Shown here piece by piece: positions 1-64,000 of a stretch of DNA of 64,000 bases. Numbering within the stretch: the first letter of the stretch is position 1; every line of letters begins with the position of its first letter. Source of the stretch: Methanobacteriota archaeon (GTDB lineage Archaea; Halobacteriota; Bog-38; Methanoflorentales; Methanoflorentaceae). The DNA is taken from assembly GCA_963720465.1 (NCBI GenBank), contig OY970393.1, positions 2,240,001-2,304,000 of the forward strand, written 5' to 3'. Both the position numbers and the translations under genes were made by a program. A model generated the notes under the pieces. The model did not search any database, had not been told where the DNA came from, and saw only the letters and a list, made by a program, of their open reading frames with translations.

Positions 1-1
1 C

Positions 2-316
2 TGCAAGCACCATTTTGTAAGGGAGCTTTTGCTTGGCCGCGGCTATGGCAATTATGGGTTCGCAAGGCCACAAAAGGTGCTCAATTACCCGACAGTGATT
101 GACATAGGCGCTCTAGACGAAACCGCTGAGCAACTTGTGGAAGTCAAGCAGGCTAGGGTGCGCACCGGCAAGTATTACATCACGCTCGATGTCGACAAAG
201 TGCTAGGAAAGGGCCGCGTAACTAAGCCGCTTGTCGTAACAGCAAGAAGTTTTTCGAAACGGGCGCAAGAGAAGTTGGAATCAGCAGGCGGGAAAGCAAA
301 AATCGCAGAGCCATGA
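2..316 (+). CDS. rpl15: 50S ribosomal protein uL15 (5' truncated by window edge)
   Basis: C-terminal KVLGKG...SKRAQEKLESAGG motif; immediately upstream of secY; frame open from position 2. Confidence 0.92.
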   Translation, partial: CKHHFVRELLLGRGYGNYGFARPQKVLNYPTVIDIGALDETAEQLVEVKQARVRTGKYYITLDVDKVLGKGRVTKPLVVTARSFSKRAQEKLESAGGKAKIAEP

Positions 317-363
317 CCTCTTGAGCCAGTTATCGACAAGCAATCAGTTCAGCGCAGTGAATC

Positions 364-1821
364 ATGAGCGAGCACCCAACGATAGACAGAATTGAGCCTT
401 TCCTGCAGAAACTTCCTGCAATCTCTAAGCCCGAAGGGCACGTGCACTTCAGACGGAAGCTCACGTGGACGATTGGCGTTCTGGTCATATACTTCGTTTT
501 AACAAACGTCCGCATTTTTGGACTTTCGCCTGCGTCAGTGGATCTTTTCAGTTACTACCGCGCCATAATGGCCGGAAGCCAAGGCTCCCTCGTTCAGCTC
601 GGCATTGGTCCGATCGTGACCGCGTCGATTATACTGCAGCTCTTCAAGGGCGCGGACATCATAAAGCTTGACACGAGCGATCCTCGAGACCAATCAGTCT
701 ACCAGCAGCTGCAGAAGTTTCTGATCTTCATCATGATTGTCGTTGAAGCCGCGCCGCAAGTGCTTGGCGGTTTTCTCCTACCCGACCCGGCTGTCGCTGC
801 TTCCACCGGTTTGGGACTTCACGGCATTTCCTTGCTTATATTTATCCAAGTGTGCATAGGCGGCGTGCTCGTGCTATTCCTGGATGAAATTGTGAGTAAA
901 TGGGGAATTGGCTCTGGAGTCGGTATGTTTATCGTGGCCGGAGTTGCCCAAGGCCTGGTAACTGGAACCATCAATTGGACAACTAATCCTACGACCGGAT
1001 TGCCGGTGGGGTGGATCCCAGGCTTCGTTCAAATCTTCCAGACCTTCACGGTCCAGCAACTGCTTAGCGCTCAAGGAATCATATTCCTGCTTAATCAGGG
1101 CCAAATTTTGGCCATAATAAGCACGGTGGCCATATTCGCGGTTGTTGTCTACGTTGAAACCACGCGCATAGAGATCCCTCTGGGGCACAGTTCCGTACGA
1201 GGCGCGCGAGGCAGATTCCCAATAAAGCTCGTCTACGCGAGCGTGTTGCCGCTGATACTAGTGCGGGCGCTTCAGGCGAACATTCAGATGATTGGCATCC
1301 TTCTTTACAACGCAGGGTTCACTTGGGTCGGAACGTATGTAAACAATACGCCGACAAGCGGGCTGATGTACTATTTGGCGCCAATCAGTGGCCCGAGTAA
1401 CTGGTTGCCGGGGGTAGGCCAGAACCCGGCGTGGCAAATCGCACTGCGCTCATCAATTGATATCTCCTTTATGGTCATCGGAGGAATCATATTTGCCCTT
1501 TTCTGGGTGGAGACTACCGGCATGGGCCCAAAGGCCGTTTCAGAGCAAATTCAAAGTTCTGGGATGTCTATCCCCGGCTTCCGCCGCGATCCCAAAATTA
1601 TTGAACGCGTTATGAACCGGTACATTCCGAAAGTAACCATAATAGGAGGCGCTTTTATAGGGTTATTGGCGGTCGTTGCGGGTTTTTTGGGAACCATAGG
1701 AAATGTGGGGGGCACTGCGTTGCTCCTCGCGGTGAGCATTACGTATACGCTGTACGAGCAGCTTGCCAATGAAGAAGTGATGGAGATGCACCCGATGCTG
1801 CGCGGCTTCTTGGGAGAGTAG
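364..1821 (+). CDS. secY: Protein translocase subunit SecY
   Basis: 485 aa polytopic membrane protein; LGIGPIVTASIILQL, WGIGSG and IPGFRRDP motifs. Confidence 0.97.
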   Translation: MSEHPTIDRIEPFLQKLPAISKPEGHVHFRRKLTWTIGVLVIYFVLTNVRIFGLSPASVDLFSYYRAIMAGSQGSLVQLGIGPIVTASIILQLFKGADIIKLDTSDPRDQSVYQQLQKFLIFIMIVVEAAPQVLGGFLLPDPAVAASTGLGLHGISLLIFIQVCIGGVLVLFLDEIVSKWGIGSGVGMFIVAGVAQGLVTGTINWTTNPTTGLPVGWIPGFVQIFQTFTVQQLLSAQGIIFLLNQGQILAIISTVAIFAVVVYVETTRIEIPLGHSSVRGARGRFPIKLVYASVLPLILVRALQANIQMIGILLYNAGFTWVGTYVNNTPTSGLMYYLAPISGPSNWLPGVGQNPAWQIALRSSIDISFMVIGGIIFALFWVETTGMGPKAVSEQIQSSGMSIPGFRRDPKIIERVMNRYIPKVTIIGGAFIGLLAVVAGFLGTIGNVGGTALLLAVSITYTLYEQLANEEVMEMHPMLRGFLGE

Positions 1822-1995
1822 CTTCTCTAACGCTCAGATTGACTCTTGACTTCCAAGCTAAGCTAACTTTTTTTTGCGCGTCAGAGGGAGTTTGGATCGT
1901 AGCAGCGGCTTTGATGGGCGAAGCCGCGCCCTGTACGATTGCGTAAGTTAAAGTAGGATGGTTGGGATAGTTCGGTACACAAATCGGGGCAACGG

Positions 1996-2574
1996 ATGCG
2001 GAAAGTGGTAATTCTAACAGGAGTTCCAGCAAGCGGCGGGACGACGGTTACAAAAAAAGCAATTGAACGGTTGGAGGCACGCGGCCAGCCGTTCAAAATG
2101 GTCACCTACAGCGACGTTATGTTAGATGAGGCGTTGCAGCGCCGATGGGTCAAGATGAGAGACGACATTCGAAAGCTCGATCCAGCTAGGCAGCGCGAGC
2201 TCCAAAAGACTGCGGCACGCGCGATATCAAAAATGGCCACCACGCCGCTTGTTGTTGACACACACGCAACGGTGCGAACGTCGCGCGGGTACCTTCCTGG
2301 TTTGCCTACGTGGGTTTTGGACGAACTTAAGCCCGAACTCATACTTATTGTCGAAACACGACCTAACGAAATTATTCGTCGCAGAAATGCTGACAAGTCA
2401 CGACAGCGCGATGCCCAAGATGCGATGGGTGTTCAGGAGCACCAGGAGATTAACAAGGCAATATGCATGGCGTACGCCGCTCACACCGGAGCAACGGTTA
2501 AGATACTGCAAAACCCCGACGGAAGGCTTGATGAGGCAGTCGCTGAACTGGTGGTCACTCTGCAGGAAGACTGA
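1996..2574 (+). CDS. adk: Archaeal adenylate kinase
   Basis: GVPASGGTT P-loop variant, VDTHA and GYLPGLP motifs; follows secY. Confidence 0.93.
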   Translation: MRKVVILTGVPASGGTTVTKKAIERLEARGQPFKMVTYSDVMLDEALQRRWVKMRDDIRKLDPARQRELQKTAARAISKMATTPLVVDTHATVRTSRGYLPGLPTWVLDELKPELILIVETRPNEIIRRRNADKSRQRDAQDAMGVQEHQEINKAICMAYAAHTGATVKILQNPDGRLDEAVAELVVTLQED

Positions 2575-2583
2575 GTTCGTCGT

Positions 2584-3141
2584 GTGCTTAGCGGGTGTGC
2601 GATCGTGTTGCTTACCATCAGCGGATTTGCAGGCAGCGGCAAGACGACGGTAGCACGGGGTTTATCGCGGAAACTCGGCTATGCACACGTCTCAGCGGGA
2701 GATGCATTCAGGGAACTTGCGCGAGAGCGCGCGATGAGTCTCGAACAGCTGAGCAAGCTTGCGGAAACCGAACCGGAAATTGACAAGATGGTTGATCGAC
2801 GACAAGCCGAGCTCGCGCAGTCGTGTGAAGACGCGGTCGTCGACGGGAGGCTGTCGGGCTGGGTTCTCAAAGCTGACATCGCCGTTTGGCTTAAAGCGCC
2901 TCTGGAAGTGCGAGCAGAGCGAATAGCGGGAAGAGAAGGCAAGCTGCAGGCGGCTGCTCTCAACGAAACACGCCTGCGTGACAGCAGCGAGACTGTGCGA
3001 TATAGTACGTTTTATGATATCGATGTGACGACCCTAGACATCTATGATCTTGTGATAAATACGACGCACTGGGACCAATATGCTGTCATCGCTATCATCG
3101 CGCAGGCCGTTAAAGCGCACCGGAAAGTTGGCAAACGATGA
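2584..3141 (+). CDS. cmk: Cytidylate kinase (true start probably ~2605)
   Basis: TISGFAGSGKTT, SAGDAFRELA and DGRLSGW motifs; operon context. Confidence 0.92.
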   Translation: MLSGCAIVLLTISGFAGSGKTTVARGLSRKLGYAHVSAGDAFRELARERAMSLEQLSKLAETEPEIDKMVDRRQAELAQSCEDAVVDGRLSGWVLKADIAVWLKAPLEVRAERIAGREGKLQAAALNETRLRDSSETVRYSTFYDIDVTTLDIYDLVINTTHWDQYAVIAIIAQAVKAHRKVGKR

Positions 3142-4055
3142 CGATTGCGCAGGAACGGACCATAGACGAGTTGATTCGAAAGGGCGTTATAAATCTCGAT
3201 AAGCCAGCCGGACCTACGAGTCACGAAGTGGCCGCGTGGGTAAAACGAATTTTGCGTATTAAGAAAGCGGGCCACATCGGAACGTTAGATCCTAAGGTCA
3301 CCGGAGTGCTCCCGATATTGTTGCAAGATGCGACAAAGGCAGTAGGGGCGCTCGTGAACCTGCCCAAGGAATACGTCTGTGTACTCCATCTGCATAAAAC
3401 GGTTCCCGAACCCTTGCTGCGAGACATGCTGGGGGAGTTTACAGGAGTCATATATCAGCGCCCGCCTCTTAAATCAGCGGTAAGGCGTCAAATTCGCAAA
3501 CGCGAGATTTTTTACATCGACGTGCTGGAACGGCAGGGGAACGACGTCCTCTTCAAAGTGGGATGTGAGGCCGGGACGTACATTCGCAAGCTGTGCCACG
3601 ACGTCGGTGAGGCACTAGGGGTGGGGGCGCACATGCAAGAGCTCCGCAGAACTAAGGCAGGTCCGTTTGATGAATCCAAGCTGAGCACATTACACGATTT
3701 GGCAGACGCATACCATTTTTGGATCGAAGATAACGATGAAGCTCCGCTGCGAGACATTATAATGCCAGTTGAGCGTGCGCTCAGCCACCTCCCAAAAATC
3801 ATCATCCGAGACACGGCCGTGGATGCTATTTGCCACGGGGCTCGACTCGCAGAACCTGGCGTTATATCGTTATCTGACGTTCACGCGAAACAGCTGGTTG
3901 GTATCTATACGACACGAGACGAGATTGTCGCTCTAGGCATCTCTGTACTCCAAGGCGGGGTCATCGCCGAAGTTAAAAGAGTAATGATGGAGCCTGGAAC
4001 GTATCCCCGCTATTGGAAGTCCAGAAGAATGCGCAAGTACGAAGAAGGCGCGTAA
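3138..4055 (+). CDS. cbf5: H/ACA RNA-guided pseudouridine synthase Cbf5 (TruB family, PUA domain)
   Basis: LDKPAGPTSHEV, GHIGTLDPKVTGVL, GTYIRKLCHD and ELRRT motifs. Confidence 0.96.
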   Translation: MTIAQERTIDELIRKGVINLDKPAGPTSHEVAAWVKRILRIKKAGHIGTLDPKVTGVLPILLQDATKAVGALVNLPKEYVCVLHLHKTVPEPLLRDMLGEFTGVIYQRPPLKSAVRRQIRKREIFYIDVLERQGNDVLFKVGCEAGTYIRKLCHDVGEALGVGAHMQELRRTKAGPFDESKLSTLHDLADAYHFWIEDNDEAPLRDIIMPVERALSHLPKIIIRDTAVDAICHGARLAEPGVISLSDVHAKQLVGIYTTRDEIVALGISVLQGGVIAEVKRVMMEPGTYPRYWKSRRMRKYEEGA

Positions 4056-4200
4056 CTCCCTTGTCGCTGCGTCGAGCGGCACGAACGCACGTGAGAAGCA
4101 ATGTTGACTTCAGTCAACAGGAGAGTTTCGTATGCGCCAGCGTTCGTTTCTTTGATGTCTCCCGACAAGCGATCATAATTTAACTTTTGCGGTTTCACTA

Positions 4201-4698
4201 ATGCCAATGAAGATATTCGCAGTATATGGATCCTCGAAATCAGGGAAGACCACTACCGTCGTTGAGATCCTAAAGGAGCTGCGAGTGCGCGGTTATTCAG
4301 TATCCACGATCAAGAACGTCCACGTGGAACACTTCGTCTTTGATGTTGTTGGAAAGGATACGTGGCGCCACTGGAAAGCTGGAGCCGAAGTAGTTGGCTT
4401 GCGGGCGCCAGACGAAAGTATCCTTATGATAAAGCGATCAGTGACGCTTGATGAGCTGATACGACATTTCAGCAGCGATTACTTGGTTCTTGAGGGATTT
4501 AGAGGCGCGAGTCTGCCGAAGATACTGTGTGCAACAGACGAAGAGCGCGTGGAAGATGAATTACAAAGCAACGTCTTTTGCATTTCGGGATTGGTGTCTG
4601 CGCACCTGTCGAACTATAAAGGCGTACCGGTGATCAACGCGCTTCTTAACGCCTCAGCGTTGGTAGATCTTGTGGAGCGCAAGAGCCTCAAGTTGTAG
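4201..4698 (+). CDS. mobB: Molybdopterin-guanine dinucleotide biosynthesis protein B
   Basis: GSSKSGKTT P-loop, GKDTWRH and LVLEGF motifs. Confidence 0.88.
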   Translation: MPMKIFAVYGSSKSGKTTTVVEILKELRVRGYSVSTIKNVHVEHFVFDVVGKDTWRHWKAGAEVVGLRAPDESILMIKRSVTLDELIRHFSSDYLVLEGFRGASLPKILCATDEERVEDELQSNVFCISGLVSAHLSNYKGVPVINALLNASALVDLVERKSLKL

Positions 4699-4709
4699 TT
4701 GAGTCATTT

Positions 4710-5309
4710 CTACTTTCGGTCGCCGACCGGGCTCGCTCTTCGAATTAGCCGACTTAGGTCGCTTCTCCTATTGATGTTGTAAAGTAGTGACTCATCGCGA
4801 ATGATAAACATCTGTTCTTTTTGTGATTGATCCAGGTGGCTTGCATCGACGATGTTAATGCCCGTAGGCACGAGCAACTTAGCGTCTGCTGCGAATGCGA
4901 GGTCAGGGGTTACATTGGCCTCATCGCAAAACTCGTAGGGGAGGTAGACGCCGAGTGCAGAACTCTCTGCGTTAGCGCGACTCTGGATAATCCGGTCGAT
5001 GAGACGATAGTCGATTAGGGGCAGATCAGCTGCGATGATGAGAACGGGACCTTGAAGGCCCAATCGGTTGCTCGCCCACGCGTAGTCCTGGATATATCCT
5101 TGCCCTGGCGCCCTTACGACCTGAATACTTGCTTCTCTTGCCCAGCGCGTCGTGCAAGGAGTTCTAGGAGAGGTTACCGTCACGACGCGTTCAATTTGCG
5201 ATTTGTTCAAGGCGGCGAATACGTGTTCGATGAGTGGCCTGCCTTTGAACTCCAAGAGCGGTTTTTCGACGCCGCCTAAGCCGAGCCGCTCTCCCTTACC
5301 GCCGGCCAT
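4710..5309 (-). CDS. cobY: Adenosylcobinamide-phosphate guanylyltransferase
   Basis: MAGGKGERL..EKPL NTP-transferase motif, ADLP and NIN motifs; in cobZ-cobS operon. Confidence 0.85.
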   Translation of the reverse strand: MAGGKGERLGLGGVEKPLLEFKGRPLIEHVFAALNKSQIERVVTVTSPRTPCTTRWAREASIQVVRAPGQGYIQDYAWASNRLGLQGPVLIIAADLPLIDYRLIDRIIQSRANAESSALGVYLPYEFCDEANVTPDLAFAADAKLLVPTGINIVDASHLDQSQKEQMFIIRDESLLYNINRRSDLSRLIRRASPVGDRK

Positions 5310-5332
5310 GAGGAGCGCGAGCGTGCTACCAC

Positions 5333-6079
5333 CTACAAGAAACTAATAGCAATAAGAGCAATCAAGCGCCCCAGCTCATTTGAAGATCCTATAACATCGC
5401 CATTTACTCCGCCGAACGCTTTATTGCCGAGCTTTACGAGTCCCAGCGATACAGCTAGGGGGGGCAACAAAACGAGCAGACCTCTCACGCCAAAACAGAG
5501 AACCGCTACCAGTGCCGCGAGAAGCAGTGCCACTACAAAGGTGAATATCCCACTGTTTTCGGTAAAACGGGATCCAAGTCCCTGGTGTGTGGCCTTTCCG
5601 AGCGAGGCGACTTCAACCATCGAAAGCTTCGCTGCGACTTCAGCGGTGATCAACGCGGGTAGCAACGCTGTGGGCTTGATAGATGCCACTGCAGAGAAGA
5701 GCAGCAGAAACGAGAGGACGCAAAACGCGATCCCTCCGACGCCGATGTATGGGTCTTTGATGACCCGAAGCCGTTCTTGCATTGTTCCGTGCTTGAGTAG
5801 TCCGTCGCCCACGTCAGCTAACCCATCAAGATGGATGAAACCTGTTAGCGCATAGAGGGCTACGAGCGTAAGTGCGGCGTGGACTAAGTTGCTCATGTGC
5901 GGTATGACGGTGAGCGCATAGCTGATCCCTCCGACCACGAGTCCGATGGCAGCTCCGACTAGAATATAAATCCACATGCGGCTGGCCAAGCTGTCGAGCG
6001 CTTCTTCATTGAATCCTACAGGAATCGTTGTCAAGAACCCGAAGCCAGACCGAATCGAGTCAAGGAGGCGTTGTGGCAT
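5333..6079 (-). CDS. cobS: Adenosylcobinamide-GDP ribazoletransferase (cobalamin synthase)
   Basis: FLTTIP, HLDGLADVGDG, KDPYIG and GGVNGDVIG motifs. Confidence 0.95.
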   Translation of the reverse strand: MPQRLLDSIRSGFGFLTTIPVGFNEEALDSLASRMWIYILVGAAIGLVVGGISYALTVIPHMSNLVHAALTLVALYALTGFIHLDGLADVGDGLLKHGTMQERLRVIKDPYIGVGGIAFCVLSFLLLFSAVASIKPTALLPALITAEVAAKLSMVEVASLGKATHQGLGSRFTENSGIFTFVVALLLAALVAVLCFGVRGLLVLLPPLAVSLGLVKLGNKAFGGVNGDVIGSSNELGRLIALIAISFL

Positions 6080-6578
6080 CAGCAGCTCCTCTGTCGTACA
6101 TGTTAGCCGAAACGCCGCCTATCAGGCCGGCGACAATATCATCTAAGAATGGTCCGAGCGATTTGAGAACTCCAGGTTTGAGCTTGTCGAATCGGGCATA
6201 ATCGAAGTGCCCCTTGTAACCTCCAACGTACATCGATATTGCCATTCCCAACACTTCATCAGCTATCAAACAAGTCAAATCCTTTTCGTAGGAGACAGGA
6301 TCGAGGTTCGGGATACGGCCTTGCTGTGCGTCTCTTTCTAACGCTACTGCTGCATGCAAAAGGATCCACACGTTGGGATCAGCGAGAGCTCGCTGAAGCT
6401 CGCTCGAGAAAACATCCCTAGCACGCGCTTCTGTTTCGACCCCTGGATGTGGAACCCATAGCATCATAGCTGTATCGATGATATCATCGAGTGCGACACC
6501 CATTTCTTTCAACATTTCTTCTTTCATCATCACGACGCCTTCCATCTCAGGTTCGTGGCTTGAACCAAACCTTTCCAA
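6060..6578 (-). CDS. cobZ: Alpha-ribazole phosphatase CobZ / PgpA-like protein
   Basis: DPNV, LIADEVLG and KPGVL..LGPFLDDIVAGL motifs; upstream of cobS. Confidence 0.8.
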   Translation of the reverse strand: MERFGSSHEPEMEGVVMMKEEMLKEMGVALDDIIDTAMMLWVPHPGVETEARARDVFSSELQRALADPNVWILLHAAVALERDAQQGRIPNLDPVSYEKDLTCLIADEVLGMAISMYVGGYKGHFDYARFDKLKPGVLKSLGPFLDDIVAGLIGGVSANMYDRGAADATTPP

Positions 6579-6700
6579 AATGACTATCGGTGCGCCAGCG
6601 AAGGTTGAGAAACCGTGACAGCCGGTCCTTCTCGACTACGACACTTTCGACCTAGTTCCGACCGTTTGACTGAATCTCAAAAAATCGCGGCCTGGCCAAG

Positions 6701-7711
6701 CTATTTTGAAATTTCGACGAGCTCATCATCGTGTTGGACCCGTATTCCACGGCCAGAAATAGTACCGACTTGCTTGGAGCCGTTGCTGAGGCGTGCGATT
6801 CGTCTTACCTCACGCTGAGGCGCAATAATAGCAAAACCCATCCCCATGTTAAACGTTTTGTACATCTCTCGCACCTCAACGCCTTCCGCTTGAATCACGC
6901 CGAATATCTCTTGAGGCTCGAGAGGATCGGACAAGTCAAAGCCCAGCCGCGTAAGTCTTTTGAGATTGAGAAGGCCACCTCCGGTGATATGCGCCAATCC
7001 GTGCACCTCACAATTCGTATTAATGTCGAGGACCTCTGAGTAGATCCGCGTTGGCACGAGCAGTTCTTCGCCAAGCGTTCGCTCCATGCTTCCGTAACGC
7101 GTGTAAAGGCCGTATTTTGCCAGCAGTTTGCGCGCGAGCGTCAGACCGTTACTATGAATTCCGCTGCTTGGAATGCCGACAACAGCGTCTCCGTTCTCAA
7201 TCTTATGGCCGGTGACGAGGTCTTCTTTGGCGGCAATTCCTATGCAGCTGCCTGCCAAGTCGAACCCTCTCACGATATCTGGGAGGCTGGCGGTTTCGCC
7301 GCCGACTATGGACACGTTAGCTATCTTCGCCCCTTTTGCGAGCCCTTGCCCGATTTGATCAGCAATAGAAGGCTCAATGCTCTCCATTGCGAGGTAATCG
7401 ACAAAAGCGATGGGCTCTAAGCCCATTGCGTAAAGGTCGTTCACGTTCATTGCCATGCAATCGATTCCGATAGTCTTCCAGTTCCCCATTTCTGTTGCGA
7501 CGAGAACCTTCGATCCCACGCCGTCAGTCGTGATACCAATAATGAAATCGCCCATGTCCAGAAGTCCGGCGTAGGCGCCTTCGATGTTGATCGGACTTCC
7601 GCGTCCTTTCTTCTTGGTCGTAAAATGCTTCCGAAGGGCTTTTATTGCCTCTTCTTCAGCGCTGATGTCTACTCCTGATTCCGCGTATGTGCGGGGGTGC
7701 TGCGAATTCAT
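6701..7711 (-). CDS. purM: Phosphoribosylformylglycinamidine cyclo-ligase
   Basis: TYAESGVDI, TDGVGSK, GGETA, SSGIHSNG, HITGGG and TFNMG motifs. Confidence 0.97.
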   Translation of the reverse strand: MNSQHPRTYAESGVDISAEEEAIKALRKHFTTKKKGRGSPINIEGAYAGLLDMGDFIIGITTDGVGSKVLVATEMGNWKTIGIDCMAMNVNDLYAMGLEPIAFVDYLAMESIEPSIADQIGQGLAKGAKIANVSIVGGETASLPDIVRGFDLAGSCIGIAAKEDLVTGHKIENGDAVVGIPSSGIHSNGLTLARKLLAKYGLYTRYGSMERTLGEELLVPTRIYSEVLDINTNCEVHGLAHITGGGLLNLKRLTRLGFDLSDPLEPQEIFGVIQAEGVEVREMYKTFNMGMGFAIIAPQREVRRIARLSNGSKQVGTISGRGIRVQHDDELVEISK

Positions 7712-7921
7712 GATAAAACCTGTGCGTTAGGAAGTAGCTAGTTAAGTGAAGGTGCTCTACCTCGCGGGCCCAATCGGTCGTATGCGACGAGCGATGACTG
7801 TTCGTTTCTTCGAAGATCTGCGCTCGGGTAAAAGCAGTTAGGGTTTGTACCTTAAAAAAAGATCGTTGCAGCTCAGCAAAAACCGACTTGGTGATGGCGA
7901 TATTCCGCACATCTAGATGGG

Positions 7922-9337
7922 CTATTGCGGTTCCGAAAGCGAGAACTCCTCGTGAAGACTCTCCACAGCGCGACGCACTGAATCTCGTCTCAAAACGAAA
8001 GAGACGTTATGCTCGGTGGATCCTTGGCTGATCATGATGACGCTGACATTGATACTTCCCATGCGGCTGAAAATCCTGCCCACTATGCCCGGCGTTCCTG
8101 CCATTCGAGAGCCAACGACGGCTATTGCGCTCACGTCCTCGTTACACGAAATCTCTTTGATGACGTTGCTATTAAACTCATTCTCTAGCTCGTGCAGAGC
8201 ATTCAAGGCGCCGCTCAAATGTTGCTCCTCGACAAGCACTGATATGTTCGATTCACTCGATCCCTGACTTATCATAATGATATTAACGCCTGCGTCGGCA
8301 AGCTTCGCGAACACGTGGGCCGCGACGCCAATGGTCCCCGCCATTCCGGCGCCTGATAAGGTAACAAGAGCGACGTTGTTAACCGCCGTTACTGCTTTAA
8401 CGAGGCTTTCATCATTGGCGACCGTATGAACGATAGTTGTGTTCGCGCCGTTAGGGTTGAATGTGTTCTTTACACGCACGGGAATACCCTTAGTTACAGC
8501 CGGTTCAATTGTTTTCGGGTGTATAACCTTCGCTCCAAAATAAGAGAGCTCCATCGCCTCAGCGTAAGACACCTGTGGAAGCGTACGGGCGTTAGAAACG
8601 AGCTTAGGATCTGCGGTCATGATACCGTCAACGTCGGTCCAAATCCATATTTCGTCAGCTTCGACCGCGCTTCCGACGATTGATGCTGTATAGTCTGACC
8701 CGCCTCGGCCTAGGGTTGTGATGATGTTGTGAATGTTGTACGCGATAAAACCGGTGACGACCGGCACGATGCCCACCTTGAGAAGAGGCACAAGCCGCTC
8801 GTAGACTCGCTGTTCCGTGATTTCCGTAGGGCGCGCGCCACGGTGCTTACTATCGGTTATGATGCCCGCTTCTCCACCCGTCAAAAAGACTGACTGGACT
8901 TTGAGCGATTTCAGTGCGCCAGAGACGATCGGAGCAGACAGCCGCTCACCGAAAGACGAAACGTAATCATACGATCGGTCAGTGAGTTCGCCAAGGTGGT
9001 ATATACCTGTAAGCGCGTTTTTTAGCTCTTCTAGCCGGGTCTCTATCTCTGATATGACTTCGGTAATGATCATCTCATCTTCGATTGCGGCGTAAGTGGC
9101 GTCGAAATGCCTCTTAGCTACTAGGTGAACGAACTCTGCGACCTCGGTAATCTCGGCATATTCGCTGGTCAACCGCTCTGCTGTGGTTTGAAGCTCATCC
9201 GTCAAGCCAGACATCGCAGAAACAACGACAGCAATCTCGTTTCCCTCATCATAATAGCTTCGCACAAGCTCTCCGACCTGCCTCATCCTTGTGCCATCGG
9301 CGACCGATGTGCCGCCGAATTTCATCACGTATCTCAT
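7922..9337 (-). CDS. lysC: Aspartate kinase with two ACT domains
   Basis: KFGGTSV, VVVSAM, TLGRGGSDYTA and WTDVDG motifs. Confidence 0.96.
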   Translation of the reverse strand: MRYVMKFGGTSVADGTRMRQVGELVRSYYDEGNEIAVVVSAMSGLTDELQTTAERLTSEYAEITEVAEFVHLVAKRHFDATYAAIEDEMIITEVISEIETRLEELKNALTGIYHLGELTDRSYDYVSSFGERLSAPIVSGALKSLKVQSVFLTGGEAGIITDSKHRGARPTEITEQRVYERLVPLLKVGIVPVVTGFIAYNIHNIITTLGRGGSDYTASIVGSAVEADEIWIWTDVDGIMTADPKLVSNARTLPQVSYAEAMELSYFGAKVIHPKTIEPAVTKGIPVRVKNTFNPNGANTTIVHTVANDESLVKAVTAVNNVALVTLSGAGMAGTIGVAAHVFAKLADAGVNIIMISQGSSESNISVLVEEQHLSGALNALHELENEFNSNVIKEISCNEDVSAIAVVGSRMAGTPGIVGRIFSRMGSINVSVIMISQGSTEHNVSFVLRRDSVRRAVESLHEEFSLSEPQ

Positions 9338-9774
9338 TTTACCTGAACCTTATGGGCTGCGTTTTAAGCTAAATATCCCGTTTGCTTGTATTAAAGCCTT
9401 CTGACAGAATGCCCGAGCTTCGAGGATACGACAAAAAGACTGTAGCAACAGAAATGGCCTGAAACTGGTGGTGTCAAGGTCGCCGTCTGAGCTCTCGGCA
9501 TTGTTGCCAGTACTCTTTTTTTTCAAAGGGCCCCATTCTCTCAATCGTCTTGGCACTGGTAACGTTCATTGATTCATTACGCTAAGCGCTCGGTATAAGG
9601 GACAGCTTCGCGTAAGCGGTTGCCGTCCTTGTTATACAGCCCGTTTTTTTATCTGCCTTTTTACGCACGTTGGACGCACCGCTGATCATCGTTTTTGTGT
9701 ATGGGATGCAACTCAGGAGCTTTTGCGTCTCCTTCGTGAGCTACGCCGGAGTTGAGGCGACACGAGAATCATTC

Positions 9775-10380
9775 CTACAGGAAAATGAATAAGATGATGT
9801 AAACAGCGGCCACAAAAGGCACGATCGCTATCGCCACGTATTGCAGGACGCCCCAGTTCAGTATTTTCCTTCCATCGAGGGGCCCTATCGGGAGCAGGTT
9901 GAAGGCGGATAGCCATATGTTGATTACAAAGCCGTATACTCCAACGTAGCTAAGCAAGCCCCCTAGGGGCGCCAGCAGGTACAGGAGTAGGTACAGCCCG
10001 CCTAACGCCAGATTAAGAAGCGGCCCGGCGGCTGATATGATCCCATTCTGCCGCTTGGTGATATTTGGACCGTAAATCATGGTCGCTCCAGGAGCTGCGA
10101 ACACGATGTGGACCACATAGGCAAACAGTATAGAAAGCCCTAGGGTGACATAGTTCGCTCTGAATTCAGACCAGAATCCAAAACGCTGGGCCGTGAACTT
10201 GTGCAAGAGCTCGTGCAAGACAAAACTTGAGCCTACGACCAGAAGCGGCAGCACGAGCGTGAGCTCAAATGATGCGTTCGGCAAAACTGCGCCAAATACA
10301 AGATAGAAGGCGAATGAAACGCCCAACCACGCTACGAAGAGATCAACGAGTTCTTTGCGGCTTGTTGAATGCTGCATCAT
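9775..10380 (-). CDS. M50 family (site-2) membrane metalloprotease
   Basis: HELLH and FNLLPIGPLDG motifs. Confidence 0.9.
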   Translation of the reverse strand: MMQHSTSRKELVDLFVAWLGVSFAFYLVFGAVLPNASFELTLVLPLLVVGSSFVLHELLHKFTAQRFGFWSEFRANYVTLGLSILFAYVVHIVFAAPGATMIYGPNITKRQNGIISAAGPLLNLALGGLYLLLYLLAPLGGLLSYVGVYGFVINIWLSAFNLLPIGPLDGRKILNWGVLQYVAIAIVPFVAAVYIILFIFL

Positions 10381-10398
10381 GTGCCCTAAGCAAACCCC

Positions 10399-11130
10399 CT
10401 ATAACGTGCGAGAGCGCAGCGTCACGCGTCTTTTTGGGACAACGTTAAGCTCTTCAAGCGGCGGAATAAGCTCCGGATGATCAAGATAGCGCTTAATCCC
10501 CTCTTTGTGGCCGGCGCCGACGACAGCGACGATTTTTCCGCGTAGCGTTAGTAAATTTCCCGCTAGATACGCGTCCCGTTCGTCAACAAGCACGCGTGCA
10601 GCGTTTGGCGAGAACTGCCGCAATTCACTGACCAGCTGTGAAATAGTGTCATCGTTTGTGATGTCTTCGAGGTCGATTTCCTCGTCGCTCGTGGTAATCC
10701 CGAGAAGCGCGACAAGCATCTTTAGCTTCTCAATGGGACGCATCGTTGCCCAGAATCGAGCCATGGTCACATTGATATCTCGGTCGACGAGTGCTATGCT
10801 CGCTCCGACGCTCCCTGCCACTTCGATGGCGGAAAGCATCTCGCTTCCGGGCTTTACTCCGACTTCTGAGCCGAGCTTATTCTGCACGCGCGCCAGCAGC
10901 CAGTGAACTAAGAATTGATACAACCTGCCGCTTGAGAGGATATCTTTGATTGAAGCACTTTGCTGTTCGGGGTGCGTCAATCCTTGGTACCGACCGATGT
11001 CTAGCTCTACCGCCACGACATCAGGTCTTTCGGCTTCGATAGTGCGCCGCACCTCTTTAATGCTCTCTTCGGAGATGTGTGCAGTTCCGACAACGATGAT
11101 CTCCGCCGGTTGATCGTGGTTCTCGTGCAT
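10399..11130 (-). CDS. TraB/GumN (PrgY) family protein
   Basis: VVGTAHIS, VAVELD, PGSEM, LVDERD and VVGAGH motifs. Confidence 0.9.
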   Translation of the reverse strand: MHENHDQPAEIIVVGTAHISEESIKEVRRTIEAERPDVVAVELDIGRYQGLTHPEQQSASIKDILSSGRLYQFLVHWLLARVQNKLGSEVGVKPGSEMLSAIEVAGSVGASIALVDRDINVTMARFWATMRPIEKLKMLVALLGITTSDEEIDLEDITNDDTISQLVSELRQFSPNAARVLVDERDAYLAGNLLTLRGKIVAVVGAGHKEGIKRYLDHPELIPPLEELNVVPKRRVTLRSRTL

Positions 11131-11135
11131 TGCGC

Positions 11136-12245
11136 CTATGCTTTGATCAAAGTGCCGTCAGGGCCGACGATCTGTTCTCGCGCCTCCCCCAGAAGGGTCA
11201 TCGCGCTCGTGACGTCTTTCTGTGTGACGATCCCGACCACACTGCCCCCCCGAACAACTGGAATCGACTCCAGCCGCCGTTGGGCGAGCCTGACGAATAC
11301 CTCAGAGGCCTCGTCATCGGGCGTTACGGGCTCAACGTTGCGCATCATCACGTTGCCTACCATGATGTCATCTCGACGGTTCGGAGGCACCTGATGCACG
11401 TTAGTGAACGTAATTAGGCCTACGAGATTACCGCCGTCAACGACCGGATAGGTTGTGTGTTTGCTTTGAAACATCACCTCAATCAGTTGAGTGATCGTCA
11501 TCGATGGAGGCACGGTCGCTACGTCAGCCGTCATGATGTCGCGCACCTTAATGCCTGACAGCGTCTGTGTAATCGTGGTTTGCCGCTCTTCATCAGACGC
11601 GGCGATGTAGATGAAAAAAGCTATGATGATCAAAATTGGACTGACGAATAGTCCGACTATACCCATCACAATTGCAAAGATCTTGCCGACTTGGACGGCG
11701 GTATGCGTCGCCTTTAAGTAGGGCTCCCGACTGGCAAGCCATGCCCGGAACACGCGTCCGCCATCCATAGGAAACGCTGGAAGAATATTGAACCCGCCGA
11801 GAACAAGGTTGATATACGCAAAGTTCTCCAAAAACAGATTTGGCACGGTTGCGGTCACCGCCAAGCTCAATGCGAAAAAGATCGCGCCGAGGGCCAGGCT
11901 GACCAGTGGCCCGATTAGCGCTGTTCTCAACTCGAGTTTCGGATCTGTCGGGATTTCGATTGCGGAAACCCCTCCGATGAGGTAAAGCGTTATGCTTTTC
12001 ACTTCGATTCCGTAGCGCAAGGCCAGAAGAGAGTGCCCTAGTTCGTGGAGCAGCACGAAAACAAAGATCATAATGCCCGCTATTGTCCCGTAAACGTAGT
12101 CGTAGGGATAGGGAACGGTTGCAAACCCTATAGGCGGGGGGGAGATGGCAAACGCGAAGGCGAAGAGGGGAATAATCAAAATGAGCGTAATATTGACTAG
12201 AATCGGGATTCCGCGAACGGTAGCGATTCGAAAAGACCAGGCCAT
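11136..12245 (-). CDS. M50 site-2 protease with C-terminal CBS pair
   Basis: HELGH and FNILPAFPMDGGR motifs; two CBS repeats. Confidence 0.92.
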   Translation of the reverse strand: MAWSFRIATVRGIPILVNITLILIIPLFAFAFAISPPPIGFATVPYPYDYVYGTIAGIMIFVFVLLHELGHSLLALRYGIEVKSITLYLIGGVSAIEIPTDPKLELRTALIGPLVSLALGAIFFALSLAVTATVPNLFLENFAYINLVLGGFNILPAFPMDGGRVFRAWLASREPYLKATHTAVQVGKIFAIVMGIVGLFVSPILIIIAFFIYIAASDEERQTTITQTLSGIKVRDIMTADVATVPPSMTITQLIEVMFQSKHTTYPVVDGGNLVGLITFTNVHQVPPNRRDDIMVGNVMMRNVEPVTPDDEASEVFVRLAQRRLESIPVVRGGSVVGIVTQKDVTSAMTLLGEAREQIVGPDGTLIKA

Positions 12246-12341
12246 ATAATCCTGATCAAGCCTTTATTTGGCAAACTATATATTACTTTAGTCGATAGTG
12301 TATGGCGGAGTTTGTGCACGAAATCCAAAAGGGAGGTTGAA

Positions 12342-12611
12342 ATGCGAATCGAGCTGACACAAATCATGGACCTCAACGTGTATACTGATCGGGGGGATTA
12401 CATAGGGAAAGTTGAGGATATCAAGATCGACACGAACGATAAGAGGGTAACGGGCCTCGTTATAGGCGACATTAACCATAATATCTTCGATATAAAGTAC
12501 CGATTCGTAGTGATACCCTACCGGTTTGCCAAATCGATAGCAGACATAATTCTCGTCAGTAGCGTCGTGAAAACGCTCATCGGCCGAGCTAAGCCAAAAG
12601 AAGAAGCTTAA
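12342..12611 (+). CDS. PRC-barrel domain protein
   Basis: VYTDRGDYIGKVEDI...IPY motif; ATG at 12342 after a GGGAGGT ribosome-binding site. Confidence 0.85.
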   Translation: MRIELTQIMDLNVYTDRGDYIGKVEDIKIDTNDKRVTGLVIGDINHNIFDIKYRFVVIPYRFAKSIADIILVSSVVKTLIGRAKPKEEA

Positions 12612-13351
12612 TGAAAGAGCGCGAGATCTACGCAGGCTTGCGCACAGTCGTCCCTTTTTTCGTGCGTGTTGACGGACGCAATTTCCGGCACGCGCTTTCG
12701 CTGCTCAAGTGCGAACAACCGTACGATCTCGCCTTTGCAGAGTCCATGGGCGCCGCATCGGAAGCGCTCATGCGACGTAGTGGACTGTCCGTGCAACTCG
12801 TTTTCGCATTCTCTGACGAAGCAAACGCCCTCTTTTTGGAAGCTCCATTTGACGGCAGGGTCGAGAAGCTTGACTCCGTCGTCGCCAGCTTCTTCGCCAG
12901 CGCTCTGACACTTAACCTCTCGTCAGACGTCCCTTTAGCGTTTGATGCGCGCGTCATTCCGGTGAGCACAATGGATATCCCGATCTACCTCGAATCGAGG
13001 CAAAATGAAGCGTGGCGAAATCACGTGCACGCGTACGGCTACTATTACTTGCGACAAAGTGGTCAAACAGGACGAGAAGCTCACGCAGCATTGCTTGGGA
13101 TGAGCTCGAGCGAGATGCACGAGCTCATGTTCAGCCACGGGGTCAATCTGGCGAAGACCCCTGCGTGGCAGAGGAGGGGGATACTCGTCCATAAGCAAGG
13201 CTATGAGAAGAAGGGCTTTGATCCGATGTCCGCTCGCCCGATCACTACACGCCGATCAAAAGTTGTGCAAAACTGGGACCTTCCCATTTTTAAATCGCCT
13301 CAGGGGCGCGAGATGCTCCTCGGGCTCATAGGCTCTACCATAAATAAATAG
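12611..13351 (+). CDS. thg1: tRNA(His) guanylyltransferase, Thg1-like
   Basis: VRVDGRNF, FSDE, FDGRVEKL, FDAR, RQNEAWRN and PAWQRRG motifs. Confidence 0.93.
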   Translation: MKEREIYAGLRTVVPFFVRVDGRNFRHALSLLKCEQPYDLAFAESMGAASEALMRRSGLSVQLVFAFSDEANALFLEAPFDGRVEKLDSVVASFFASALTLNLSSDVPLAFDARVIPVSTMDIPIYLESRQNEAWRNHVHAYGYYYLRQSGQTGREAHAALLGMSSSEMHELMFSHGVNLAKTPAWQRRGILVHKQGYEKKGFDPMSARPITTRRSKVVQNWDLPIFKSPQGREMLLGLIGSTINK

Positions 13352-13480
13352 CAAGAATTATATATTAATATCCAGCGAAAATGGCTTTTTAGCATCACAT
13401 TCAAAGCGATAAACGTGCCTGTTAAACAGCGGGAAGAAATCGGTAACAGCGCGAGTACGGGGTAAGGAAGGGAACGCGTC

Positions 13481-14920
13481 GTGGCTTTAGGTCTTTTAGG
13501 AGCGAAACCGAAGGTAGCAAAGAACGAACAGGTGTCCCTGCTTGACATCAAGAAGGGGCCGTACTACGTTGTGGCGTCGGTAGAAGTGGGAAACACGACA
13601 ACGAAGTGCATTCTTACCGCGACGAACATGCTTGAGGGCAAGGCCTACGTCGTCAACAAGGTCGTCAACATGACGCGCGACGTGCGCGACCCAAAACCAG
13701 GCGAAGAAATCTTTGGCAGGACCCTGACCTACAAGCCGCTTACACGAAACAGCATTGCTGAAATGGTGAAGCGTACTCTCATTCAGTCAGTTCGAAACGC
13801 AAATCTCGACCTTGCCGATGACCTCCACTTTGTCGTGCGCTCCACGGGCGTGGTCGCTGGCTTTGATCAGCCCGAGGATATAGGTGAGTTCATAAAGGCA
13901 CTTGCAGATGGCTGCTTAATGGCGGGAGTTACGGCTCGGAAAATGACGCCTGCGATGAGCATTCATCAACTTCCAAAGAAGTTTCGCGAATACAGTCTTC
14001 TCGACAAAGTCGCTTTTGATGGTTCGGTAAGCGGCGTGCTCCCTCCGATTGGCTCAACAGGTGTTGAAGTTGTCGCAAATGAAATGGAGGGCGAGCTGGC
14101 GACGGCAGGAATCAAGGAAGGCGCGAAATGGGCAAACGTCGATTTCAGAAATCCGTGCCTTTCTATGGATTTCGGGACGACCTTCAAAGGGCGCATCACC
14201 AACGACGTTCTCCCCTATGCAAACACGATCGCGAACTTCTGTGGGATCTCAGGGGAAATCGTCGATTCCGTCGGCCGCGGCACCGGGCTGGTAGACGAAA
14301 CGAGTGGCACAACATTTGACCTGCCAAAGCCGAGCCGGCTGAGGGTCAGCGTTGCGAGAGAACGGGACGTTAGAGCTCTAGCAAACGAGATCCACGAACA
14401 TATTCGAATCGAGGAAGTCCCAAAAACGTCCAAGCGCTTTGGCAGCGTTCCAGTGAATCCTCACGCAGCGGCGCAAATCGGGTTGACCCTCATCGGCGTC
14501 GATTCCGGTGAGAATGGCAGTGATCTTCACCGTATTTCGAAAGTCGGTGGCGAAATCTACGAAGATTATGGGCTCGGAATGCTATACAGCGTCATTGACT
14601 GGGTATCGACGGGCATAGCCGAACGGACCATCAATACAGCATTTACCAAAGGTCTGATCAACGACAAGGTGAGCATCGGGATAACCGGGCGCGCAGGCAT
14701 AACCGGAAACAAGCCAAATCATATCTTAAAAGTTATCAGAGAGATGGGCCTCTACGGCAAGCCCGAAGAGTATGTCGTGTTTGTGGACGATGGGCTGGCG
14801 CGGGGAGCGGCTATCATGGCACGATGTATGAATTCGCTTGGCACGCCCAAGAATCCGTTTGGGGGGCTTAGAGGTGGGAAGTGCATATTGGGCCAGCGAA
14901 TGAGGCTGCAGACCTACTGA
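13481..14920 (+). CDS. Methanogenesis marker protein 14 (DUF2114 family)
   Basis: VASVEVGNTTTKCIL, VVRSTGV, ANEMEGEL and DDGLARGAAIMARCMNSLG motifs. Confidence 0.88.
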   Translation: MALGLLGAKPKVAKNEQVSLLDIKKGPYYVVASVEVGNTTTKCILTATNMLEGKAYVVNKVVNMTRDVRDPKPGEEIFGRTLTYKPLTRNSIAEMVKRTLIQSVRNANLDLADDLHFVVRSTGVVAGFDQPEDIGEFIKALADGCLMAGVTARKMTPAMSIHQLPKKFREYSLLDKVAFDGSVSGVLPPIGSTGVEVVANEMEGELATAGIKEGAKWANVDFRNPCLSMDFGTTFKGRITNDVLPYANTIANFCGISGEIVDSVGRGTGLVDETSGTTFDLPKPSRLRVSVARERDVRALANEIHEHIRIEEVPKTSKRFGSVPVNPHAAAQIGLTLIGVDSGENGSDLHRISKVGGEIYEDYGLGMLYSVIDWVSTGIAERTINTAFTKGLINDKVSIGITGRAGITGNKPNHILKVIREMGLYGKPEEYVVFVDDGLARGAAIMARCMNSLGTPKNPFGGLRGGKCILGQRMRLQTY

Positions 14921-15253
14921 AAGGTCGTCGTGCTGCGGTTTTTTTTGGCGGAGATTGCGACGCTCGTATCATCTTTGCGAGAGCTCTGAGCGGTTTTTGT
15001 AACTGCATCGTCTTGGAAATCAGCTAGAATGTTGAAAGCTGTGCGTGGAAAAAGGATTCTAAAATAGCCCGCAGCACAGCGTGACACGGGCGCCGGCCCC
15101 GTAAAAAAAGCGGAAGGATTATTAAACAAGAGCCACACAAAAAAATATAACTATAATTATAAAGATATTGTTTGCATCGACATGCTGACATAACTGTGCC
15201 ATTCGGACTGAAAACAATTTATAGTCCGCTCGCGGAAAAAAACAACGATCGCA

Positions 15254-16465
15254 ATGTTGAAAAGACACGGACCGACAGAGAGAAAATTACTCATTGGTCT
15301 TTCGGTGGCGCTTATAATTTTGATGTGCTGCTCCGCAACGGGCGTTGCGGCGGCGCAGCCATCAGCGTCTTCGGCCACAACCACGGCTGCGAGCTCGAAA
15401 TACCCGCCGTATCCGGTGAACCTTTACGAGTTTTATCTGTCGACCTGCCCGCATTGCCAGGCGCTCGCGCCGCACATTGCCGCACTGAAAGCCGAATATC
15501 CAACATTGCACGTGTATCAGTACGAAACGTCAAATTCTGCGAATTACAGCCTTTTTCAGACGTTCCAGAGCGCGTACGGAGTGAAGTTTGACACCGTCCC
15601 TAGCGTTTTTGTCGGAACGCAGTTTTGGCAATCGGACCTTGACGCGCCGCAGATTGCAGCAGCTGTTGCGCAAGCCATTCAACACGGAGCGACAGGCAAG
15701 GGTGACACAATAACCGGCAACTCTGTGCCAATGCCGAAACCAGGGACCCAGGATTCGACTACCGCTGGGACATTAGTGAATACGCCGCCTCTGCCACTGC
15801 CGCTTTTCATCACGACCGGCATCATAAGCGGCATGAATCCGTGCGTCTTTTCGGTCCTCATATTTTTGATGGGGACGATCGCTCTCACAGGTTCGCGTGC
15901 GCGAGCCCTTGCCATTGGCGTGACTTACATCGCGACGGTGTTCATCGTCTTCTTCCTTTCGGCACTTGCTATTGTGCAGTTCGTTCAAGTCATAGGCCTA
16001 CAGAACTTAGACCTGACTAAGACCGTGATTGGCATTTTCCTCCTCGTCGTTGGTATCGTATCGATCAAGGATTTCTTTTGGTACAACCGCTGGTTCAGTT
16101 TTAAGATCCCAACCTTCACGAAACACAGCATCAGCACTCTCGGGAACACCGGGTCTTTTCTTGCTATTATAGGGCTCGGCATCATCGCGACGATTGCCGC
16201 TTTGCCGTGCACGCTCGGTCCGTTTACCTTCTTCTCCACCACCTATTTGACCAGCATGGCCGCGATGCAATACAACCTCTACGTTGCCCTCTTCGCATTA
16301 GCATTCATCATACCGATGATCATCGTTTTTGTTGCCATATACGCCGTCAAGGTGGGAACGGACAGGGCAGAAGCATGGAGAATGCAATCAGCGCGCTATA
16401 TGAGGCTAGTGGCCGGGGTCCTAATGGTCACGTTTGGTCTCCTGCTCGTGCTCAAAGTGTTCTAA
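15254..16465 (+). CDS. Secreted thioredoxin-like domain fused to a CcdA/DsbD-type membrane domain
   Basis: Signal peptide; CPHC motif; NPC and LPC in transmembrane helices. Confidence 0.82.
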   Translation: MLKRHGPTERKLLIGLSVALIILMCCSATGVAAAQPSASSATTTAASSKYPPYPVNLYEFYLSTCPHCQALAPHIAALKAEYPTLHVYQYETSNSANYSLFQTFQSAYGVKFDTVPSVFVGTQFWQSDLDAPQIAAAVAQAIQHGATGKGDTITGNSVPMPKPGTQDSTTAGTLVNTPPLPLPLFITTGIISGMNPCVFSVLIFLMGTIALTGSRARALAIGVTYIATVFIVFFLSALAIVQFVQVIGLQNLDLTKTVIGIFLLVVGIVSIKDFFWYNRWFSFKIPTFTKHSISTLGNTGSFLAIIGLGIIATIAALPCTLGPFTFFSTTYLTSMAAMQYNLYVALFALAFIIPMIIVFVAIYAVKVGTDRAEAWRMQSARYMRLVAGVLMVTFGLLLVLKVF

Positions 16466-16655
16466 GGCAGGCTAGTCTTTCGGTAGCGCAGCCTCGCGAG
16501 GCGCTTCTCAAGCCGTCCTGCTGACAGCTGCGTGGTTTTTTTAGCATAGTCGAGTTAAGCCGGACTATTGCGCGCGGCGACTATAGTTATGTTAAAGGCC
16601 GTGAGCAAACTCACGTCGACAAGGAAACGACAAGACCAAGTATCTTGTCTGCTTT

Positions 16656-17234
16656 ATGGCATCACGTCGTGATTCGATGCATCACACATATCGAGACGAA
16701 GCCGAAAGGCGAACGTGGCAGAACCCTGAAATGATTCTTGCGGAAGTTGGGGTCACGGTCGGCGATGTGTTTATAGATTTGGCCTGCGGTTTTGGGTTTT
16801 TTGCGATTCCCGCAGCAAAAATAGTTGGCCCGAAAGGTGTCGTTTGCGGCGTTGACATTGACAAAGAAGCTTTGGAAGAACTACGTGAAAAAGCTGCGCT
16901 TGTCGGCCTGCGAAATCTGCGGCTAACACTCGCCGCGGCAGAAGATGTCGTTCTGTGCGAGCAGTGCGCTGATAAAGTGTTCGTTGGGATAGCGCTTCAC
17001 GATTTCAAAGATCCGCTCAAGGTTTTGCAGAACGTGAAGAGGGCCCTCAAAACGGGCGGCAGATTGGTAAATCTAGATTGGAAGAAAGAGCAAACGCCTT
17101 TCGGCCCTCCTCTCGAAATACGGTTCAGTGAGAGCGAAGCCGTTTCTCTCATCGAAAGAGCAGGATTTAAAGTCGTCTCAGTAAAAGATTCAGGGCCCTA
17201 TCACTACATGATTTCAGCGAATTTGCTTCAGTAG
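16656..17234 (+). CDS. Class I SAM-dependent methyltransferase
   Basis: DLACGFG motif I; LHD...LKTGGRL and GPP motifs. Confidence 0.88.
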   Translation: MASRRDSMHHTYRDEAERRTWQNPEMILAEVGVTVGDVFIDLACGFGFFAIPAAKIVGPKGVVCGVDIDKEALEELREKAALVGLRNLRLTLAAAEDVVLCEQCADKVFVGIALHDFKDPLKVLQNVKRALKTGGRLVNLDWKKEQTPFGPPLEIRFSESEAVSLIERAGFKVVSVKDSGPYHYMISANLLQ

Positions 17235-17353
17235 ACTCGTGCTAGGCTCAAAACAGGCAGGAACACTTACTTTCTTCGCCAATTTTGATAATGTTATATC
17301 CTCTCGAACCCATTTATTAAGAAGAACGTCTAGATCAGCAAAGGAGTCTGGTT

Positions 17354-17581
17354 TTGCCGACTTATCCAGTCTCTATGTGTTTGGTCTGCAAGCATTATCG
17401 AAAAGCGCAGCGATGTGAAGTTTTTCCGGCACGAATACCTCAGGCCATTCTTACTGGCAGATTTGATCACAGAAAACGACACGACGGAGACCGTGGAATT
17501 AGATTTCAGCCAAGAGATGATGTCAGCCAAGTAGAGTTAGAAAGCATTTTAAGCATATTCGACAAAAAAACCGCTTTTTGA
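17354..17581 (+). CDS. Small CxxCxH...CxxFP protein of a type usually virus-associated
   Basis: CLVCKH-x5-CEVFP-xx-IP-xx-I-xx-G-xx-DH...GDRGIRF pattern. Confidence 0.65.
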   Translation: MPTYPVSMCLVCKHYRKAQRCEVFPARIPQAILTGRFDHRKRHDGDRGIRFQPRDDVSQVELESILSIFDKKTAF

Positions 17582-18300
17582 GCGCGGTTTTAACTTTAAA
17601 TCTGCAAGTGACGCCAGTGCGCGTGTAACAGTTTAGAGTTCTGCGAAATTGCCTAAACTCTCACTTTTGCCTGATTCAGGCGTGAAAATTGCCTAATTGT
17701 TCCGAGAAAAACGAGGGTCTTAGAAAATAGTTGCTATGCTTACCAAGCAAGGTTGAAGTTGAAGTGCTTAATTTTGTTACATGTATTCTTAATTAAAGTG
17801 GTTGCTAAAGTATTAATGCTATAATATAGATTCTTATATTATTACAATTTATATATTACTTATATTAATAATCTGAGAATACCATTTATTCGGATTTTTA
17901 CAAAAATTCGTAATATAATATTCAACTCTCATTTTAGCTAAAAAGTCCAAATTCGCGGTTATTAAGGTATCTTTTTTCCAATATAACTCAAAAAATATAG
18001 AAATCGTACGGTCTTGACCAAATAACTATGATTTTTTGGCTCTGCGCTATTTGCTGACGTCATATGAGAACGGAAATCGTAGTGATTAGTAGAAGAGGTC
18101 CTGAGGAAGATATCTCCAATTAGATCTGCATTCTAACACTTAGTTAATCCGTGGTGTTAACAATATGATACCAAAAATAGTCGTGAGAAATTCAATGATA
18201 TCAAAAACCAAAAAATTAGTTAATAGATGAGAGTAATTCTTTGTACCAGGGGTTTTTAGGCCACTAGCTCTCACTTTTATAAAAATAGCTGGAAAAAAAC

Positions 18301-18825
18301 TTAAAATGAAACCTTTCCATACGCTTCCCTCAAATCATCGTCTTTGAATTGAAGGTAGACCTGCGTTATGCTAAGGCTGGAATGCCCTAATAGCAGCTGT
18401 AAACCCGTAGATCCATTCCTGACCGTACTAAATGTATAGTAAAACTATGGCGAAGCGTGGGCGGATGGATCTGAACACCTATCATATTCCCGTATCTCTT
18501 GCTTAAGTTGGAAACTTGTGCTCGACTGATAGGGAAAATAGGTTGATCCTCAGGGGTATTTAGTGCTAAGACATAATCGAAGAGCATTTTGAGAGTTTCT
18601 TGGTCAAGAACTACCCTCCGCTGCCGCCCTCCCTTGGCTTTTCGTGTGTTCACTACGTTATTCTTGAATTCGATATCGTTCGGTGTGACATTGATGACTT
18701 CGCTCACTCGTACTCCGGTTCGCCACATGAACCGCACCAGCATAGTCCCGTTGACTGCACGTTTTGGCAGCATGCAGCATCTCATCGACCTGCTCTTTTT
18801 CAAGATAGTTGGGAATTTTGGTCAC
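18301..18825 (-). pseudogene. Frameshifted tyrosine recombinase, paralogue of 18993-19529
   Basis: Nearly identical peptide (WRTGVRVSEV, KAKGGRQR, ITQVYLQF) split by two frameshifts; HPHTLRH changed to HPPTLRH. Confidence 0.88.
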
Positions 18826-18992
18826 ATTTGACAAAGATATGTTTTGTTTAACCGCAAAAGCGATTCTTAGCCTGATTTGCCGTTTTTTCGATAAATTATA
18901 AAAAAAAGAAGAATTGATTTTAGCGTTATTTATAACACTGTTATAGGTGCTATAACTCTCACTTTTATAAAAAAAGCATTAAGAAAAAATGT

Positions 18993-19529
18993 TTAAAAAG
19001 CTACTTTTTCGTACGCTTCTCGTAGGTCATTATCGTTGAATTGAAGGTAAACCTGCGTAATGCTGAGGCTTGTATGCCCTAGCATGAGCTGTACACGCCT
19101 TAAATCTGTCCCGCCACGAACCATATTAATAGCAAAACTGTGTCGCAGAGTATGTGGATGTATATTAACCCCTGCCATATTTCCGTATTTTTTGACGATG
19201 CTAAATACTCGATTTCTTTGAATAGGAAAAACAGGTTGATCCTCTAGGATATTTAGTGCTAAAACATAGTCCGAAAGCATTTTGAGGGTATCTTGATCAA
19301 GCGGGACTCTCCGCTGCCGCCCTCCCTTAGCCTTTCTGATGTTAACAACACCGTTCTTATATTCAATATCCTTCGGGGTAACGTTTATGACCTCACTTAC
19401 CCGTACGCCGGTACGCCACATAAACCGGAGCAGTAAGTAATCCCGATGATTACAAGTTTTAGCAGCGTTGAGTATCTCATCGACCTGTTCTTTTTCAAGA
19501 TAATCGGGTATTTTAGTCACATGATACAA
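18993..19529 (-). CDS. Tyrosine recombinase, catalytic domain only (~178 aa; FimB/Xer-like)
   Basis: TGVRVSE (R), KGG (K), HTLRHS (HxxR), LGH and TQVY (Y); no N-terminal core-binding domain. Confidence 0.93.
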   Translation of the reverse strand: MYHVTKIPDYLEKEQVDEILNAAKTCNHRDYLLLRFMWRTGVRVSEVINVTPKDIEYKNGVVNIRKAKGGRQRRVPLDQDTLKMLSDYVLALNILEDQPVFPIQRNRVFSIVKKYGNMAGVNIHPHTLRHSFAINMVRGGTDLRRVQLMLGHTSLSITQVYLQFNDNDLREAYEKVAF

Positions 19530-20115
19530 AAGATAGGTTTTGTATCTTAAAGGTTGTCATTTTGGTCTTCTTTACGATGAGATCCTCCTAGTTTATACAA
19601 TGAGGACAATTTTGGGCTAACTGAAGCACTTTTCCAATAATTCAGTTTTTATAAAATAGTGAATATTTAATTTGATTGTGATTCCCATGGATTTCGTGAG
19701 TTTGTATGTTAAGCCATCTTTCAGGTTAACGAGAATGGGTTGAAACAAAAGTGAGAGTTGAGCCTGTCTATCTCCAGACAGCTAGGTATTTTCTGACAAG
19801 GCATCTTGGGTATTGCCTATCAATATTTGCGTCAGAGATTCGTGGCTCCGGTACCGCCGAAGTTTTTGGAATGACTAGTAAGACCAGCTCTTGAAAACAA
19901 CCTGCTGCTGACCTTCGTAACAACGTCAAGTCCGCACAAAGGAATAGGTAGCAAGTGAAAGTGAGAGTTAAATGGCGGAGCTGATGAAGCCGGAAACCCG
20001 AGCACTTCTACAGGTAGATTAGGCGGTAAACGCAAGTGCGGGTGCATAGAAGCAAAAGTGAGACTAGAGGTAAGTCCTTCTTGTTCGCCTTTTTGCTGAC
20101 CGGTCGCGTGCTGCG

Positions 20116-20418
20116 TCAACGCGTCTTGTCGTCTGGTGTATCCAGTGCGCTTAAAATGTAAGGTCTTGAGGACACCTTGTGGTATTTGGGTCCTCCACCC
20201 ATCGACAAAATCCCTATGTAGCCTGCCGCCAGTAACTCGTGGAGGGCTTCTTGGACTTCGAGCTTCGTCCCGTCGACTTTTTTCTGCACCTGCCACGAGC
20301 GAAGGCCTTCGCTGCTAGACTCATAGATGCTTCTCAAAACCTTCTTTTGAAGACCGGTCATCAAAGCCACTTCACCGGGACCGTCGTGCAGCATCGGATT
20401 TAGCATAGTGACACGCAC
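20116..20418 (-). CDS. Small winged-helix DNA-binding protein (probable)
   Basis: LQKKVL...EVQEALHELLAAGYI wHTH-like pattern. Confidence 0.5.
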   Translation of the reverse strand: MRVTMLNPMLHDGPGEVALMTGLQKKVLRSIYESSSEGLRSWQVQKKVDGTKLEVQEALHELLAAGYIGILSMGGGPKYHKVSSRPYILSALDTPDDKTR

Positions 20419-20830
20419 CTTTCGGGATTGACCGTGTTAGTTAATCGCATATAGCTCTCCTTGTTGGCACCACCGCTGCAGAAAAACAAGAGACTTAGAC
20501 GCCTAGCCGACCAAAAAGTTTCTGTGCCACGCGCGCCGGCACCCCCTTAGACCGGCTGACAGACGTGGTCAAAGGATGCTCGAATGGCGGTTTGTCTGCG
20601 TGCAAGAGCATTTATCAACCATCCCGAGGAAATGAAACTGAGCTGAGAACATGTTGTTACACGTTACCATACCCGACGCAGATACTGGTTGTCCCCGATA
20701 CAATTCTAACAACATCTTGCTTGGTGTCGATAGACGTAAGAAACGCATGATCTGGCGCAGTTTCTATGCGATCGTTGCCCCAAATAGCTTGGCGCTCGCG
20801 TACGAAGCTTATCGTGCATAGGGTGGTTAG

Positions 20831-21295
20831 ATGGAAATGGGTTCACAAGTGCCGGCATTCTGTCTTCCGGATAAGGCCGGAGAGCAGCGGTGTTTAAGCG
20901 ATTTCAAGGGTAAGTGGGTGGTCCTTTACTTCTACCCGAGAGACAACACCAGTGGCTGTACGAGAGAAGCTATGGATTTTAGCGAACAGCTACCGGATTT
21001 TGAGAAGCACAACGCAGCAATCATCGGAATAAGCCCTGATTCGCCTGCGAGTCATGAGAAATTCGCTGAAAAGCATCAACTTCGTGTAGTGCTTTTGAGT
21101 GACGAAAAGCATGAAGTGGCGGAAACGTATGACGTCTGGAAACTAAAACGCCTATACGGGAAAGAGTATCACGGCATTGAACGGAGCACCTTTCTCATAA
21201 ACCCAGAAGGGAAGCTGGCCCAGGCTTGGAGAAACGTGAAAGTGAGCGGCCACGCTGATGCTGTCAAACGAACCCTCGAAGCGTTCATACAATAA
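20831..21295 (+). CDS. bcp: Peroxiredoxin Bcp/PrxQ
   Basis: VLYFYPRDNTSGCTREA, GISPD and RSTFLI motifs. Confidence 0.93.
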   Translation: MEMGSQVPAFCLPDKAGEQRCLSDFKGKWVVLYFYPRDNTSGCTREAMDFSEQLPDFEKHNAAIIGISPDSPASHEKFAEKHQLRVVLLSDEKHEVAETYDVWKLKRLYGKEYHGIERSTFLINPEGKLAQAWRNVKVSGHADAVKRTLEAFIQ

Positions 21296-21433
21296 AAACG
21301 GCCTCAACGAGTCAGATCTGAATCTGGTAGTCGTCGCGAAGAAGCGAGGGCAGCCCTACAAACCCGATTGCAGTAGATTACGCAGAATTTACGAGTACCG
21401 CCGCCGATCCGCTCAAAGTAGGTCACAAAGAGG

Positions 21434-21742
21434 TTACCATTCCGGTTCGCCCTCTGTGCCAAATAAGCCGGAATAGAACAAGCCGTTGAAGCGATAGTCC
21501 TTGAGGTTGTCTGTAATCTCGTGCGATTCGTTGTTTTTGCTGCCCACTAACCTGCCATCTTCAAACCATCTGAGAGTGTCATAGCGGGAAAGCGCCAGAA
21601 TGACCTTCTGCTCAATGCGCTCTTCATCGGACCCTTCAGAACTCGCCGCTTTCACGTCGTCGATCGCCCATTTCGAAACGTCAGGTTTCAGCCACTGGAG
21701 GAATTCTCCCACTAGCCACGGGTACACGATAAGCGAGCGCAT
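21434..21742 (-). CDS. Hypothetical protein downstream of the methyltransferase (possibly a truncated restriction partner)
   Basis: 102 aa ORF starting 15 bp after the MTase stop; no recognisable motif. Confidence 0.4.
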   Translation of the reverse strand: MRSLIVYPWLVGEFLQWLKPDVSKWAIDDVKAASSEGSDEERIEQKVILALSRYDTLRWFEDGRLVGSKNNESHEITDNLKDYRFNGLFYSGLFGTEGEPEW

Positions 21743-21757
21743 GCTACTCTCTGCCTT

Positions 21758-23098
21758 TTAGGTGGACTCATCATCCTTCTTGAAGATTAAAACCTTTTCC
21801 TTTTGCATTATGTTGTACAGGCCAAAGATGGTCTTGTCGATGCTTCTTGTGAGTCGCAGTCCAATTCCGCTTGCGTGTTCCGTAATGAGCTCGGCAGATT
21901 GTAGTGACGTGCCGCCAAAGACGGCATTCCCAATAACGATCAGAGCGTATTTGTTTGGCTTCAATACGCGCATCATCTCGTCTAAACAGCCCTTTATGTC
22001 CTCATCGTAAAGGCGTACCCGGTCTTTCATCCGACCCCGCAACCCAATGAACTGTTCCCGGATCTCACTCGTATCAAATCCAAGGGCCTCAAGCGCGTGC
22101 GCATCGTTCTTGATATAATCGAGTGCAATCGAGTACGGAGGAGACGTGATTATACCATCGATGCTGTTATCCCGCACAGGCAGTGCGCGCGCGTCGCCGC
22201 GTTCAATAGTTGCACATCCCAGCGTTAGGCCGAGGTCCTTTCGGATCTGATCGTAGTCGGCAACCGACTGGACCATTAGTTTGGTTTTTGAGGCAAGTGC
22301 CGCAGCAGCGTCTTTTCTTCGTCGCACGCTATCGCTTAACGCTACCAGTTGGGCCAAGCGAAAGAAGTCCCCGACCCGTTGGTCTGTATCCACGGACATT
22401 GTCGACGTTGCTTCGTGCAGCGACGTGTTTGCCGCGTTTACTTTCGAAAGCTCCGCGCAGCGTTCTCGTATCTTGTCGATGACCTCGTGCGAGACGGTCT
22501 TGACCCTGCTCTGCAGAACGCACAGAGGCGAGGCATCGAACCCGACGCAGTTAACGCCCAATAATTGGGCCTCGAGCGCCGTCGTGCCGCTTCCGACAAA
22601 GGGATCCAAGACGGTGTCTCCCGGTCCCAGTCCGATTATGTTGAGCGCCGCTCGGACCAATTGCGGGTGGAATTTGCCTTTGTAGGGATATATCCAGTGT
22701 GTGAGATACTGGTTGACCGAACGCGTGCGATTTTTTCGCGAAATGTAAACGTAATCGGTGTCCTCCCCTCTGACCGTTTGAAAATATGCGAGCTGCCTCT
22801 TGAGTCGTTCATTATCGTCGACATCGAGCAGCCTGAAGCTCGAACACCCGTCGGTCATCTCGAAAACGGCTCCCAGAGACCGGAGTTCGAGGCCCGCTAG
22901 GATGAGTTCGTAAATGAACTGAACGTTGTCAAATAGGCGCGCCTGGTCGTGTAACGGGCTTTCTTCTTGTTTTTTCAAAGGTGCGTTGTTTGCAAGGCGT
23001 GACTTGTCGTTCACGTTATTTTCTGCCTCATAACCGTTTTTTAAATGCAAAGATAAAGTGTAGGTGACTTTATCGCTGAGCCGTACAGAGGATCCCAC
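21758..23098 (-). CDS. Amino-DNA methyltransferase (N4-C type, SPPY); true start likely downstream of the ORF start
   Basis: YPYKGKFHP; DPFVGSGTT (motif I) precedes ITSPPY (motif IV). Confidence 0.88.
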   Translation of the reverse strand: MGSSVRLSDKVTYTLSLHLKNGYEAENNVNDKSRLANNAPLKKQEESPLHDQARLFDNVQFIYELILAGLELRSLGAVFEMTDGCSSFRLLDVDDNERLKRQLAYFQTVRGEDTDYVYISRKNRTRSVNQYLTHWIYPYKGKFHPQLVRAALNIIGLGPGDTVLDPFVGSGTTALEAQLLGVNCVGFDASPLCVLQSRVKTVSHEVIDKIRERCAELSKVNAANTSLHEATSTMSVDTDQRVGDFFRLAQLVALSDSVRRRKDAAAALASKTKLMVQSVADYDQIRKDLGLTLGCATIERGDARALPVRDNSIDGIITSPPYSIALDYIKNDAHALEALGFDTSEIREQFIGLRGRMKDRVRLYDEDIKGCLDEMMRVLKPNKYALIVIGNAVFGGTSLQSAELITEHASGIGLRLTRSIDKTIFGLYNIMQKEKVLIFKKDDEST

Positions 23099-23496
23099 CG
23101 AGTCTTGCTCATTAGGCCCCGGTGGACCTTACAAAACTCAAACAGGTTTTGAACGACCTTCGATTTAAAATTAATGCGCGAACGCCTTTCAGGCAGCGTG
23201 CTTTGCTATTCCTAAAAAAACACCTAACCGCAGTGTTAAAAAAAGCAAAAAAGGAAGCCAGGTTATCCCTGGCTTAAATCGAATTCGATTTTAGCTTTTG
23301 CGACTGCCCTGATTAATGACTGACCTTATCAGGTCGCTCGTAAATCGATGACCGGTTACGGATCACTGCAATAAGGGCACTCGCCTTTTTCTCTAATGCT
23401 CCCAGTTTTTGTAGCAGCGCCTACAGCTGAGATCAACTGTAGGCACTCGCCGTCGTTCTACAGTTGAACTGTATCACGACGTGCTGTCATTGCTAT

Positions 23497-24081
23497 TTAG
23501 TTACTGTCCGCGATTGCGGTGCCATTATCCCAAGCCACGGCAGGGCTAATGTTGACACTCTTGATGACGACGTTGCTGTTGATAGCGACGTTGCTCTGGT
23601 CGTTGTCGCTTACGGTGTTATTGTTGCCAGTGACTGTTATGGTGTTTGTCTGGGTGATCTTTTGCGTGGTTGCAGTTGCTTGGCTGTTTCCACTCGCGCT
23701 CGCGGCCGCGGCTCCCTTAGTAGCGACTGCGGCTGGCGTAACGACTGCTGGGGCGACGACTCCAACGACTCCCGGCGTAACGGCTGCTGGCTTTGCCGCG
23801 TAGTAGACTGGCTTGTAGACTGGCTTAAAGACTGGCATTGCCGAGACGGTCTTTACTTCACAGCACTGAGTGACTACGCAGCACGCGACTGTTGGACAGC
23901 AGCATGTCGTGGGGCACGCACAGCTGCAGCACGTTGATGTCACGCAGCTCGTGCACTGAGCACATACCGTCGCTGCACTAGTGCTTGTCGTGGCCTTGGC
24001 GGCGCACTGGGCTGAAACTGTGCCCGTCGCTGCAAGTGCCACAAAAGCGAGCACTAATAGAGACACGATAACTTTTTTCAT
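23497..24081 (-). CDS. Secreted Cys-rich protein with a low-complexity N/S/T/V-rich C-terminus
   Basis: Signal peptide MKKVIVSLL...VSA; Cys cluster; GGAG RBS and TATA-like sequence upstream. Confidence 0.75.
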   Translation of the reverse strand: MKKVIVSLLVLAFVALAATGTVSAQCAAKATTSTSAATVCAQCTSCVTSTCCSCACPTTCCCPTVACCVVTQCCEVKTVSAMPVFKPVYKPVYYAAKPAAVTPGVVGVVAPAVVTPAAVATKGAAAASASGNSQATATTQKITQTNTITVTGNNNTVSDNDQSNVAINSNVVIKSVNISPAVAWDNGTAIADSN

Positions 24082-24496
24082 GATTCATCTCCTTTTGTTT
24101 AACACAGAGGGCTTATGCCCAACTTCTATGTCGTAACTCCTCTTTTTTCTAAGATATAAAAAGGTTTTGATATTGTTGGATGGTAAATTGCACTTAAATG
24201 GCCATATTGAGCGCTCATGTAAGTCTTTTTCAGTTACGCTTCGCGGCGTAGGAAATGCTCAACGTTTCGGCTGATTGCGTCAGCCCGCGGCTCATCTTGG
24301 GAAGAGCCAGAGAAAAAAAAGTCCGCGCGCTGTACAGCAGCAAGCGCCGTCCTTTTCGCTTCAGCTATGGCTCGTTGAAGGCTTAAGAAACAAAAAGCCT
24401 GGAGATGAGCTCCCGGCTCTAAAAGCTGTTTGAAAAAAGCTAGTTCATTTGGCTAAACGCGATCACGCGAGATCGATAAGAGTTAGGCGTGTGGCG

Positions 24497-24901
24497 TTAT
24501 GCAAGCCGGCACGTAGGACACGTTACCGCGTGTTGGACAGGCGCGAACGCACTGTGCCTGCAGGCCATTGTCGGATAATTCGCGCACTTCATCGTTGTCG
24601 GATAATTCGCGCACTTCATCGTTGTCGTAGGACACGCTGAAGTCTTTTGACAGCTCGTACACTGAGCGCACGTTGTCGTAGGACACGCTGAAGTCTTTTG
24701 ACAGCTCGTACACTGAGCGCACGTTGTCGTAGGACACGCTGAAGTCTTTTGACAGCTCGTACACTGAGCGCACGTTGTCGCAGCGCATGCGCTTGTACTA
24801 GTCGTGGTTGCGGGCTTAGCCGCGCACTGGGCTGAAACTGTGCCTGTTGCTGCGAGCGCCACAAAAACGAGCGCTAGTAGAGATACAATTACTTTCTTCA
24901 T
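24497..24901 (-). CDS. Secreted Cys-rich tandem-repeat protein, paralogue of 23497-24081
   Basis: Same signal peptide; (TTCAQCTSCQKTSACPT)x3 and (TMKCANYPT)x2. Confidence 0.75.
   Translation of the reverse strand: MKKVIVSLLALVFVALAATGTVSAQCAAKPATTTSTSACAATTCAQCTSCQKTSACPTTTCAQCTSCQKTSACPTTTCAQCTSCQKTSACPTTTMKCANYPTTMKCANYPTMACRHSAFAPVQHAVTCPTCRLA
24568..24780. repeat. Coding tandem repeats: 27 bp x2 (24568-24621) and 51 bp x3 (24621-24773)
   Basis: Exact repeats ttgtcggataattcgcgcacttcatcg and gttgtcgtaggacacgctgaagtcttttgacagctcgtacactgagcgcac. Confidence 0.95.
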
Positions 24902-25223
24902 TCTAGTTCTCCTGTTTTACTGATTGAGGGCTTCGATGCCCTTGCGTCTGTCGCTCTTTTTCCAATGATATAAATATATTCTGCATAGAATATTATTTCT
25001 GAGTAAACCTTTCGAGCTTATGAGGCCCTTAAGAGCAAATTAGCGTTTGAGTGCTTTCTTATGCATGCGTCCTCCGTTAGCAGTTTTAATGTGCTCCTCC
25101 TCGTGGGGTCGTGAGCCTGTGTCAGCGTCTAGGGCGAAATGGACGGCTCGCGTTTTTCCTGTGGGACAAGGGCTGCTCACCGTTGCGCAAGGTATATATC
25201 CGCGCGATTTGAGATCGAATGAC

Positions 25224-25919
25224 ATGCAATCTAATCCAGCTAGTGCCTCAACAAGCGCAACAGCAAATACACAAGCCGCGAGAGGAATTCCGCTGATCGG
25301 GGACAGATTCCCGCAGATGGAAGTTCAAACGACGCACGGCAAGATGACGCTGCCGGATGTTTTTAGCGGCAAGTGGTTCGTGCTTTTTAGTCACCCTGCA
25401 GATTTTACGCCGGTGTGCACGACTGAGTTTGTGGCCTTTGCTAAACGATATGACGAATTCCAAAAGCTTGACTGTGAGCTCATCGGACTGTCCGTTGATC
25501 AAATAATAGCGCACATGAAGTGGACCGAGTGGATCCAGCAGAACCTGGACGTCGAAATTCCGTTCCCGATTATTGCGGACACCGGCAAAGTAGCCTCGAT
25601 GCTGGGGATGATTCACCCTAACAAGGCGTCGAATACCGTGCGCGCAGTGTTCATTGTCGATCCGAAAAGCACCGTTCGGTTGATTATCTATTATCCGCAG
25701 GAAGTCGGCAGAAATATGGACGAAATTCTTCGAGCCGTGAAAGCTCTCCAAACCGCTGACAAATACGGCGTCGCCATGCCCGCTGGGTGGCCGCAAAACG
25801 AGCTTATCGGGAAGAAGGTACTCATACCACCGCCGGCCGATGAAAAGACGGCAAAAGAACGCGCTAAAATGTATGAAAACTACGACTGGTGGTTCTGCTA
25901 CAAAGAGCTCGAAGAGTGA
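25224..25919 (+). CDS. Peroxiredoxin (archaeal Prx6/TDXH type)
   Basis: [24 protein letters not shown] and DWWFCYK motifs; ATG at 25224. Confidence 0.93.
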
Positions 25920-25989
25920 TGTCCTACGGCTCAGGCAGTATTCATCCGCGAAGCCCTGAGAAAGCAGGACATGATAAGCCGCGTGTATA

Positions 25990-26355
25990 ATGGAGGATGC
26001 GTTGACCGATACAGATCTGCCGCGTGAAAATGTGCAGGCGGGTTTGTTCTACGTGTCGCCAGAGGAGCTCGCTCGAAGACTGCATTCAGACCGGGCGCCG
26101 CTGGTGCTCGACGTGCGAGACCCTCCCGAATTAGGGGGGGAGTTGGGGCAGCTGTCTGGCGCCCTGAATATCCCGCTCGGGCAGCTTAAACAACGGGTAG
26201 GCGAACTCTCGACTCACAAAAGCCGGGACATCGTTGTTGTGTGCCGCACGGGAAGACGCTCAGAGGCCGCCGCTCGACTTCTTCAGGATATGGGATTTGA
26301 GCGGGTCTCCGTCTTGAAGGGTGGCATGACGGCGTGGCGGGACGCGCACCGATGA
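25990..26355 (+). CDS. Rhodanese-domain protein
   Basis: LDVR, GALNIP, CRTGRRS and LKGGMTAW motifs. Confidence 0.9.
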   Translation: MEDALTDTDLPRENVQAGLFYVSPEELARRLHSDRAPLVLDVRDPPELGGELGQLSGALNIPLGQLKQRVGELSTHKSRDIVVVCRTGRRSEAAARLLQDMGFERVSVLKGGMTAWRDAHR

Positions 26356-26536
26356 ACAGCGCCTGACGGTTCCATTGCCGGCGCCCTCCAAGCGTGCACC
26401 TCCCAGCGGGGCCAAAAACACCGCACGAAGATCGCTCGTTTGGGCGCCTCTTTTTGTTTGTGACAACACCCATCAAGAAAGGGCGCTGCCCCCGTCGTTT
26501 AGGGAGGGTGAGCAAACGACTGGCGCAGTTGCGACG

Positions 26537-27905
26537 CTAGCCTCTTTCGAGCGGATATCTTCGGCTTTTCCAAGCCCTGATCGCGCCGAGAACGTTGTAG
26601 ACGCTTGCGTACCCGTGGTGTGCTAGAATGCTCGCAGCGAGACTGGCACGCCCTCCCCAGGAACAGTGTACGGCGAGGGGCGTATCCCGTGGCACACGTG
26701 CAACTTGCTGTTTGAGGTATCCTACGAAGAGGTGCTGTGCCCCTTTGATGTGACCATCCCTCCACTCGTGATCGTCGCGGACGTCGAGCACGATGACAGC
26801 CGCGCGGTCCACGGCATTTTTCAGCTGCTCAACCGAACACGTCTTGAGCCGCGCGATTGGCTTTCCGCGGTTCCGCCAGTCGGGCATTCCGTTACAGAGA
26901 TAGGTAGCGACGTTGTCAAAGCCAAGCCGATTCAGATACGTCTGAGCCACCTTGGCGTCCCCCGGTCTTTCGGTAACGAGCGCAACGGACTCGTCAGCAT
27001 CTAACACCCATCCGGGATAGATGCTGACACCATCCAGCCATATGCTGAGTGACCCAGGAATGTGCGATCCGGCAAATGCCCCTGGCTCTCGCGTGTCGAT
27101 AGTGGTTGTCGCGTTAGCCTCAATAATTCTCTCGAACTCGTCAGGGTCTGCCTCACGGAGCGTCCGAGGCATCGGAGGTGGGCCTTGAACATTAAGCTCC
27201 TGTGTTCTGCTGAAGTAAGGCGGCAGCGAGAGCTCCTGCTGGGTCAGGTAGCGCACGAAACCGTCTTCGTCCAGCTGAAGCAGCGGATTCGATTGGCGTT
27301 CGTAGCCCACGGTGCTGTACCGATCTGGTACTCATGTGGTTTCCGCAGACGCTTCCCGCGCCGTGGGCCGGATACACGAGAGCGTGATCACCAAGCGGCA
27401 AGAGTTTTTCAAAGATGCTGCTATGGAGCTTCTTTGACTGTGCGTGGGCTAACTCAGTTCCGAGGAGATCAATCCGCCCGACATCGCCCGCGAAGAGCGC
27501 GTCTCCCGTAAACACAATGAGCGGCACGCGGCTATCAAGCCGCTCGTAGACGACAAAGCAAAGGCTGTCGTTGGTGTGTCCGGGCGTGCTGAGGACTTCA
27601 ACCTTCAGGTCGCCGACACGGAACGTTTCGCCTTGGGCAAGGTTATGGTCTCCGTATCGAAAATGGGTTTCCTTGCTGTGGCCGATTTCTGCGTCGGTCC
27701 GCCGTTGAAGGTCGAGAGAACCGGCGACAAAATCCTCGTTGCAGTGCGTCTCGAAGATGTACTTAATTTCGGTGCACTCACGTACTGCCAGTTCGGCATA
27801 GATCGCGCAGTCTCGACGAGGATCTACGACCATCGCCTCGTTGTGGTCAGACAGGAAGTAGCTTTTGTGTGCCAGCCCCTCGGCCGTTACAGTCTCCAGC
27901 AGCAT
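26537..27905 (-). pseudogene. MBL-fold persulfide dioxygenase-like hydrolase with two rhodanese domains, frameshifted near 27320
   Basis: ETHCNEDF, TPGHT, FTGD and PAHGAGS in ORF 27192-27905; remainder in ORF 26537-27310 in another frame. Confidence 0.82.
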
Positions 27906-28199
27906 TCGTACCTACTTGGGCCTTCGCGTTTATCACATTTTCTCGCCACAGTGAGAAACTCTGCATGCCACACCCCCCCATCGTGCTCGTCCGATAGCCT
28001 TGTAAATGGCAATCCGGACCTAACGCGGTACTATCGGGCACCGCAGGCCATCTGTGCGAATCGCGGAGCCAAGTGGCGAGGCAGGCTACGACAAGGATGC
28101 TGTAGATCGTCGTCCAGAGCGCTTATCTTCGTAACAAGCTAACCCCTCATGTTGTGAGTCAGCGTCGTGTGGCGAAGAAGCCGTGAAACTGCTGTGCAG

Positions 28200-28653
28200 C
28201 GTCATTCAGGAGCTCATTTATGGTGAGGATTCGATGAGATGAAACCCGCGTTCGGTTAGCAATCCGGCCGCTTTCTTTAGGTCGCTTGCTTGGAGAATCA
28301 AGATCGCCTTATTCGGCGTTGCGCTCGTGTAAGCGTAGGCGTAATCGATGTTTATGGCGTTGTCGGAGAGCGCACGGCTGATCTCGAACAAGGCCCCAGG
28401 CGTGTCGTGTATTTCAAGGCCGACACCTTTGTTTCAGAGACGGAAAAACCGCCCTTCTTAGGTGGCGCAGAGACGCGTCTGCATCATCAACGACGAACCG
28501 AATGATGCCGAATTCGCCGCTATCAGCGATCGTAAAGGCGCGTACGTTTATGCCGTTTTCAGAGAGTATTTTCGTCGCGCTTGCAAGCCGGCCAGGTTTA
28601 TTCTCGGCAAAAAGCGTGATCTGCTTCAACAGTTTGTTTGTGACCATTCGCAT
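28200..28653 (-). pseudogene. ACT-domain protein (paaK-associated), frameshifted
   Basis: ENKPGRLA...NVRAFTIAD; second ACT repeat (DTPG...INIDYAY) out of frame. Confidence 0.75.
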
Positions 28654-28668
28654 TACGACCTCGTTAGC

Positions 28669-29967
28669 CTAAATATGTCGCAGGTCGATGACCTTCTGCG
28701 ACTTTCCCGATGACCGAGGCAGGGTGCCTCGTTCCACGAGTTCCACCTTTGCGTTAACCATGAGCACATCGCGGAGCTGCTTCGCGACCCGTTCTTCCAG
28801 CTGCATCAACGCGCCGACTCGGTCGCTCAGCGTGCTCTCCGTTACTTCAATCTTAACCGCCATGACGTCCATGGGGCCGGCTCGGTCGACCACGATCTGG
28901 AAGTGGTCACCGACTTCCGGAATTTGCATGAGCACCGATTCGATCTGGCTCGGAAACACGTTCACGCCTCTGACCACGATCATATCGTCAACGCGCCCTT
29001 GAATGCGCATGATTCTCGGATGGGTCCGACCACACTCGCACTCTTCCCACACCAGCGAGGTGATACCACCCATCTCGACCGGATGAGCGGCAGGGCTTCC
29101 TTTGACAGCGTCGTGACAACGAGTTCGCCTTTTTCGCCCTCTTCGACGGGGCTGCCATAATCGTCGACGATCTCGATCAAGAAGTGATCCGCCCACGCGT
29201 GGATGCCATTCTGAGCGGAACATTCGGTAAAGAGCGGACCGCTCATCTCAGACGTGCCGTAGATGTCATAGGCCTTGATCCCAAGGTTCTGCTCGATGCG
29301 TGTGCGCGATTCTAGCGACCAGGGCTCGGCTCCAAGGATGCCCGCTCGCAGTCGCGTCTGCGATGCTATGTCGATGTTCATTGACTCGGCGACTTCACCG
29401 ATGTGGAGCAGATACGAGGGCGTGCACGCGATCGCCGTCGTTCCCAGGTCTTTCATGAGGCTTATCTGTCACGTCGTGGTGCCAGCGCCTACAGGGAGGA
29501 CGGCTGCGCCAATCTGCTCGACGCCGTAATGAAGGCCAAGCCCTCCCGTAAACAATCCATAGGCGTAGGCGACTTGGACGACGTCACCGCGCCCGAGCCC
29601 GCACGCGGTCAGCGAGCGCGCCAAGCAGGTCGTCCAAACGTCAATGTCGTTGGCGCTGTAGCCGACAACGGTCGGGACGCCTGTCGTACCGCTTGAAACG
29701 TGAAATCGCACGATCTGGCTCTGTGGCACTGAGAACATGCCGGTCGGATAGGTGTCCCGCAGATCGGTCTTGTGCGTGAACGGCAGCTGCTGGATATCCT
29801 CGAGTGATCGTATGTCGTGCGGAGAAACGCCGGCTGCCGCAAAACGCTTCTTGTAGAAACTGGAGTATTCGTACGCGTTTTCGACTAACCGTCTAAGCTT
29901 GCGTTCTTGCAGCTGTTTGAGCTCTTCCGCGGACAATCGTTCGACTTTCGGGTTCCAGTACCTCCAT
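28669..29967 (-). pseudogene. paaK: Phenylacetate-CoA ligase, disrupted
   Basis: SSGTTG, YGLFTGGLG, YGTSE and GRVDDM..RGVNVFPSQIE motifs; in-frame TGA at 29469 plus frameshifts near 29080 and 29960. Confidence 0.9.
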
Positions 29968-30402
29968 GGCGATATCAGCCTCTCTCAATCTGGCACGTAC
30001 TCAATGCCATTTTAGTACTTTAACGTTATGAGTCGCAGCATGCAGTCTAACAGCCCGTCAGGGGCGTTAGGGCGCTCCAAAAGTGCATCAAGGAATGTTG
30101 AACAGCTCGGGCAGCGGCTCTGGCAGTGACCAAGGATGGTGAAGTATTGTGCGTTCGCCGCACAGCGATCTAAGCTTGGCGCGGCTCAGTTTCTCGGTCT
30201 TGTGGTTTCCTGAGAGCGGCGTGTAATCAGTTAGGTCTTGCCATGGATGCCCTCTGTCTCGAGTGAGCGCGCGAAGAATGCTGACCACGTTATACTACCG
30301 AGTAATATATCAACAAGTTATATATAGAAACTGAAACTACTAAATAATACACACAAATGTGCTGAGTGCGCTTAAACCCACTCACGTGCTTTTTATGCCC
30401 TC

Positions 30403-31395
30403 GTGATCAAAATGAAAGCCATCGAAACAAAAGATCTCGTAAAGCGGTTTGAAGACGTTGAAGCCGTGAAAGGAATCAATTTGGAAATTGAAGAAGGGGA
30501 GCTTTTCGGGCTGCTCGGACCCAACGGAGCCGGCAAGACGACGACCATCTCCATGCTGTGCACCATTACGAAGCCCACGAGCGGCTCAGCGAGCGTCTTC
30601 GGGCACGACGTGAAAAAAGAATCCAGCACCGTGCGCGGAATGATAGGCATCGTGTTTCAGGACCCCAGTCTCGACGATAACCTCACCGGGAAGGAAAACC
30701 TCGACTTCCACGGCCGGCTCTACAAGGTGCCCAGAAATGAAATTTCCGGGAGAATCCGCGACGTTCTCGAGCTCGTTGAACTCGCCGATAAGGCGAACGT
30801 GATCGTTAAGAAGTATTCTGGTGGTATGAAGCGGCGGTTGGAGATCGCGCGCGGCCTGCTTCACCACCCTAAGGTGCTCTTTCTCGATGAGCCCACGCTC
30901 GGGCTTGACCCGCAGACCCGGCTTCATATCTGGGAGTACATAGAGAAGCTCAATAGAGAAAAGAAGATCACGATGATCCTAACCACGCACTACATGGACG
31001 AAGCCGATAAGTTGTGCGACCGCATCGCCATTATCGACCACGGGAAGATCGTTGCGATGGACACTCCCGAGAACCTTAAACACGACGTTGGCGGCGACGT
31101 CGTGACCATGACGGTGCCACACGGGAGTGAGCAGCTCAAGACTAAACTCGAACAGCTCGAATTCGTGAAGTCGAGCCAACTCGTTGACGGCACATTGAGG
31201 CTCAGCGTCGACAAAGGCGACACCGCGATACCGATTTTCATGGACGTGGCGCGTCAAGAGGGGATCCCCGTGCCCTCGATTTCGCTTCACGAGCCCACGC
31301 TGGAGGACATCTTCATCAAGTACACGGGACGGGAGATTCGGGCTCAGGAGGCCGCGAGCGGGTTCGCTGCGTTCCACGGCCCGGGGAGACGCTAG
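30403..31395 (+). CDS. ABC-2 exporter ATP-binding subunit (DrrA-like)
   Basis: GPNGAGKT, YSGGMKRR, LFLDEPT and TTHYMDEA motifs. Confidence 0.95.
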   Translation: MIKMKAIETKDLVKRFEDVEAVKGINLEIEEGELFGLLGPNGAGKTTTISMLCTITKPTSGSASVFGHDVKKESSTVRGMIGIVFQDPSLDDNLTGKENLDFHGRLYKVPRNEISGRIRDVLELVELADKANVIVKKYSGGMKRRLEIARGLLHHPKVLFLDEPTLGLDPQTRLHIWEYIEKLNREKKITMILTTHYMDEADKLCDRIAIIDHGKIVAMDTPENLKHDVGGDVVTMTVPHGSEQLKTKLEQLEFVKSSQLVDGTLRLSVDKGDTAIPIFMDVARQEGIPVPSISLHEPTLEDIFIKYTGREIRAQEAASGFAAFHGPGRR

Positions 31396-31397
31396 CG

Positions 31398-32186
31398 ATG
31401 CCAGACGGACGAATGGCTTTTTTGGGTGACATCTATTCGATCTGGCTCCGGGAGATGACCCGGTACGTAAGAGCCCGGTCGCGGGTCGTTACCTCGCTTA
31501 TAACTCCCCTGCTGTGGCTCATCATATTCGGGACCGGATTTAGCTCCGCCTTGTCGTTCCCTGGAGCAAGCGGCACGACGAATTACATAAACTTCCTCGC
31601 GCCTGGGATCCTCGGCATGATAGTGCTCTTCACCTCGATATTCTCAGGGATGAGCGTGATGTTCGACAAAGAATTCGGTTTTCTGAAAGAAATTCTCGTC
31701 GCCCCCGTTTCGCGGACGTCTATCGTCATCGGAAAGGCTCTCGGGGGAACGACGCAAGCGTCAATACAGGCCCTGCTGATACTCGCCCTTTCCACGTTCA
31801 TCGGGGTGAAAATATCGAGCACGCTCGGACTCGCAGGCGCCATCGCGCTCATACTCGTGTGCATATTCTTTCTCGGCATGGGTTTTGTCGGGTTTGGAAT
31901 TAGCATCGCCTCTCGGCTCGAGAATATCGAGGGCTTTCAAGTCGTCGCTAACCTTCTCGTGCTGCCCATCTTCTTCCTGAGCGGCGCATTCTTCCCGGTC
32001 ACGTCGCTTCCGAACTGGATGAAGGCACTTGTGGACGTCAATCCGCTTGCTTATGGCGTCGACGCGTTGCGGTATGCTGTCACCGGACTGCACTCGTACG
32101 CCCTGACGACTGATCTCGCGGTCATCATCGGATTCTTCGTGCTGATGACGGTTGTCGGTTCGATCTTGTTTAGAAACGTGCGTTGA
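31398..32186 (+). CDS. ABC-2 exporter permease (DrrB-like)
   Basis: FLAPG, DKEFGFLKEILVAP, FLSGAFFP and NPLAYGVD motifs. Confidence 0.93.
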   Translation: MPDGRMAFLGDIYSIWLREMTRYVRARSRVVTSLITPLLWLIIFGTGFSSALSFPGASGTTNYINFLAPGILGMIVLFTSIFSGMSVMFDKEFGFLKEILVAPVSRTSIVIGKALGGTTQASIQALLILALSTFIGVKISSTLGLAGAIALILVCIFFLGMGFVGFGISIASRLENIEGFQVVANLLVLPIFFLSGAFFPVTSLPNWMKALVDVNPLAYGVDALRYAVTGLHSYALTTDLAVIIGFFVLMTVVGSILFRNVR

Positions 32187-32448
32187 GTCTTGAGCCCGTC
32201 GGCCGGAGTCAAAAAAAAGAGAAGTGCGCGACTGGCAGCGGTAGTTTGACGTGATACGGTGCTCAAACGAATTTTGCCGGATCTCTGTCGAACATCGCCT
32301 TGCAGCCAGGAGCGCAAAAAAAGTACTTCTTCCCCTTGTATTCGCTGACGTACTTCGCCGTCGTTTCATCGACTTCCATGTTGCAAACGGGATCTTTTGT
32401 CATTTTTCCCTCTAAGCACCTTGTGTTGCTAATGCTTAATACACTAAC

Positions 32449-33168
32449 TCAGTCGACGGCGCGTGACGATTTGCAGCTCCACAAAAAATCGAACAGCTCC
32501 ACGAGCAGTCGGTAGGTCACGTCAGCTGCGGGGACGAGAAATCCGCACGACATATCCGGGTCGTAGCGTTCTCGAGCGGTCACTCGCGGGAAAAAAAGGA
32601 GACCGCGAAGCTCGTTGACGAGGAGTATCATGCTGAAGCTATCGACGTACCGGATATTGGGGCTTTCTGTTCCGGCCGCGCTCTTCAGAAGTACTTTGAC
32701 TTCGGACGCGTTGAGTCCAGTCTGGTCAACGGCGTAATTCAAGACCCACAGAAACCGTTTCGCTTCACGCACGATCTCGGCTGCAGCCGCGTGCAGCTGC
32801 TTACCGTCCTGGAGCAGCGACTCGCTGAGGTCTGCCGGCAAACGCTTGAGATGCGCGGGAAGCTCGGCCGCGCTGTGGAGCTCCCAGTACTCCAATAGGT
32901 CGTGAACGTCGCTTATCCCTTCAATGAAGGTTACCAGCACCCTTCCGTATTCCGATATCACGTAGTCCCCGTTGGGGAGCTGAGAAATAAGTCCCACGTC
33001 CTCCAAGCGGCGAAGATGTCGCACAGCTTCGTGCACGAGCAAGCCGAACCGCCGGCAAATGTCGATCACAGACGTTCGTTCGTCCAGCTGGTTCAGGATG
33101 TCAAGCCGGCTGACGTCTGAAAGTGACAAGAAAAGCCTCGTCAGTTCATAGGAACTCCGTATGGGCAT
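32449..33168 (-). CDS. ArsR-type HTH transcriptional regulator (archaeal HTH plus sensor domain)
   Basis: SRLDIL...RHLRRLEDVGLI...YVISEYG pattern. Confidence 0.75.
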   Translation of the reverse strand: MPIRSSYELTRLFLSLSDVSRLDILNQLDERTSVIDICRRFGLLVHEAVRHLRRLEDVGLISQLPNGDYVISEYGRVLVTFIEGISDVHDLLEYWELHSAAELPAHLKRLPADLSESLLQDGKQLHAAAAEIVREAKRFLWVLNYAVDQTGLNASEVKVLLKSAAGTESPNIRYVDSFSMILLVNELRGLLFFPRVTARERYDPDMSCGFLVPAADVTYRLLVELFDFLWSCKSSRAVD

Positions 33169-33251
33169 AGTTTCTCCGTTTAGCGTTTTGCTGCCGGCGC
33201 GTGCATGCGTACGGTAAGAAACGTATAAATAACATTCCCTTTTAGGGTTTA

Positions 33252-34343
33252 GTGCGGAGGCTGGCCTTGAAAGAGCTTTGTGAGGACGTCAAGCGCGAAT
33301 TGTCACAAATCTTAGCAGCACTCGATCCGCGAGAGACGCGGAAGCTGCACGTCGTGTGCACACCTAGCTTCTATTTGGATCACTTCGTGCAGGTCGACGA
33401 TCTGAGCACGTTTTGCAGCGCGATTCAGGCGAAGTACGTCGGCGGCGGTGGCAACCTTCCTGGCTTCGTCCAGAACGTGCTGTCGGGCGGCGGTGCGGCG
33501 AATACTGCAATCGCGCTGTCGCGACTCGGGGTGAGCTCCCATTTCATCGGCCGGACGAGCGAGCTTGGACGTCACGTTTTGAAGTTCTTCGCCGAAAATA
33601 GCGGGGTTGACATCGCCCACGTGAAGACCGACGGCAGATTGGGACAGACCCTCGCTCTCGAGATTGGAGAGCGACGGATCAACGTCATGCTCAACGACGT
33701 CGGCTCGAACTATGACTTTGCGTTCGACAGCTTGCGCGATACCGATCTCGAACTCATCGAAAACAGTCAGCTCGTGACCGTCCACGATTGGGGGACTAAC
33801 GTCGTGGGAGGCACCGATCTTGCCGTGAAGACGTTCGCCTACGCGAAGCAATACAACGTGAAGACGTACTTTGACTCGGCAGACCCGGGTCCCCGCGTGC
33901 ACGACCTCACCGAACTCTATGAAAGCGTGATCGCGAGCACAAACCTTGATATCACGAGCCTCAATCAAAATGAGCTTGAGAAGCACACGGGTGAGGCCAC
34001 CCTTGAGCGCGCGATCGCATTCAAGCGCCGAGTTGGCTCACGCGTTGATTATCACACCCCCTGGTATGCGGCGTCAATCGACGATAGCGTGACGGTATTC
34101 CCCGTGTATGACGTGAAACTGCTTCGATCCACGGGCGCCGGCGATGCTTGGAACTCAGGCAATATCTTTGGTGAGCTTCTTGCTCTGGCCCCCGCACTGC
34201 GCCTGTGCCTTGCGAACGCAGTGGCGGGCTACTATGTATCAAGCAGACACGGGGCTCATCCGACCATCGATGATCTGGTAGCGTTCGTCACGACTGAGAA
34301 ACTGCGCACGTTGCCGACGGAAGTTGCGAGCGTCGTAAAATAG
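33252..34343 (+). CDS. PfkB family carbohydrate kinase
   Basis: GGGAANTAIALSRLG and STGAGDAW motifs. Confidence 0.88.
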   Translation: MRRLALKELCEDVKRELSQILAALDPRETRKLHVVCTPSFYLDHFVQVDDLSTFCSAIQAKYVGGGGNLPGFVQNVLSGGGAANTAIALSRLGVSSHFIGRTSELGRHVLKFFAENSGVDIAHVKTDGRLGQTLALEIGERRINVMLNDVGSNYDFAFDSLRDTDLELIENSQLVTVHDWGTNVVGGTDLAVKTFAYAKQYNVKTYFDSADPGPRVHDLTELYESVIASTNLDITSLNQNELEKHTGEATLERAIAFKRRVGSRVDYHTPWYAASIDDSVTVFPVYDVKLLRSTGAGDAWNSGNIFGELLALAPALRLCLANAVAGYYVSSRHGAHPTIDDLVAFVTTEKLRTLPTEVASVVK

Positions 34344-34423
34344 GCAATGCGTGCACAAATTCTGGGCAGTGTAATTAGTGGTGAAAAGCGGATATCGCCT
34401 AAGGCACACGAGCGGTACGACGG

Positions 34424-35965
34424 CTATTCGTCTCGCTCCACGCCAATTTTCGAATAGATCCTGCGCGTTACGACCTCTTCGACGAGCTGAAGCAGCGTCG
34501 TTCGGTCCCGGACGCCGGTGAACACACCGAGGGGGATCTGCGCGGCAGCGGCGTTTGAATGGCCGCCCGCAGAGCCGATGTCGCCGAATGCTTCGCTCAT
34601 GACGGCGCCGATGTTGACGCGGATGTCCTTGCTCCGCGCTGATATGTGAATCTTTTCTTCGTTGAGTCCGAAGACGGCTACTGCAGTTACCCCTTCAAGG
34701 TTGAGCACGTAGTCGGCCGCCTGTGCGAGCGCGTCTACATTGTGCATGTACCCAACGGACGAGACAAGGTAGCTTCCGGTGATGTGCTTGTTGTGAATGG
34801 CCTCGCCGATTATGTCAAGCGTTTCCATTGACATCGTCGGTGATTCAATTTGATTGAGAATATCTCTGTCGGAGAGCTGCATGAGCTCCATTGCGGCGGC
34901 TAGATCTGCGGGGGTCACGTGCACTTTGTAGTCCTGGGTGTCGATGCGTATGCCGTAAAGCAAAGCCGTCGCGAGCCGCTTGTCTATGTCAATGTCAAGC
35001 TCTTCGAGGTAGTTCGTCAAAATCGTCGCCGTTGCCCCTACGTCCCTGATATCGGTGTACAGGACGCGGTGCTCAGGAACCCCGTGATGGTCGATGATGA
35101 TTCCGACTTTGTCTAGGCTTGTCAGCGGGTTATTCGCCCCAGGCGTCCCCGTATCGACCAAAGCGAGCATATCGTAATCGTTCGGATCAACCTCGTCGAC
35201 GTGGATCAAGTCTATGTTGAGCAGGTTTACAAAGGCTCTGTTTTCCTGTCTGCTGATCTCTCCGTGGTAGATTATCGAGGTTTCCGTGTTGACGCTCGCG
35301 GCGATCTGTTTGAGCGCGAGCGCGCTTGCGATCGAGTCGGGATCGGGGTTATCGTGGACCATTATGCCGAGCTTCTTTATGCCCTTGAGAATTTCGTGAA
35401 GTCGATTCGCGGACCGCTGCGATTCTGCCTTCTGGAGGTCGTGCAATGTGGCGCTCGCGATAAGCGCTGACGGGTAGACGACTGCGTCGGCCCCCAACTC
35501 TTCGAGCTTATCTTTGCTGAGCGGGTCGGCTGCTCGGACGATCACGAAAACGTCTGGCTTCCTCTCCTTGATCACGCTCAGCGCTTTGGTGTTCGCGTTG
35601 ACGTCAGAGCTGAGAATCATAACGATTTCGAGTTCAGGCGTGAGCAGCTGAGTGATGACCTCCTCCTTTGTGATGTCACCGACGTGCGCGTCAAAATTCT
35701 GGTCACGCAGCGTCTCGACCCGTTTCGCGTTCTTCTCGATGATGGTAAACATCCTGCCGCGTTGAGTGAGTTCCTTGGCTACGAGAAAGCCGACACTGCC
35801 TGAGCCGAGTATTGCGTACGTTATCCGTTCGTCAATTTTGAGGGGTATGCCTTGCTCGAAGGTTGTCGAATTATAAGCCGAAATAAGCCACCACCTGCTT
35901 TCGCTGGATTGAAGCCTCAAATGTAGTTTGGGTAAGCTATATATGTAGAAGGGGTATAAGAGCAT
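34424..35965 (-). CDS. TrkA-N (RCK) domain / DHH-DHHA1 phosphoesterase fusion (true start downstream of the ORF start)
   Basis: GSGSVG, HDNPDPDS, IDHH, SARS and SAGGH motifs. Confidence 0.9.
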   Translation of the reverse strand: MLLYPFYIYSLPKLHLRLQSSESRWWLISAYNSTTFEQGIPLKIDERITYAILGSGSVGFLVAKELTQRGRMFTIIEKNAKRVETLRDQNFDAHVGDITKEEVITQLLTPELEIVMILSSDVNANTKALSVIKERKPDVFVIVRAADPLSKDKLEELGADAVVYPSALIASATLHDLQKAESQRSANRLHEILKGIKKLGIMVHDNPDPDSIASALALKQIAASVNTETSIIYHGEISRQENRAFVNLLNIDLIHVDEVDPNDYDMLALVDTGTPGANNPLTSLDKVGIIIDHHGVPEHRVLYTDIRDVGATATILTNYLEELDIDIDKRLATALLYGIRIDTQDYKVHVTPADLAAAMELMQLSDRDILNQIESPTMSMETLDIIGEAIHNKHITGSYLVSSVGYMHNVDALAQAADYVLNLEGVTAVAVFGLNEEKIHISARSKDIRVNIGAVMSEAFGDIGSAGGHSNAAAAQIPLGVFTGVRDRTTLLQLVEEVVTRRIYSKIGVERDE

Positions 35966-35971
35966 ATGCCA

Positions 35972-36078
35972 GGGCCGGTAGCTTAGTCAGGCAGAGCGTT
36001 GGGCTCTTACGGTATTTATGCTGTGACCTGTTGACCAGAGATACCCAAAGGTCGAGGGTTCGATTCCCTCCCGGCCCG
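35972..36078 (+). tRNA. tRNA-Lys(CTT) with canonical-position intron
   Basis: GGGCCGG/CCGGCCC acceptor stem; TTGGG-CT-CTT-A[intron]A-CCCAA; GGTTCGATTCC T-arm. Confidence 0.9.
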
Positions 36079-36087
36079 CGTATTTGT

Positions 36088-36255
36088 GGGGCTGTGGCCT
36101 AGTCAGGAATGGCGACGGGCTCCAGCGGTAAAAGTTCTCGATATGATGAGCAACGGGTCAACTGATGACTCGGGGACGCTTGAGTCAGGTGATGTCCCGT
36201 TGGAGCACTGATCGGAGAGACCCGTCGATCGGGAGTTCAAATCTCTCCAGCCCCA
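36088..36255 (+). tRNA. tRNA-Trp(CCA) with a long intron carrying a box C/D guide RNA
   Basis: GGGGCTG/CAGCCCC acceptor stem; ACGGG-CT-CCA anticodon arm; intron with ATGATGA, CTGA, GTGATGT and CTGA boxes. Confidence 0.92.
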
Positions 36256-36457
36256 TTTTTTGCGACACGTTGATTTAGCGCTCGGCGTCGGTGTACGTCG
36301 GCGGATTAAGCCTTTTGGTACTCGTAGCGTGTAGCTCCGTAGCTTCCGCTCGAGCGAGTTGTTTTTGAATTAAAGCTTCCCCCGTCGACGAATGTGCTCT
36401 CGTAAGCTATAACGTGACCAAAACGTTAAGTATGTATAAACCTTACTCTAGTCCGAG

Positions 36458-36562
36458 AGTCCCGTGGTGTAGTGGTCAATCATGCGGGCCTTTGGATTCA
36501 TGTGGTCTTGGGCCACTGATAGAAGAAAGCCCGCGACTGCGGTTCGAATCCGCACGGGACTA
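36458..36562 (+). tRNA. tRNA-Gln(TTG) with intron
   Basis: AGTCCCG/CGGGACT acceptor stem; CGGGC-CT-TTG-G[intron]A-GCCCG; GGTTCGAATCC T-arm. Confidence 0.9.
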
Positions 36563-36580
36563 TTCGCCGTTCGAGGCTGT

Positions 36581-36654
36581 GCCGAGGTGGGGTAGCTTGG
36601 TTATCCTATGGCCCTGTGGAGGCCACGACGCGGGTTCGAATCTCGCCCTCGGCC
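36581..36654 (+). tRNA. tRNA-His(GTG); integration target
   Basis: GCCGAGG/CCTCGGC acceptor stem, C73 discriminator, TGGCC-CT-GTG-GA-GGCCA anticodon arm. Confidence 0.93.
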
Positions 36655-37016
36655 TTTGATTTTCTCTTTTTATGCTCGTAAGGGAATTCTTTTGAAAAAA
36701 GAGCTTGTTTAAGTTGGCTGATCTCGAATTCAAGAGAAGATAAGCGAGATTCGACGCCATTTGGGCTATCCGGTTGTATAACTTTAGGCAAAAGTTGTAT
36801 AACTTTTGAATCGGGTTGCGCAATTTCAGACTCTGCATCCTCAGCCTCGTCGTCGAAAGTGACAAGAAGTGCCCGTCTGTCATGGTGCTGAATCTCAAAT
36901 ATCTTTGCAACCTTCCCAATTTCGTCTGCGCAGGTCTTTGGCAGCCTAATAAGCGGGTAAACGACGCCCGCTTTGGCATTCAACTTGGTGACCTTCGATT
37001 TTCCCAGATAATGCAC
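36606..37016 (-). CDS. Integrase N-terminal fragment (intN): AbrB-like segment plus coiled coil, running into att
   Basis: Ends ...KSKAEGEIRTRVVASTG across att, in frame with intC; GTG start at 37016 inferred. Confidence 0.8.
   Translation of the reverse strand: MHYLGKSKVTKLNAKAGVVYPLIRLPKTCADEIGKVAKIFEIQHHDRRALLVTFDDEAEDAESEIAQPDSKVIQLLPKVIQPDSPNGVESRLSSLEFEISQLKQALFSKEFPYEHKKRKSKAEGEIRTRVVASTGP
36611..36667 (+). repeat. att site (left copy of the 57-bp direct repeat)
   Basis: gccctgtggaggccacgacgcgggttcgaatctcgccctcggcctttgattttctct, identical to 58517-58573. Confidence 0.96.
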
Positions 37017-37153
37017 AACGATTCCCCGTTTCGATTTGCGATAACGAGATTTCATTCGGGCTAATAGAATAATAACCTGTCTGGAGGCGCGTACATCGGA
37101 TAAGTGAAATTGTGGCGTCACGCATCACACGGTTTTAGCTTTGCCTGAAAAGT

Positions 37154-37810
37154 TTAGGAGGGCGGTTTTTCAGCCCGGCCTTTTGAAGATAAGCGCATCC
37201 ACTTGTCAAGATCGATATTATACCATCGACTTTTATATGATCTCTTTGCGCCATCAGTATACTCGCATTTTACTTTGATGGCGCCACTGTACACAGAATC
37301 TTCGAGACGCAGGCCAGAAAGAGTTATGAGGTCTCGCAAGCCCCGATTTTTATCCGTTAACAGAAGCGCAAGTTCCTCAGCAGGTACCCACACATTACAA
37401 GTTTTTCCAGGTTCTATCGTATAAGGAAATGTGACATCGCTTTCATGAGGTATTCCTACTAATACAGGCACCTGTATGCCCCCCTCAGGTCGTAATAGAC
37501 GTATTTTCAGCAGCAGGATCAATAAATAACGTGGAAGGCTGAGCTTCAAGGCGTCACCTCGTGACTTTCCTGGCACTAAAATGTTAAGTCCATTGAGTGT
37601 GGTAGGAACGTTTCCGATATTAGTGGCTGTTAAAACATAGCATGGGGATCCGGCGAATCTTCCCGCAGGAAAGCCGAAATCAAAGAACACGCGGATTTTC
37701 GGTTTATTCTTGAAGAAGAAGTTATAACTTGAAAGGATCGTCGAGTATGCGAGAAAAAAAAGCGCGATAGCTTGTAACAAAAGATTTAGTGGTATATCAA
37801 GCAAGACCAT
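37154..37810 (-). CDS. Hypothetical membrane-anchored protein
   Basis: 218 aa ORF with an N-terminal hydrophobic helix. Confidence 0.6.
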   Translation of the reverse strand: MVLLDIPLNLLLQAIALFFLAYSTILSSYNFFFKNKPKIRVFFDFGFPAGRFAGSPCYVLTATNIGNVPTTLNGLNILVPGKSRGDALKLSLPRYLLILLLKIRLLRPEGGIQVPVLVGIPHESDVTFPYTIEPGKTCNVWVPAEELALLLTDKNRGLRDLITLSGLRLEDSVYSGAIKVKCEYTDGAKRSYKSRWYNIDLDKWMRLSSKGRAEKPPS

Positions 37811-37971
37811 CGAGCAATACGTGCCTTACTATCATATAAAAAAGGATATCAACGCTGCTCCTTGTGTACGTGGTAATATACGGGGCGGCCTGCAGCTACT
37901 GCCTTGCGAGAGCTGAACGGCCTGACGGGTCGTACCTGCGAACGTTTGCGCTTGATTTAAAGAACATAGCT

Positions 37972-39333
37972 TCATTTTGGCGTTAGCTTTTGCGATTCAA
38001 TCCACGTCAGCAAGTTCTGTTTTTTCTTAAATTCGTCAATGCGTTTAATTAGAACTGCTAATAGGCCCCGAGCGATGAGGCGAAGATCATCGAGGAGTGA
38101 TTTCTCCTGCTTGCTTGTGATACTTCCCCCTCTATGAACAATCTTGCTTCTTATGTCATAAATCTCCAAGACTCTCGCTTTTAGCTGTAGCCGTTGTTCT
38201 AGCTCATCTTCCAAAAGGATCGCACACCCCTCGGCGATTGAAGCTCTGATCGAACTACCGTCGCCCGGCGTCAGGCAGTTTTCCAAGCACGTGACTAAAT
38301 TAACGAATTCAATCTCTGGTGTGTCTTGCCTTTGGGATGCAGCAAACCAGCGAATGCCAGCGAGAACTGTTTTTTGAAATGGCGTTGGTCGGCCAGTCTC
38401 TATTATTGCGGATACATTGAAAATGCCAAGAGCATTCATGGCCTTGATATCATCTTTGGTAAACTCAACGGGCATGTACGCCCCCGTGCGCCGGTTTGCT
38501 AAGTAAAAGGAATCATTAGTGGGTGAAAGAAGAACCGTCGTGCGATGACCTCCGGCCATCTCGCCCTGCAGCCGAACAGCCCCTTTGTAGTCTCTTGAAT
38601 GTATGAAAGATATGAAGTAGCTTAGCAGGTCAAGAATTTCCTGCGTCTGTTCCTCCGCTATTTCTATCGCTCTTTTCGATTCGGCCGTTATATGATATAT
38701 AGCGCAAACGGTGTCTTTAAGGGTCTCGATGCGCCCCCGCACAAATTCGTCACGGCCGATTTCACTTTTATCGCCCTGCGCACTTCTATTCACGAAGATC
38801 GTATTGATCTTTTCAAACAAGGCGCTCATTTGTGCGTTATTCATGTATTTTAAGCAAGTACGGCCGATTTTTAGCGAATTTCCACTTATGCTTGAAATGC
38901 CGGCGAGAGGGAGATATACTATCCACTCTGTTGACGCTTGCCGATCGAGATCAGCAACCAAGCCGCGCACCAGCTCGCGAACGTATTCAGCATCGGCTTC
39001 ACTGAGTGCTTTGGGCAAAGTACCAAAACCCTCACCTTCGACGATCTTCGAAAGTGGTTTTCCATATACCTCATTCATCTGATTTTCAACGTACTTGAGC
39101 GAGAGGCGATTCCACGGTTTCATTTGCAGAACATAATCAGCCAGTTGTTCGTGCCTCTTGTCTCCATCTTTATCCAAGCCAAAAAAATGCTGCCCGTCTT
39201 CCGTTGAAAACCACGTTTTTCCAGTTTTAAGAGCGTATTCAAAATCTTGGGTGTGTTCTGAATCTAAAACAACATTCAAAAAATCAACAACCTTTCTTGT
39301 TATCAATTCAGTCTTATCTACGTCTCGAGACAT
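37972..39333 (-). CDS. ApeA-like/MAE_28990-type HEPN domain protein (putative defence RNase)
   Basis: C-terminal 'IRWF...FVNLVTCLE...YDIRSKIVH' with the RxxxxH motif. Confidence 0.78.
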   Translation of the reverse strand: MSRDVDKTELITRKVVDFLNVVLDSEHTQDFEYALKTGKTWFSTEDGQHFFGLDKDGDKRHEQLADYVLQMKPWNRLSLKYVENQMNEVYGKPLSKIVEGEGFGTLPKALSEADAEYVRELVRGLVADLDRQASTEWIVYLPLAGISSISGNSLKIGRTCLKYMNNAQMSALFEKINTIFVNRSAQGDKSEIGRDEFVRGRIETLKDTVCAIYHITAESKRAIEIAEEQTQEILDLLSYFISFIHSRDYKGAVRLQGEMAGGHRTTVLLSPTNDSFYLANRRTGAYMPVEFTKDDIKAMNALGIFNVSAIIETGRPTPFQKTVLAGIRWFAASQRQDTPEIEFVNLVTCLENCLTPGDGSSIRASIAEGCAILLEDELEQRLQLKARVLEIYDIRSKIVHRGGSITSKQEKSLLDDLRLIARGLLAVLIKRIDEFKKKQNLLTWIESQKLTPK

Positions 39334-40244
39334 TTCTCACTCCTCAGTTCTTAAAAAAACTGATTAAACACTAAACCATTGATGAAGTGGCTTCAGTGTT
39401 TCGTTTAGCAGCTTTTTTGCGGCCTCAATGTGCGAGACGAGACGTTGTGAGGTTGCAATGCCTCGAAGTGGAGGGCTCTGAAAAAGGTTGAGGTAGAAGG
39501 CGCTCACGATTGCTCATACGCCCAGCCATATTCGCGCTGCTGGAGCAATCGCACCTGTATTCTTTTAATAATCCGTCGCAACTGCTGACGCGCACTGTCG
39601 GGTAGCCAAACATCATTCACACGGTCTCGCAGATATTGATACGCTTCCCAACTGGTCGAGCACTACCTCAAAAGTTTTTCGGCAGCCATATCGGCATAGT
39701 CGTTTTTGTAGTCTGCGATTTCAAGGATGAGTTCGTCGACTTCGAGGCGATCGTTGTGCATAGTATAGTAAAATGAAAGTGTTTTCCTGAATAATGGTTG
39801 ACGAAGAGCGGTGCGGAAGTGGTCTTGGCGGTTCCATAATCTCAAACATCTTCACCGATCAAACACCCAACCCACAACAAACGTGCCCCGTGGCAATAAC
39901 CTTGCTGTGAATCGTTGGGATAACGCGATTGATATGCAGCGGGCTTCTCTACGTGCTCTAATCGCTACAATAGGTATGTCTCCTCCACCCCTCAGACTGA
40001 ATCGACGTTCGATGAGATAACGAAAGCGCAGCTTAGCTATCGTTGCGCCAGATCGTTGAAGTATCCAGCAAGTGATGTTCACGAAGCAGACTTCGTCGAG
40101 TCACCTTATCATGTAGGTTCTGAAACACTTCGGGATGATGCGTATGCACTGGAATCAGCGTTTTGGCTGCACTGCTTGAATCACGTCTCTTCTCACCGTA
40201 GTTCAGGTGAGTTCTAGCAGAACATAATTTGGCGCGTTTTTTTT

Positions 40245-40703
40245 TTAGCTGCAAGCATCATTACTTGTGGCTTTCTGGCCAACTTCCCATTCCTGTAATT
40301 GCTTTTCTAAGCGCTCGATTTCGACAGTAACATTCTTAAGGGATCTGAAGATTGCATTGATCTTATCCGTTCTCTGTTTTACAAGTGAATCGACAAATTC
40401 GCGGCGTGATTCTCCAGCCAACCGTCTTATTTCTTCTTCAACTTTTCCGCATTCTCGGTCATATTCCGTAAGACGTTTTTCAGCACGACTGATAGCACCC
40501 GCAGCGTCGCCCAAAGCCCGATCAATAGTGCTAGCAGCGTGGTCTAAAGTATCAGCGTTAACTTGTTGATTCAAGAGGCTGGCTACTCCGTCTATGCTCT
40601 CCATAACTTCTTTTTCTACTTTGTAGGATTCGCTCCGCATGAGATCCGTATAACGACCAAGCCAGTAGTTCAAACGCTCCCCTTCGCGTGCAGGATCCCT
40701 CAT
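40245..40703 (-). CDS. Hypothetical coiled-coil protein
   Basis: 152 aa ATG-started ORF with heptad pattern. Confidence 0.55.
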   Translation of the reverse strand: MRDPAREGERLNYWLGRYTDLMRSESYKVEKEVMESIDGVASLLNQQVNADTLDHAASTIDRALGDAAGAISRAEKRLTEYDRECGKVEEEIRRLAGESRREFVDSLVKQRTDKINAIFRSLKNVTVEIERLEKQLQEWEVGQKATSNDACS

Positions 40704-40837
40704 TTTTCGTTCTCCGTCTTCTCCAAACTAACGTTTGATAAGAACCGCAATAACCTTTGATCAGATGAATAACTGTCGAGAGGAGTCAGAATGCTGACTG
40801 AATCAGAATACCAAGTACCAGCGTTTGAGATTGGCAG

Positions 40838-40891
40838 CGACGTCTTGTAAGTCTTGCCACAGATCGACGTCTTGTAAGTCTTGCCACAGAT
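40838..40891. repeat. Perfect 27-bp tandem duplication
   Basis: cgacgtcttgtaagtcttgccacagat x2. Confidence 0.95.
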
Positions 40892-40913
40892 TTTATTCAT
40901 TTTGGCAGCATTA

Positions 40914-41784
40914 TTATAGTACGCCGGCTTTGACTGCTTTTGCGAACAGGTAATTAACAAAAGCGGAGCACGAGACTAACATGAACTGTGCATCTTCTAG
41001 GTCTAAGTTCGGTTCATCGAGCAATGCATGGCGAATGCCGTTTGCGTCACTGGTATATCCATACAAACTGCTAAACGCGTGACTTAAAGCGCCGTGCAAT
41101 TTTATCTTGCCGGCCCGGTCTATCATCTTCAATGCGTCCCCTAACGTCGCTTTTTTAGTTCCTGTTATTCTTTGACAGATTGATTCGACAGCACTTATCG
41201 ACTCTTTGACTGAATTTCGATAGATGGGGTTCTTCCGATCTGATAACAGTATCAAAGCATCTCTTATGTGTATATAAGCCCCTCTTAACGCCGGATGACT
41301 GGAAGTTATGTTTAAAGCTTCTTCTATAGCGGCGCGTTCTTCAGCAGATGTGATCGGCGTTATGATGCCTGAGATGAAGCGATAGGCCGATCGTTCTTCC
41401 TCTAGGATTTTGTTAGATTCTTCTGTAAAACTAGAGTTAATGTCAGAATTTGGGTAGTGGTTAGCGAGGTATTCTATGAAATCGTAAACCTCGTACCATT
41501 CGCATTTAAAAAATTCGCTTCTTATCTGCAAGCAAAACACGGGCCAAACATCAAGGAGGAAGTTCCACGGTTGCTTGAAATATTCGTCCTGCAAACGTCG
41601 TGAAAATTTGTTTGTGGATTCTCGATTGCTCTGTTGAGCGGCATCTTGCCAGTAATACCTGTCTAGGGCATTCCAAATGCGATTTCTCAAAGCATCATCA
41701 ACGCTGTTGAGCTGGATCGCCGTCTTTCTTGGCAGGAGGCCCTCTCTCTGAGAGAACGGGAGTTTAGGATCTTGATCGCCCATT
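40914..41784 (-). CDS. AbiJ N-terminal domain 4 protein with a C-terminal HEPN-like domain (putative abortive infection)
   Basis: FSQREG...DALRNRIWN, WYEVYDFIE, NSVKESISAVE and LYGYTSDANGIRH motifs. Confidence 0.82.
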
Positions 41785-42239
41785 TTGCCCTCAAAGAGCA
41801 ATTCGATTTCAACCGCTGACGCCCACGACAAGCACCGAGAGGGTGCCTAGCACCAACACCATTTTTAACCTAACCTTTCTCACTTGTCCACCCCTTAATC
41901 GAAGAGGTAAAAGGGCGGCGTGATAGCTTAAGTGTTGTCTTTTTAGCTGCGCACGTCTCTCCACAAACGCTTATGCGCGGCCGGTAGAAAAAAGAAGAAA
42001 AGTGCTGGTCTAAATTTATCGGTCCGGCTGTGGTATCTCATCTAATCTAACGCAGTCAAACCGGTTATGCGTCGCATCTTAGCGTAGCTATCCGCGATAG
42101 TGGCCTCTAGCTGCAGGTGCATCGTGCCCGCCAACGCAGTGATACTCTTCGCCACACGCATTTAGCGGGTCGACGTGGCTGATGGCATTATTGCAGATGG
42201 TCTAACAGGTGATGCTCTGACCCCGTCGGTCGGTCATAC

Positions 42240-42872
42240 CTACGACTGTGTTACCGTAGTCATGATGAAAAATTGGTCATACTGTATGTATTCGTTGTCA
42301 ACGCCAGCAGACTCGCCAGTCCCCTTGAGGTAAGCATCATTAACTGTGGTTGGAGCGTGTCCTAGCGCTACGGTCGCCGCTTGTTGTCCGAAGTGCGTAT
42401 TGCTTCCCGTATCTGGCACATCCCCAGAAACACCTGTCGATAATGACTTAAATAAGCTGCTTGCGGCGTCTGTGCTTCCTTCGTTTCGTATCTCTGCCGT
42501 TGTAGTACGTCCGTTTGATTCGAAAGTAACGTAAACGGCGTCAAAGCTAATGTCGTCTTTCGCCCTCTGTGTAACCGCGTCGCTTCCATATTCGGTTTTA
42601 AGCGTCGGCACCAACTTAGCGAGCAATGGGTCAAAACTAGCCGAAGTCGTTGGTGTAGCCGTAGCCGTCGGTGTAGCTGTCGGAGCTGCTGTCGGTGTAG
42701 TCGTCGGTGTAGCCGTCGGTACGCTGCTGGCTGACGGGCTTGGGCTGGTGGTAGCAGGCGACGTGCAACCACTAATTGATACGAGAACGAGAGAGCCGAT
42801 AAAAAGCAACGGCAATGCATATTTGAGCGGCGTTCTGATATACCGCTTCATCATCCTAGTTATTGCATTCAC
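42240..42872 (-). CDS. Predicted lipoprotein with Pro/Thr linker
   Basis: Lipobox ISGC followed by a PT-rich linker; paralogue of 43907-44500. Confidence 0.78.
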   Translation of the reverse strand: MNAITRMMKRYIRTPLKYALPLLFIGSLVLVSISGCTSPATTSPSPSASSVPTATPTTTPTAAPTATPTATATPTTSASFDPLLAKLVPTLKTEYGSDAVTQRAKDDISFDAVYVTFESNGRTTTAEIRNEGSTDAASSLFKSLSTGVSGDVPDTGSNTHFGQQAATVALGHAPTTVNDAYLKGTGESAGVDNEYIQYDQFFIMTTVTQS

Positions 42873-43149
42873 ACTTCATCCCCCTTATAAGTAAAAACAA
42901 CTATGTTAGACGGGGTCAACGAAGCTTAAGAATTGCTATCTGTGATCGCAGAGCGCAGTTAGCGGCACATATCTAATCCTAATGACTTCTTATGTGTGCC
43001 CTCTGTAAGCGGCGCTATGCTCGCGAACTCATTTTTTTCGCCATCACGCTAAGAGAGGAGCCGCAGTTAAATAGCAACACTTAAGCTGTCAGCATCGGCT
43101 TGGGCACGTAGTTTATTTTTTGGCTGAACGATAGAAAAAGGCGAACTGT

Positions 43150-43812
43150 ATGATAAAAAAAGTGTTAATGGTTTGCATCGTTCTTACGCTCGTGACCGTT
43201 CTGGTGGGCGTGGCTGGCAGCATCCAAACACAAACCCCCAGTAACCCATCGACGGCCGCGCATGCGACGACCGTTCTATCTTACGCACAACCTACGAACG
43301 TGCTATCGTACGCGCTACCGACAGCGCCACCCGCGAACATCCAGTCGTATACCGGCCCGTTCGTGGGAAGCATTAATTCGAACGTCTACCACTATCCGTG
43401 GTGTTACGAAGCCGCGAAAATTAAGCCGGCGAACCTCGTTGTCTTCCCCACAGTGGCGGCCGCCTGTGCCGCAGGTTACCGACCGTGCAAGGTCTGCGAT
43501 CCGCCAGCGTGCGGTGCGCCTGCGCCAACGGCCACGCCAACGGCTACTCCAACGGCCACGCCAACGGCTACTCCAACGGCCACGCCAACGGCTACTCCAA
43601 CGGCCACGCCAACGGCTACTCCAACGGCTACAGCCAAAGTGGCGAGCCCTACTGCCAAGCCAGCACCTATAGCGAGCACTGCTGCTGCGAACGTCGCTCA
43701 AGCCAGCGCAGCTGCGGGCAGCAGTAGCTCGACTCCCGGTTTTGAAGGGTTGTACGCAGTTGGTGCTCTTGCTGCCGTGTTTCTGGCATTACGGATCGCC
43801 CGCCATCGCTGA
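43150..43812 (+). CDS. PGF-CTERM surface protein with Ada-type metal-binding domain and PT repeats
   Basis: Signal peptide; GSINSNVYHYPWC...GYRPCKVCDP; (PTAT)n; TPGF followed by a TM helix and basic tail. Confidence 0.88.
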   Translation: MIKKVLMVCIVLTLVTVLVGVAGSIQTQTPSNPSTAAHATTVLSYAQPTNVLSYALPTAPPANIQSYTGPFVGSINSNVYHYPWCYEAAKIKPANLVVFPTVAAACAAGYRPCKVCDPPACGAPAPTATPTATPTATPTATPTATPTATPTATPTATPTATAKVASPTAKPAPIASTAAANVAQASAAAGSSSSTPGFEGLYAVGALAAVFLALRIARHR

Positions 43813-43906
43813 GGTTTGAAAGAGAAAAACAAGACGGCTCACAGAGTGACCAGAGCCGTCCGCTTCTTTTTATTATTATACCCTCTCACGCAGAGCGCGA
43901 GAAATC

Positions 43907-44500
43907 CTAAGACGATGATGGAGATGTGGTAATGTAAACAAAGATTTGATCGTCCTGTATGTACTCGTTATCGAAACCTGCCCAGTCTCCTGTTCCTTTA
44001 AAATATGCATCATTAACTGTGCTTGGCGTGTGTCCTAGCGCAACAGTAGCCGCATCTGAGCCGATATGCGACTCAAGTGAGGGAGTTAATACCGTGCTGT
44101 TATTAGGCCCTGATGATGGGTCTGCTTGTGTAGCGAAATCTGCGCTCGCTTTGGCGATGCTACCGTCGTTAGTAAACCATACATTCGTAACTATAGAGCT
44201 GTTTGCTTTGGGGGTCATATAAATCTCATTAGCCCCACCAGAAGCATTCATTCGACCTATTAACCAAGTACTCCCATATTCTGAGTTAAGTGCCGTCTGC
44301 AACTTAACAAGTAGAGGGTCAAAACTACTCGTCGTAGTCGTCACGCTAGGCGTTGCGCTAGGTGTCGCCGTCGGATTGCTCGTTGATGATGTGCAACCGC
44401 TAATTGATACAAGAGCGAGAGAGCCGATAAAAAGCAGCGGCAACGCATATTTGAGCGGCGTTTTGATATACCGCTTCATCATCCTAACTATTGGATTCAT
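43907..44500 (-). CDS. Predicted lipoprotein (paralogue of 42240-42872)
   Basis: ISGC lipobox; shared FDPLL and ATVALGH.P.TVNDAY.KGTG...DNEYIQ.DQ segments. Confidence 0.78.
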   Translation of the reverse strand: MNPIVRMMKRYIKTPLKYALPLLFIGSLALVSISGCTSSTSNPTATPSATPSVTTTTSSFDPLLVKLQTALNSEYGSTWLIGRMNASGGANEIYMTPKANSSIVTNVWFTNDGSIAKASADFATQADPSSGPNNSTVLTPSLESHIGSDAATVALGHTPSTVNDAYFKGTGDWAGFDNEYIQDDQIFVYITTSPSSS

Positions 44501-44795
44501 TGATTCATCCCCCTTATAAGTAAAAACAAATACGTGAGACGGGGTCAATGAAGCTTAAGCGTTGTCGTTTGGCTGCGGTTAGTTTCTCCCCGCACGGATA
44601 GCCCTCTTTACACTGGAGTTCATGAGATGCAAGCGTGATGATCAACGATTGCGTCGAGGTCGACGAACTCATCCTTGAAATCGCCGACTACAAAAACGAC
44701 CTTGCCGACGTGGCCGCCGGGCACTGCTTAAAAGTCACACGTTCACGGCGATAGCAACCGCCGTTTTTAAAAATTTGAAAAAAAAGAGATGCAGG

Positions 44796-45116
44796 TCACT
44801 TGTCCTGCATCGCTGCAGCTGCCTTCTTGACTACATTTATCGACTGGTCTGCGTCGAGCACAGGGAACACCTCATACGAAACCGTCGTATACTTGAGCAT
44901 GGTAGCGCAAAGGTCCTCCTCGCTCGCCTCGGTAATCGCGTATCCTTCCCTTCCATTGCTAAACTGTCCCCACTCAGTAAACCTTCCTGCGCTCAAATCG
45001 GCCTTTACCGCTTCGAGCATCGCTTCGAGCATCGGCAACATGATCTTCTCGAACTCTTCAGGCGTGAGGGGCGTCTTTGGGGAGTCAGCCCACCACTTCA
45101 TAAATAATTTGGTCAT
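44796..45116 (-). CDS. Small DUF3303/GYD-like ferredoxin-fold protein
   Basis: GGAGGTG RBS then ATG at 45116; pattern shared with its two neighbours. Confidence 0.6.
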   Translation of the reverse strand: MTKLFMKWWADSPKTPLTPEEFEKIMLPMLEAMLEAVKADLSAGRFTEWGQFSNGREGYAITEASEEDLCATMLKYTTVSYEVFPVLDADQSINVVKKAAAAMQDK

Positions 45117-45311
45117 ATCTTTCACCTCCTTTCGCTTTGGCGGCGGTGGTAGTGACCGCCGTTTTTTTCTAAAACACGTAAAAAGGCACTCTAAGGAAAT
45201 AAATGTTGTTGTTACAGGCGCTTGTCACGGCGATATGCAAACGTGCCGTTTTAGCTTAGAGGCGTAAAAAAAGAAAAAGGAAGCGTGAACGCTTCCTAGG
45301 TTCACCTAGAC

Positions 45312-45644
45312 CTACCGTTTCATCGCTGCCATCTGCTCTGCTTGGGCTTTGAGAACCTGCCGTGCGATTGCCTTTCCTGTCTCGTAGTCTATGATTTCGT
45401 GCACCTCGTGCTCAACCCATGGGTAGTCCGCGAACGCTGCCATGAACAAGTCTTTGGCTTCGCCGCTGGCAATTACGTATCCTGAGGGTGTGTTTGGAAA
45501 ATAGCCAAACTCAAGTATGATGCCACTCTTTAGCCCTTCGTCAATCCCTGCGAACATCATCTCAAGCACCTGCGTAGCGGCAGCAGGGTCCAGCGGCCAC
45601 GGCGCGCTCGGGTTGGCACGCCAAATGGTTAGATACTTCGCCAT
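45312..45644 (-). CDS. Small DUF3303/GYD-like protein
   Basis: GGAGGTG RBS; KYLTIW...LKSG.I.EFG.F....SGY.I pattern. Confidence 0.6.
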   Translation of the reverse strand: MAKYLTIWRANPSAPWPLDPAAATQVLEMMFAGIDEGLKSGIILEFGYFPNTPSGYVIASGEAKDLFMAAFADYPWVEHEVHEIIDYETGKAIARQVLKAQAEQMAAMKR

Positions 45645-45725
45645 TTCTTTCACCTCCTTTGACGTAGACGGCTGACAGTCAGCGCCGCCTTTCGGTTCAT
45701 TCCGCTATGAGAAAGATACAAGCCA

Positions 45726-46040
45726 TTAGGCCTGCATCAGCATCTGTGCCACTTCTTCCCTTGTTACGCAAGGCCACAAGTCCCAATCGTACATATCGAG
45801 CACTTTCTTCATCGGCGGTTCCATACAGTATGCCATTAACGCCTCAAAATTTGGAGCATCGTACACGTTAACTTGAAAGTGCTTGGGATGCACAGTCCAC
45901 GAACCCACTATTTTGATTCCGTGCTTCTTTGCGAGGTCTTCCATCTGGGGCATGCCTTCGAGCACCGCTTTCCTGTAGTACTCGTTGTGCGCGGCACATT
46001 CTGCTGCACCGTGTCTAATAATCGACAAAAATAACGCCAT
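45726..46040 (-). CDS. Small DUF3303/GYD-like protein
   Basis: GGAGGTG RBS; HxxxxC...KHGIKIVGSW...H....VYDA pattern. Confidence 0.6.
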   Translation of the reverse strand: MALFLSIIRHGAAECAAHNEYYRKAVLEGMPQMEDLAKKHGIKIVGSWTVHPKHFQVNVYDAPNFEALMAYCMEPPMKKVLDMYDWDLWPCVTREEVAQMLMQA

Positions 46041-46610
46041 TTCTTTCACCTCCCTTCACGTAGCGCGGCAGTTGTTAGCCACCGCTCGAAACAAGTAAAA
46101 AGGTGCTCCAAAGGAATAAGTGTTGTTGTTACAGACGCTTGTCACGGCGTGGCAGCACCAAAGATAACAGTTACTTTCATGGTTCGCGTCGATTAGGCAC
46201 TCAGCGCATCGCTCACCGATTCAGCAACTTCAAATTCAGCACTTGTTTTTGAGTTGGTTCACCGGAGATTAAGCAGTGCCAACGAGTAGAAGCGTACGAC
46301 GGATAAAAAGCGGGTTCTTGTAGGGCTTGTGCAACAATTCTGCCGCTTCCTGTTGGCCTGATTTAATTAAATTCTTTTACAGGCTGCGATGACGTAAACG
46401 CGAGCATATTAAGGCCTGCTGTATATACTTCATCTACCGCGATTTGGCGTCTGTCAACTGCACACTGCACGTACGCCTTCTAAACACTTCGTCGAAGGCT
46501 TCACAGCGTTGTTTCCATTTGTGCGTCGACGACCAATTTTCCAAAATTTGCTGGTAACCCGTGCTTTTACCTAGTTTTTTATGATGTATCACCGACAGGT
46601 CGCCGACAGG

Positions 46611-46874
46611 TTACCACTTAGCTATTCCTTCCAGCAGGATACGCTCTGTACGCTCTTCCAGATTCAGGGCAAAAATGTGGTCAGAAAAAGCTTGTGCCCG
46701 TGCTACCCAATGGTAAGTCGCACTATACCGCTCTAGCTGCCGCAAGGAAAGATGCATAACATGGGTTTGTCGGAGCTTCTGAAGTGATCGGTAGGGGCCC
46801 ATGTCTCGATAGAGACAAAAGAGTTCATACGCCTTTATGCGTTCATTGGGGAGACGATCCCATGGTTCGGTCAT
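46611..46874 (-). CDS. Small HTH protein resembling viral terminase small subunit-like proteins
   Basis: PWDRLPNE..KAYELFCLYRDMGP.RSL.K...W..RA.A pattern typical of phage TerS-like ORFs. Confidence 0.6.
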   Translation of the reverse strand: MTEPWDRLPNERIKAYELFCLYRDMGPYRSLQKLRQTHVMHLSLRQLERYSATYHWVARAQAFSDHIFALNLEERTERILLEGIAKW

Positions 46875-46892
46875 TCAAACTATTCCTAAGTC

Positions 46893-47147
46893 TCACGGGG
46901 GGCAGCAAATAATCGATCTTCTGACGCGGAGAATCTTAATATACCGTAGCCCTGCCAGTCTGCGAACCCTGTAATAGAGTTCCTGATAGGGAGTGGTATG
47001 GAACTCTTTGTTGAGATCGGCAAGTGACACGCACTCTATATTATGACCCATAGAAAGCCCCGGAGTGAAACGGGATCTCCAGCAAATCCGAGTTATGAGT
47101 TCCTCATCGAGTTCATTGATTTTGTTTTTGTTATTCACCTTCATCAC
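46893..47147 (-). CDS. Small winged-helix-like hypothetical protein
   Basis: 84 aa ORF overlapping the primase stop; LYYRVRRLAGLRYIK. Confidence 0.45.
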   Translation of the reverse strand: MMKVNNKNKINELDEELITRICWRSRFTPGLSMGHNIECVSLADLNKEFHTTPYQELYYRVRRLAGLRYIKILRVRRSIICCPP

Positions 47148-49155
47148 CTTCTAACAAGAGCGGCTTTCCACCGGTTAGGTTCAAAAAGATTGAAGCTGTC
47201 GGGGATAGGCCGTTCACGATCTCGCTGAAGCGTCGCGCGAGGGTAATTCGCAACTTTCTGTCAGCGCCCCGTATGTTGTGCCTATCACAATACTCAGCAA
47301 CTGTGACATTACAAAGTAGTTCTGACGCCATAGATCCCTTCAAATCGCTATCAGCCAATCGCACAAGCTTTTCGCACACGAAGCCTTCGAAATCAGCCTG
47401 CTGGATGATCGGTGCCGGATCTGGCTCAATTTGCTCACCGCTAAGAGGGTCTGGAGGTACGCCTAAATCCCGCAGACGTGCAGTTTGCAGTGCGGCTGAC
47501 AGAGATGACGGATCTGACAGTGTTTTGCGTAAACTCGTATATGCACTCAGATTTTCCACATGGGTTTTACTCAAATTGCCCTCAAATCCGTCAGGTCTAT
47601 CAGGCCTGACGATCTGCTCCATGTAAGGGTCTATCTCGTACTCTATTTCCTCCCAAGTGTCTGGGATGGTCAGACCTTCATAAACGCTGCCGCTCTCGGT
47701 ATGCTTGCTAACGAAGCCTAGTTTTTTCATAGTTCGGCCGAAGTTCGCAACGCTCAACATTTCCGCTTGTATCGTGCGCTGGAACTCTCGTGGCATCGTC
47801 TCAGCAATGCTTTTGAACCGCTTATGCAGTTCGCTCGCACCGATCTTGGCGCCATCTTTCTTCTCGCAGTGCCCGTCTATGAACCACGTGAGCGGGTTCA
47901 TCGTGCGCTGATATTCCTTTGTGGCTGCATTAACTTCGGCAGGCCGCTGCAGACCGTGCTCACGCCACTCAAACGCACCGTCGACGATCCACGCGAATAT
48001 AGCCTCTCTTTCCTCTGCGTCGGTCATCAGCTTTTCAAGCACGCTCTTGTCTACCTTTTCAAGCGGCCGGTTGAATACGATCACGTTAAGCCTGTTGAAA
48101 TTAGCCTGATCCTCAAAGTCGATCTTAGCCATGAAGTTCGATTCAAACCAAAACGTCGCCTTTACAGTCACGTCGTGCATATAGCGATCATACAAATTCC
48201 TGACGTGTTGTGGGTTTGCCGACGTGAGGCTCTTAATGAGAGCATCATCTATTACGAACCCTTTGGGCAGCTCGGAACACTGCGCGGCTCGTAATCCTTC
48301 CATATCGATAATATCTGGGCGTGCTGAACTCGCCCGTGCGCCTTTCTTCATAAACGTCGAGTAGTGGAACGCGTGGGCATAATCACCTAACACGCTGAAC
48401 GCGGGGTCGAGCACAGAGCTCTTGCGCCCATCAGGTATCCCGTACAAGAAAAGGAACGCCTTCTCCTCCATCGTAAAGATACAGGAATAGCCGAATGCAT
48501 CTTGCAAGAAAAATACGACGTCTGCCGGGAGGGCACCGAACAACGTGTCATACCATAATTGGCCCTTCGCATCGGAGTTGTAACGAACTGGGCAGACCTT
48601 CGTAATAAGGTCTTCGCGCCTGTGTTCGCGCACAGGCTTGTCGCGGGGGCAATTCTTAAAGTCTATCGTGCCGCTCAGGCAGTTCAGCAGATTCGGATCG
48701 CCGTTGAGCTCACGTGGCTCTACGACGATCCGATCGTCAGATTCAGCCAACGCGATCATGGCAGCAATGCGGTATTCGCTCTCCGACTTAAAGGCCCAGT
48801 TTTCAATCTCCTTTTGCTTTGCCTTCTGCTCTTTCGTGTCGGCCTTGTCAACAAACGCTGCCTCGGCGTGAATGAGCTTGACCCGTTGCTTTGCGATCTC
48901 TTTGATCCGATTGGTAGTGTCTACAACCCACTGAACGCCGTTCCAAATATACCAAGTGTTTTGAGTCGGGCAATAGCGGATATTCGCACCACAGTCTGCT
49001 ACGAGCCTCAAGGCGTTGCCTAGGTCGGTTAAGTGAAAGTCACATGTGACCCTTAGGTTTTGCTGCTTACCTTCAACAGGATCAACAATGGGCAAGAACA
49101 TCTCTCGCCCGGTGTCTGAGTACCCAGCTTCTGCGCTCACTGCGGATGCCTCCAC
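47131..49155 (-). CDS. P4/D5-family primase-helicase (SF3) replication protein
   Basis: TDLGNA, WY.WNG..W, LLNC.SGTID and LITK motifs; Walker A variant GIPDGRKS; SE and ESN motifs; C-terminal winged helix. Confidence 0.9.
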   Translation of the reverse strand: MEASAVSAEAGYSDTGREMFLPIVDPVEGKQQNLRVTCDFHLTDLGNALRLVADCGANIRYCPTQNTWYIWNGVQWVVDTTNRIKEIAKQRVKLIHAEAAFVDKADTKEQKAKQKEIENWAFKSESEYRIAAMIALAESDDRIVVEPRELNGDPNLLNCLSGTIDFKNCPRDKPVREHRREDLITKVCPVRYNSDAKGQLWYDTLFGALPADVVFFLQDAFGYSCIFTMEEKAFLFLYGIPDGRKSSVLDPAFSVLGDYAHAFHYSTFMKKGARASSARPDIIDMEGLRAAQCSELPKGFVIDDALIKSLTSANPQHVRNLYDRYMHDVTVKATFWFESNFMAKIDFEDQANFNRLNVIVFNRPLEKVDKSVLEKLMTDAEEREAIFAWIVDGAFEWREHGLQRPAEVNAATKEYQRTMNPLTWFIDGHCEKKDGAKIGASELHKRFKSIAETMPREFQRTIQAEMLSVANFGRTMKKLGFVSKHTESGSVYEGLTIPDTWEEIEYEIDPYMEQIVRPDRPDGFEGNLSKTHVENLSAYTSLRKTLSDPSSLSAALQTARLRDLGVPPDPLSGEQIEPDPAPIIQQADFEGFVCEKLVRLADSDLKGSMASELLCNVTVAEYCDRHNIRGADRKLRITLARRFSEIVNGLSPTASIFLNLTGGKPLLLEGDEGE

Positions 49156-49784
49156 GTGTCATCTATGAAAAGGTCAAACGCCGGTTCTTCGCTAACTTCC
49201 GCGCCTTGCATGCCGCGGGCGATCACGTCATATTCACGCGCGTTGCCTCGCACATAGGATTGGATCTGTTTTAACAAGTAACGAAGCAACGACTTGGGCA
49301 CAGACTCAGGATAACAGTCATCTTCCCATTCGGTGTTGTGGCCCCATTGATAGCAGATCGTGGCTTTTTGAAACAGTTCGTTGAAGTCGATATGCCAAGA
49401 CACGACTATGTCTGCTATTTTTGTTGAGCCGTGCCGAATGAAATGGCGATAGTCATAAATTAGCTCCTGAATATCGTCATTAAGGTTGTCGTCTATCTCT
49501 TCGCAAGTTCTCACGGCCGTGGTGGCTCTTTCAAGTTCAACACTGCCGTCTTTTTGCCGTTGCCGTCGCTCGGCGGCCCGCTTCAAAATGAAATCCCTAA
49601 AATCTGGGTTGGTTTGCTCGAATGCGATTATGTTTGTAAATTTCTTGCCATTTTCAGAGTACCACAAGGTGCCCTCATTCCGACGTACAAACGCCCACTC
49701 GTAGACTACGCTGTTCAGTTCAATGCGACCGCCTAGAGGCGCGTAGCTGAGTACGTCTTCAACAGCTTGATACAACCTAGCCAC
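49137..49784 (-). CDS. Hypothetical protein in the replication operon
   Basis: 215 aa ORF overlapping the primase start. Confidence 0.55.
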   Translation of the reverse strand: MARLYQAVEDVLSYAPLGGRIELNSVVYEWAFVRRNEGTLWYSENGKKFTNIIAFEQTNPDFRDFILKRAAERRQRQKDGSVELERATTAVRTCEEIDDNLNDDIQELIYDYRHFIRHGSTKIADIVVSWHIDFNELFQKATICYQWGHNTEWEDDCYPESVPKSLLRYLLKQIQSYVRGNAREYDVIARGMQGAEVSEEPAFDLFIDDTWRHPQ

Positions 49785-49874
49785 GGGCGCTCCTGATATT
49801 AAGTCGGATGTTATGCTGGCGCCAGAGCCAATTACTGCATATTCGTGGAACCAAGTGGTGCGGGCACTTATCCA

Positions 49875-50783
49875 TCACAAAAGCCCCTGTGCATCAAGCC
49901 AACACTTTAGCATTTCTTCGGCGTAGTCGGCAAGACGTATGCCGTATGCGTTAAGCCGTTTGATTAGGTTAGGGTCGGTCACTTTATGCCCGTCGATAAC
50001 AACATGATCGATTTCGGGGCCCCAATCATCTTCTTCGTCGGAATCTTCTTTCGGTTCTTTTTCTACGCGCGATGGGTCACGTATTGCACCAAGCTCCTCA
50101 ATGAGCTCTTCTTTCGATAGGTCTTTATTGAGGAGTGCCACACCTTCGCGTTCTGGCAAGGCCCCTTTCTCTCCGGGCTTTAAACCTACGTCAACTTTGG
50201 CAAATTCATTTGCAAGCTCGACCTCTTCCTCCGGCGTCTTTGCCTTTTTTCGTATTTTTTCGGCTACTTTCTTTGCAACCGCTCCTGCCTCGACCAGTTC
50301 CCGAGTCTCAGGTTGCAAGCGCAACGGCTCTAGCCAACGATCGACTGTAGTATCAGTCACCCCTAGGCGTTTGGCTAGTTCGCGTTCCGTATATGTTGTT
50401 TCGCCGTGCCCCGCGCGCGGGGTAGCATAATCCTTTAACAACTCGTTTTGGCCTAACAATTGAGCTATAGCGATTGCTTTATCTAAGGGTGCTAGGTTGT
50501 GGCGGGCGATGTTCTCAGAAAGAGAGGCGACTATCGCCTCGGTATCAGTCATCTGCCGCACTTCGCAAGGGAGCGTCTCCGCGCCTGCCTTTTTTCCAGC
50601 GTTAAATCTCGACTGCCCTATAACAACCTCAAATTTCCCGTTTACACGTCGCACTGTGAGAGGTTGTATTACGCCGAGCGACTTTATGTTCTCATCGAAC
50701 GCCTTGTGAACAATATTCGTTTTTCTTACGTTGAAGTCGCTAACCTTCAATAGTGAAACCGGAATTTCTACTAAATTACTCAT
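49875..50783 (-). CDS. ParB/Srx-domain protein with HTH
   Basis: NVRK, GVIQPLTVR, IGQSRF and ENIARHNL motifs; TERELAKRLGV HTH. Confidence 0.9.
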   Translation of the reverse strand: MSNLVEIPVSLLKVSDFNVRKTNIVHKAFDENIKSLGVIQPLTVRRVNGKFEVVIGQSRFNAGKKAGAETLPCEVRQMTDTEAIVASLSENIARHNLAPLDKAIAIAQLLGQNELLKDYATPRAGHGETTYTERELAKRLGVTDTTVDRWLEPLRLQPETRELVEAGAVAKKVAEKIRKKAKTPEEEVELANEFAKVDVGLKPGEKGALPEREGVALLNKDLSKEELIEELGAIRDPSRVEKEPKEDSDEEDDWGPEIDHVVIDGHKVTDPNLIKRLNAYGIRLADYAEEMLKCWLDAQGLL

Positions 50784-50815
50784 TGCTCATCACCATTCTC
50801 TCAAACTCGTCTTTT

Positions 50816-51016
50816 TCATTTTTTTTGCAGGAACCACCAGACACGGTGATTTCTCAATTTCTCTTGCCCCACGATTCCTTTCGCCATGAGCTGGAAGAGC
50901 CGATAACGAATGGATGGAATAGTGAGCCCCACCAACGCGGCGAGTTCCCCAGCGCTCGCATGACCGTGCGCGCCAAGGTAAGCTACAAGCTTCCTGTTTG
51001 TCTGATCCATTTTTTT
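50816..51016 (-). CDS. Small winged-helix regulator/excisionase-like protein
   Basis: SAGELAALVGLTIPSIRYRLFQL..KGIV HTH; start approximate. Confidence 0.6.
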   Translation of the reverse strand, partial: KKMDQTNRKLVAYLGAHGHASAGELAALVGLTIPSIRYRLFQLMAKGIVGQEKLRNHRVWWFLQKK

Positions 51017-51138
51017 TCTTCTGGGGCGACTGCCGCTGATAAAGATCTTCTTTAGGGGCAGCCCCCATGACAAAATATATGATATGTGTTATATCCCCTT
51101 AATCGCTTAGTTATCAAAAAATAAAGGCACTTTCTAAT

Positions 51139-52188
51139 TTGGTTATTTCGAAGAAGAAGGATCAGAGGAAGATGAACATACACGTAGCCACGAAAAAACT
51201 CGTAGATCTCGGAATTCCTGGAAAGGAAAAGAAACGGGCTATTAGGAAGGCGGTGGAGAGCAGATCTGTTAAGAACAAAACCGCTGACGTCGAAAGCGCC
51301 ATTGAGAAGTATGTCGAGAAGACCCTCGTACGCTGGGCGTACACCGAGGAGATCATTACGAAACCGGAACGGCATAAAAACGAGAAGGGGCGGTTTGAAA
51401 AAGGAAGAGGGAAAAATTCGGATTGGCATGAAAAAGCAGTCTACGAAGCCGCTGCAGTGTGGGCAGTGCGTGATAGGGCGAAAAAAATAGCTGCTGAAGG
51501 TGGCAGAAAGAAAAAAACTCTCTCAGCAAAGGAAATTTGTGAAATAAGGAGACATGCCAAAGGCGTCTTCGTCTCCCCGTGTATGGAGTATGAACTGCCC
51601 CCAAACATTACAATCACTACACCAAACCCATCGTACATCTATGATTTTAAGGCGCTAACACCGAAGATAGTCGCTGACGCAGCGCTAAATGAGTTGGTGA
51701 TAGCGTGGATCGTTGCAACGGTAAAGGCTCAAAAAAAGCGGAAGATTTCAAAGCCCGCACAGGTTATTTTCAGGTGGCGTCACAACCCAGAGTACTACCC
51801 ATCGATAGATATTGGAAATATTATAGCGGCTTACGAAGGGCCTCAACCGCCTTCAAAAGAGTTTGAAGACTTTATACTGCAACACATGCCGGAAGAAAGC
51901 GAGATAAAAAAACTGGTCAATTTGCTTTATCAGAGGCGGATCGAAAGTTCAGATGCGGTCGATTTCATGCACGCCGGCAAGGGGAAGATGCACGCTAACG
52001 ATCCCGAAGAAGTCGAACACCAGTTCCTATTTGACGACATATACGTTAAGTCGACGGAATCAAACAGGGATGAGCTTGTAATCCTTCTTGACGGTCAAGA
52101 TAGCCGAATAAAAGCATTATATGCTCCATTTGAGCTCTATTCTCCTGATATTGAATATGGTCGTAAATATAGAGATCATCGCTACTAA
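51139..52188 (+). CDS. Hypothetical basic protein, divergent from the replication operon
   Basis: 349 aa ORF with no recognised motif. Confidence 0.6.
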   Translation: MVISKKKDQRKMNIHVATKKLVDLGIPGKEKKRAIRKAVESRSVKNKTADVESAIEKYVEKTLVRWAYTEEIITKPERHKNEKGRFEKGRGKNSDWHEKAVYEAAAVWAVRDRAKKIAAEGGRKKKTLSAKEICEIRRHAKGVFVSPCMEYELPPNITITTPNPSYIYDFKALTPKIVADAALNELVIAWIVATVKAQKKRKISKPAQVIFRWRHNPEYYPSIDIGNIIAAYEGPQPPSKEFEDFILQHMPEESEIKKLVNLLYQRRIESSDAVDFMHAGKGKMHANDPEEVEHQFLFDDIYVKSTESNRDELVILLDGQDSRIKALYAPFELYSPDIEYGRKYRDHRY

Positions 52189-52237
52189 CGTAAACCTAGC
52201 TTAGCGTAATATCCTTCTGATTGATAGTGGCAAATAG

Positions 52238-52357
52238 TCAGTCAGCCGACGAGTTGAAACAGACTTGTCTCCAGTATTTTTTACATACGTCATAGACGTG
52301 CCGGGCAGCGGATGCTTGTAGTGCTTCCAATCGACTCCGCTGACCCGTGCGTAGGAT
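52238..52357 (-). pseudogene. Integrase 3'-end relic D (most decayed, with indels)
   Basis: Translates to (ILTHG)VSGVDWKHYKHPLP-HVYDVCKKYWRQVCF. Confidence 0.88.
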
Positions 52358-52572
52358 CTAAAGGGTTTTCCTTCCTTCTTCTTCGTTCCCGCACCCTAAG
52401 TTTTTCCAAAAACATAGCGAAAGCGAGATAGCAAGGGCTAAGCATGAGTTTGCCTAGGCTCCAGCTTTGTTAATTTCCTAAAGAGATTTGCATGCGTTCG
52501 CCCACGCTTACAACGCAACTAATAACGTCTTGCCGGGCAAAGTTAAAAAAAATTTAGACTGCAAGAGTTAAT

Positions 52573-53598
52573 ATGCCCGCCATAATCAATGTCGAGCTCG
52601 ACCCTGAGAAAATATACGACACAGGAAAAAAGCTTCTCCAAGACATTTATGCAATAAAAACTGCACGTGCAGCTAAGAATGATAAAGACAAGATTGAAGG
52701 TTTCGAAAGAGGGATCAAAGAGCTTTCTATCACCAGTATTGAAATAATCACTTTTTTCGAATCTTCGACCAAGTTGCAAAACGAATTAATCGATGACCCG
52801 ACAGGCTTGGCAGAAAAGTTGCAGGCATCAGCAACTGCAGCCCTGCGCGAGCCACTGCGCAAATATGTAGACGAACGTTCTTCGCAAGAACAGCGACATT
52901 CTTTGCAACAGCAGGTTAATAAGTGGGTTCATATGCCGCCTGAGGCGTTACAAAGAGAACTCGAACTCACCGAACTTTTGACTTCTGGCGCCAATAAAGT
53001 CAAGATAGACGGCAAGAGTATCAAACCTGACCAATATTTAAAGAAACTAGCCAAAGAGACGACAACGCCACTGATCGCGGAATATGGAAACGTGGGCAGA
53101 CCGAGAAGTGAGACGCCAGAGATTCATTTTAAACTTATCGGCAAAGCTTACAGTTCGGAGCCAGTGAAGAGTTTGCTAATCATGGCAGCGACTGAAACAA
53201 ATGTGCCTGAAAAAGAGAAATTGTGTGAATTGGCAATAGATGAGTTTATCGTCACTTACGGGATCTTGCAAATGCAGCTACTACTAAAAGAGTGGCAAGA
53301 TAATGTCACACTGATTGGCAAGCTGATCGCAGAATTAGACAAGTCAACGCGCGAAAAAGTCGTTCATCAATTCATGCTAGATCATCCAGACGTTTACGAA
53401 AAATTCAAAAAGCTATACAACGATCTACAATTGGAAATTCCGAAAATCACTCTGCCGCTTTCAGCGACGGGCAATCGCGACGCGATCGTTTGGGAAGAGT
53501 GGAGGTTAATGGCCCTCATCGTTCAGTTCATGCAACACGTGAGACAGCATGCCGATTTTGTCAGCGAATCGATAACAAAAGCTAAAATTAACTCATAG
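52573..53598 (+). CDS. Hypothetical helical protein (cargo)
   Basis: 341 aa ORF. Confidence 0.65.
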   Translation: MPAIINVELDPEKIYDTGKKLLQDIYAIKTARAAKNDKDKIEGFERGIKELSITSIEIITFFESSTKLQNELIDDPTGLAEKLQASATAALREPLRKYVDERSSQEQRHSLQQQVNKWVHMPPEALQRELELTELLTSGANKVKIDGKSIKPDQYLKKLAKETTTPLIAEYGNVGRPRSETPEIHFKLIGKAYSSEPVKSLLIMAATETNVPEKEKLCELAIDEFIVTYGILQMQLLLKEWQDNVTLIGKLIAELDKSTREKVVHQFMLDHPDVYEKFKKLYNDLQLEIPKITLPLSATGNRDAIVWEEWRLMALIVQFMQHVRQHADFVSESITKAKINS

Positions 53599-53613
53599 GC
53601 TTCAAGGGTTTTC

Positions 53614-53646
53614 AAAGTGAGCTAGAGCGTACGATCTCACTTTTTT
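53614..53646. terminator. Hairpin/T-tract between convergent genes
   Basis: AAAGTGAG-N14-CTCACTTT followed by a T-run. Confidence 0.45.
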
Positions 53647-53684
53647 ACCGATCGCTCCCGGCAAAAAAGCGTCATTCACCACCT

Positions 53685-54056
53685 TCAATTTTCGCGTTGT
53701 TTAAGACCATCTTTAAATAATATAGCTTGAGTTAAGAAAGAGTCAGTTTTTTCACTTCTGTCTTCATAACTCGATGTAAGTCTTTCAATGTTCGGAACAT
53801 CACCTAGTCGGATGAGTTCGTTGATGCAAGTCGTCTCTTCTTTTCGACAGTTAGTCACCAATTTTATCAGCTGATCAACGATCCCAGCAATATCATCTAC
53901 TGGTGCTCCGCTCGCATCTAACTCATGTGCTTTCCTAAAAAGCGCCTTTCCTTCCTTTTGGGCTTCCATACACTTCGCTAGAGCATCTTGATAACGCTTC
54001 AGCCAAAATACGCGTTCTTCGTCGCCTTTCATTATGCCACCTTGCTGTATTTGCAC
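53685..54056 (-). CDS. Hypothetical helical protein (cargo; start likely ATG ~54032)
   Basis: 123 aa ORF with AGGTGG RBS-like sequence. Confidence 0.55.
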   Translation of the reverse strand: MQIQQGGIMKGDEERVFWLKRYQDALAKCMEAQKEGKALFRKAHELDASGAPVDDIAGIVDQLIKLVTNCRKEETTCINELIRLGDVPNIERLTSSYEDRSEKTDSFLTQAILFKDGLKQREN

Positions 54057-54162
54057 TGACTGCTTCGATAAAGCTTCCGACTAACAACGCAAAACAACTT
54101 CCGCGCACGAAGCTGTATGGCCAGATTGAGTTATAACTCGCATCGAACGTCGATAGGGGCCC

Positions 54163-54283
54163 CTACCAACTCTCGCACCCATTTATCAGGAAGTTGATTT
54201 TGCGCCACGACTGCATATACACGCCAAACACGTGCTCCGGCAGCGGATGCTTGTAAAACCGCCAATCGACACCCGATACCCCG
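54163..54283 (-). pseudogene. Integrase 3'-end relic C
   Basis: Translates to GVSGVDWRFYKHPLPEHVFGVYMQSWRKINFLINGCESW*. Confidence 0.9.
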
Positions 54284-54347
54284 GTAAGGCGAGTGGGAAT
54301 CTGCAAAAAGAGGTCGGTCACGTTCACTGTCTAACGTTCAAAGCGGG

Positions 54348-54941
54348 TTACCCCGGCTGACCCAAAAAGAGTTTAATTACAGCGACAATGAAAGTCAGCC
54401 CAGCGAAAGCTACCCCTATAAGTGGAACGACAAGCGGGAGATTGAGATTCCTTAAACGGCCGGCTGCCTTCCCTTCTCCGACGAGCTGCTGAGCTCCTAA
54501 CAATGCTAACGCATCTAGTGATCTTCCTTCATTTGTGAGCCGCATAGCATGGATTGCTAAATATTGTGCAGCTACAGAACACGTTAAACCGCTATTCCTA
54601 AGCTTCCCGGCGGTTGAACACAGATCAACATATTCATTATATATCGATAGGGTCGAGGGCAGAGGGAGCGCCGTTTTTTCAACAAAGCGCCTCGAAATAG
54701 CATCATTTTCGCGCCTCTGTTTGTTCCTTCTATCTATGTAAACAACTACAAGCGGAACGGTCAGTAAAATGCTTATCGCTATAATCGTTTCTAAAAAAAG
54801 TGCATTAGAAACGCTGAGTGCTATAGAACTAACCGTCGTTGCAAGTGAAACAAGTGTAGCGATTACCGCAATAATTACGGCCACCCAGCTAATTGCAACG
54901 CTCGCTTTAGAGCGGGTTGAACCGCGTCTGGCTTCATCCAT
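54348..54941 (-). CDS. Hypothetical membrane protein, ~3 TM (cargo)
   Basis: Two N-terminal and one C-terminal hydrophobic helices. Confidence 0.65.
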   Translation of the reverse strand: MDEARRGSTRSKASVAISWVAVIIAVIATLVSLATTVSSIALSVSNALFLETIIAISILLTVPLVVVYIDRRNKQRRENDAISRRFVEKTALPLPSTLSIYNEYVDLCSTAGKLRNSGLTCSVAAQYLAIHAMRLTNEGRSLDALALLGAQQLVGEGKAAGRLRNLNLPLVVPLIGVAFAGLTFIVAVIKLFLGQPG

Positions 54942-55092
54942 AACAACCGTTGCCTGTTGAAGCTTCGTAGCACTACTAAAAACTTGTGAAATGTTTTTTC
55001 GCCGCAGGCTGTTTCTAGCGAAAAATTTTGTTTGCTTGTCATGGCGCTAGTCTGGCCATTCCTGAGTTGATGTGCTGCACTATTTGACGCAG

Positions 55093-55320
55093 TCAATGTC
55101 GGTTTTTAAAACGGGCGAAATCTACCTCTTCCCAACTCTTCATATAAACATCATAGACGTTTTCTGGCAGCGGATGCTTGTAGTGCTTCCAATCGACTCC
55201 GCTGACACCGTGCGTCATAATATAAGCCCTGTTTGACTGATCCCACCCGATAGCATCGCCATGCTGTTCGCAAAACTTGCGAAGGTCGCCTAGCACGAAA
55301 TGCCCTTTGAACTGCGACAT
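55093..55320 (-). pseudogene. Integrase 3'-end relic B (longest, ~70 codons, open frame)
   Basis: GHFVLGDLRKFCEQHGD..WDQSN..YIMTHGVSGVDWKHYKHPLPENVYDVYM. Confidence 0.93.
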
Positions 55321-55440
55321 AAGGATTTGCTGCCGTTTGACACATCAAAAAAGAACCATGCCCTCCGTTGCGACGCGACAGCTGACTAGAAAGAACGCTT
55401 ATAAGGCTGCAAAACGCTCTTTTTTGCGGTGGTAATCCAC

Positions 55441-55908
55441 ATGTCAAAAATACTGGTTGTTTATGAGTCGAAGTACGGTAACACGAAGCGTGTGGCTGAA
55501 ACGATCGTACAAGGGATGCGGCAGGTTGAAGGAATAGACCCGACGCTTAGTGACATCACAGGAGTTGACCCCAACACCATCCTTAACTATGACGCAATTG
55601 TGATCGGCGGCCCGAATCATATGGGCGGCCCTACGAGAGGCGTCAAGAAGTTTATCGATAAAATAGGCAAGCTCTCGTTAGCAGACAAGAAATTCGCGGT
55701 ATTTGATACCTACGGTGGGGGGGATTTTGAAAAGGCAACAAAGAAGATGGAGCAAAGAATGCACGAAAAGGCCCCTGCGATGAAGGCGGTGGCTCCCGGC
55801 TTGTCTATAAAGGTCGACGGGATGAAGGGCCCCATTAGTGAAGGGGAGCTTCCAAAGTGCGAGGAGTTTGGAGCGCAGATAGCGATGCAGCTGAAGGCTG
55901 CAACTTGA
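55441..55908 (+). CDS. Flavodoxin (cargo)
   Basis: VYESKYGNTKRVAE, IGGP and FDTYG motifs. Confidence 0.9.
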   Translation: MSKILVVYESKYGNTKRVAETIVQGMRQVEGIDPTLSDITGVDPNTILNYDAIVIGGPNHMGGPTRGVKKFIDKIGKLSLADKKFAVFDTYGGGDFEKATKKMEQRMHEKAPAMKAVAPGLSIKVDGMKGPISEGELPKCEEFGAQIAMQLKAAT

Positions 55909-56033
55909 TCACGCGACAGTGCGCCTCTCAAGTTAATTGCATCTCTCCTCATCCACGGCCGCAACACCGGCAGGCCGCGAACGCGAAAAGAGTGGCACGG
56001 TGAGAGGGTTTCTTTGTAATTGCACCAAAGGAG

Positions 56034-56361
56034 ATGAAAAACGTGAAGATAGGTATTATGGTCTATTCAAACGACCCTGAGACCATATGGAACGCCTTTC
56101 GATTCGGCAACTACGCGGTGAACGAGGGTGAGAACGTAAGGGTCTTCCTGTTAGGGAAGGGCGTGCAGAGCGAATCTCTTGACACTGAACAATTTCAAAT
56201 CACTCAGCAAATGCGCTCGTTCGTCGAGAGGCGGGGCGATAGCGGCGTGCGAGACGTGCCTTAAAATCCATCACTTAGGAGGCTCGGAGCTATGCCCAAT
56301 ATCGACCCTGGCCGATTTGCACTCTCTCGTAGTCGAAAGCGACAGGCTTGTTATCTTTTAA
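56034..56361 (+). pseudogene. DsrE-family protein, frameshifted near 56235 (cargo)
   Basis: WNAFRFG...VFLLGKGV in one frame; ACETCL...CPISTL.DL in another. Confidence 0.78.
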
Positions 56362-56470
56362 ATAGATTAGCAAAGCGAGTGCATTTGTCTTAAGATATCA
56401 CTATTAAATCAAAAAACAAAAAATAACTGAACCTTAAGCGACGCACAAACTAGATTTAGTCTGCGAATGG

Positions 56471-56758
56471 GTGGGAGGTGAGACATTGCAGAGCGACGAA
56501 GAACTGATGAGGTTAGCTCGAAAACGCGCTGAAGAGAGGGTCGGATTCTACATACACTTCACGATTTACGTAGTGGTGAACCTTTTCCTCGTCGCCGTGT
56601 GGTGGTTTACCGGTGCCGGGTTCCCGTGGTTCGTCTTTGTGCTCGGTTTCTGGGGAATCGGATTAGTTGCACACGGCGCGAGCGTCTTTATGGGGGGTGG
56701 AATGACGGATAGGATCACTGAACGAGAATATCGGAAACTTAAACGAGGCAAGGAATAG
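56471..56758 (+). CDS. 2TM-domain protein (cargo)
   Basis: ARKR...GFYIH..IYVVVNL...PWF...WGIGL..H pattern. Confidence 0.85.
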   Translation: MGGETLQSDEELMRLARKRAEERVGFYIHFTIYVVVNLFLVAVWWFTGAGFPWFVFVLGFWGIGLVAHGASVFMGGGMTDRITEREYRKLKRGKE

Positions 56759-56779
56759 CGAGCGGCCTTTTTAACTGGG

Positions 56780-56864
56780 CTAAGCGCCGAGTCTCACATC
56801 TTTCCAGTACTTCATGCAGACGTCATAAACGTACTCTTGTAGCGGATGCTTGTAAAACCGCCAA
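56780..56864 (-). pseudogene. Integrase 3'-end relic A
   Basis: Translates to WRFYKHPLQEYVYDVCMKYWKDVRLGA*. Confidence 0.88.
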
Positions 56865-56903
56865 ATTTGTTTATAGCGGCTGAGACTACTTCATCGACAA
56901 CCT

Positions 56904-57410
56904 ATGCCAATGATTCAAGAATTGCTGTCAGATCACAGTGCCACCATTCGCGAGATAATCAATGATGCTGCGAACGCGTACAAAGGCGTCATCCCGGATG
57001 ACCGATGGAAAGAGCCCTACATGTCAGCTGAAGAACTCACCGATGAAATAGGAGCTGGCGTTCGATTCTACGGATGGATCCAAGACGGCTTGCTGCTCGG
57101 TGTCGCAGGTATTCAGCACTTAGGTGACGTTGATTTGATCCGACACTGCTATGTGCGCACCGAATGCCAGAGTCGCGGCATAGGTGGTGCCCTGCTGCAA
57201 CACCTTCTGAGTCTTGCACAGGCCTCTCTGATCTTGGTGGGCACGTGGGAAAACGCGTCGTGGGCAGTTCGGTTTTATGAGCGCCATGGATTCGCGTTGG
57301 TTACGCGCGAGGAAACGAATGCCCTCCTGCAAGAGTCCTGGAACATTCCAAGGCGGCAAGTCGAAACATCGGTTGTGCTTAAGAAAAGACTTCCAGATTC
57401 ACTGAACTGA
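56904..57410 (+). CDS. GNAT family N-acetyltransferase (cargo)
   Basis: YV...QSRGIGGALL and AVRFYERHGF motifs. Confidence 0.9.
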   Translation: MPMIQELLSDHSATIREIINDAANAYKGVIPDDRWKEPYMSAEELTDEIGAGVRFYGWIQDGLLLGVAGIQHLGDVDLIRHCYVRTECQSRGIGGALLQHLLSLAQASLILVGTWENASWAVRFYERHGFALVTREETNALLQESWNIPRRQVETSVVLKKRLPDSLN

Positions 57411-57500
57411 GAGTCTTAAGCATCAAAAATGATCTTCTGGCAGCGAAAAACCTCAACCCTAAACTCGCGTGAAAAAAACTTGTAAGCTTCATACTAGAGG

Positions 57501-58532
57501 TCAGACTTTGAAGTTTACATCCCTCCAATACTGCATGTAAGCGTCGTAGACGTGCTCAGGCAACGGATGCTTGTAAAATCGCCAATCGACTCCGGAGACG
57601 CCGTGTGTGAGAATGTAGTTCTTGTTGCTTTGATCCCATTGAATGATGTCGCCATGCTGCTCAGCGAATTTGCGAAGGTCACCGCAGACGAAGTGCCCGC
57701 CATTCACTAAAGGAATTTTTTTCCTCCTCGCCCATTTGTCGAAGTATTCATGCGCAAATATGCGGGTGTCGTCTTTTCGATTTCTGCCGTCTAGAAGCGG
57801 TGTCACAGCGTCAACAACACAAGGGTGTAATGGCACATAGTGCTGCATCCTGATTTTATCCTGTTGCGGCAGCACGTCAAGCACCGAAGGATCGCGCCGT
57901 AGAGCGGCCTGAAACTGCCCGACGGTCAGTTTGCGGATGGTGGCGAGAGGGCGTTGCCCTGTGTATGCACTGAACAAAACAAGAGCCGTGTAGTTTTGGC
58001 GCTGTCGCGCGGTAAACTCATGGTTTTGACCGCCTTCTTCTATAGCGGATAGCAAATTTTTGATATCCTGTATCGTTGCAATACGTTGTGTTATCCGTTT
58101 GCTTTCCTTGACCGTTTTAGGCATCTCTAAAAACAGGTCAAACTCCTTATATCGCGTGTCGAACCGCGTCTTCGTGAGATAACGTAGGAACGCTTTGGCG
58201 AAGTTCAGCATCTTACGTTTTGAATAGATGCCCGTGTATTTGGTGAGAACGAATTCACGGAACGCTTCTATTCGTGCTTTGTTTATCACGCCCTTCGTGA
58301 CGTTCCAAAACGTCACCGAACACTTGTTAATCCATGGAATAGTCGCCGCAGTCACGCCTATACATCGAAACGCAGTGTAATCAGTGAGTTCTTCCTCTCC
58401 GTACTCAAGTTCGAGCGACATCAGGGATTGGTGATGCCGCTGGTCGGGTGTCTTCGGTTCCTGCTCTTCTGTGCTCGCACAAGTAAGCTCATTCTTGGGT
58501 TTATATTCAAAAAGCCGCCCTGTGGAGGCCAC
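57501..58532 (-). CDS. Integrase C-terminal catalytic fragment (intC), tyrosine recombinase
   Basis: YTGQR (R), DK, DLRK, THG and FY (Y) motifs; begins inside att. Confidence 0.9.
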   Translation of the reverse strand: MASTGRLFEYKPKNELTCASTEEQEPKTPDQRHHQSLMSLELEYGEEELTDYTAFRCIGVTAATIPWINKCSVTFWNVTKGVINKARIEAFREFVLTKYTGIYSKRKMLNFAKAFLRYLTKTRFDTRYKEFDLFLEMPKTVKESKRITQRIATIQDIKNLLSAIEEGGQNHEFTARQRQNYTALVLFSAYTGQRPLATIRKLTVGQFQAALRRDPSVLDVLPQQDKIRMQHYVPLHPCVVDAVTPLLDGRNRKDDTRIFAHEYFDKWARRKKIPLVNGGHFVCGDLRKFAEQHGDIIQWDQSNKNYILTHGVSGVDWRFYKHPLPEHVYDAYMQYWRDVNFKV

Positions 58533-58785
58533 GACGCGGGTTCGAATCTCGCCCTCGGCCTTTGATTTTCTCTCTTGGCGCTGCCGAGCTAGTGGTTTCG
58601 CAAAATTGCTGTGTCAGCGCGTCTATCTTTGACTCTAAAGACTCAAGACGTTTTTCTGTAGAGGCGTGGTCTTTCGCTGTATGCATGAGGGTATCTACTG
58701 CCTCACTCAACGTTTTTCCTTCACATAAGGCACGGGCTTTTAAGGCTGAATAAACATCTTCATCAAGGCGGACCATCTTCGACAT
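58507..58785 (-). CDS. Second intN-like ORF (RHH/antitoxin-like segment plus coiled coil) reading into att
   Basis: KMVRLDEDVYSALK...KTLSEAV; RLESLESKI coiled coil; GRDSNPR across att. Confidence 0.7.
   Translation of the reverse strand: MSKMVRLDEDVYSALKARALCEGKTLSEAVDTLMHTAKDHASTEKRLESLESKIDALTQQFCETTSSAAPREKIKGRGRDSNPRRGLHRAAF
58517..58573 (+). repeat. att site (right copy; 3' half of tRNA-His plus 13 nt)
   Basis: Identical to 36611-36667. Confidence 0.96.
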
Positions 58786-58931
58786 GATGTATGCGTCCTA
58801 TATGCGTTGCGTTTGTCGTCGTTGTTGCGTTACTTGCCGCCTGATTGCTGCTAGTTGATGATGTGCAACCTGCTATTGCTAAAGAGGTAACCATCACAAG
58901 CACGATAATAGCTAACAACTTTTTTTTCCAT
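58786..58931 (-). pseudogene. Truncated lipoprotein 5' end
   Basis: MEKK(A8 frameshift)LLAIIVLVMVTSLAIAGCTSS. Confidence 0.55.
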
Positions 58932-59166
58932 ACACGTCACTCTCTGAGGGGAAAATAAATCAAAAGCGTAAAAAGGCGGCGCGATAGCTTAAGTGTTGTC
59001 GTTTTGCTGCGGTCAGTTTCCCGCATCGATGAAAGGATTTGTTACGCGTGGACTCGCCGTAATACGAGCTAATTACAACAACGTTTATTAGAAAAGAGCG
59101 TAAAACTACTCAGTTTCAAAAATAGGCGGCCGTAAACTATTGCCGCTAAGTAGCTAGGAGGCGACC

Positions 59167-59838
59167 ATGAAAAAATATCTCGCCATACTCCTTATTGCGA
59201 TAATGGCCACCACGGTCCTGAGTGCTGCAGGCGTCGTGACGACGCAGAAGGTGGCGGCAGTCCCTTCATCCACTCCCGTTGTCGTTAAATATCGCCCAGG
59301 CGCGACGTACATCTTTACCCCGTCACAGTTTAATGTAAGAACTTCGGTTAATTTTGGGTCGCTAGGCTCGAAATCGTTTGCGGCAACGTTCAACAACGCG
59401 CTTCGCACGTACGCAATCACGACACAGATTGGACAAGCAGCACAAGGCGATGCACAGATAGGCATGGCCTGGCGGCTCACGCTGCCGTCGCACGGACCGT
59501 ATTCCAACTGGGCTTACGTGGTAACACTACCGTGCCGAGTTACGGTCACGTTGGCTTATGACGTTTCAGCAAATGGACCCAACATAAACACCTGCGCTAC
59601 AGCACGAGCACTCGTGGCGCATAACGCGCAAGGTGCTACCGTCTTCGGCAATGATCCCATACATACGCAGATTGGCATAAGGAGGCTAACCTTCGTAAGC
59701 AGCGTTGGACAAGTGTTTTCGTCTGGCGGCTTTGTTGGACTTGCGCGAATCCAAGCGGTAAGTCTAATGCAAGACGTGGGACAAGCACACGCGTCGCTCA
59801 TTTGCAGCAGCATTGTGCTCGAGTTCCCGGCCAGTTAA
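59167..59838 (+). CDS. Secreted beta-rich hypothetical protein (paralogue 1)
   Basis: Signal peptide; YRPGATYIF.PSQFN...IVLEFP; GGAGG RBS. Confidence 0.75.
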   Translation: MKKYLAILLIAIMATTVLSAAGVVTTQKVAAVPSSTPVVVKYRPGATYIFTPSQFNVRTSVNFGSLGSKSFAATFNNALRTYAITTQIGQAAQGDAQIGMAWRLTLPSHGPYSNWAYVVTLPCRVTVTLAYDVSANGPNINTCATARALVAHNAQGATVFGNDPIHTQIGIRRLTFVSSVGQVFSSGGFVGLARIQAVSLMQDVGQAHASLICSSIVLEFPAS

Positions 59839-60266
59839 GTTAAGCGATTGGGGTTTGCCTCCCCACCTCTTTTTTTTTACCACTCTTTCGGCTCACTAGT
59901 CGTTTCGGTAGTCGACTAGTTTGAATATGAGCCTATCGACTTCCAGGCAATTGTTGTTCCGGGGTGAAAAGTGGGTTTACATCTGGGTATTTCTTCTCAA
60001 AAAGTAGGGTGAAACTAAGGTAAAATGACCGCTCGGCTGTTTGGTCGCGTTCCATATCGCCGCGCGGCCTGCAATGCGTGTACTTCTCGCACCTTTGGCA
60101 GTTCATTATTTGCGCATTTCAGGAAAGCAGCGTAACGAGGCGAGGCATATCTGCGTAGTTTAACGTGTTTATAGCAACAGGGTCCACATCAATGGTCTAT
60201 AAGGGTTGGTTGCTCGGCAATCCTGGCAGAAAAAAAGAGGTGGGAGCGCGAACTCCCTTTCAGTTC

Positions 60267-60959
60267 TTAACCCAGCGCTTGTGGAAACTCAATTATGATG
60301 TAGTCAAGGTGGCAAACCGCTGAAGCACTGCCCGCAGACCCTGGCGGCCAATTAAATGGTATAGTGAGGACTTCGGCGCCAGGATTTGAAGCCATCGTCT
60401 CGCGAGTTTGAGGGTAAAAAACATCTCCCACCGTGCTTACAAAGGTCACCGTCTGCGTCCCGCTCTGTGCCCGGTTCTCTGAAAATTTATCCCACTGGGG
60501 ATTCCCGGCTGAGACGCTGACAGATGCCTCAGCCCCTCCCTTCGCTACTAGATTGTAACTCAGATGCATAGTTATCTTGCACGGCTCTTGAGAAAGTGAC
60601 CACCAGCTACCGCGCATCTGCACAAGAACCCCCGTCGTTGCCCAAGAAAGCGGACGGTAGCTCTGTTGGGCAGGGGAAACGCGCATTGCTGAGAACGCGA
60701 AACCGCTGAATGCGGCCTCTGAATGGACCCATCCACTCGCTCCACGCGTATTGTAACTTGACCCATCGTTATTGAACTGGATTGGCGCGAAGATGTACTT
60801 CGCCCCCGGCCTGTAGGCGATATCGATTGGCGTCGGTTGCGTGGACGCGGACGCGGCTGCGACCTTCGGCGACGTCGTTACGGCAATAGCACCGCAGGCG
60901 CTGAGCGCCATAATCGCGACCATCGCGGTGGCAATAACGGTTCTTCTTGTTGTGTTCAT
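60267..60959 (-). CDS. Secreted beta-rich hypothetical protein (paralogue 2)
   Basis: Signal peptide; YRPGAKYIF.PIQFN...IIIEFP. Confidence 0.75.
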   Translation of the reverse strand: MNTTRRTVIATAMVAIMALSACGAIAVTTSPKVAAASASTQPTPIDIAYRPGAKYIFAPIQFNNDGSSYNTRGASGWVHSEAAFSGFAFSAMRVSPAQQSYRPLSWATTGVLVQMRGSWWSLSQEPCKITMHLSYNLVAKGGAEASVSVSAGNPQWDKFSENRAQSGTQTVTFVSTVGDVFYPQTRETMASNPGAEVLTIPFNWPPGSAGSASAVCHLDYIIIEFPQALG

Positions 60960-61458
60960 TCATCCTCCCCGATGTTACCTTACTATCTCATAAAGACAAA
61001 GAAATCATAGAATCCGTTTTCTGTGAGCACCTGGCCAGCAGATGTCTCACACCCGCGAGTTCAAGCCTCAGCCGTGGCATGACACCCCCCCCGGTCCGCT
61101 CTGAAAGCCCCCCGACGCTTGTGCTGTGGGTTTGGCGGTTGCCGGCACGACAAGCACCGCTGAGCAGAGTAGCACGCTGATGACAACGAAGGCAGCAACC
61201 GCATATCTCTTCACCGTAGGTCACCTCCTCTTATCTTCTTTCATCAGGCGGCTGCGATGCTGCAACCGCCGGTGTTGACAAGCTAGAAATTATCTTGCTC
61301 TCACGCAATAAACGTTGTCGTTTCGGCTTTGTCAATATTGCGTTATTTTATCAGTTAGACGGTGCAATCCTCTTTTTTGGCGTAAAATCGGAAGGTATGA
61401 GCTTGTTGCACCGCTCTTTTTACGCAAAAATGGCGAAAGCCGATATATGGAGAAAGCT

Positions 61459-62102
61459 ATGAGAGGCAAAAAAGTTCTTGCCATGTTTTTAATCGCGCTG
61501 ATTGCGACGACGGTCGTGGCCGCTACCAGCGTCGTGACCACGGAAAAAGCCGCCGCGCAACCGGTCGACCCCATCATACTTTACAAACTAGGAATGACAT
61601 ATTTCTTCGGGCCGTCTCAGTTTAATGAACACTCTGCAGCGTCCGTAAGTTTGCCACCTGGTGCACGGGATTCGGCAACGAGCGCCGGTGGCCTCGTGTA
61701 CGCGTCGATTATCACGACGGCGCAAATCAGTGGGAGCCAAGCCTTAACTGGAATCTCCTGGCAGCTTAATCTAGCCGGGGCGGACTGGAGTACCGTCCAG
61801 GGCAAGACATGTACAATCACCGTCACGATGGTCTATCTTCTCCAAGCCAAGAGCGATTACTCTACTCGCGCGTCCGTGCAATGGATTGCCGCGGGGAACC
61901 AGCAAGATATTGTGCGAGGCAATAGCCAACACACTCAAAGCTAGTGATGACGACCTGGACGCGAACTACCACGGTCGGCTCCATGTTCAACAACGGGTAC
62001 GGAGAGAGCCGAGTCATGGTTCAGGCTATCAGGAACCCCGCAGGTGCGGGGCAGGCCTCTGCGACGGCACTTGTCACGGGCATGACGCTGAGATTTAACT
62101 AG
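61459..62102 (+). pseudogene. Secreted hypothetical protein (paralogue 3), frameshifted near 61942
   Basis: YKLGMTYFFGPSQFN; continues in another frame as ...TTVGSMF...GQASATA...MTLRFN*. Confidence 0.7.
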
Positions 62103-62363
62103 TTCGGAAAAACCGGCGGGAGCGTCAGCTCCCACTCTTCTTTTTGGCTGGAAATAACTCTATAAATCGGTGAAAAAGGTTGAAAACTGAGTTTTTTGGC
62201 CGCTAACCTTTTTATGTCAAAAAGTTATGGCGAGCATCGAGGGCCGCAGCAACGCAGTTGGCGTTTGAAATAACCATAGGATACGTGAACCCAAAGCCTC
62301 CTCCACCCCTTCGACTTTTCGCGGTCGCGTCAACTCTTTCTTCAGAAGCACTTTTAGCTAAAA

Positions 62364-63040
62364 CTACCAGGTGACCCTTGCTGAGTTTACCTTAATCGGG
62401 TCAAAAGAATAGTGTGAAGCCGAATAGCCGTGTAACCTGTTCCACATTTGGACTGCGTGAGACAGAAAGAATAAGAGCCTGGGACGCCGTACGTCGCTTC
62501 CCGGTAGCTTTTGGAGGATGACACGTCTCAGAAAGTCAGCTTCTTGTGGGCATTGTGACGTAAGCGAGGGCACCTTGGCACATCCGCTTTAGGCGAACTC
62601 AATTGTTCCTGATAGACACCCGCTGAAGATTCCACGTGAGTTTTGATGCAGTAAGAAATGTCCCGTTCCGCCTACAACGCGGGCGAAACATCCCGTGCCA
62701 CCGTCAATCTGGTACGTGGAGGTACCAAATGGCACGTGCAGTTAATCGAACCGGTCGGGGGCGTGATGGTCATTTGAAACGGGGCTGGGGGAAATGTTAC
62801 CATTTGAACTCCATTGACCCGCGACAATCCGCAGTAGGAGAGTAAGCCGCATCCGTTGTAGGTCGTGCCCCCAAGCCGCGTGACGTAAGCTGAAAAGAAT
62901 CCTGTAAAACGGCAAGGTGAGTTGACCAGACACGTGCGAGGTTAGTTGTGCCTCGTTTGCCGCAAGCGCGGATGTCGCTGTAAGCGGCATCGCTGCGACC
63001 AAGATAATTAGCACAAGTAACGCGATTGTGATTGGTCGTT
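62364..63040 (-). pseudogene. Decayed secreted-protein gene
   Basis: Signal-peptide-like LILVAAMPLTATSALAA followed by broken frames. Confidence 0.35.
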
Positions 63041-63339
63041 ACGTAAACGTCCTCCGTGCCTGCTTCTTCGACAGGCTTAGAAACAATACGTATATGTTCG
63101 GCTTAAGGTTGGCGTTTTTTGCTTGGTCGTTGTCGCCCCGAACGTAACTGCTCAAATTTTGAAGCTCACATCCACCCAGCATTTCATATATACATCATAA
63201 ACAGAATCAGGAAGCGGACGCTTGAGAAATCGCCAGTCGACTCAAGAAACGCCATGTGTAGGGAGTGAGCTTAGTGGTTCCCTTTTTCTATATAGCAGAA
63301 ACCTACCCGAAAAATCGTCAGTTTGCAGACCGATATGGG

Positions 63340-64000
63340 TTAGGTTGCGTGTATATTTTCTTCACCTAATGCGGTTTCACGGAATAATCGATCGGAGGTA
63401 GCGTGGGACAAGGCTCGAGTTACCATTCGTAATTCCCGGAAGTAGGCTACCCTGCCAGGAACTCTACCGTCCATGTCTGCAGCAGCGGTGCCCGGACGTG
63501 GTGAAAATGCATAGATTTCGGCATAGTCGAAATGTAATTCGTCGAACAGGCGCATGGACTCAGCAAAGTCTTTCGCTGTTTCGGCTGGGAAGTTTACCAT
63601 AATCTGAGTCTGAATGAACAGGTCCGGATGCGCCTCTTTCAGTCGTCGGATGCCTTCTTTGACATCAGCAATACTATATCCCCGCTTCATCAGCCTTAAG
63701 ATCCGGTCGCTTCCGGACTCAACGGGGACCCCGGTAAACCATATCTTTCCTGTCGCAAACGCGGGAACTAACTCGTTAATCATCTGTTTTAGAAAGAGGG
63801 GATGGATATTACGCAGGCCAATCTTAAAATCGCCGTTTTCACTTACCATTTTGGTGAGAAGGTCTGCTAGGTCATAGTCATAGCCGAGGTCTCGCCCATA
63901 CGGTCCCAAGTCCGTTCCCAGTAGGCTGAACTCTTTGAAACCAAGATTAAGCCCGGCCTTGAATTCATCCATGACCTCATCAATGGGCTTGCTTTTGATG
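63340..64000 (-). CDS. Radical SAM protein, MiaB/RimO/MtaB-like C-terminal half (5' end beyond window)
   Basis: SKPIDEV, LLGTDLGPYG, PVESGSDRIL.LM.RGY, FPAET..DF and FSPRPGT.AA motifs. Confidence 0.85.
   Translation of the reverse strand, partial: IKSKPIDEVMDEFKAGLNLGFKEFSLLGTDLGPYGRDLGYDYDLADLLTKMVSENGDFKIGLRNIHPLFLKQMINELVPAFATGKIWFTGVPVESGSDRILRLMKRGYSIADVKEGIRRLKEAHPDLFIQTQIMVNFPAETAKDFAESMRLFDELHFDYAEIYAFSPRPGTAAADMDGRVPGRVAYFRELRMVTRALSHATSDRLFRETALGEENIHAT

Follow-up and report, generated by a model that had tools for sequence, protein, structure and literature searches.

In one genus of uncultured methanogen-lineage archaea, represented here by a methanogen of peat, a fixed chromosomal locus carries an array of small tyrosine recombinase genes punctuated by a 13-nt motif, here called S, and we read the gain, loss, and swapping of modules between strains, not flipping, as the mode by which this array changes. 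The recombinases comprise the catalytic domain alone, and just 5′ of their start codons lies a second element, P, a dyad that differs between recombinase types but keeps a 6-nt spacer and has dif-like geometry. New here are such 6-nt-spacer dyads before recombinase starts and the failure to find a two-domain tyrosine recombinase in any searched genome of the family; the literature we searched gave no description of such an array.

S has the sequence AAAAGTGAGAGTT. A scan of the window (the whole 64,000-nucleotide stretch of DNA that was analyzed) found seven copies within 2.4 kb, four pointing leftward and three rightward, all agreeing in coordinates and strand with the initial annotation (Table 1). 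Likewise upheld were its perfect 13-nt inverted pair of S sites (18954 and 19747) around the intact recombinase gene, its dyad at 18940 to 18956 (GTTATAG-GTG-CTATAAC), and its TTTTTAT-plus-S sequence past the stop of both recombinase copies, 22 to 26 nt after the stop. The 7-3-7 palindromes beside S are conserved wherever S precedes another recombinase unit. With two or fewer mismatches allowed, the window holds 8 S matches against 1.85 expected, and 8 or more occurred in 0 of 100 shuffles; the eighth match, at 38170, is unrelated to the array. A 22-nt inverted repeat (82%; 17649 to 17670 and 20052 to 20073) bounds the whole AT-rich island, whose GC content is 30 to 42% against 52% for the genome.

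Table 1. Positions of the array features in the window
Feature	Position	Strand	Remarks
Decayed S, 3 mismatches, AACACTTACTTTC	17262..17274	-	Between methyltransferase gene and orf75
orf75	17354..17581	+	Small Cys-containing ORF between two S sites
S, exact	17656..17668	-	Orthologous site conserved in relatives
AT-rich noncoding units, ∼30% GC	17669..18265	.	Divided by degenerate S at 17924
S, degenerate, 2 mismatches	17924..17936	-	Homologous to TTTTTATAAAAATGAGT in relatives
S, 1 mismatch	18266..18278	-	End of decayed rec2 unit
rec2 pseudogene, internal stops	18300..18834	-	Second recombinase gene, decayed
Decayed rec2 dyad	18828..18851	.	TTGACAAAG-ATATG-TTTTGTTTAA
GTTATAA/GTTATAG repeats, two 7-3-7 palindromes beside S	18930..18956	.	
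S, exact	18954..18966	-	26 nt past rec1 stop, TTTTTAT before S
rec1, intact tyrosine recombinase, catalytic domain only	18993..19529	-	178 aa; 175 aa from GTG 19520
P1 dyad, GATACAAAA-N6-TTTTGTATC	19523..19546	.	9-6-9, perfect arms
Upstream region of first-position unit, TATA-like boxes	19547..19746	-	
S, exact	19747..19759	+	Inverted relative to array; closes first recombinase unit
S, 1 mismatch	19957..19969	+	
S, 2 mismatches, outermost	20054..20066	+	50 nt from orf100 stop
orf100, conserved small flanking ORF	20116..20418	-	

The locus neighborhood is the same in 8 genomes of the genus and in ∼70 metagenome contigs. At the place of the decayed 17262 to 17274 site, relatives have a conserved S (AAAAGTGAGTGTT) with an identical right flank, and their S orthologous to that at 17656 is accompanied by AACTCTAAACT ∼20 nt away. 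The orf75 unit (355 to 384 bp) is conserved in 41 loci, units of 570 to 610 bp in relatives are homologous to the AT-rich noncoding units, and the 194- to 197-bp unit between the S sites at 19747 and 19957 recurs in 5 loci. The upstream region of the first-position unit is common to relatives regardless of which recombinase type takes first place. The S at 20054 is the homolog of the one inverted S that L057-type strains have, and the DNA between inverted S and orf100 is variable, from 54 bp to ∼4 kb.

As for the nonrecombinase units and neighbors, orf75 had no Pfam or NCBIfam match; in the Atlas it comes closest to clusters of viral small proteins, to be taken as no more than a lead, and its three paralogs in genome G000 are distant, none of them near a recombinase gene. 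orf100 matched no Pfam, NCBIfam, or PHROG family, and our own reading of its sequence, unaided by tools, suggests a winged-helix fold. We dropped the idea that either ORF is a separately encoded N-terminal domain, because neither has a meaningful match in Pfam, NCBIfam, or PHROG. Nor do the AT-rich units appear to be decayed recombinase genes: a DNA profile built from 62 recombinase sequences gave zero nhmmer matches in them (E values up to 0.01). A noncoding RNA was likewise rejected, with no Rfam match in positions 15000 to 23000 (E values up to 1), and no tRNA that might have served as an att target lies near the array. A contig from the RNA library of a related strain covers rec1 along with the DNA around it and leaves the AT-rich units without RNA cover; being a contig, it reports neither expression level nor transcript ends.

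The initial annotation had proposed that the motif be counted genome-wide and near homologous recombinases. S proved rare: the 2.31-Mb genome has three exact copies, all inside the array locus, and 9 copies with at most one mismatch, 5 of them there, and in five further genomes of the genus 11 of 12 exact copies lie at the corresponding locus. The 20-mer made up of TTTTTAT and S occurred at only 9 loci among the 185,579 species genomes searched, 8 in metagenome-assembled genomes (MAGs) of the host lineage and 1 in a Helicobacteraceae MAG. Two complete genomes of the sister genus, in whose array locus no orf100 was found, also have exact S past the best recombinase homolog, on the coding strand. 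The consensus across loci is AAAAGTGAGAG[T/C]T, and the S logo consists of a single conserved 13-nt arm, asymmetric, with neither a dyad nor a second arm. S stays 13/13 in relatives despite diverging flanks, which indicates selection on S. The residual entropy of its positions 10 to 13 is 0.15 bits given the right flank and 0.27 bits given the left, a preference so slight that it is too weak for placing a crossover. We considered S as half of a P site, since ACAAAA stands left of some copies, but its register relative to GTGAGAG varies and we did not rely on it. The mirrored sites also raised the idea of a replication origin (ORB), which we rejected: the orc1/cdc6 genes map to 1.59 and 1.92 Mb, far from the locus, the repeats beside orc1 are unlike S, and the GC skew is flat and uninformative.

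Near homologous recombinases, S followed 72 of the 81 intact genes in 84 loci, 17 to 40 nt past the last codon (median, 29); for one gene the contig ended first, and 8 had no S. A TTTTTAT tail precedes S in 58 of the 72. The TATA-like box that was said to abut S is indeed found beside the copies that follow recombinase genes, but it is absent from the other S sites, which often aim at the 3′ ends of genes; the box is part of the tail of the recombinase unit.

Array order and content are kept across the genus at flanking-protein identities down to ∼70%, and strains vary in how many recombinase units they have (one to three), of which types, and in what order. In 35 loci, the stretch from the inverted S to orf75 had two S sites in 11 cases, three in 19, four in 2, five in 1, and none in 2. 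The type-B recombinase clade occurs in first and in later array positions, and L088 and L096 have a type C gene first and an A-like gene second. Left and right flanks of S reassort without restriction: 294 sites displayed 80 left and 86 right types in 120 combinations, with 6 four-gamete quartets, and the rec1 tail joins at least 6 different right-flank types. The difference between L056, with one unit, and L057 and L086, with two, is a segment ending at S. A second class of breakpoints coincides with the left margin of P, and one breakpoint in L051 falls inside a gene; thus, S is not the sole junction. The capture or cassette platform envisaged in the initial annotation gained partial support, in that S-bounded segments differ between strains as units, which makes it a fair description.

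Rec1 belongs to the tyrosine recombinase superfamily (PF00589, E = 4.4e-37) and has no N-terminal SAM-like core-binding domain, so that it is not a two-domain Xer protein. It matches NCBIfam XerA_Arch over profile positions 92 to 263 of 263, with 153.7 bits against a cutoff of 220, and aligns to residues 101 to 276 of XerA structure 4a8e with all six residues of the R-K-H-R-H/W-Y active site kept; in 30 relatives, R43, K68, H126, R129, and H152 are invariant, and Y161 is present in at least 90% of rows. The best fold match of its structure model (pLDDT, 85.6) is XerA 5hxy (TMq, 0.83). Longer database relatives share at most 39% identity with rec1. Rec2 has two TGA, one TAG, and one TAA codon inside its recombinase match, and its counterpart is intact in G009 and G011. 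One review lists uncharacterized archaeal families with a single PF00589 domain (PMC8371274), and the mini-recombinases may belong to one of these.

PF02899 was found in 0 of 24 genomes of the host family, 4 of them single-contig genomes, compared with 13 of 17 genomes from other families. All PF00589 reading frames are short, and a search of the 24 family genomes turned up no tyrosine recombinase with two domains. Complete genome G011 has just two intact tyrosine recombinases, both at the array locus. The array recombinase of G008 is frameshifted, yet three exact S sites are kept; no intact tyrosine recombinase was found in this 91%-complete genome. In the sister genus, the recombinase family is highly multicopy and fragmented (58 and 86 matches), and one tail motif there is part of duplicated genes (3 + 1 copies). 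Recombinase plus S has no further copy elsewhere in the host genome, and the viral contigs held neither a recombinase relative nor an S-plus-tail match. Among 28 distant paralogs, flanking inverted repeats of ≥12 nt are absent, save one 12-nt repeat with 1 mismatch in one paralog, and no common downstream motif was found. With S plus recombinase single in the genome and no shared terminal inverted repeats in the distant paralogs, we rejected an IS-like or transposon unit.

The P dyad is present family-wide. P1 ends 3 nt before GTG 19520, and TTG 19529 falls within it; the rec2 dyad is intact in relatives (9-6-9, TTAACAAAA-CATATC-TTTTGTCAA). A 6-nt-spaced dyad was found in 62 of 81 unique upstream regions, a spacer of 6 fit best in 53 of the 81, and the arm pairs are of 25 distinct kinds. 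Among these are perfect 11-6-11 dyads in relatives from another family, 40% identical. A separate P accompanies every paralog, also the dozens of the sister genus; P is therefore not a unique chromosomal site, whereas a dif is a single dyad per chromosome, with a spacer of 6 to 8 bp, in the termination region. The dyad arms appear to covary with the recombinase protein.

We tentatively interpret the locus as a set of self-contained mini-recombinase modules that resides in the chromosome as an array, with S as the point of exchange, a reading that we regard as plausible though well short of established. A module consists of P, set between the TATA-like box and the start codon, a XerA-like recombinase of 175 to 178 aa, a T-rich tail, and S. 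Modules, short noncoding units, and the orf75 unit are arranged head to tail between directly repeated S sites, with one or a few opposite-facing S sites closing the array upstream of the first recombinase gene. We infer that the recombinases bind, cut, or exchange DNA at S: a unit would be lost if direct S repeats recombined in cis, and inserted or replaced if the partner were another chromosome or a circle that had been excised. Such deletion, insertion, and replacement would account for the changes in module number, type, and order between strains. Each recombinase type would bind with high affinity to its cognate P, which could act as an autoregulatory operator, a full core site, or both. 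Several points weigh against this model. The one-arm S is unlike ordinary tyrosine recombinase core sites, contigs over the locus bear no direct trace of recombination, and reassortment at a conserved 13- to 20-mer could be explained by homologous recombination; in addition, 8 of 80 assessable recombinase genes have no S, G008 retains its three exact S sites without an intact recombinase, and the opposite-facing upstream S is not explained by pure insertion and deletion.

The initial annotation pictured a multisite inversion system, a shufflon or a FimB/FimE-like switch re-aiming a promoter, in which opposed S sites would flip the recombinase plus promoter or nested segments. The layout invites that picture: a perfect inverted S pair brackets rec1, in 49 units the first recombinase gene has an inverted S at most 420 nt upstream, an S< ... 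S> bracket surrounds a recombinase gene and three other genes in L106 (a sister-genus-like contig), and the asymmetric S is reminiscent of shufflon sfx sites. However, all 139 recombinase hits in 84 loci are co-oriented, and inverted alleles numbered 0 among 45 loci with an orf75 flank and 0 among 21 with an orf100 flank. Where mixed orientations had been anticipated, contigs of four sequencing runs, which hide rare forms, contained no strand-changing joint, nor any joint traceable to S that would mark an inversion, a deletion, or a circle. (One contig joint that "goes back 695" is due to rec1/rec2 similarity, and one loose end is adapter-like.) No coding segments are placed for swapping, nor is any outward-facing gene evidently controlled by a switch. 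Given that no inverted allele was found, the shufflon or promoter-flipping reading is not supported, and we consider it very unlikely. Alternatively, S may bind a protein (for example, the orf100 protein) or be a promoter-proximal or terminator signal, with the mosaicism due to ordinary homologous recombination. This would suit its one asymmetric arm without a dyad, its retention in G008, the conserved neighbor orf100, and its position after recombinase genes, where it is fused to a consensus-like TATA box (TTTTTATAAAA) 110 to 120 nt before the next recombinase start. But this explanation seems quite unlikely in view of breakpoints that coincide with S, of the TATA-less sites elsewhere that often face gene 3′ ends, and of the sister-genus genomes with exact S past a recombinase and no orf100 found in the locus.

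A further possibility, which we rate as unlikely, is that S is the att core of small plasmid- or virus-like elements that integrated repeatedly at one attB and are now largely inert; that the recombinase genes are the integrases of such elements, with the AT-rich units and orf75 as decayed cargo, seems unlikely to a similar degree. The AT-rich island, the decayed rec2, the multicopy and fragmented recombinases of the sister genus, the orf75 lead to viral small proteins, and the variable DNA beside orf100 are all consistent with such remains, but array order and content are conserved genus-wide, S stays intact amid diverging flanks, recombinase and S are absent from the searched viral contigs and the rest of the genomes, and the AT-rich units hold no recombinase remnant detectable by nhmmer. 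It is also conceivable, but very doubtful, that rec1 is the chromosome dimer resolvase of the lineage and P its dif, comparable to XerS/difSL; just as doubtful is the role that S would then have, as an accessory or polarity element or as a target that integrating DNA exploits as IMEX elements do. The distribution of PF02899, the short PF00589 frames, the two intact recombinases of G011, the XerA matches by profile, sequence, and fold, the dif-like geometry of P, and the conserved locus neighborhood point this way, as does the case of xerS, which directly adjoins difSL as a single module (PMC5357621). Against it stand the separate P of each paralog, the broken copy in G008, the missing N-terminal core-binding domain that defines Xer, and the position of the locus, which in complete genomes G000 and G011 lies ∼103 degrees from the main orc1 gene and not opposite. 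We think it rather improbable that, as a more far-reaching proposal would have it, the two-domain XerA of the family was replaced by single-domain mini-Xer gene-plus-dyad modules, with rec1 and P as the chromosome resolution system of the genus, the S array as the first equivalent, on an archaeal chromosome, of dif-module or IMEX-type site exploitation, and specificity evolving via covariation of dyad arms and protein.

Whatever the role of S, the array can be set beside several known systems. It is like XerS/difSL, XerH/difH, and archaeal XerA/dif in its catalytic domain, closest to XerA, and its 6-nt-spacer dyad beside a mini-recombinase gene recalls difSL, which lies beside xerS (PMC5357621); archaeal dif sites reportedly do not adjoin xerA (PMC2958812). 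It differs from these Xer modules in lacking the N-terminal core-binding domain, in having one to three tandem paralogs, each with its own dyad, and in adding a separate asymmetric 13-nt site repeated five to eight times. The pdif sites are full XerC-6-XerD dyads in alternating orientation and use the host XerCD. S, in contrast, is one-armed and directly repeated within each side of a fixed chromosomal array whose modules encode recombinases. Acinetobacter pdif/dif modules are likewise discrete, bounded by short Xer-type sites, and shuffled between replicons or strains, according to two reports (PMC6449649, PMC13141974). The array resembles an integron in that a recombinase gene is followed by one-directional units, each ending in a recombination-type site, and in that a resident promoter region precedes the first unit whichever gene occupies first place. 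Unlike IntI, the recombinase lacks the IntI-specific insertion, matching TIGR02249 and NF011946 over short stretches only (84 and 58 bits against cutoffs of 265 and 435); S differs from the imperfect attC palindromes in being a conserved asymmetric 13-mer; and the cassettes are mostly recombinase genes, with unit content largely conserved genus-wide. Rec1 is similar to FimB/FimE in its small size and matches tyrosine-type DNA invertase models weakly, with 62 and 57 bits for NF007371 and NF007370, below the cutoffs of 222 and 221 for membership in that family. Shufflon Rci/sfx and fim systems share an asymmetric one-arm site and opposed sites flanking the recombinase, but here neither inverted alleles (45 + 21 loci) nor alternative coding segments were found, and array variation is in unit number and order, not orientation. 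RIT elements are mobile and multicopy; their three recombinases are distinct and full length, and their terminal inverted repeats are long. The array shares with them tandem tyrosine recombinase genes within inverted repeats but differs in having one to three mini-recombinases, 13-nt sites also between genes, and a single fixed locus.

An N-terminal core-binding domain, by which DNA is clamped, is generally regarded as a requirement for tyrosine recombinases; FimB/FimE-type invertases, which depend on host factors, are the known small exceptions. Here, a whole archaeal family appears to have catalytic-domain-only enzymes alone, each paired with its own dyad, and in one genus these mini-recombinases form a fixed array along which a second site, shared and asymmetric, recurs. 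Were the enzymes inactive at these sites, the array would still illustrate cleanly how mosaics of modules evolve at a conserved junction. If they do act there, no smaller self-contained recombinase-plus-site modules would be known from archaea; the enzymes would also form a natural series of orthogonal recombinase/site pairs and allow one to test how chromosome dimers are handled in a lineage without XerA.

The 13-nt site S is a real and nonrandom feature of the locus. All seven sites reported in the initial annotation are present as it placed and oriented them (minus strand for the four to the left, plus strand for the three to the right). A search of the window for AAAAGTGAGAGTT with ≤2 mismatches gave eight matches versus 1.85 expected, a number reached by none of 100 dinucleotide-preserving shuffles of the window; seven fall within 17656-20066, and the remaining match, at 38170, has no relation to them. 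In the whole genome (a single contig of 2,313,764 bp), all three exact copies and five of the nine copies with ≤1 mismatch fall in this locus. The exact copies at 18954 and 19747 form a perfect inverted pair enclosing the intact recombinase gene, rec1, and the 2.4-kb S island has a GC content of 30-42% (genome, 52%). The position of a further, decayed S exactly matches a conserved copy in relatives (see table). Where a further recombinase unit follows, as at 18930-18956 and the corresponding position of relatives, S leads into three GTTATAA/GTTATAG repeats; these make two 7-3-7 palindromes, to which another factor may bind.

Features of the recombinase locus (window coordinates; P, dyad just before the recombinase start codon; rec2, decayed second recombinase copy)
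Feature	Position	Strand	Description
rec1	18993-19529	-	178 aa, or 175 aa from GTG 19520
rec2	about 18300-18834	-	pseudogene with internal stops
P1 (rec1 dyad)	19523-19546 (plus-strand coordinates)		GATACAAAA-CCTATC-TTTTGTATC; 9-6-9; ends 3 nt before GTG 19520
rec2-type P			TTAACAAAA-CATATC-TTTTGTCAA
Decayed dyad	18828-18851		
Type B P			TTTCCCAAAAT-GTGT-ATTTTCGGAAA
Type C P			CCCAAAA-TATACC-TTTTGGG
Island-bounding inverted repeat	17649-17670 and 20052-20073		22 nt, 82%
Decayed additional S (eighth at locus)	17262-17274		between methyltransferase gene and orf75

Rec1 consists of a catalytic domain alone, as its profile, structure, and database matches indicate. It matches PF00589 (E = 4e-37); its best NCBIfam model, archaeal XerA (NF040815; E = 6.5e-45), aligns over profile positions 92-263 of 263 only, with a score under the model cutoff. 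The best solved relative, Pyrococcus XerA (4a8e), corresponds over residues 101-276 of 292, and all six catalytic residues align. An alignment of 30 relatives shows no variation at R43, K68, H126, R129, or H152 and keeps Y161 in at least 90% of rows. An AlphaFold model (pLDDT 85.6) superposed best on XerA 5hxy, with query and target TM-scores of 0.83 and 0.54, respectively; thus, rec1 covers only the catalytic half of 5hxy. Database relatives of similar length number 527, the best 120 of which are 65-99% identical to rec1 and 134-229 aa long; the nearest longer proteins are bacterial XerD-like and ≤39% identical.

The recombinase family was found in 37 of 41 related genomes searched, and in eight genomes of the genus the orthologous gene has the same neighborhood: DUF2114, thioredoxin-like membrane protein, methyltransferase, orf75, recombinase(s), orf100, peroxiredoxin, orf102, and DNA methylase (orf75 and orf100 are small ORFs on either side of the recombinase block). 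The S 13-mer recurs in the same layout in these genomes, and this locus accounts for 11 of the 12 exact copies in five further genomes of the genus. Another 75 loci came from a metagenome scan; the comparison set comprises 84 loci, whose common plan in the recombinase direction is orf100> ... S< (about 230 nt) rec> S> [rec> S>]x0-2 (AT-rich 570-610-nt unit) S> orf75< S> methyltransferase<. The link between S and recombinase proposed in the initial annotation holds: S lies 17-40 nt (median, 29) past the last codon in 72 of the 81 intact recombinase genes of these loci. One other gene reaches its contig end before any downstream S, and the eight that lack S comprise four of rec1 type, all from a single sub-lineage; one with a fragment behind it; and three long-branch members of type D (letters A to E denote recombinase types). 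The seven bases ahead of S are TTTTTAT after 58 of the 72 genes. The logo of 193 distinct sites confines information to the 13 positions and to a purine-A preference immediately behind them, and it contains no second arm. Among 185,579 species genomes, the 20-mer TTTTTAT+S occurred at nine loci, eight in metagenome-assembled genomes (MAGs) of this lineage and one in a Helicobacteraceae MAG, the latter probably due to chance; it did not occur in the viral contigs searched. In the two complete genomes of the sister genus, the best recombinase homolog is followed, about 4 kb downstream and on its own strand, by an exact S, which comes after RDD, EamA-type, and TFE-like genes. A motif common genome-wide, or absent near homologs, would have refuted the proposal of the initial annotation; neither was observed. 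Eleven nucleotides of S recur within the rec2 coding sequence of the complete genome G011 (GGAGTGAGAGTTAGCGAG; locus L027, about 8617-8629) and in some recombinase alleles, as G-V-R-V-S-E codons that include the first catalytic arginine; this may be a coincidence, given codon choices.

The small, multicopy orf75 family (about 65-80 aa, CxxC motif) has three distant paralogs in G000, the genome of the window (14340, 1363338, and 1456087), five to six in some genus members, and members in G010, G012, and G016; its nearest Atlas clusters are viral hypothetical proteins. A 446-aa N6/N4 DNA methylase gene (21758-23098, minus strand) is intact here and broken into four pieces in G011 (L027 13720-14802). 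A 194-aa ORF (23497-24081, minus strand) has a signal-like start and contains long low-complexity stretches rich in Cys, Thr, Ala, and Val. From the inverted S to orf100, the stretch measures 54 bp to about 4 kb across strains (L026 5000-7300 in G009; L027, L028, and L069-L073); in G009 it contains a gene for a 271-aa secreted protein along with an ORF of 180 aa, part of which is a recombinase-like fragment. Parts of the stretch read as N.

When every locus was cut at S and the fragments were clustered, a small set of units recurred: those with a recombinase gene, the orf75 unit (355-384 bp; 41 copies), AT-rich units of several types, and, on the inverted side, short ones. Over the 35 loci holding both inverted S and orf75, the number of S> between innermost S< and orf75 was 2 in 11 loci, 3 in 19, 4 in 2, 5 in 1, and 0 in 2. 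Unit number and type differ between strains, and the part of the initial annotation that saw a capture or cassette platform, with units accumulating between sites, is probably right. A maximum-likelihood tree of 57 distinct recombinase proteins has three groups: the rec1 clade, almost always first in the array; several rec2-like clades, which occupy later positions; and a B/C/D/E clade, first in G014, L119, L121, L097-L101, L088, and L096 and later in L051, L062, L063, and L064. The sequence after S belongs to a few types, and these pair freely with whichever gene type precedes S: 294 S sites carry 80 left-flank and 86 right-flank types in 120 combinations, and six quartets of flanks passed the four-gamete test. 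L056 has one unit where L057 and L086 have two, and its rec1-type gene and tail to S are followed by the flank that follows the second unit in L057/L086. S is thus a recurrent breakpoint, but not the sole one: a second class falls at the left edge of the P dyad, and in L051 most of a rec2 gene is replaced by a type B unit whose left junction is internal to the gene. At S positions 10-13, variants track the right flank a little more closely than the left, a difference too small to place a crossover.

P, which was not among the features seen in the initial annotation, is a palindrome that every gene carries in the aligned regions upstream of recombinase starts, ending 0-15 nt ahead of the start codon. 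Its arms vary with recombinase type, yet stay complementary; the arm pairs are of 25 kinds, and G-T accounts for just 2 of the 14 mismatches between arms. Of 81 distinct upstream regions, 62 contain a dyad whose spacer is 6 nt; 6 nt was the best-scoring spacer in 53 of them and 4 nt in 14, most of the latter being the same dyads with one more pair. P-like dyads extend to distant paralogs in the sister genus and another family of the phylum (e.g., TGCCGATAA-N6-TTTTCGGCA and TTCCGATAA-N6-TTATCGGAA; other loci with P include L023, L024, and L037-L040), and a perfect ATTTAACAAAA-N6-TTTTGTTAAAT dyad accompanies proteins only 40% identical. Two near-identical paralog copies 20 kb apart in G022 (L037, about 1870-1930; L038, about 1720-1780) have dyads with identical arms (TTCCGATAA/TTATCGGAA) and different spacers, gtgcag versus ctatac.

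Directly 5' of the dyad, CAAAATGRCAAnCTTTA is conserved across the recombinase family; if this is the BRE/TATA region, as we infer, P would lie between TATA box and start codon, in an operator position. P has a fixed 6-nt spacer and arms of 7-13 nt, the same geometry as Xer-type core sites. The dif layout is 11-6-11. PMC5357621 gives the length of dif as 28 bp. Given the fixed spacer and the arm length, a DNA site bound by a recombinase dimer would fit P better than an mRNA hairpin, which is the less likely reading; an RNA-library contig of a related strain spans the region, although contigs show no transcript ends. About 150 nt with TATA-like boxes separate the inverted S from P, and this stretch is common to first-position units whatever gene type follows, so whole modules of P, recombinase, tail, and S have been swapped behind a resident upstream region.

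The inversion proposed in the initial annotation is probably wrong, and an invertible switch very unlikely: within each of the 84 loci the recombinase hits (139 in all) share one orientation, flank orientation relative to the recombinase block is constant (orf75, 45/45; methyltransferase, 33/33; orf100, 21/21; orf102, 15/15), and no strand-changing joint was found at 17200-20500 in contigs of four runs (two probable source runs, an independent peat run, and an RNA library), though contigs drop rare variants. The only oddity is the S beyond orf75, which is inverted in G008 and L067 and in no other locus; in G008 (L031 9739-13169), 3.4 kb of extra ordinary genes (ion-channel-like, secreted protein, and one other) follow it before the methyltransferase gene. 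PF00589 matches in G000 are confined to reading frames of ≤189 aa, and the intact genes are rec1 and a paralog at 1,889,956, whose ortholog occurs in only one other genus genome. PF02899, the N-terminal SAM-like domain, was found in 0 of 24 family genomes (G000 included; four single-contig; completeness, 59 to 91%) as against 13 of 17 from the phylum's other families. G011 has no intact tyrosine recombinases besides the two at this locus. Frames in the sister genus are all 230 aa or less, with a single exception of 286 aa; its 58 and 86 mini-recombinase matches include many fragments and are often clustered (e.g., G022 1.51-1.59 Mb). Since no two-domain tyrosine recombinase was found in the family, an Xer-like housekeeping role is conceivable, but we consider it quite improbable: a separate dyad accompanies each paralog, the main orc1 gene is about 103 degrees away from the locus in the two complete genomes of the genus, and the G008 copy is frameshifted, with no intact tyrosine recombinase found in that 91% complete genome.

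We lean, tentatively and at a little short of an even chance, toward a resident array of self-contained mini-recombinase modules, with S as shared exchange junction and P as cognate dyad. Several observations weigh against such an array: S is one-armed, rearrangement was never caught in the act, exact S sites are kept in G008 without an intact enzyme, and an insertion/deletion model gives no role to the reversed orientation of the upstream S sites. A pile of integrated elements in decay seems unlikely. More doubtful still is a binding or transcription signal, with mosaicism arising through homologous recombination.

The text of the review PMC8371274 lists several uncharacterized archaeal tyrosine recombinase families with a PF00589 domain alone; in that text and the other literature searched, we found no description of the array, the S site, or the start-codon dyads. 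XerA is nearest to the array's enzymes, which, unlike XerA, have no core-binding domain. In its working, the array most resembles dif modules and integrons: short sites of recombinase type delimit the units, and the first unit is preceded by a resident promoter region. However, it lacks the IntI insertion and attC palindromes of integrons, its sites are not full dyads like those of dif modules, it shows none of the inversions of shufflons or invertible switches, and it has no dispersed copies. In the modular array that we favor, each enzyme would have P as its cognate dyad, and site-specific exchange between direct repeats of S would delete, insert, or replace units.

Follow-up and report, generated by a model that had tools for sequence, protein, structure and literature searches.

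How did an archaeal integrase gene come to be followed by a stack of copies of its own 3' end, each separated from the next by unrelated genes? The locus lies in a 64-kb stretch of DNA from a Methanobacteriota archaeon, here called the window. An earlier note made from these letters proposed a dedicated integron-like system, in which circular cassettes of integrase 3' end and cargo repeatedly recombine into the resident integrase gene, a layout for which its author knew of no described counterpart.

The stack belongs to a mobile element that is inserted in a tRNA-His gene and carries a split integrase of the SSV type (Table 1). IntC begins with VASTG, in the same frame in which IntN ends inside the att. 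The IntN ORF of the element is 88% identical to the IntN end of 7-kb elements (L052-L054), int(C) has a PHROG integrase match (1e-5), and all top Foldseek matches to its predicted structure (an AF2 model) are tyrosine recombinases. The flank to the left of the element is syntenic with G011 and G018. On the other side, the ORF that abuts attR has tblastn homologues just upstream of an att in L046 (48%, 84 aa) and in G011, and no BLASTP match to the IntN of the window's element; it may be the IntN-like ORF of an older element next to this one. She et al. (2001) reportedly put forward 'gene capture' through split integrase genes.

A tblastn search of the window with the 343-aa IntC placed all relic matches on the minus strand, and a DNA profile built from 14 full-length integrases was used for the relic limits and for a genome census. 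Relics A-D are co-oriented, 5'-truncated copies of the last 23-85 integrase codons. The motif W-x-x-Y-K-H-P-L-P is present in every relic, while the tail and stop are particular to each; relic D is frameshifted, because its two tblastn pieces fall in two frames. The full copies nearest to relic B are members of other integrase lineages. Relic E, which the earlier note does not list, is the first of seven in an older array, the other six lying past the window end. For relics A-D the observation in the earlier note is confirmed; its unit spacings (721, 1672, 927 and 1935 nt) were recovered, and the profile moved its relic limits by a few bases, except for relic B, which reaches ~40 nt further 5'.

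Table 1. Features of the element, its integrase stack and the adjoining DNA, in window coordinates. Relic limits are those of the profile; tblastn results follow in the remarks.
Feature	Position	Strand	Remarks
tRNA-His (GTG), integration target	36581..36654	+	ARAGORN
Mobile element	36611-58575		in tRNA-His; SSV-type split integrase
attL	36611..36669		59-nt repeat; tRNA-His positions 31-74 + 15 nt
IntN ORF of the element	36606..37121	-	C-terminal end ...RTRVVASTGP inside att
D5/P4-type primase-helicase (core)	47131..49155	-	Pfam D5_N 8e-25; NCBIfam primase_Cterm 6e-40
ParB-like protein (core)	49875..50783	-	Pfam ParB_N 9e-15
Relic D	52249..52360	-	residues ~309-341, frameshifted, adjoins core; tblastn 52303-52344 (residues 312-325) and 52256-52300 (residues 327-341), E 2.4e-5
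Unit C cargo	52573..54056		341-aa ORF (+), 123-aa ORF (-)
Relic C	54183..54283	-	residues 311-343, own tail ...FLINGCESW*; tblastn 54184-54282, residues 311-343, 76%, E 2e-13
Unit B cargo: 197-aa membrane protein (3-TM)	54348..54941	-	ORF
Relic B	55109..55361	-	residues ~260-341 and own tail; tblastn 55117-55305, residues 279-341, 75% identity, E 7e-29
Unit A cargo, overall	55429..56758	+	flavodoxin, two overlapping ORFs, 2TM-domain protein
Unit A: flavodoxin	55429-55908	+	Pfam Flavodoxin_5 1e-12
Unit A: two overlapping ORFs	56034-56361	+	'DsrE' in the earlier note
Unit A: 2TM-domain protein	56471-56758	+	Pfam 2TM 1.5e-20
Relic A	56773..56864	-	residues 317-339 and tail; illegitimate join to the GNAT module at its 5' edge; tblastn 56795-56863, residues 317-339, 74% identity, E 5e-7
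Newest unit cargo: GNAT acetyltransferase	56904..57410	+	Pfam Acetyltransf_10 2e-11
int(C), intact catalytic part	57501..58532	-	343 aa; chimera
Recombination breakpoint interval in int(C)	57655..57705	-	about codons 277-293; from alignment
attR	58517..58573		57 nt identical to attL
Putative IntN-like ORF of neighbouring older element	58507..58785	-	enters attR in a different frame
Relic E	63149..63261	-	residues 309-343, in-frame stop; outside the att-bounded element

The alignments show that the window integrase (intW) is a chimera, with its last ~160 nt derived from another lineage. Its body is 84-88% identical to four relatives, which form with it a clade (the W clade) supported at 100/99 in the body tree, whereas its last 160 nt are 64-69% identical to those four and 82% identical to another integrase of the same genome; an AU test on the 3'-end alignment rejects the body clade (p = 1.7e-5). 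The match to the W clade stays close as far as gene position ~828, and from ~876 onwards intW closely matches the integrase at genome position 330018 instead. In other integrase pairs, the bodies are 91-93% identical and the 3' ends 71-79%. Body and 3' end of intW differ in their relatives, and the full gene has been rebuilt rather than lost. The nearest relic starts at codon 317, a short way downstream of the breakpoint; this arrangement is predicted by a single event in which a new 3' end displaces the old one. Values at synonymous sites are 0.57-0.58 in the 3' end versus 0.53-0.55 in the rest of the gene, thus giving no added constraint, and neither synonymous nor third codon positions show a sign of a DNA site embedded in the integrase 3' end; ordinary homology would therefore suffice for pairing.

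The units of tail and cargo recur elsewhere in other orders. Relic A with the 2TM gene (56312-56864) has a counterpart of 89% identity in G006:C11, where a full integrase ends next to 2TM, and this pair stands in three contexts, including one full gene and a relic unit in another array of the host genome. In G006, the W tail with GNAT stands inside an array as a relic, which gives a different unit order. A module encoding a 60-aa membrane protein, with one tail type, is found in four arrays with differing relic 5' ends. On two metagenome contigs (L055/L056), a 90% identical full W-clade integrase directly precedes DNA that is 79% identical over 1448 nt to the unit C cargo, and they thus show this cargo in a state without the stack; in L056, the tail and spacer ahead of this cargo are unlike those of the window. 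The flavodoxin, 'DsrE' and 2TM genes of unit A lie at separate locations in other genomes. Pfam did not confirm the 'DsrE' label, and it gave no significant match for the 197-aa protein of unit B and no family match for the two ORFs of unit C.

Only the junction between GNAT and relic A is resolved on both sides with both parents identified. It joins the upstream (promoter side) region of GNAT to integrase codon 317 at 3-4 nt of microhomology. Loci in G002 and G014 match the GNAT module (56863-57451) at 81-82% identity, and no integrase relic lies within 7-8 kb of them on either side. The flavodoxin/relic B junction is likewise non-homologous.

The pattern is wider than was reported from the window, and chance would not produce it. 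The profile gives 65 integrase matches in the host genome, of which 9 are full and 3 are 5'-only, and 53 are relic-type (49 3'-end-only and 4 pieces clipped at the 3' end); this asymmetry supports displacement of 3' ends. Relic-type matches lie mostly in co-oriented arrays (12/12, 7/7, 5/5 and 4/4 on the same strand in multi-match clusters), and relics start at profile positions 553-886 only, a spread of about 330 nt. Starts below position 550 number 0/53 in the host genome, 0/17 in five related loci and 3/46 in 54 metagenome loci. Integrase matches are present in all 18 of the 18 same-family relatives. The earlier note asked whether units vary in number and order among relatives; 0, 1, 2, 2 and 7 relics precede the next full integrase in five related W-clade loci, versus 4 in the window. 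Five have no cargo in common with the window; in the sixth pairing (G011-G032) one 121-nt stretch outside the relics is shared, and in another pair one of 72 nt.

In our judgement, the chances are evenly balanced that the stack was left by repeated C-terminal displacement in an SSV-type ('suicidal') integrase gene, with homologous recombination on one side and illegitimate recombination on the other. Across otherwise unrelated elements, the final ~100-350 nt of the gene may be alike enough to pair. A donor, which we infer to be another integrase-bearing element in the same cell or an incoming one, would recombine homologously inside this 3' stretch, and its far end, past its tail and one to three cargo genes, would be attached by microhomology joining. 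Such an event could be either homology-facilitated illegitimate recombination or break repair that copies an ectopic template. It would leave the integrase intact, with a different tail and other cargo behind it, and the old 3' tip and its cargo one place further downstream; later homologous recombination among co-oriented tips could delete, swap or convert units. Several points count against this proposal. Parents are known for only one junction, and no event has been caught in the act; homologous recombination between tandem copies could also yield chimeric integrases with no displacement at all. In G018, the first relic begins upstream of the likely breakpoint, L056 indicates that the linkage of tail and cargo is not absolute, and a common 3' limit of the 60-aa module in all four arrays is not predicted by random donor ends, although this limit is also where the gene ends. 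A limited literature search found no demonstration of homology-facilitated illegitimate recombination in archaea.

How do the alternatives compare? Elements may have integrated in tandem at the tRNA att, after which IntN, the att and the redundant core were deleted together with the 5' portion of the neighbouring IntC, each deletion leaving a 3' relic and adjoining cargo. The earlier note had named such remnants as a refuting scenario, and outside the element this holds in part: the IntN-like ORF abuts attR, with the older seven-relic array beyond. In G032, 42 kb contain seven co-oriented integrases that are complete or nearly so, four of them preceded by att fragments, the relic at genome position 1538863 directly follows a tRNA-His fragment, and the integrase of L048 is internally deleted (profile 397 to 753). 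In L045, a long W-clade relic, 84-86% identical to the bodies of that clade, is found downstream of an integrase of the same clade; it overlaps the resident body at 84% identity and thus fits a second tandem element better than one-step displacement. Homologous module exchange among tandemly integrated archaeal elements is also described in the available part of a review (PMC8371274). However, random deletion ends would be expected equally in the first 55% of IntC, where only 3/116 relic starts fall. The units, only 0.3-2 kb long, contain intact genes, nothing between relics A-D was recognised as a remnant of the core or of IntN, and the primase-helicase and ParB-like core genes have one copy each in the genome. 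A tRNA or att fragment lies within 400 nt upstream of just 1/53 relic-type matches, versus beside 8/12 full or 5' copies, and suicidal integrases were not seen tandemly integrated in Thermococcales and Archaeoglobales, as far as the available text of Badel et al. (PMC7253208) goes. As an explanation of the stack, tandem integration with deletion is rather unlikely.

Less likely still is the capture proposed in the earlier note, in which the integrase, through a homology-dependent activity like that of Int-pTN3, cuts out circles of integrase 3' end and cargo and inserts them again in the resident gene or in relics, so that cassettes move between elements as units without attC. Units do recur in several arrays in differing orders, arrays are wholly different between integrases with 84-93% identical bodies, the 3' limit of the 60-aa module is the same in four arrays, and homologous recombination at direct repeats must loop out circles. 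Published excerpts describe Int-pTN3 recombining identical segments down to 104 bp (PMC8371274) and propose a circular intermediate for Rhs tips (PMC2935791). Serial replacement of the tail is supported by the chimera and the recurring units, and the dedicated machine is not: relic 5' ends are scattered, no conserved DNA site was found, and the GNAT/relic A microhomology join is absent from all 24 genomes searched. A single-crossover circle would bring its downstream junction along, whereas the 60-aa module has three different ones in its four arrays. Relics within the window array are also a poor substrate for homology-dependent recombination, because they are 66-78% identical over <100 nt, save one 41-nt identical stretch (41 identical nt are common to B and D). 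Ordinary pseudogene decay, with only the best conserved 3' part still recognisable, agrees with the last ~120 nt being the most conserved stretch of the gene; however, an intact unrelated ORF occupies the sequence immediately 5' of relic A (GNAT), relic B (flavodoxin) and relic C (3-TM protein), so that the truncation is not a detection artefact, and parental homology ends abruptly in the GNAT/relic A and flavodoxin/relic B junction alignments. This explanation can hardly be correct.

C-terminal displacement has precedents, and the layout is not without a described counterpart. Going by the portions of these papers at hand, Rhs arrays (Jackson et al. 2009, PMC2935791) and Vibrio T6SS effector-immunity arrays (Kirchberger et al. 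2017, PMC5361080) likewise consist of a full gene followed by co-oriented 5'-truncated tips, each with its own downstream gene or genes; the tips differ in history from the body of the gene, older modules move downstream as new ones arrive, and homology-facilitated illegitimate recombination has been proposed for both. In contrast, the gene here is a mobile-element integrase and not a toxin, the host is an archaeon, and arrays number dozens per genome. Its cargo is a mixed set (acetyltransferase, flavodoxin, small membrane proteins) in place of cognate immunity genes, so that the selective benefit of retaining old immunity has no counterpart here. As in integrons, a tyrosine recombinase gene stands beside a growing array of small units, the newest nearest the recombinase, and units are common to several platforms; unlike integrons, there are no attI/attC-like sites, structured repeat or fixed crossover point, the insertion point is inside the recombinase gene, and cargo lies in both directions with its own upstream regions kept.

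The integrase itself is of the SSV type ('type I', suicidal), with attP inside the ORF, a tRNA target and a split into int(N) and int(C). Hybrids of parts of differing origin have been described in this family (Badel et al. 2020, PMC7253208), where, in the available text, Int(N) and Int(C) are joined at the att and arrays of int(C) 3' ends are not mentioned; here, the exchange point lies within the final third of Int(C), and the ends that were displaced have accumulated. The hosts in that set are hyperthermophiles, whereas ours are MAGs of uncultured Halobacteriota/Euryarchaeota that come from metagenomes of sediment, soil and peat. Int-pTN3, an SSV-family integrase, inverts chromosomal DNA between identical segments that measure 104 bp or more (Cossu et al. 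2017, as summarised in PMC8371274), and by analogy a similar activity could act on the integrase 3' repeats, although the relics are mostly 66-85% identical over <200 nt.

Our best reading is that C-terminal displacement operates alongside tandem integration in these archaea. This would extend to integrases a process of tail replacement that is known for bacterial toxin genes and apparently not for integrases, and the stack it builds is itself mobile, as the entire stack would move with the element.

The integrase gene is split in the manner of the SSV type, int(N) lying at one end of the element and int(C) at the opposite end. The 21.9-kb element lies between 57-59-nt copies of a repeat that comprises tRNA-His positions 31-74, its 3' part, and a further 15 nt; the two copies are identical at 57/59 nt. 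attL carries an intact tRNA-His, thus the target gene has been restored, as for an SSV-type integrase. The IntN ORF runs through attL and stops inside it (...RTRVVASTGP), and the 343-aa ORF of the catalytic part begins within attR (VASTG...) in the same frame, so that attP lies inside the ORF. The element core encodes a D5/P4-type primase-helicase and a ParB-like protein, each single-copy in the genome; one ORF of the element contains a 12-nt tandem repeat in nine copies (43505-43648). Five ORFs of 210-230 aa lie in and out of the element (42240-42872, 43907-44548, 59167-59838, 60267-60959 and 61315-61944): the three at 59-62 kb have signal-peptide-like N-termini, the first two are similar to one another and to two further genome loci, and Pfam gave no match for the three of the set that were tested. 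Promoter-like repeats (41897-41944, 44524-44586, 58957-59020) are common to both sides of attR. In the host part of the window, GC is 0.38-0.41 between 17000 and 20000, against ~0.52 in the surroundings.

The 343-aa protein matched 'integrase' in a PHROG search (E 1e-5). Searches of Pfam, NCBIfam and PDB sequences found no family for it, and a scan of IMG/VR with the integrase alignment found no relative. An AF2 model (mean pLDDT 74) was compared with the PDB by Foldseek, and the matches listed, ranks 1-37, were tyrosine recombinases only (Tn1549 Int, XerH, Cre, lambda Int, Flp), with probabilities of 0.69-1.0, a best E of 1.4e-3 (none <= 0.001) and TM scores of just 0.25-0.39. On this predicted model, the integrase has the tyrosine recombinase superfamily fold, with a core-binding and a catalytic domain. 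R194, R287, H310, W317 and Y320 do not vary across nine relatives; from the spacing in XerD-like enzymes, they are putative catalytic residues (R...R...H/W...Y), Y320 presumably being the nucleophile.

Searches of the window with the integrase and its profile bore out the four minus-strand relics, A-D, that the earlier note had read downstream of int(C), each with its own tail and stop, and reproduced the unit spacings of 721, 1672, 927 and 1935 nt. The truncation of relics A, B and C is real, since intact unrelated ORFs occupy the DNA directly 5' of them. A fifth relic beyond attR had been overlooked, and six further ones lie past the window's end. A stretch of 41 nt is identical in relics D and B (52304-52344 and 55166-55206), with flanks at most ~83% identical; this could reflect gene conversion between relics or a recent common origin. 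Pfam does not confirm the 'DsrE' label proposed for the cargo at 56034-56361. Two overlapping ORFs (76 and 60 aa) are read in this cargo, pointing to a frameshift; DNA homologous to it lies in or near other arrays, for example at 1770662-1771011 of the related genome G011, flanked by two relics.

Ends of the element, integrase parts and 3'-end relics, in window coordinates
Feature	Position	Strand	Content
attL repeat copy	36611-36669		
IntN ORF	36606-37121	-	
Relic D	52249-52360	-	integrase residues from ~309, frameshifted
Relic C	54183-54283	-	integrase residues from 311
Relic B	55109-55361	-	integrase residues from ~260
Relic A	56773-56864	-	integrase residues from 317
IntC ORF (intW)	57501-58532	-	343 aa
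attR repeat copy	58517-58573		
Fifth relic	63149-63261		beyond attR

The stacks are far more general than the earlier note reported. When the 2.31-Mb genome was searched with a DNA profile of 14 full-length copies, 65 matches resulted: 9 full-length, 3 with the 5' end only, 4 internal or 3'-clipped, and 49 with the 3' end only. Relic starts are confined to positions 553-886 of the 974 in the profile, with none at 60-550; they are spread out with no pile-up at a single position, and local peaks may reflect conservation blocks. The 65 matches form 23 clusters, and those with several matches are co-oriented (12/12, 7/7, 5/5, 4/4), the exception being a 14-member cluster with two on the opposite strand. 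At least one co-oriented relic is chained downstream of 7 of the 9 full copies. The same pattern is found elsewhere: in five related loci all 17 relics begin beyond position 600, and of the 46 relic-type matches in 54 metagenome loci, 43 begin at or after 550 (37/40 once loci of identical match pattern are removed), the others starting at 259, 315 and 500; 43 of the 46 reach the 3' end and 44 are co-oriented. Integrase matches occur in 18/18 genomes of the same family (1-53 each), the relatives' records being MAGs labelled Euryarchaeota or Halobacteriota archaeon, and in 0/12 of the genomes searched from other families of the phylum.

The 3' end of intW itself has a history decoupled from that of its body. 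Four relatives (G011, G018 and two copies in G032) match the intW body (positions 300-830) at 84-88% identity and its last 160 nt at only 64-69%; these 160 nt are 82% identical to a different integrase in this genome, the body of which is 57% identical. The switch falls between gene positions ~828 and ~876, window 57655-57705. Other pairs are likewise decoupled, for example with 93% identity in the body vs 71% at the end. The clade of integrases with intW-like bodies has support of 100/99 in the body tree and is rejected by the 3'-end alignment (AU p = 1.7e-5, for a clade chosen after the identity tables had been seen). No close match to an 'original' 3' end of this clade was found among the window's relics.

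Units of a tip and its cargo persist and are re-used. Relic A with its 2TM gene (56312-56864) is 89% identical to a full integrase 3' end plus 2TM gene in G006, and equally to a relic unit in this genome's 330-kb array. The G006 array also has an internal relic consisting of the last 18 intW codons, a spacer and the GNAT 3' end; since the intW tail and GNAT are internal there, the unit order differs. One module, which codes for a 60-aa membrane protein with two helices and carries a single tail type, occurs in four arrays of this genome, with varying relic 5' ends and three different downstream junctions. Linkage between tip and cargo is kept for relic A with 2TM, the intW tail with GNAT and the 60-aa module, and is broken for the unit C cargo in the metagenome locus L056. 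There and in L055, an integrase 90% identical in DNA is followed by 126 nt and then by homologues of the two unit C ORFs (79% over 1448 nt); the 3.4-kb stack between integrase and cargo is wholly absent, and the tail and spacer differ from those of the window, where 120 nt separates relic C from its cargo. Among six integrases of the intW clade, the window's included, the number of relics before the next full copy varies (4, 0, 2, 2, 1 and 7). When these six were compared, the DNA common downstream was nearly all relic or integrase, except for one 121-nt and one 72-nt stretch shared between non-window loci. In three other loci (L052-L054), IntC and IntN are 88% identical to the window's and the ~7-kb interior is completely different; the integration module is common to unrelated elements. 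In L048 (10056-10647), an integrase of this clade is internally deleted, profile position 397 being joined to 753, and seven relics lie within the next 6 kb.

Two junctions between cargo and relic are non-homologous. Loci in G002 and G014 that are 81-82% identical to the GNAT module (56863-57451) have no integrase relic within the 7-8 kb examined per side; the module's promoter side is joined to integrase codon 317 by 3-4 nt of microhomology. The junction between flavodoxin and relic B is likewise non-homologous, with ~30 nt of unclear origin. Both modules retain their own upstream regions with TATA-like boxes as far as the junction. Conservation at third codon positions is 0.57-0.58 in the 3' end vs 0.53-0.55 elsewhere; the 3' end is not extra conserved there, and thus gives no sign of an embedded recombination site. 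Relics of L044, L045 and L046, compared for circle insertion against one-sided recombination, are 70-86% identical. The stretch was found in four sequencing runs as assembled contigs that break at repeats; a joint 52332 -> 54240 in one run, with 30 letters on its shorter side, was not counted, since its register is off by 28 nt relative to the alignment of the relics.

A tRNA fragment lies within 400 nt upstream of 1/53 relic-type copies vs 8/12 full or 5' copies. Between relics A-D there is no att with IntN: the window has no further tRNA-His fragment, and no IntN matches lie between the relics. This combination was found only for the neighbour beyond attR, where a 92-aa ORF (58507-58785) enters attR in another frame. 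BLASTP of the element's IntN against this ORF gave nothing; its homologues lie directly upstream of att in G032 and G011, and from these positions it may be IntN-like. The array right of attR therefore seems to be part of a neighbouring older element. Tandem integration also occurs: in G032, a 42-kb stretch contains seven co-oriented integrases, full or near-full, and att fragments precede four of them. In G011 (C1, ~1197990-1203570; 32991-38567 of the extracted region), a 5.5-kb att-bounded element at tRNA-His holds a full IntC, four relics and an IntN remnant without a replication core. Far from the tRNA gene, at genome 1756359-1756486, a further 3' fragment of tRNA-His (52 nt, 98% identical) adjoins IntN-like coding sequence; it may be the left-over att of another integration or the product of rearrangement. 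Integrases of the intW clade (bodies 84-88% identical) occur with two flank types. One, as in the window, has the tRNA-His 3' part (positions 31-74) antisense; the other (G011, G018, L048) has tRNA-His positions 1-41 in the same sense, with IntN just upstream of the complete tRNA. The loci concerned are L043, L044 and L048 (~9918-9973) and genome 330018 and 386179, and both flank types also occur at tRNA-Asp. Elements may thus integrate in both orientations about the anticodon loop.

We consider C-terminal displacement of the integrase gene the leading explanation of the stack, with about an even chance of being right. The conserved 3' stretch of the gene would pair homologously with a donor, and the donor's far end would be joined illegitimately. 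Displacement of this kind would explain together why the relics are asymmetric and start only in the conserved part, why the gene is a chimera whose breakpoint lies a little upstream of the nearest relic, why one junction shows microhomology and why the units are small. Tandem integration followed by deletion surely contributes outside the element, yet it leaves unexplained both the scarcity of relics that begin in IntC's first half and the missing att, IntN and core remnants between relics; we regard it as a possible but weaker candidate for the stack. A dedicated system in which the integrase catalyses the movement of circular cassettes is improbable: it would have to work without a site, and differences between the downstream junctions contradict it. 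Decay combined with detection bias we find scarcely credible.

The earlier note had read the stack as an integron-like array, and this interpretation stands in part. The evidence supports replacement of the integrase 3' end and the persistence and re-use of units; integron-type sites and promoterless one-way cassettes find no counterpart. No attI or attC site is present, the sole repeat between units being an integrase coding fragment with 5' ends scattered over 553-886 and unconstrained synonymous sites, and the cargo ORFs lie on both strands. We hold it unlikely that the conserved 3' end truly serves for gene capture, with the integrase excising and inserting circles of 3' tip and cargo through a homology-dependent activity resembling that of Int-pTN3. 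If it did, these elements would be mobile attC-less integrons that trade small cassettes between arrays in a cell and between cells.

The architecture equals that of Rhs and T6SS effector-immunity arrays, in which a full gene is followed by co-oriented 5'-truncated tips, each with its downstream gene or genes. C-terminal displacement is described for both in the available text of two studies, where homology-facilitated illegitimate recombination and, for Rhs, also a circular intermediate are proposed (PMC5361080, PMC2935791); these mechanisms match those weighed here for integrase stacks. For suicidal integrases, the available text of another study describes hybrids joined at att and reports no tandem integrations (PMC7253208), and such stacks do not come up in the part available of a review on archaeal tyrosine recombinases (PMC8371274). 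We found no description of integrase 3' end arrays in the literature, and the supplementary tables of Badel et al. might list int(C) fragments.

If displacement is the right reading, archaeal elements would exchange both their integration module and their accessory genes at one seam, the conserved 3' end of the gene for a 'suicidal' integrase. This would account for the repeated rebuilding of such integrases from parts, and C-terminal displacement would reach beyond bacterial toxin loci, to a recombinase gene and to archaea. The acquisition order would be recorded in the relic stacks and readable by long-read population data. With ~50 relic units in this 2.3-Mb genome and integrase matches in 18/18 relatives searched, the stacks would then give this uncultured archaeal family a large store of small, recently mobile genes that is easy to recognise.
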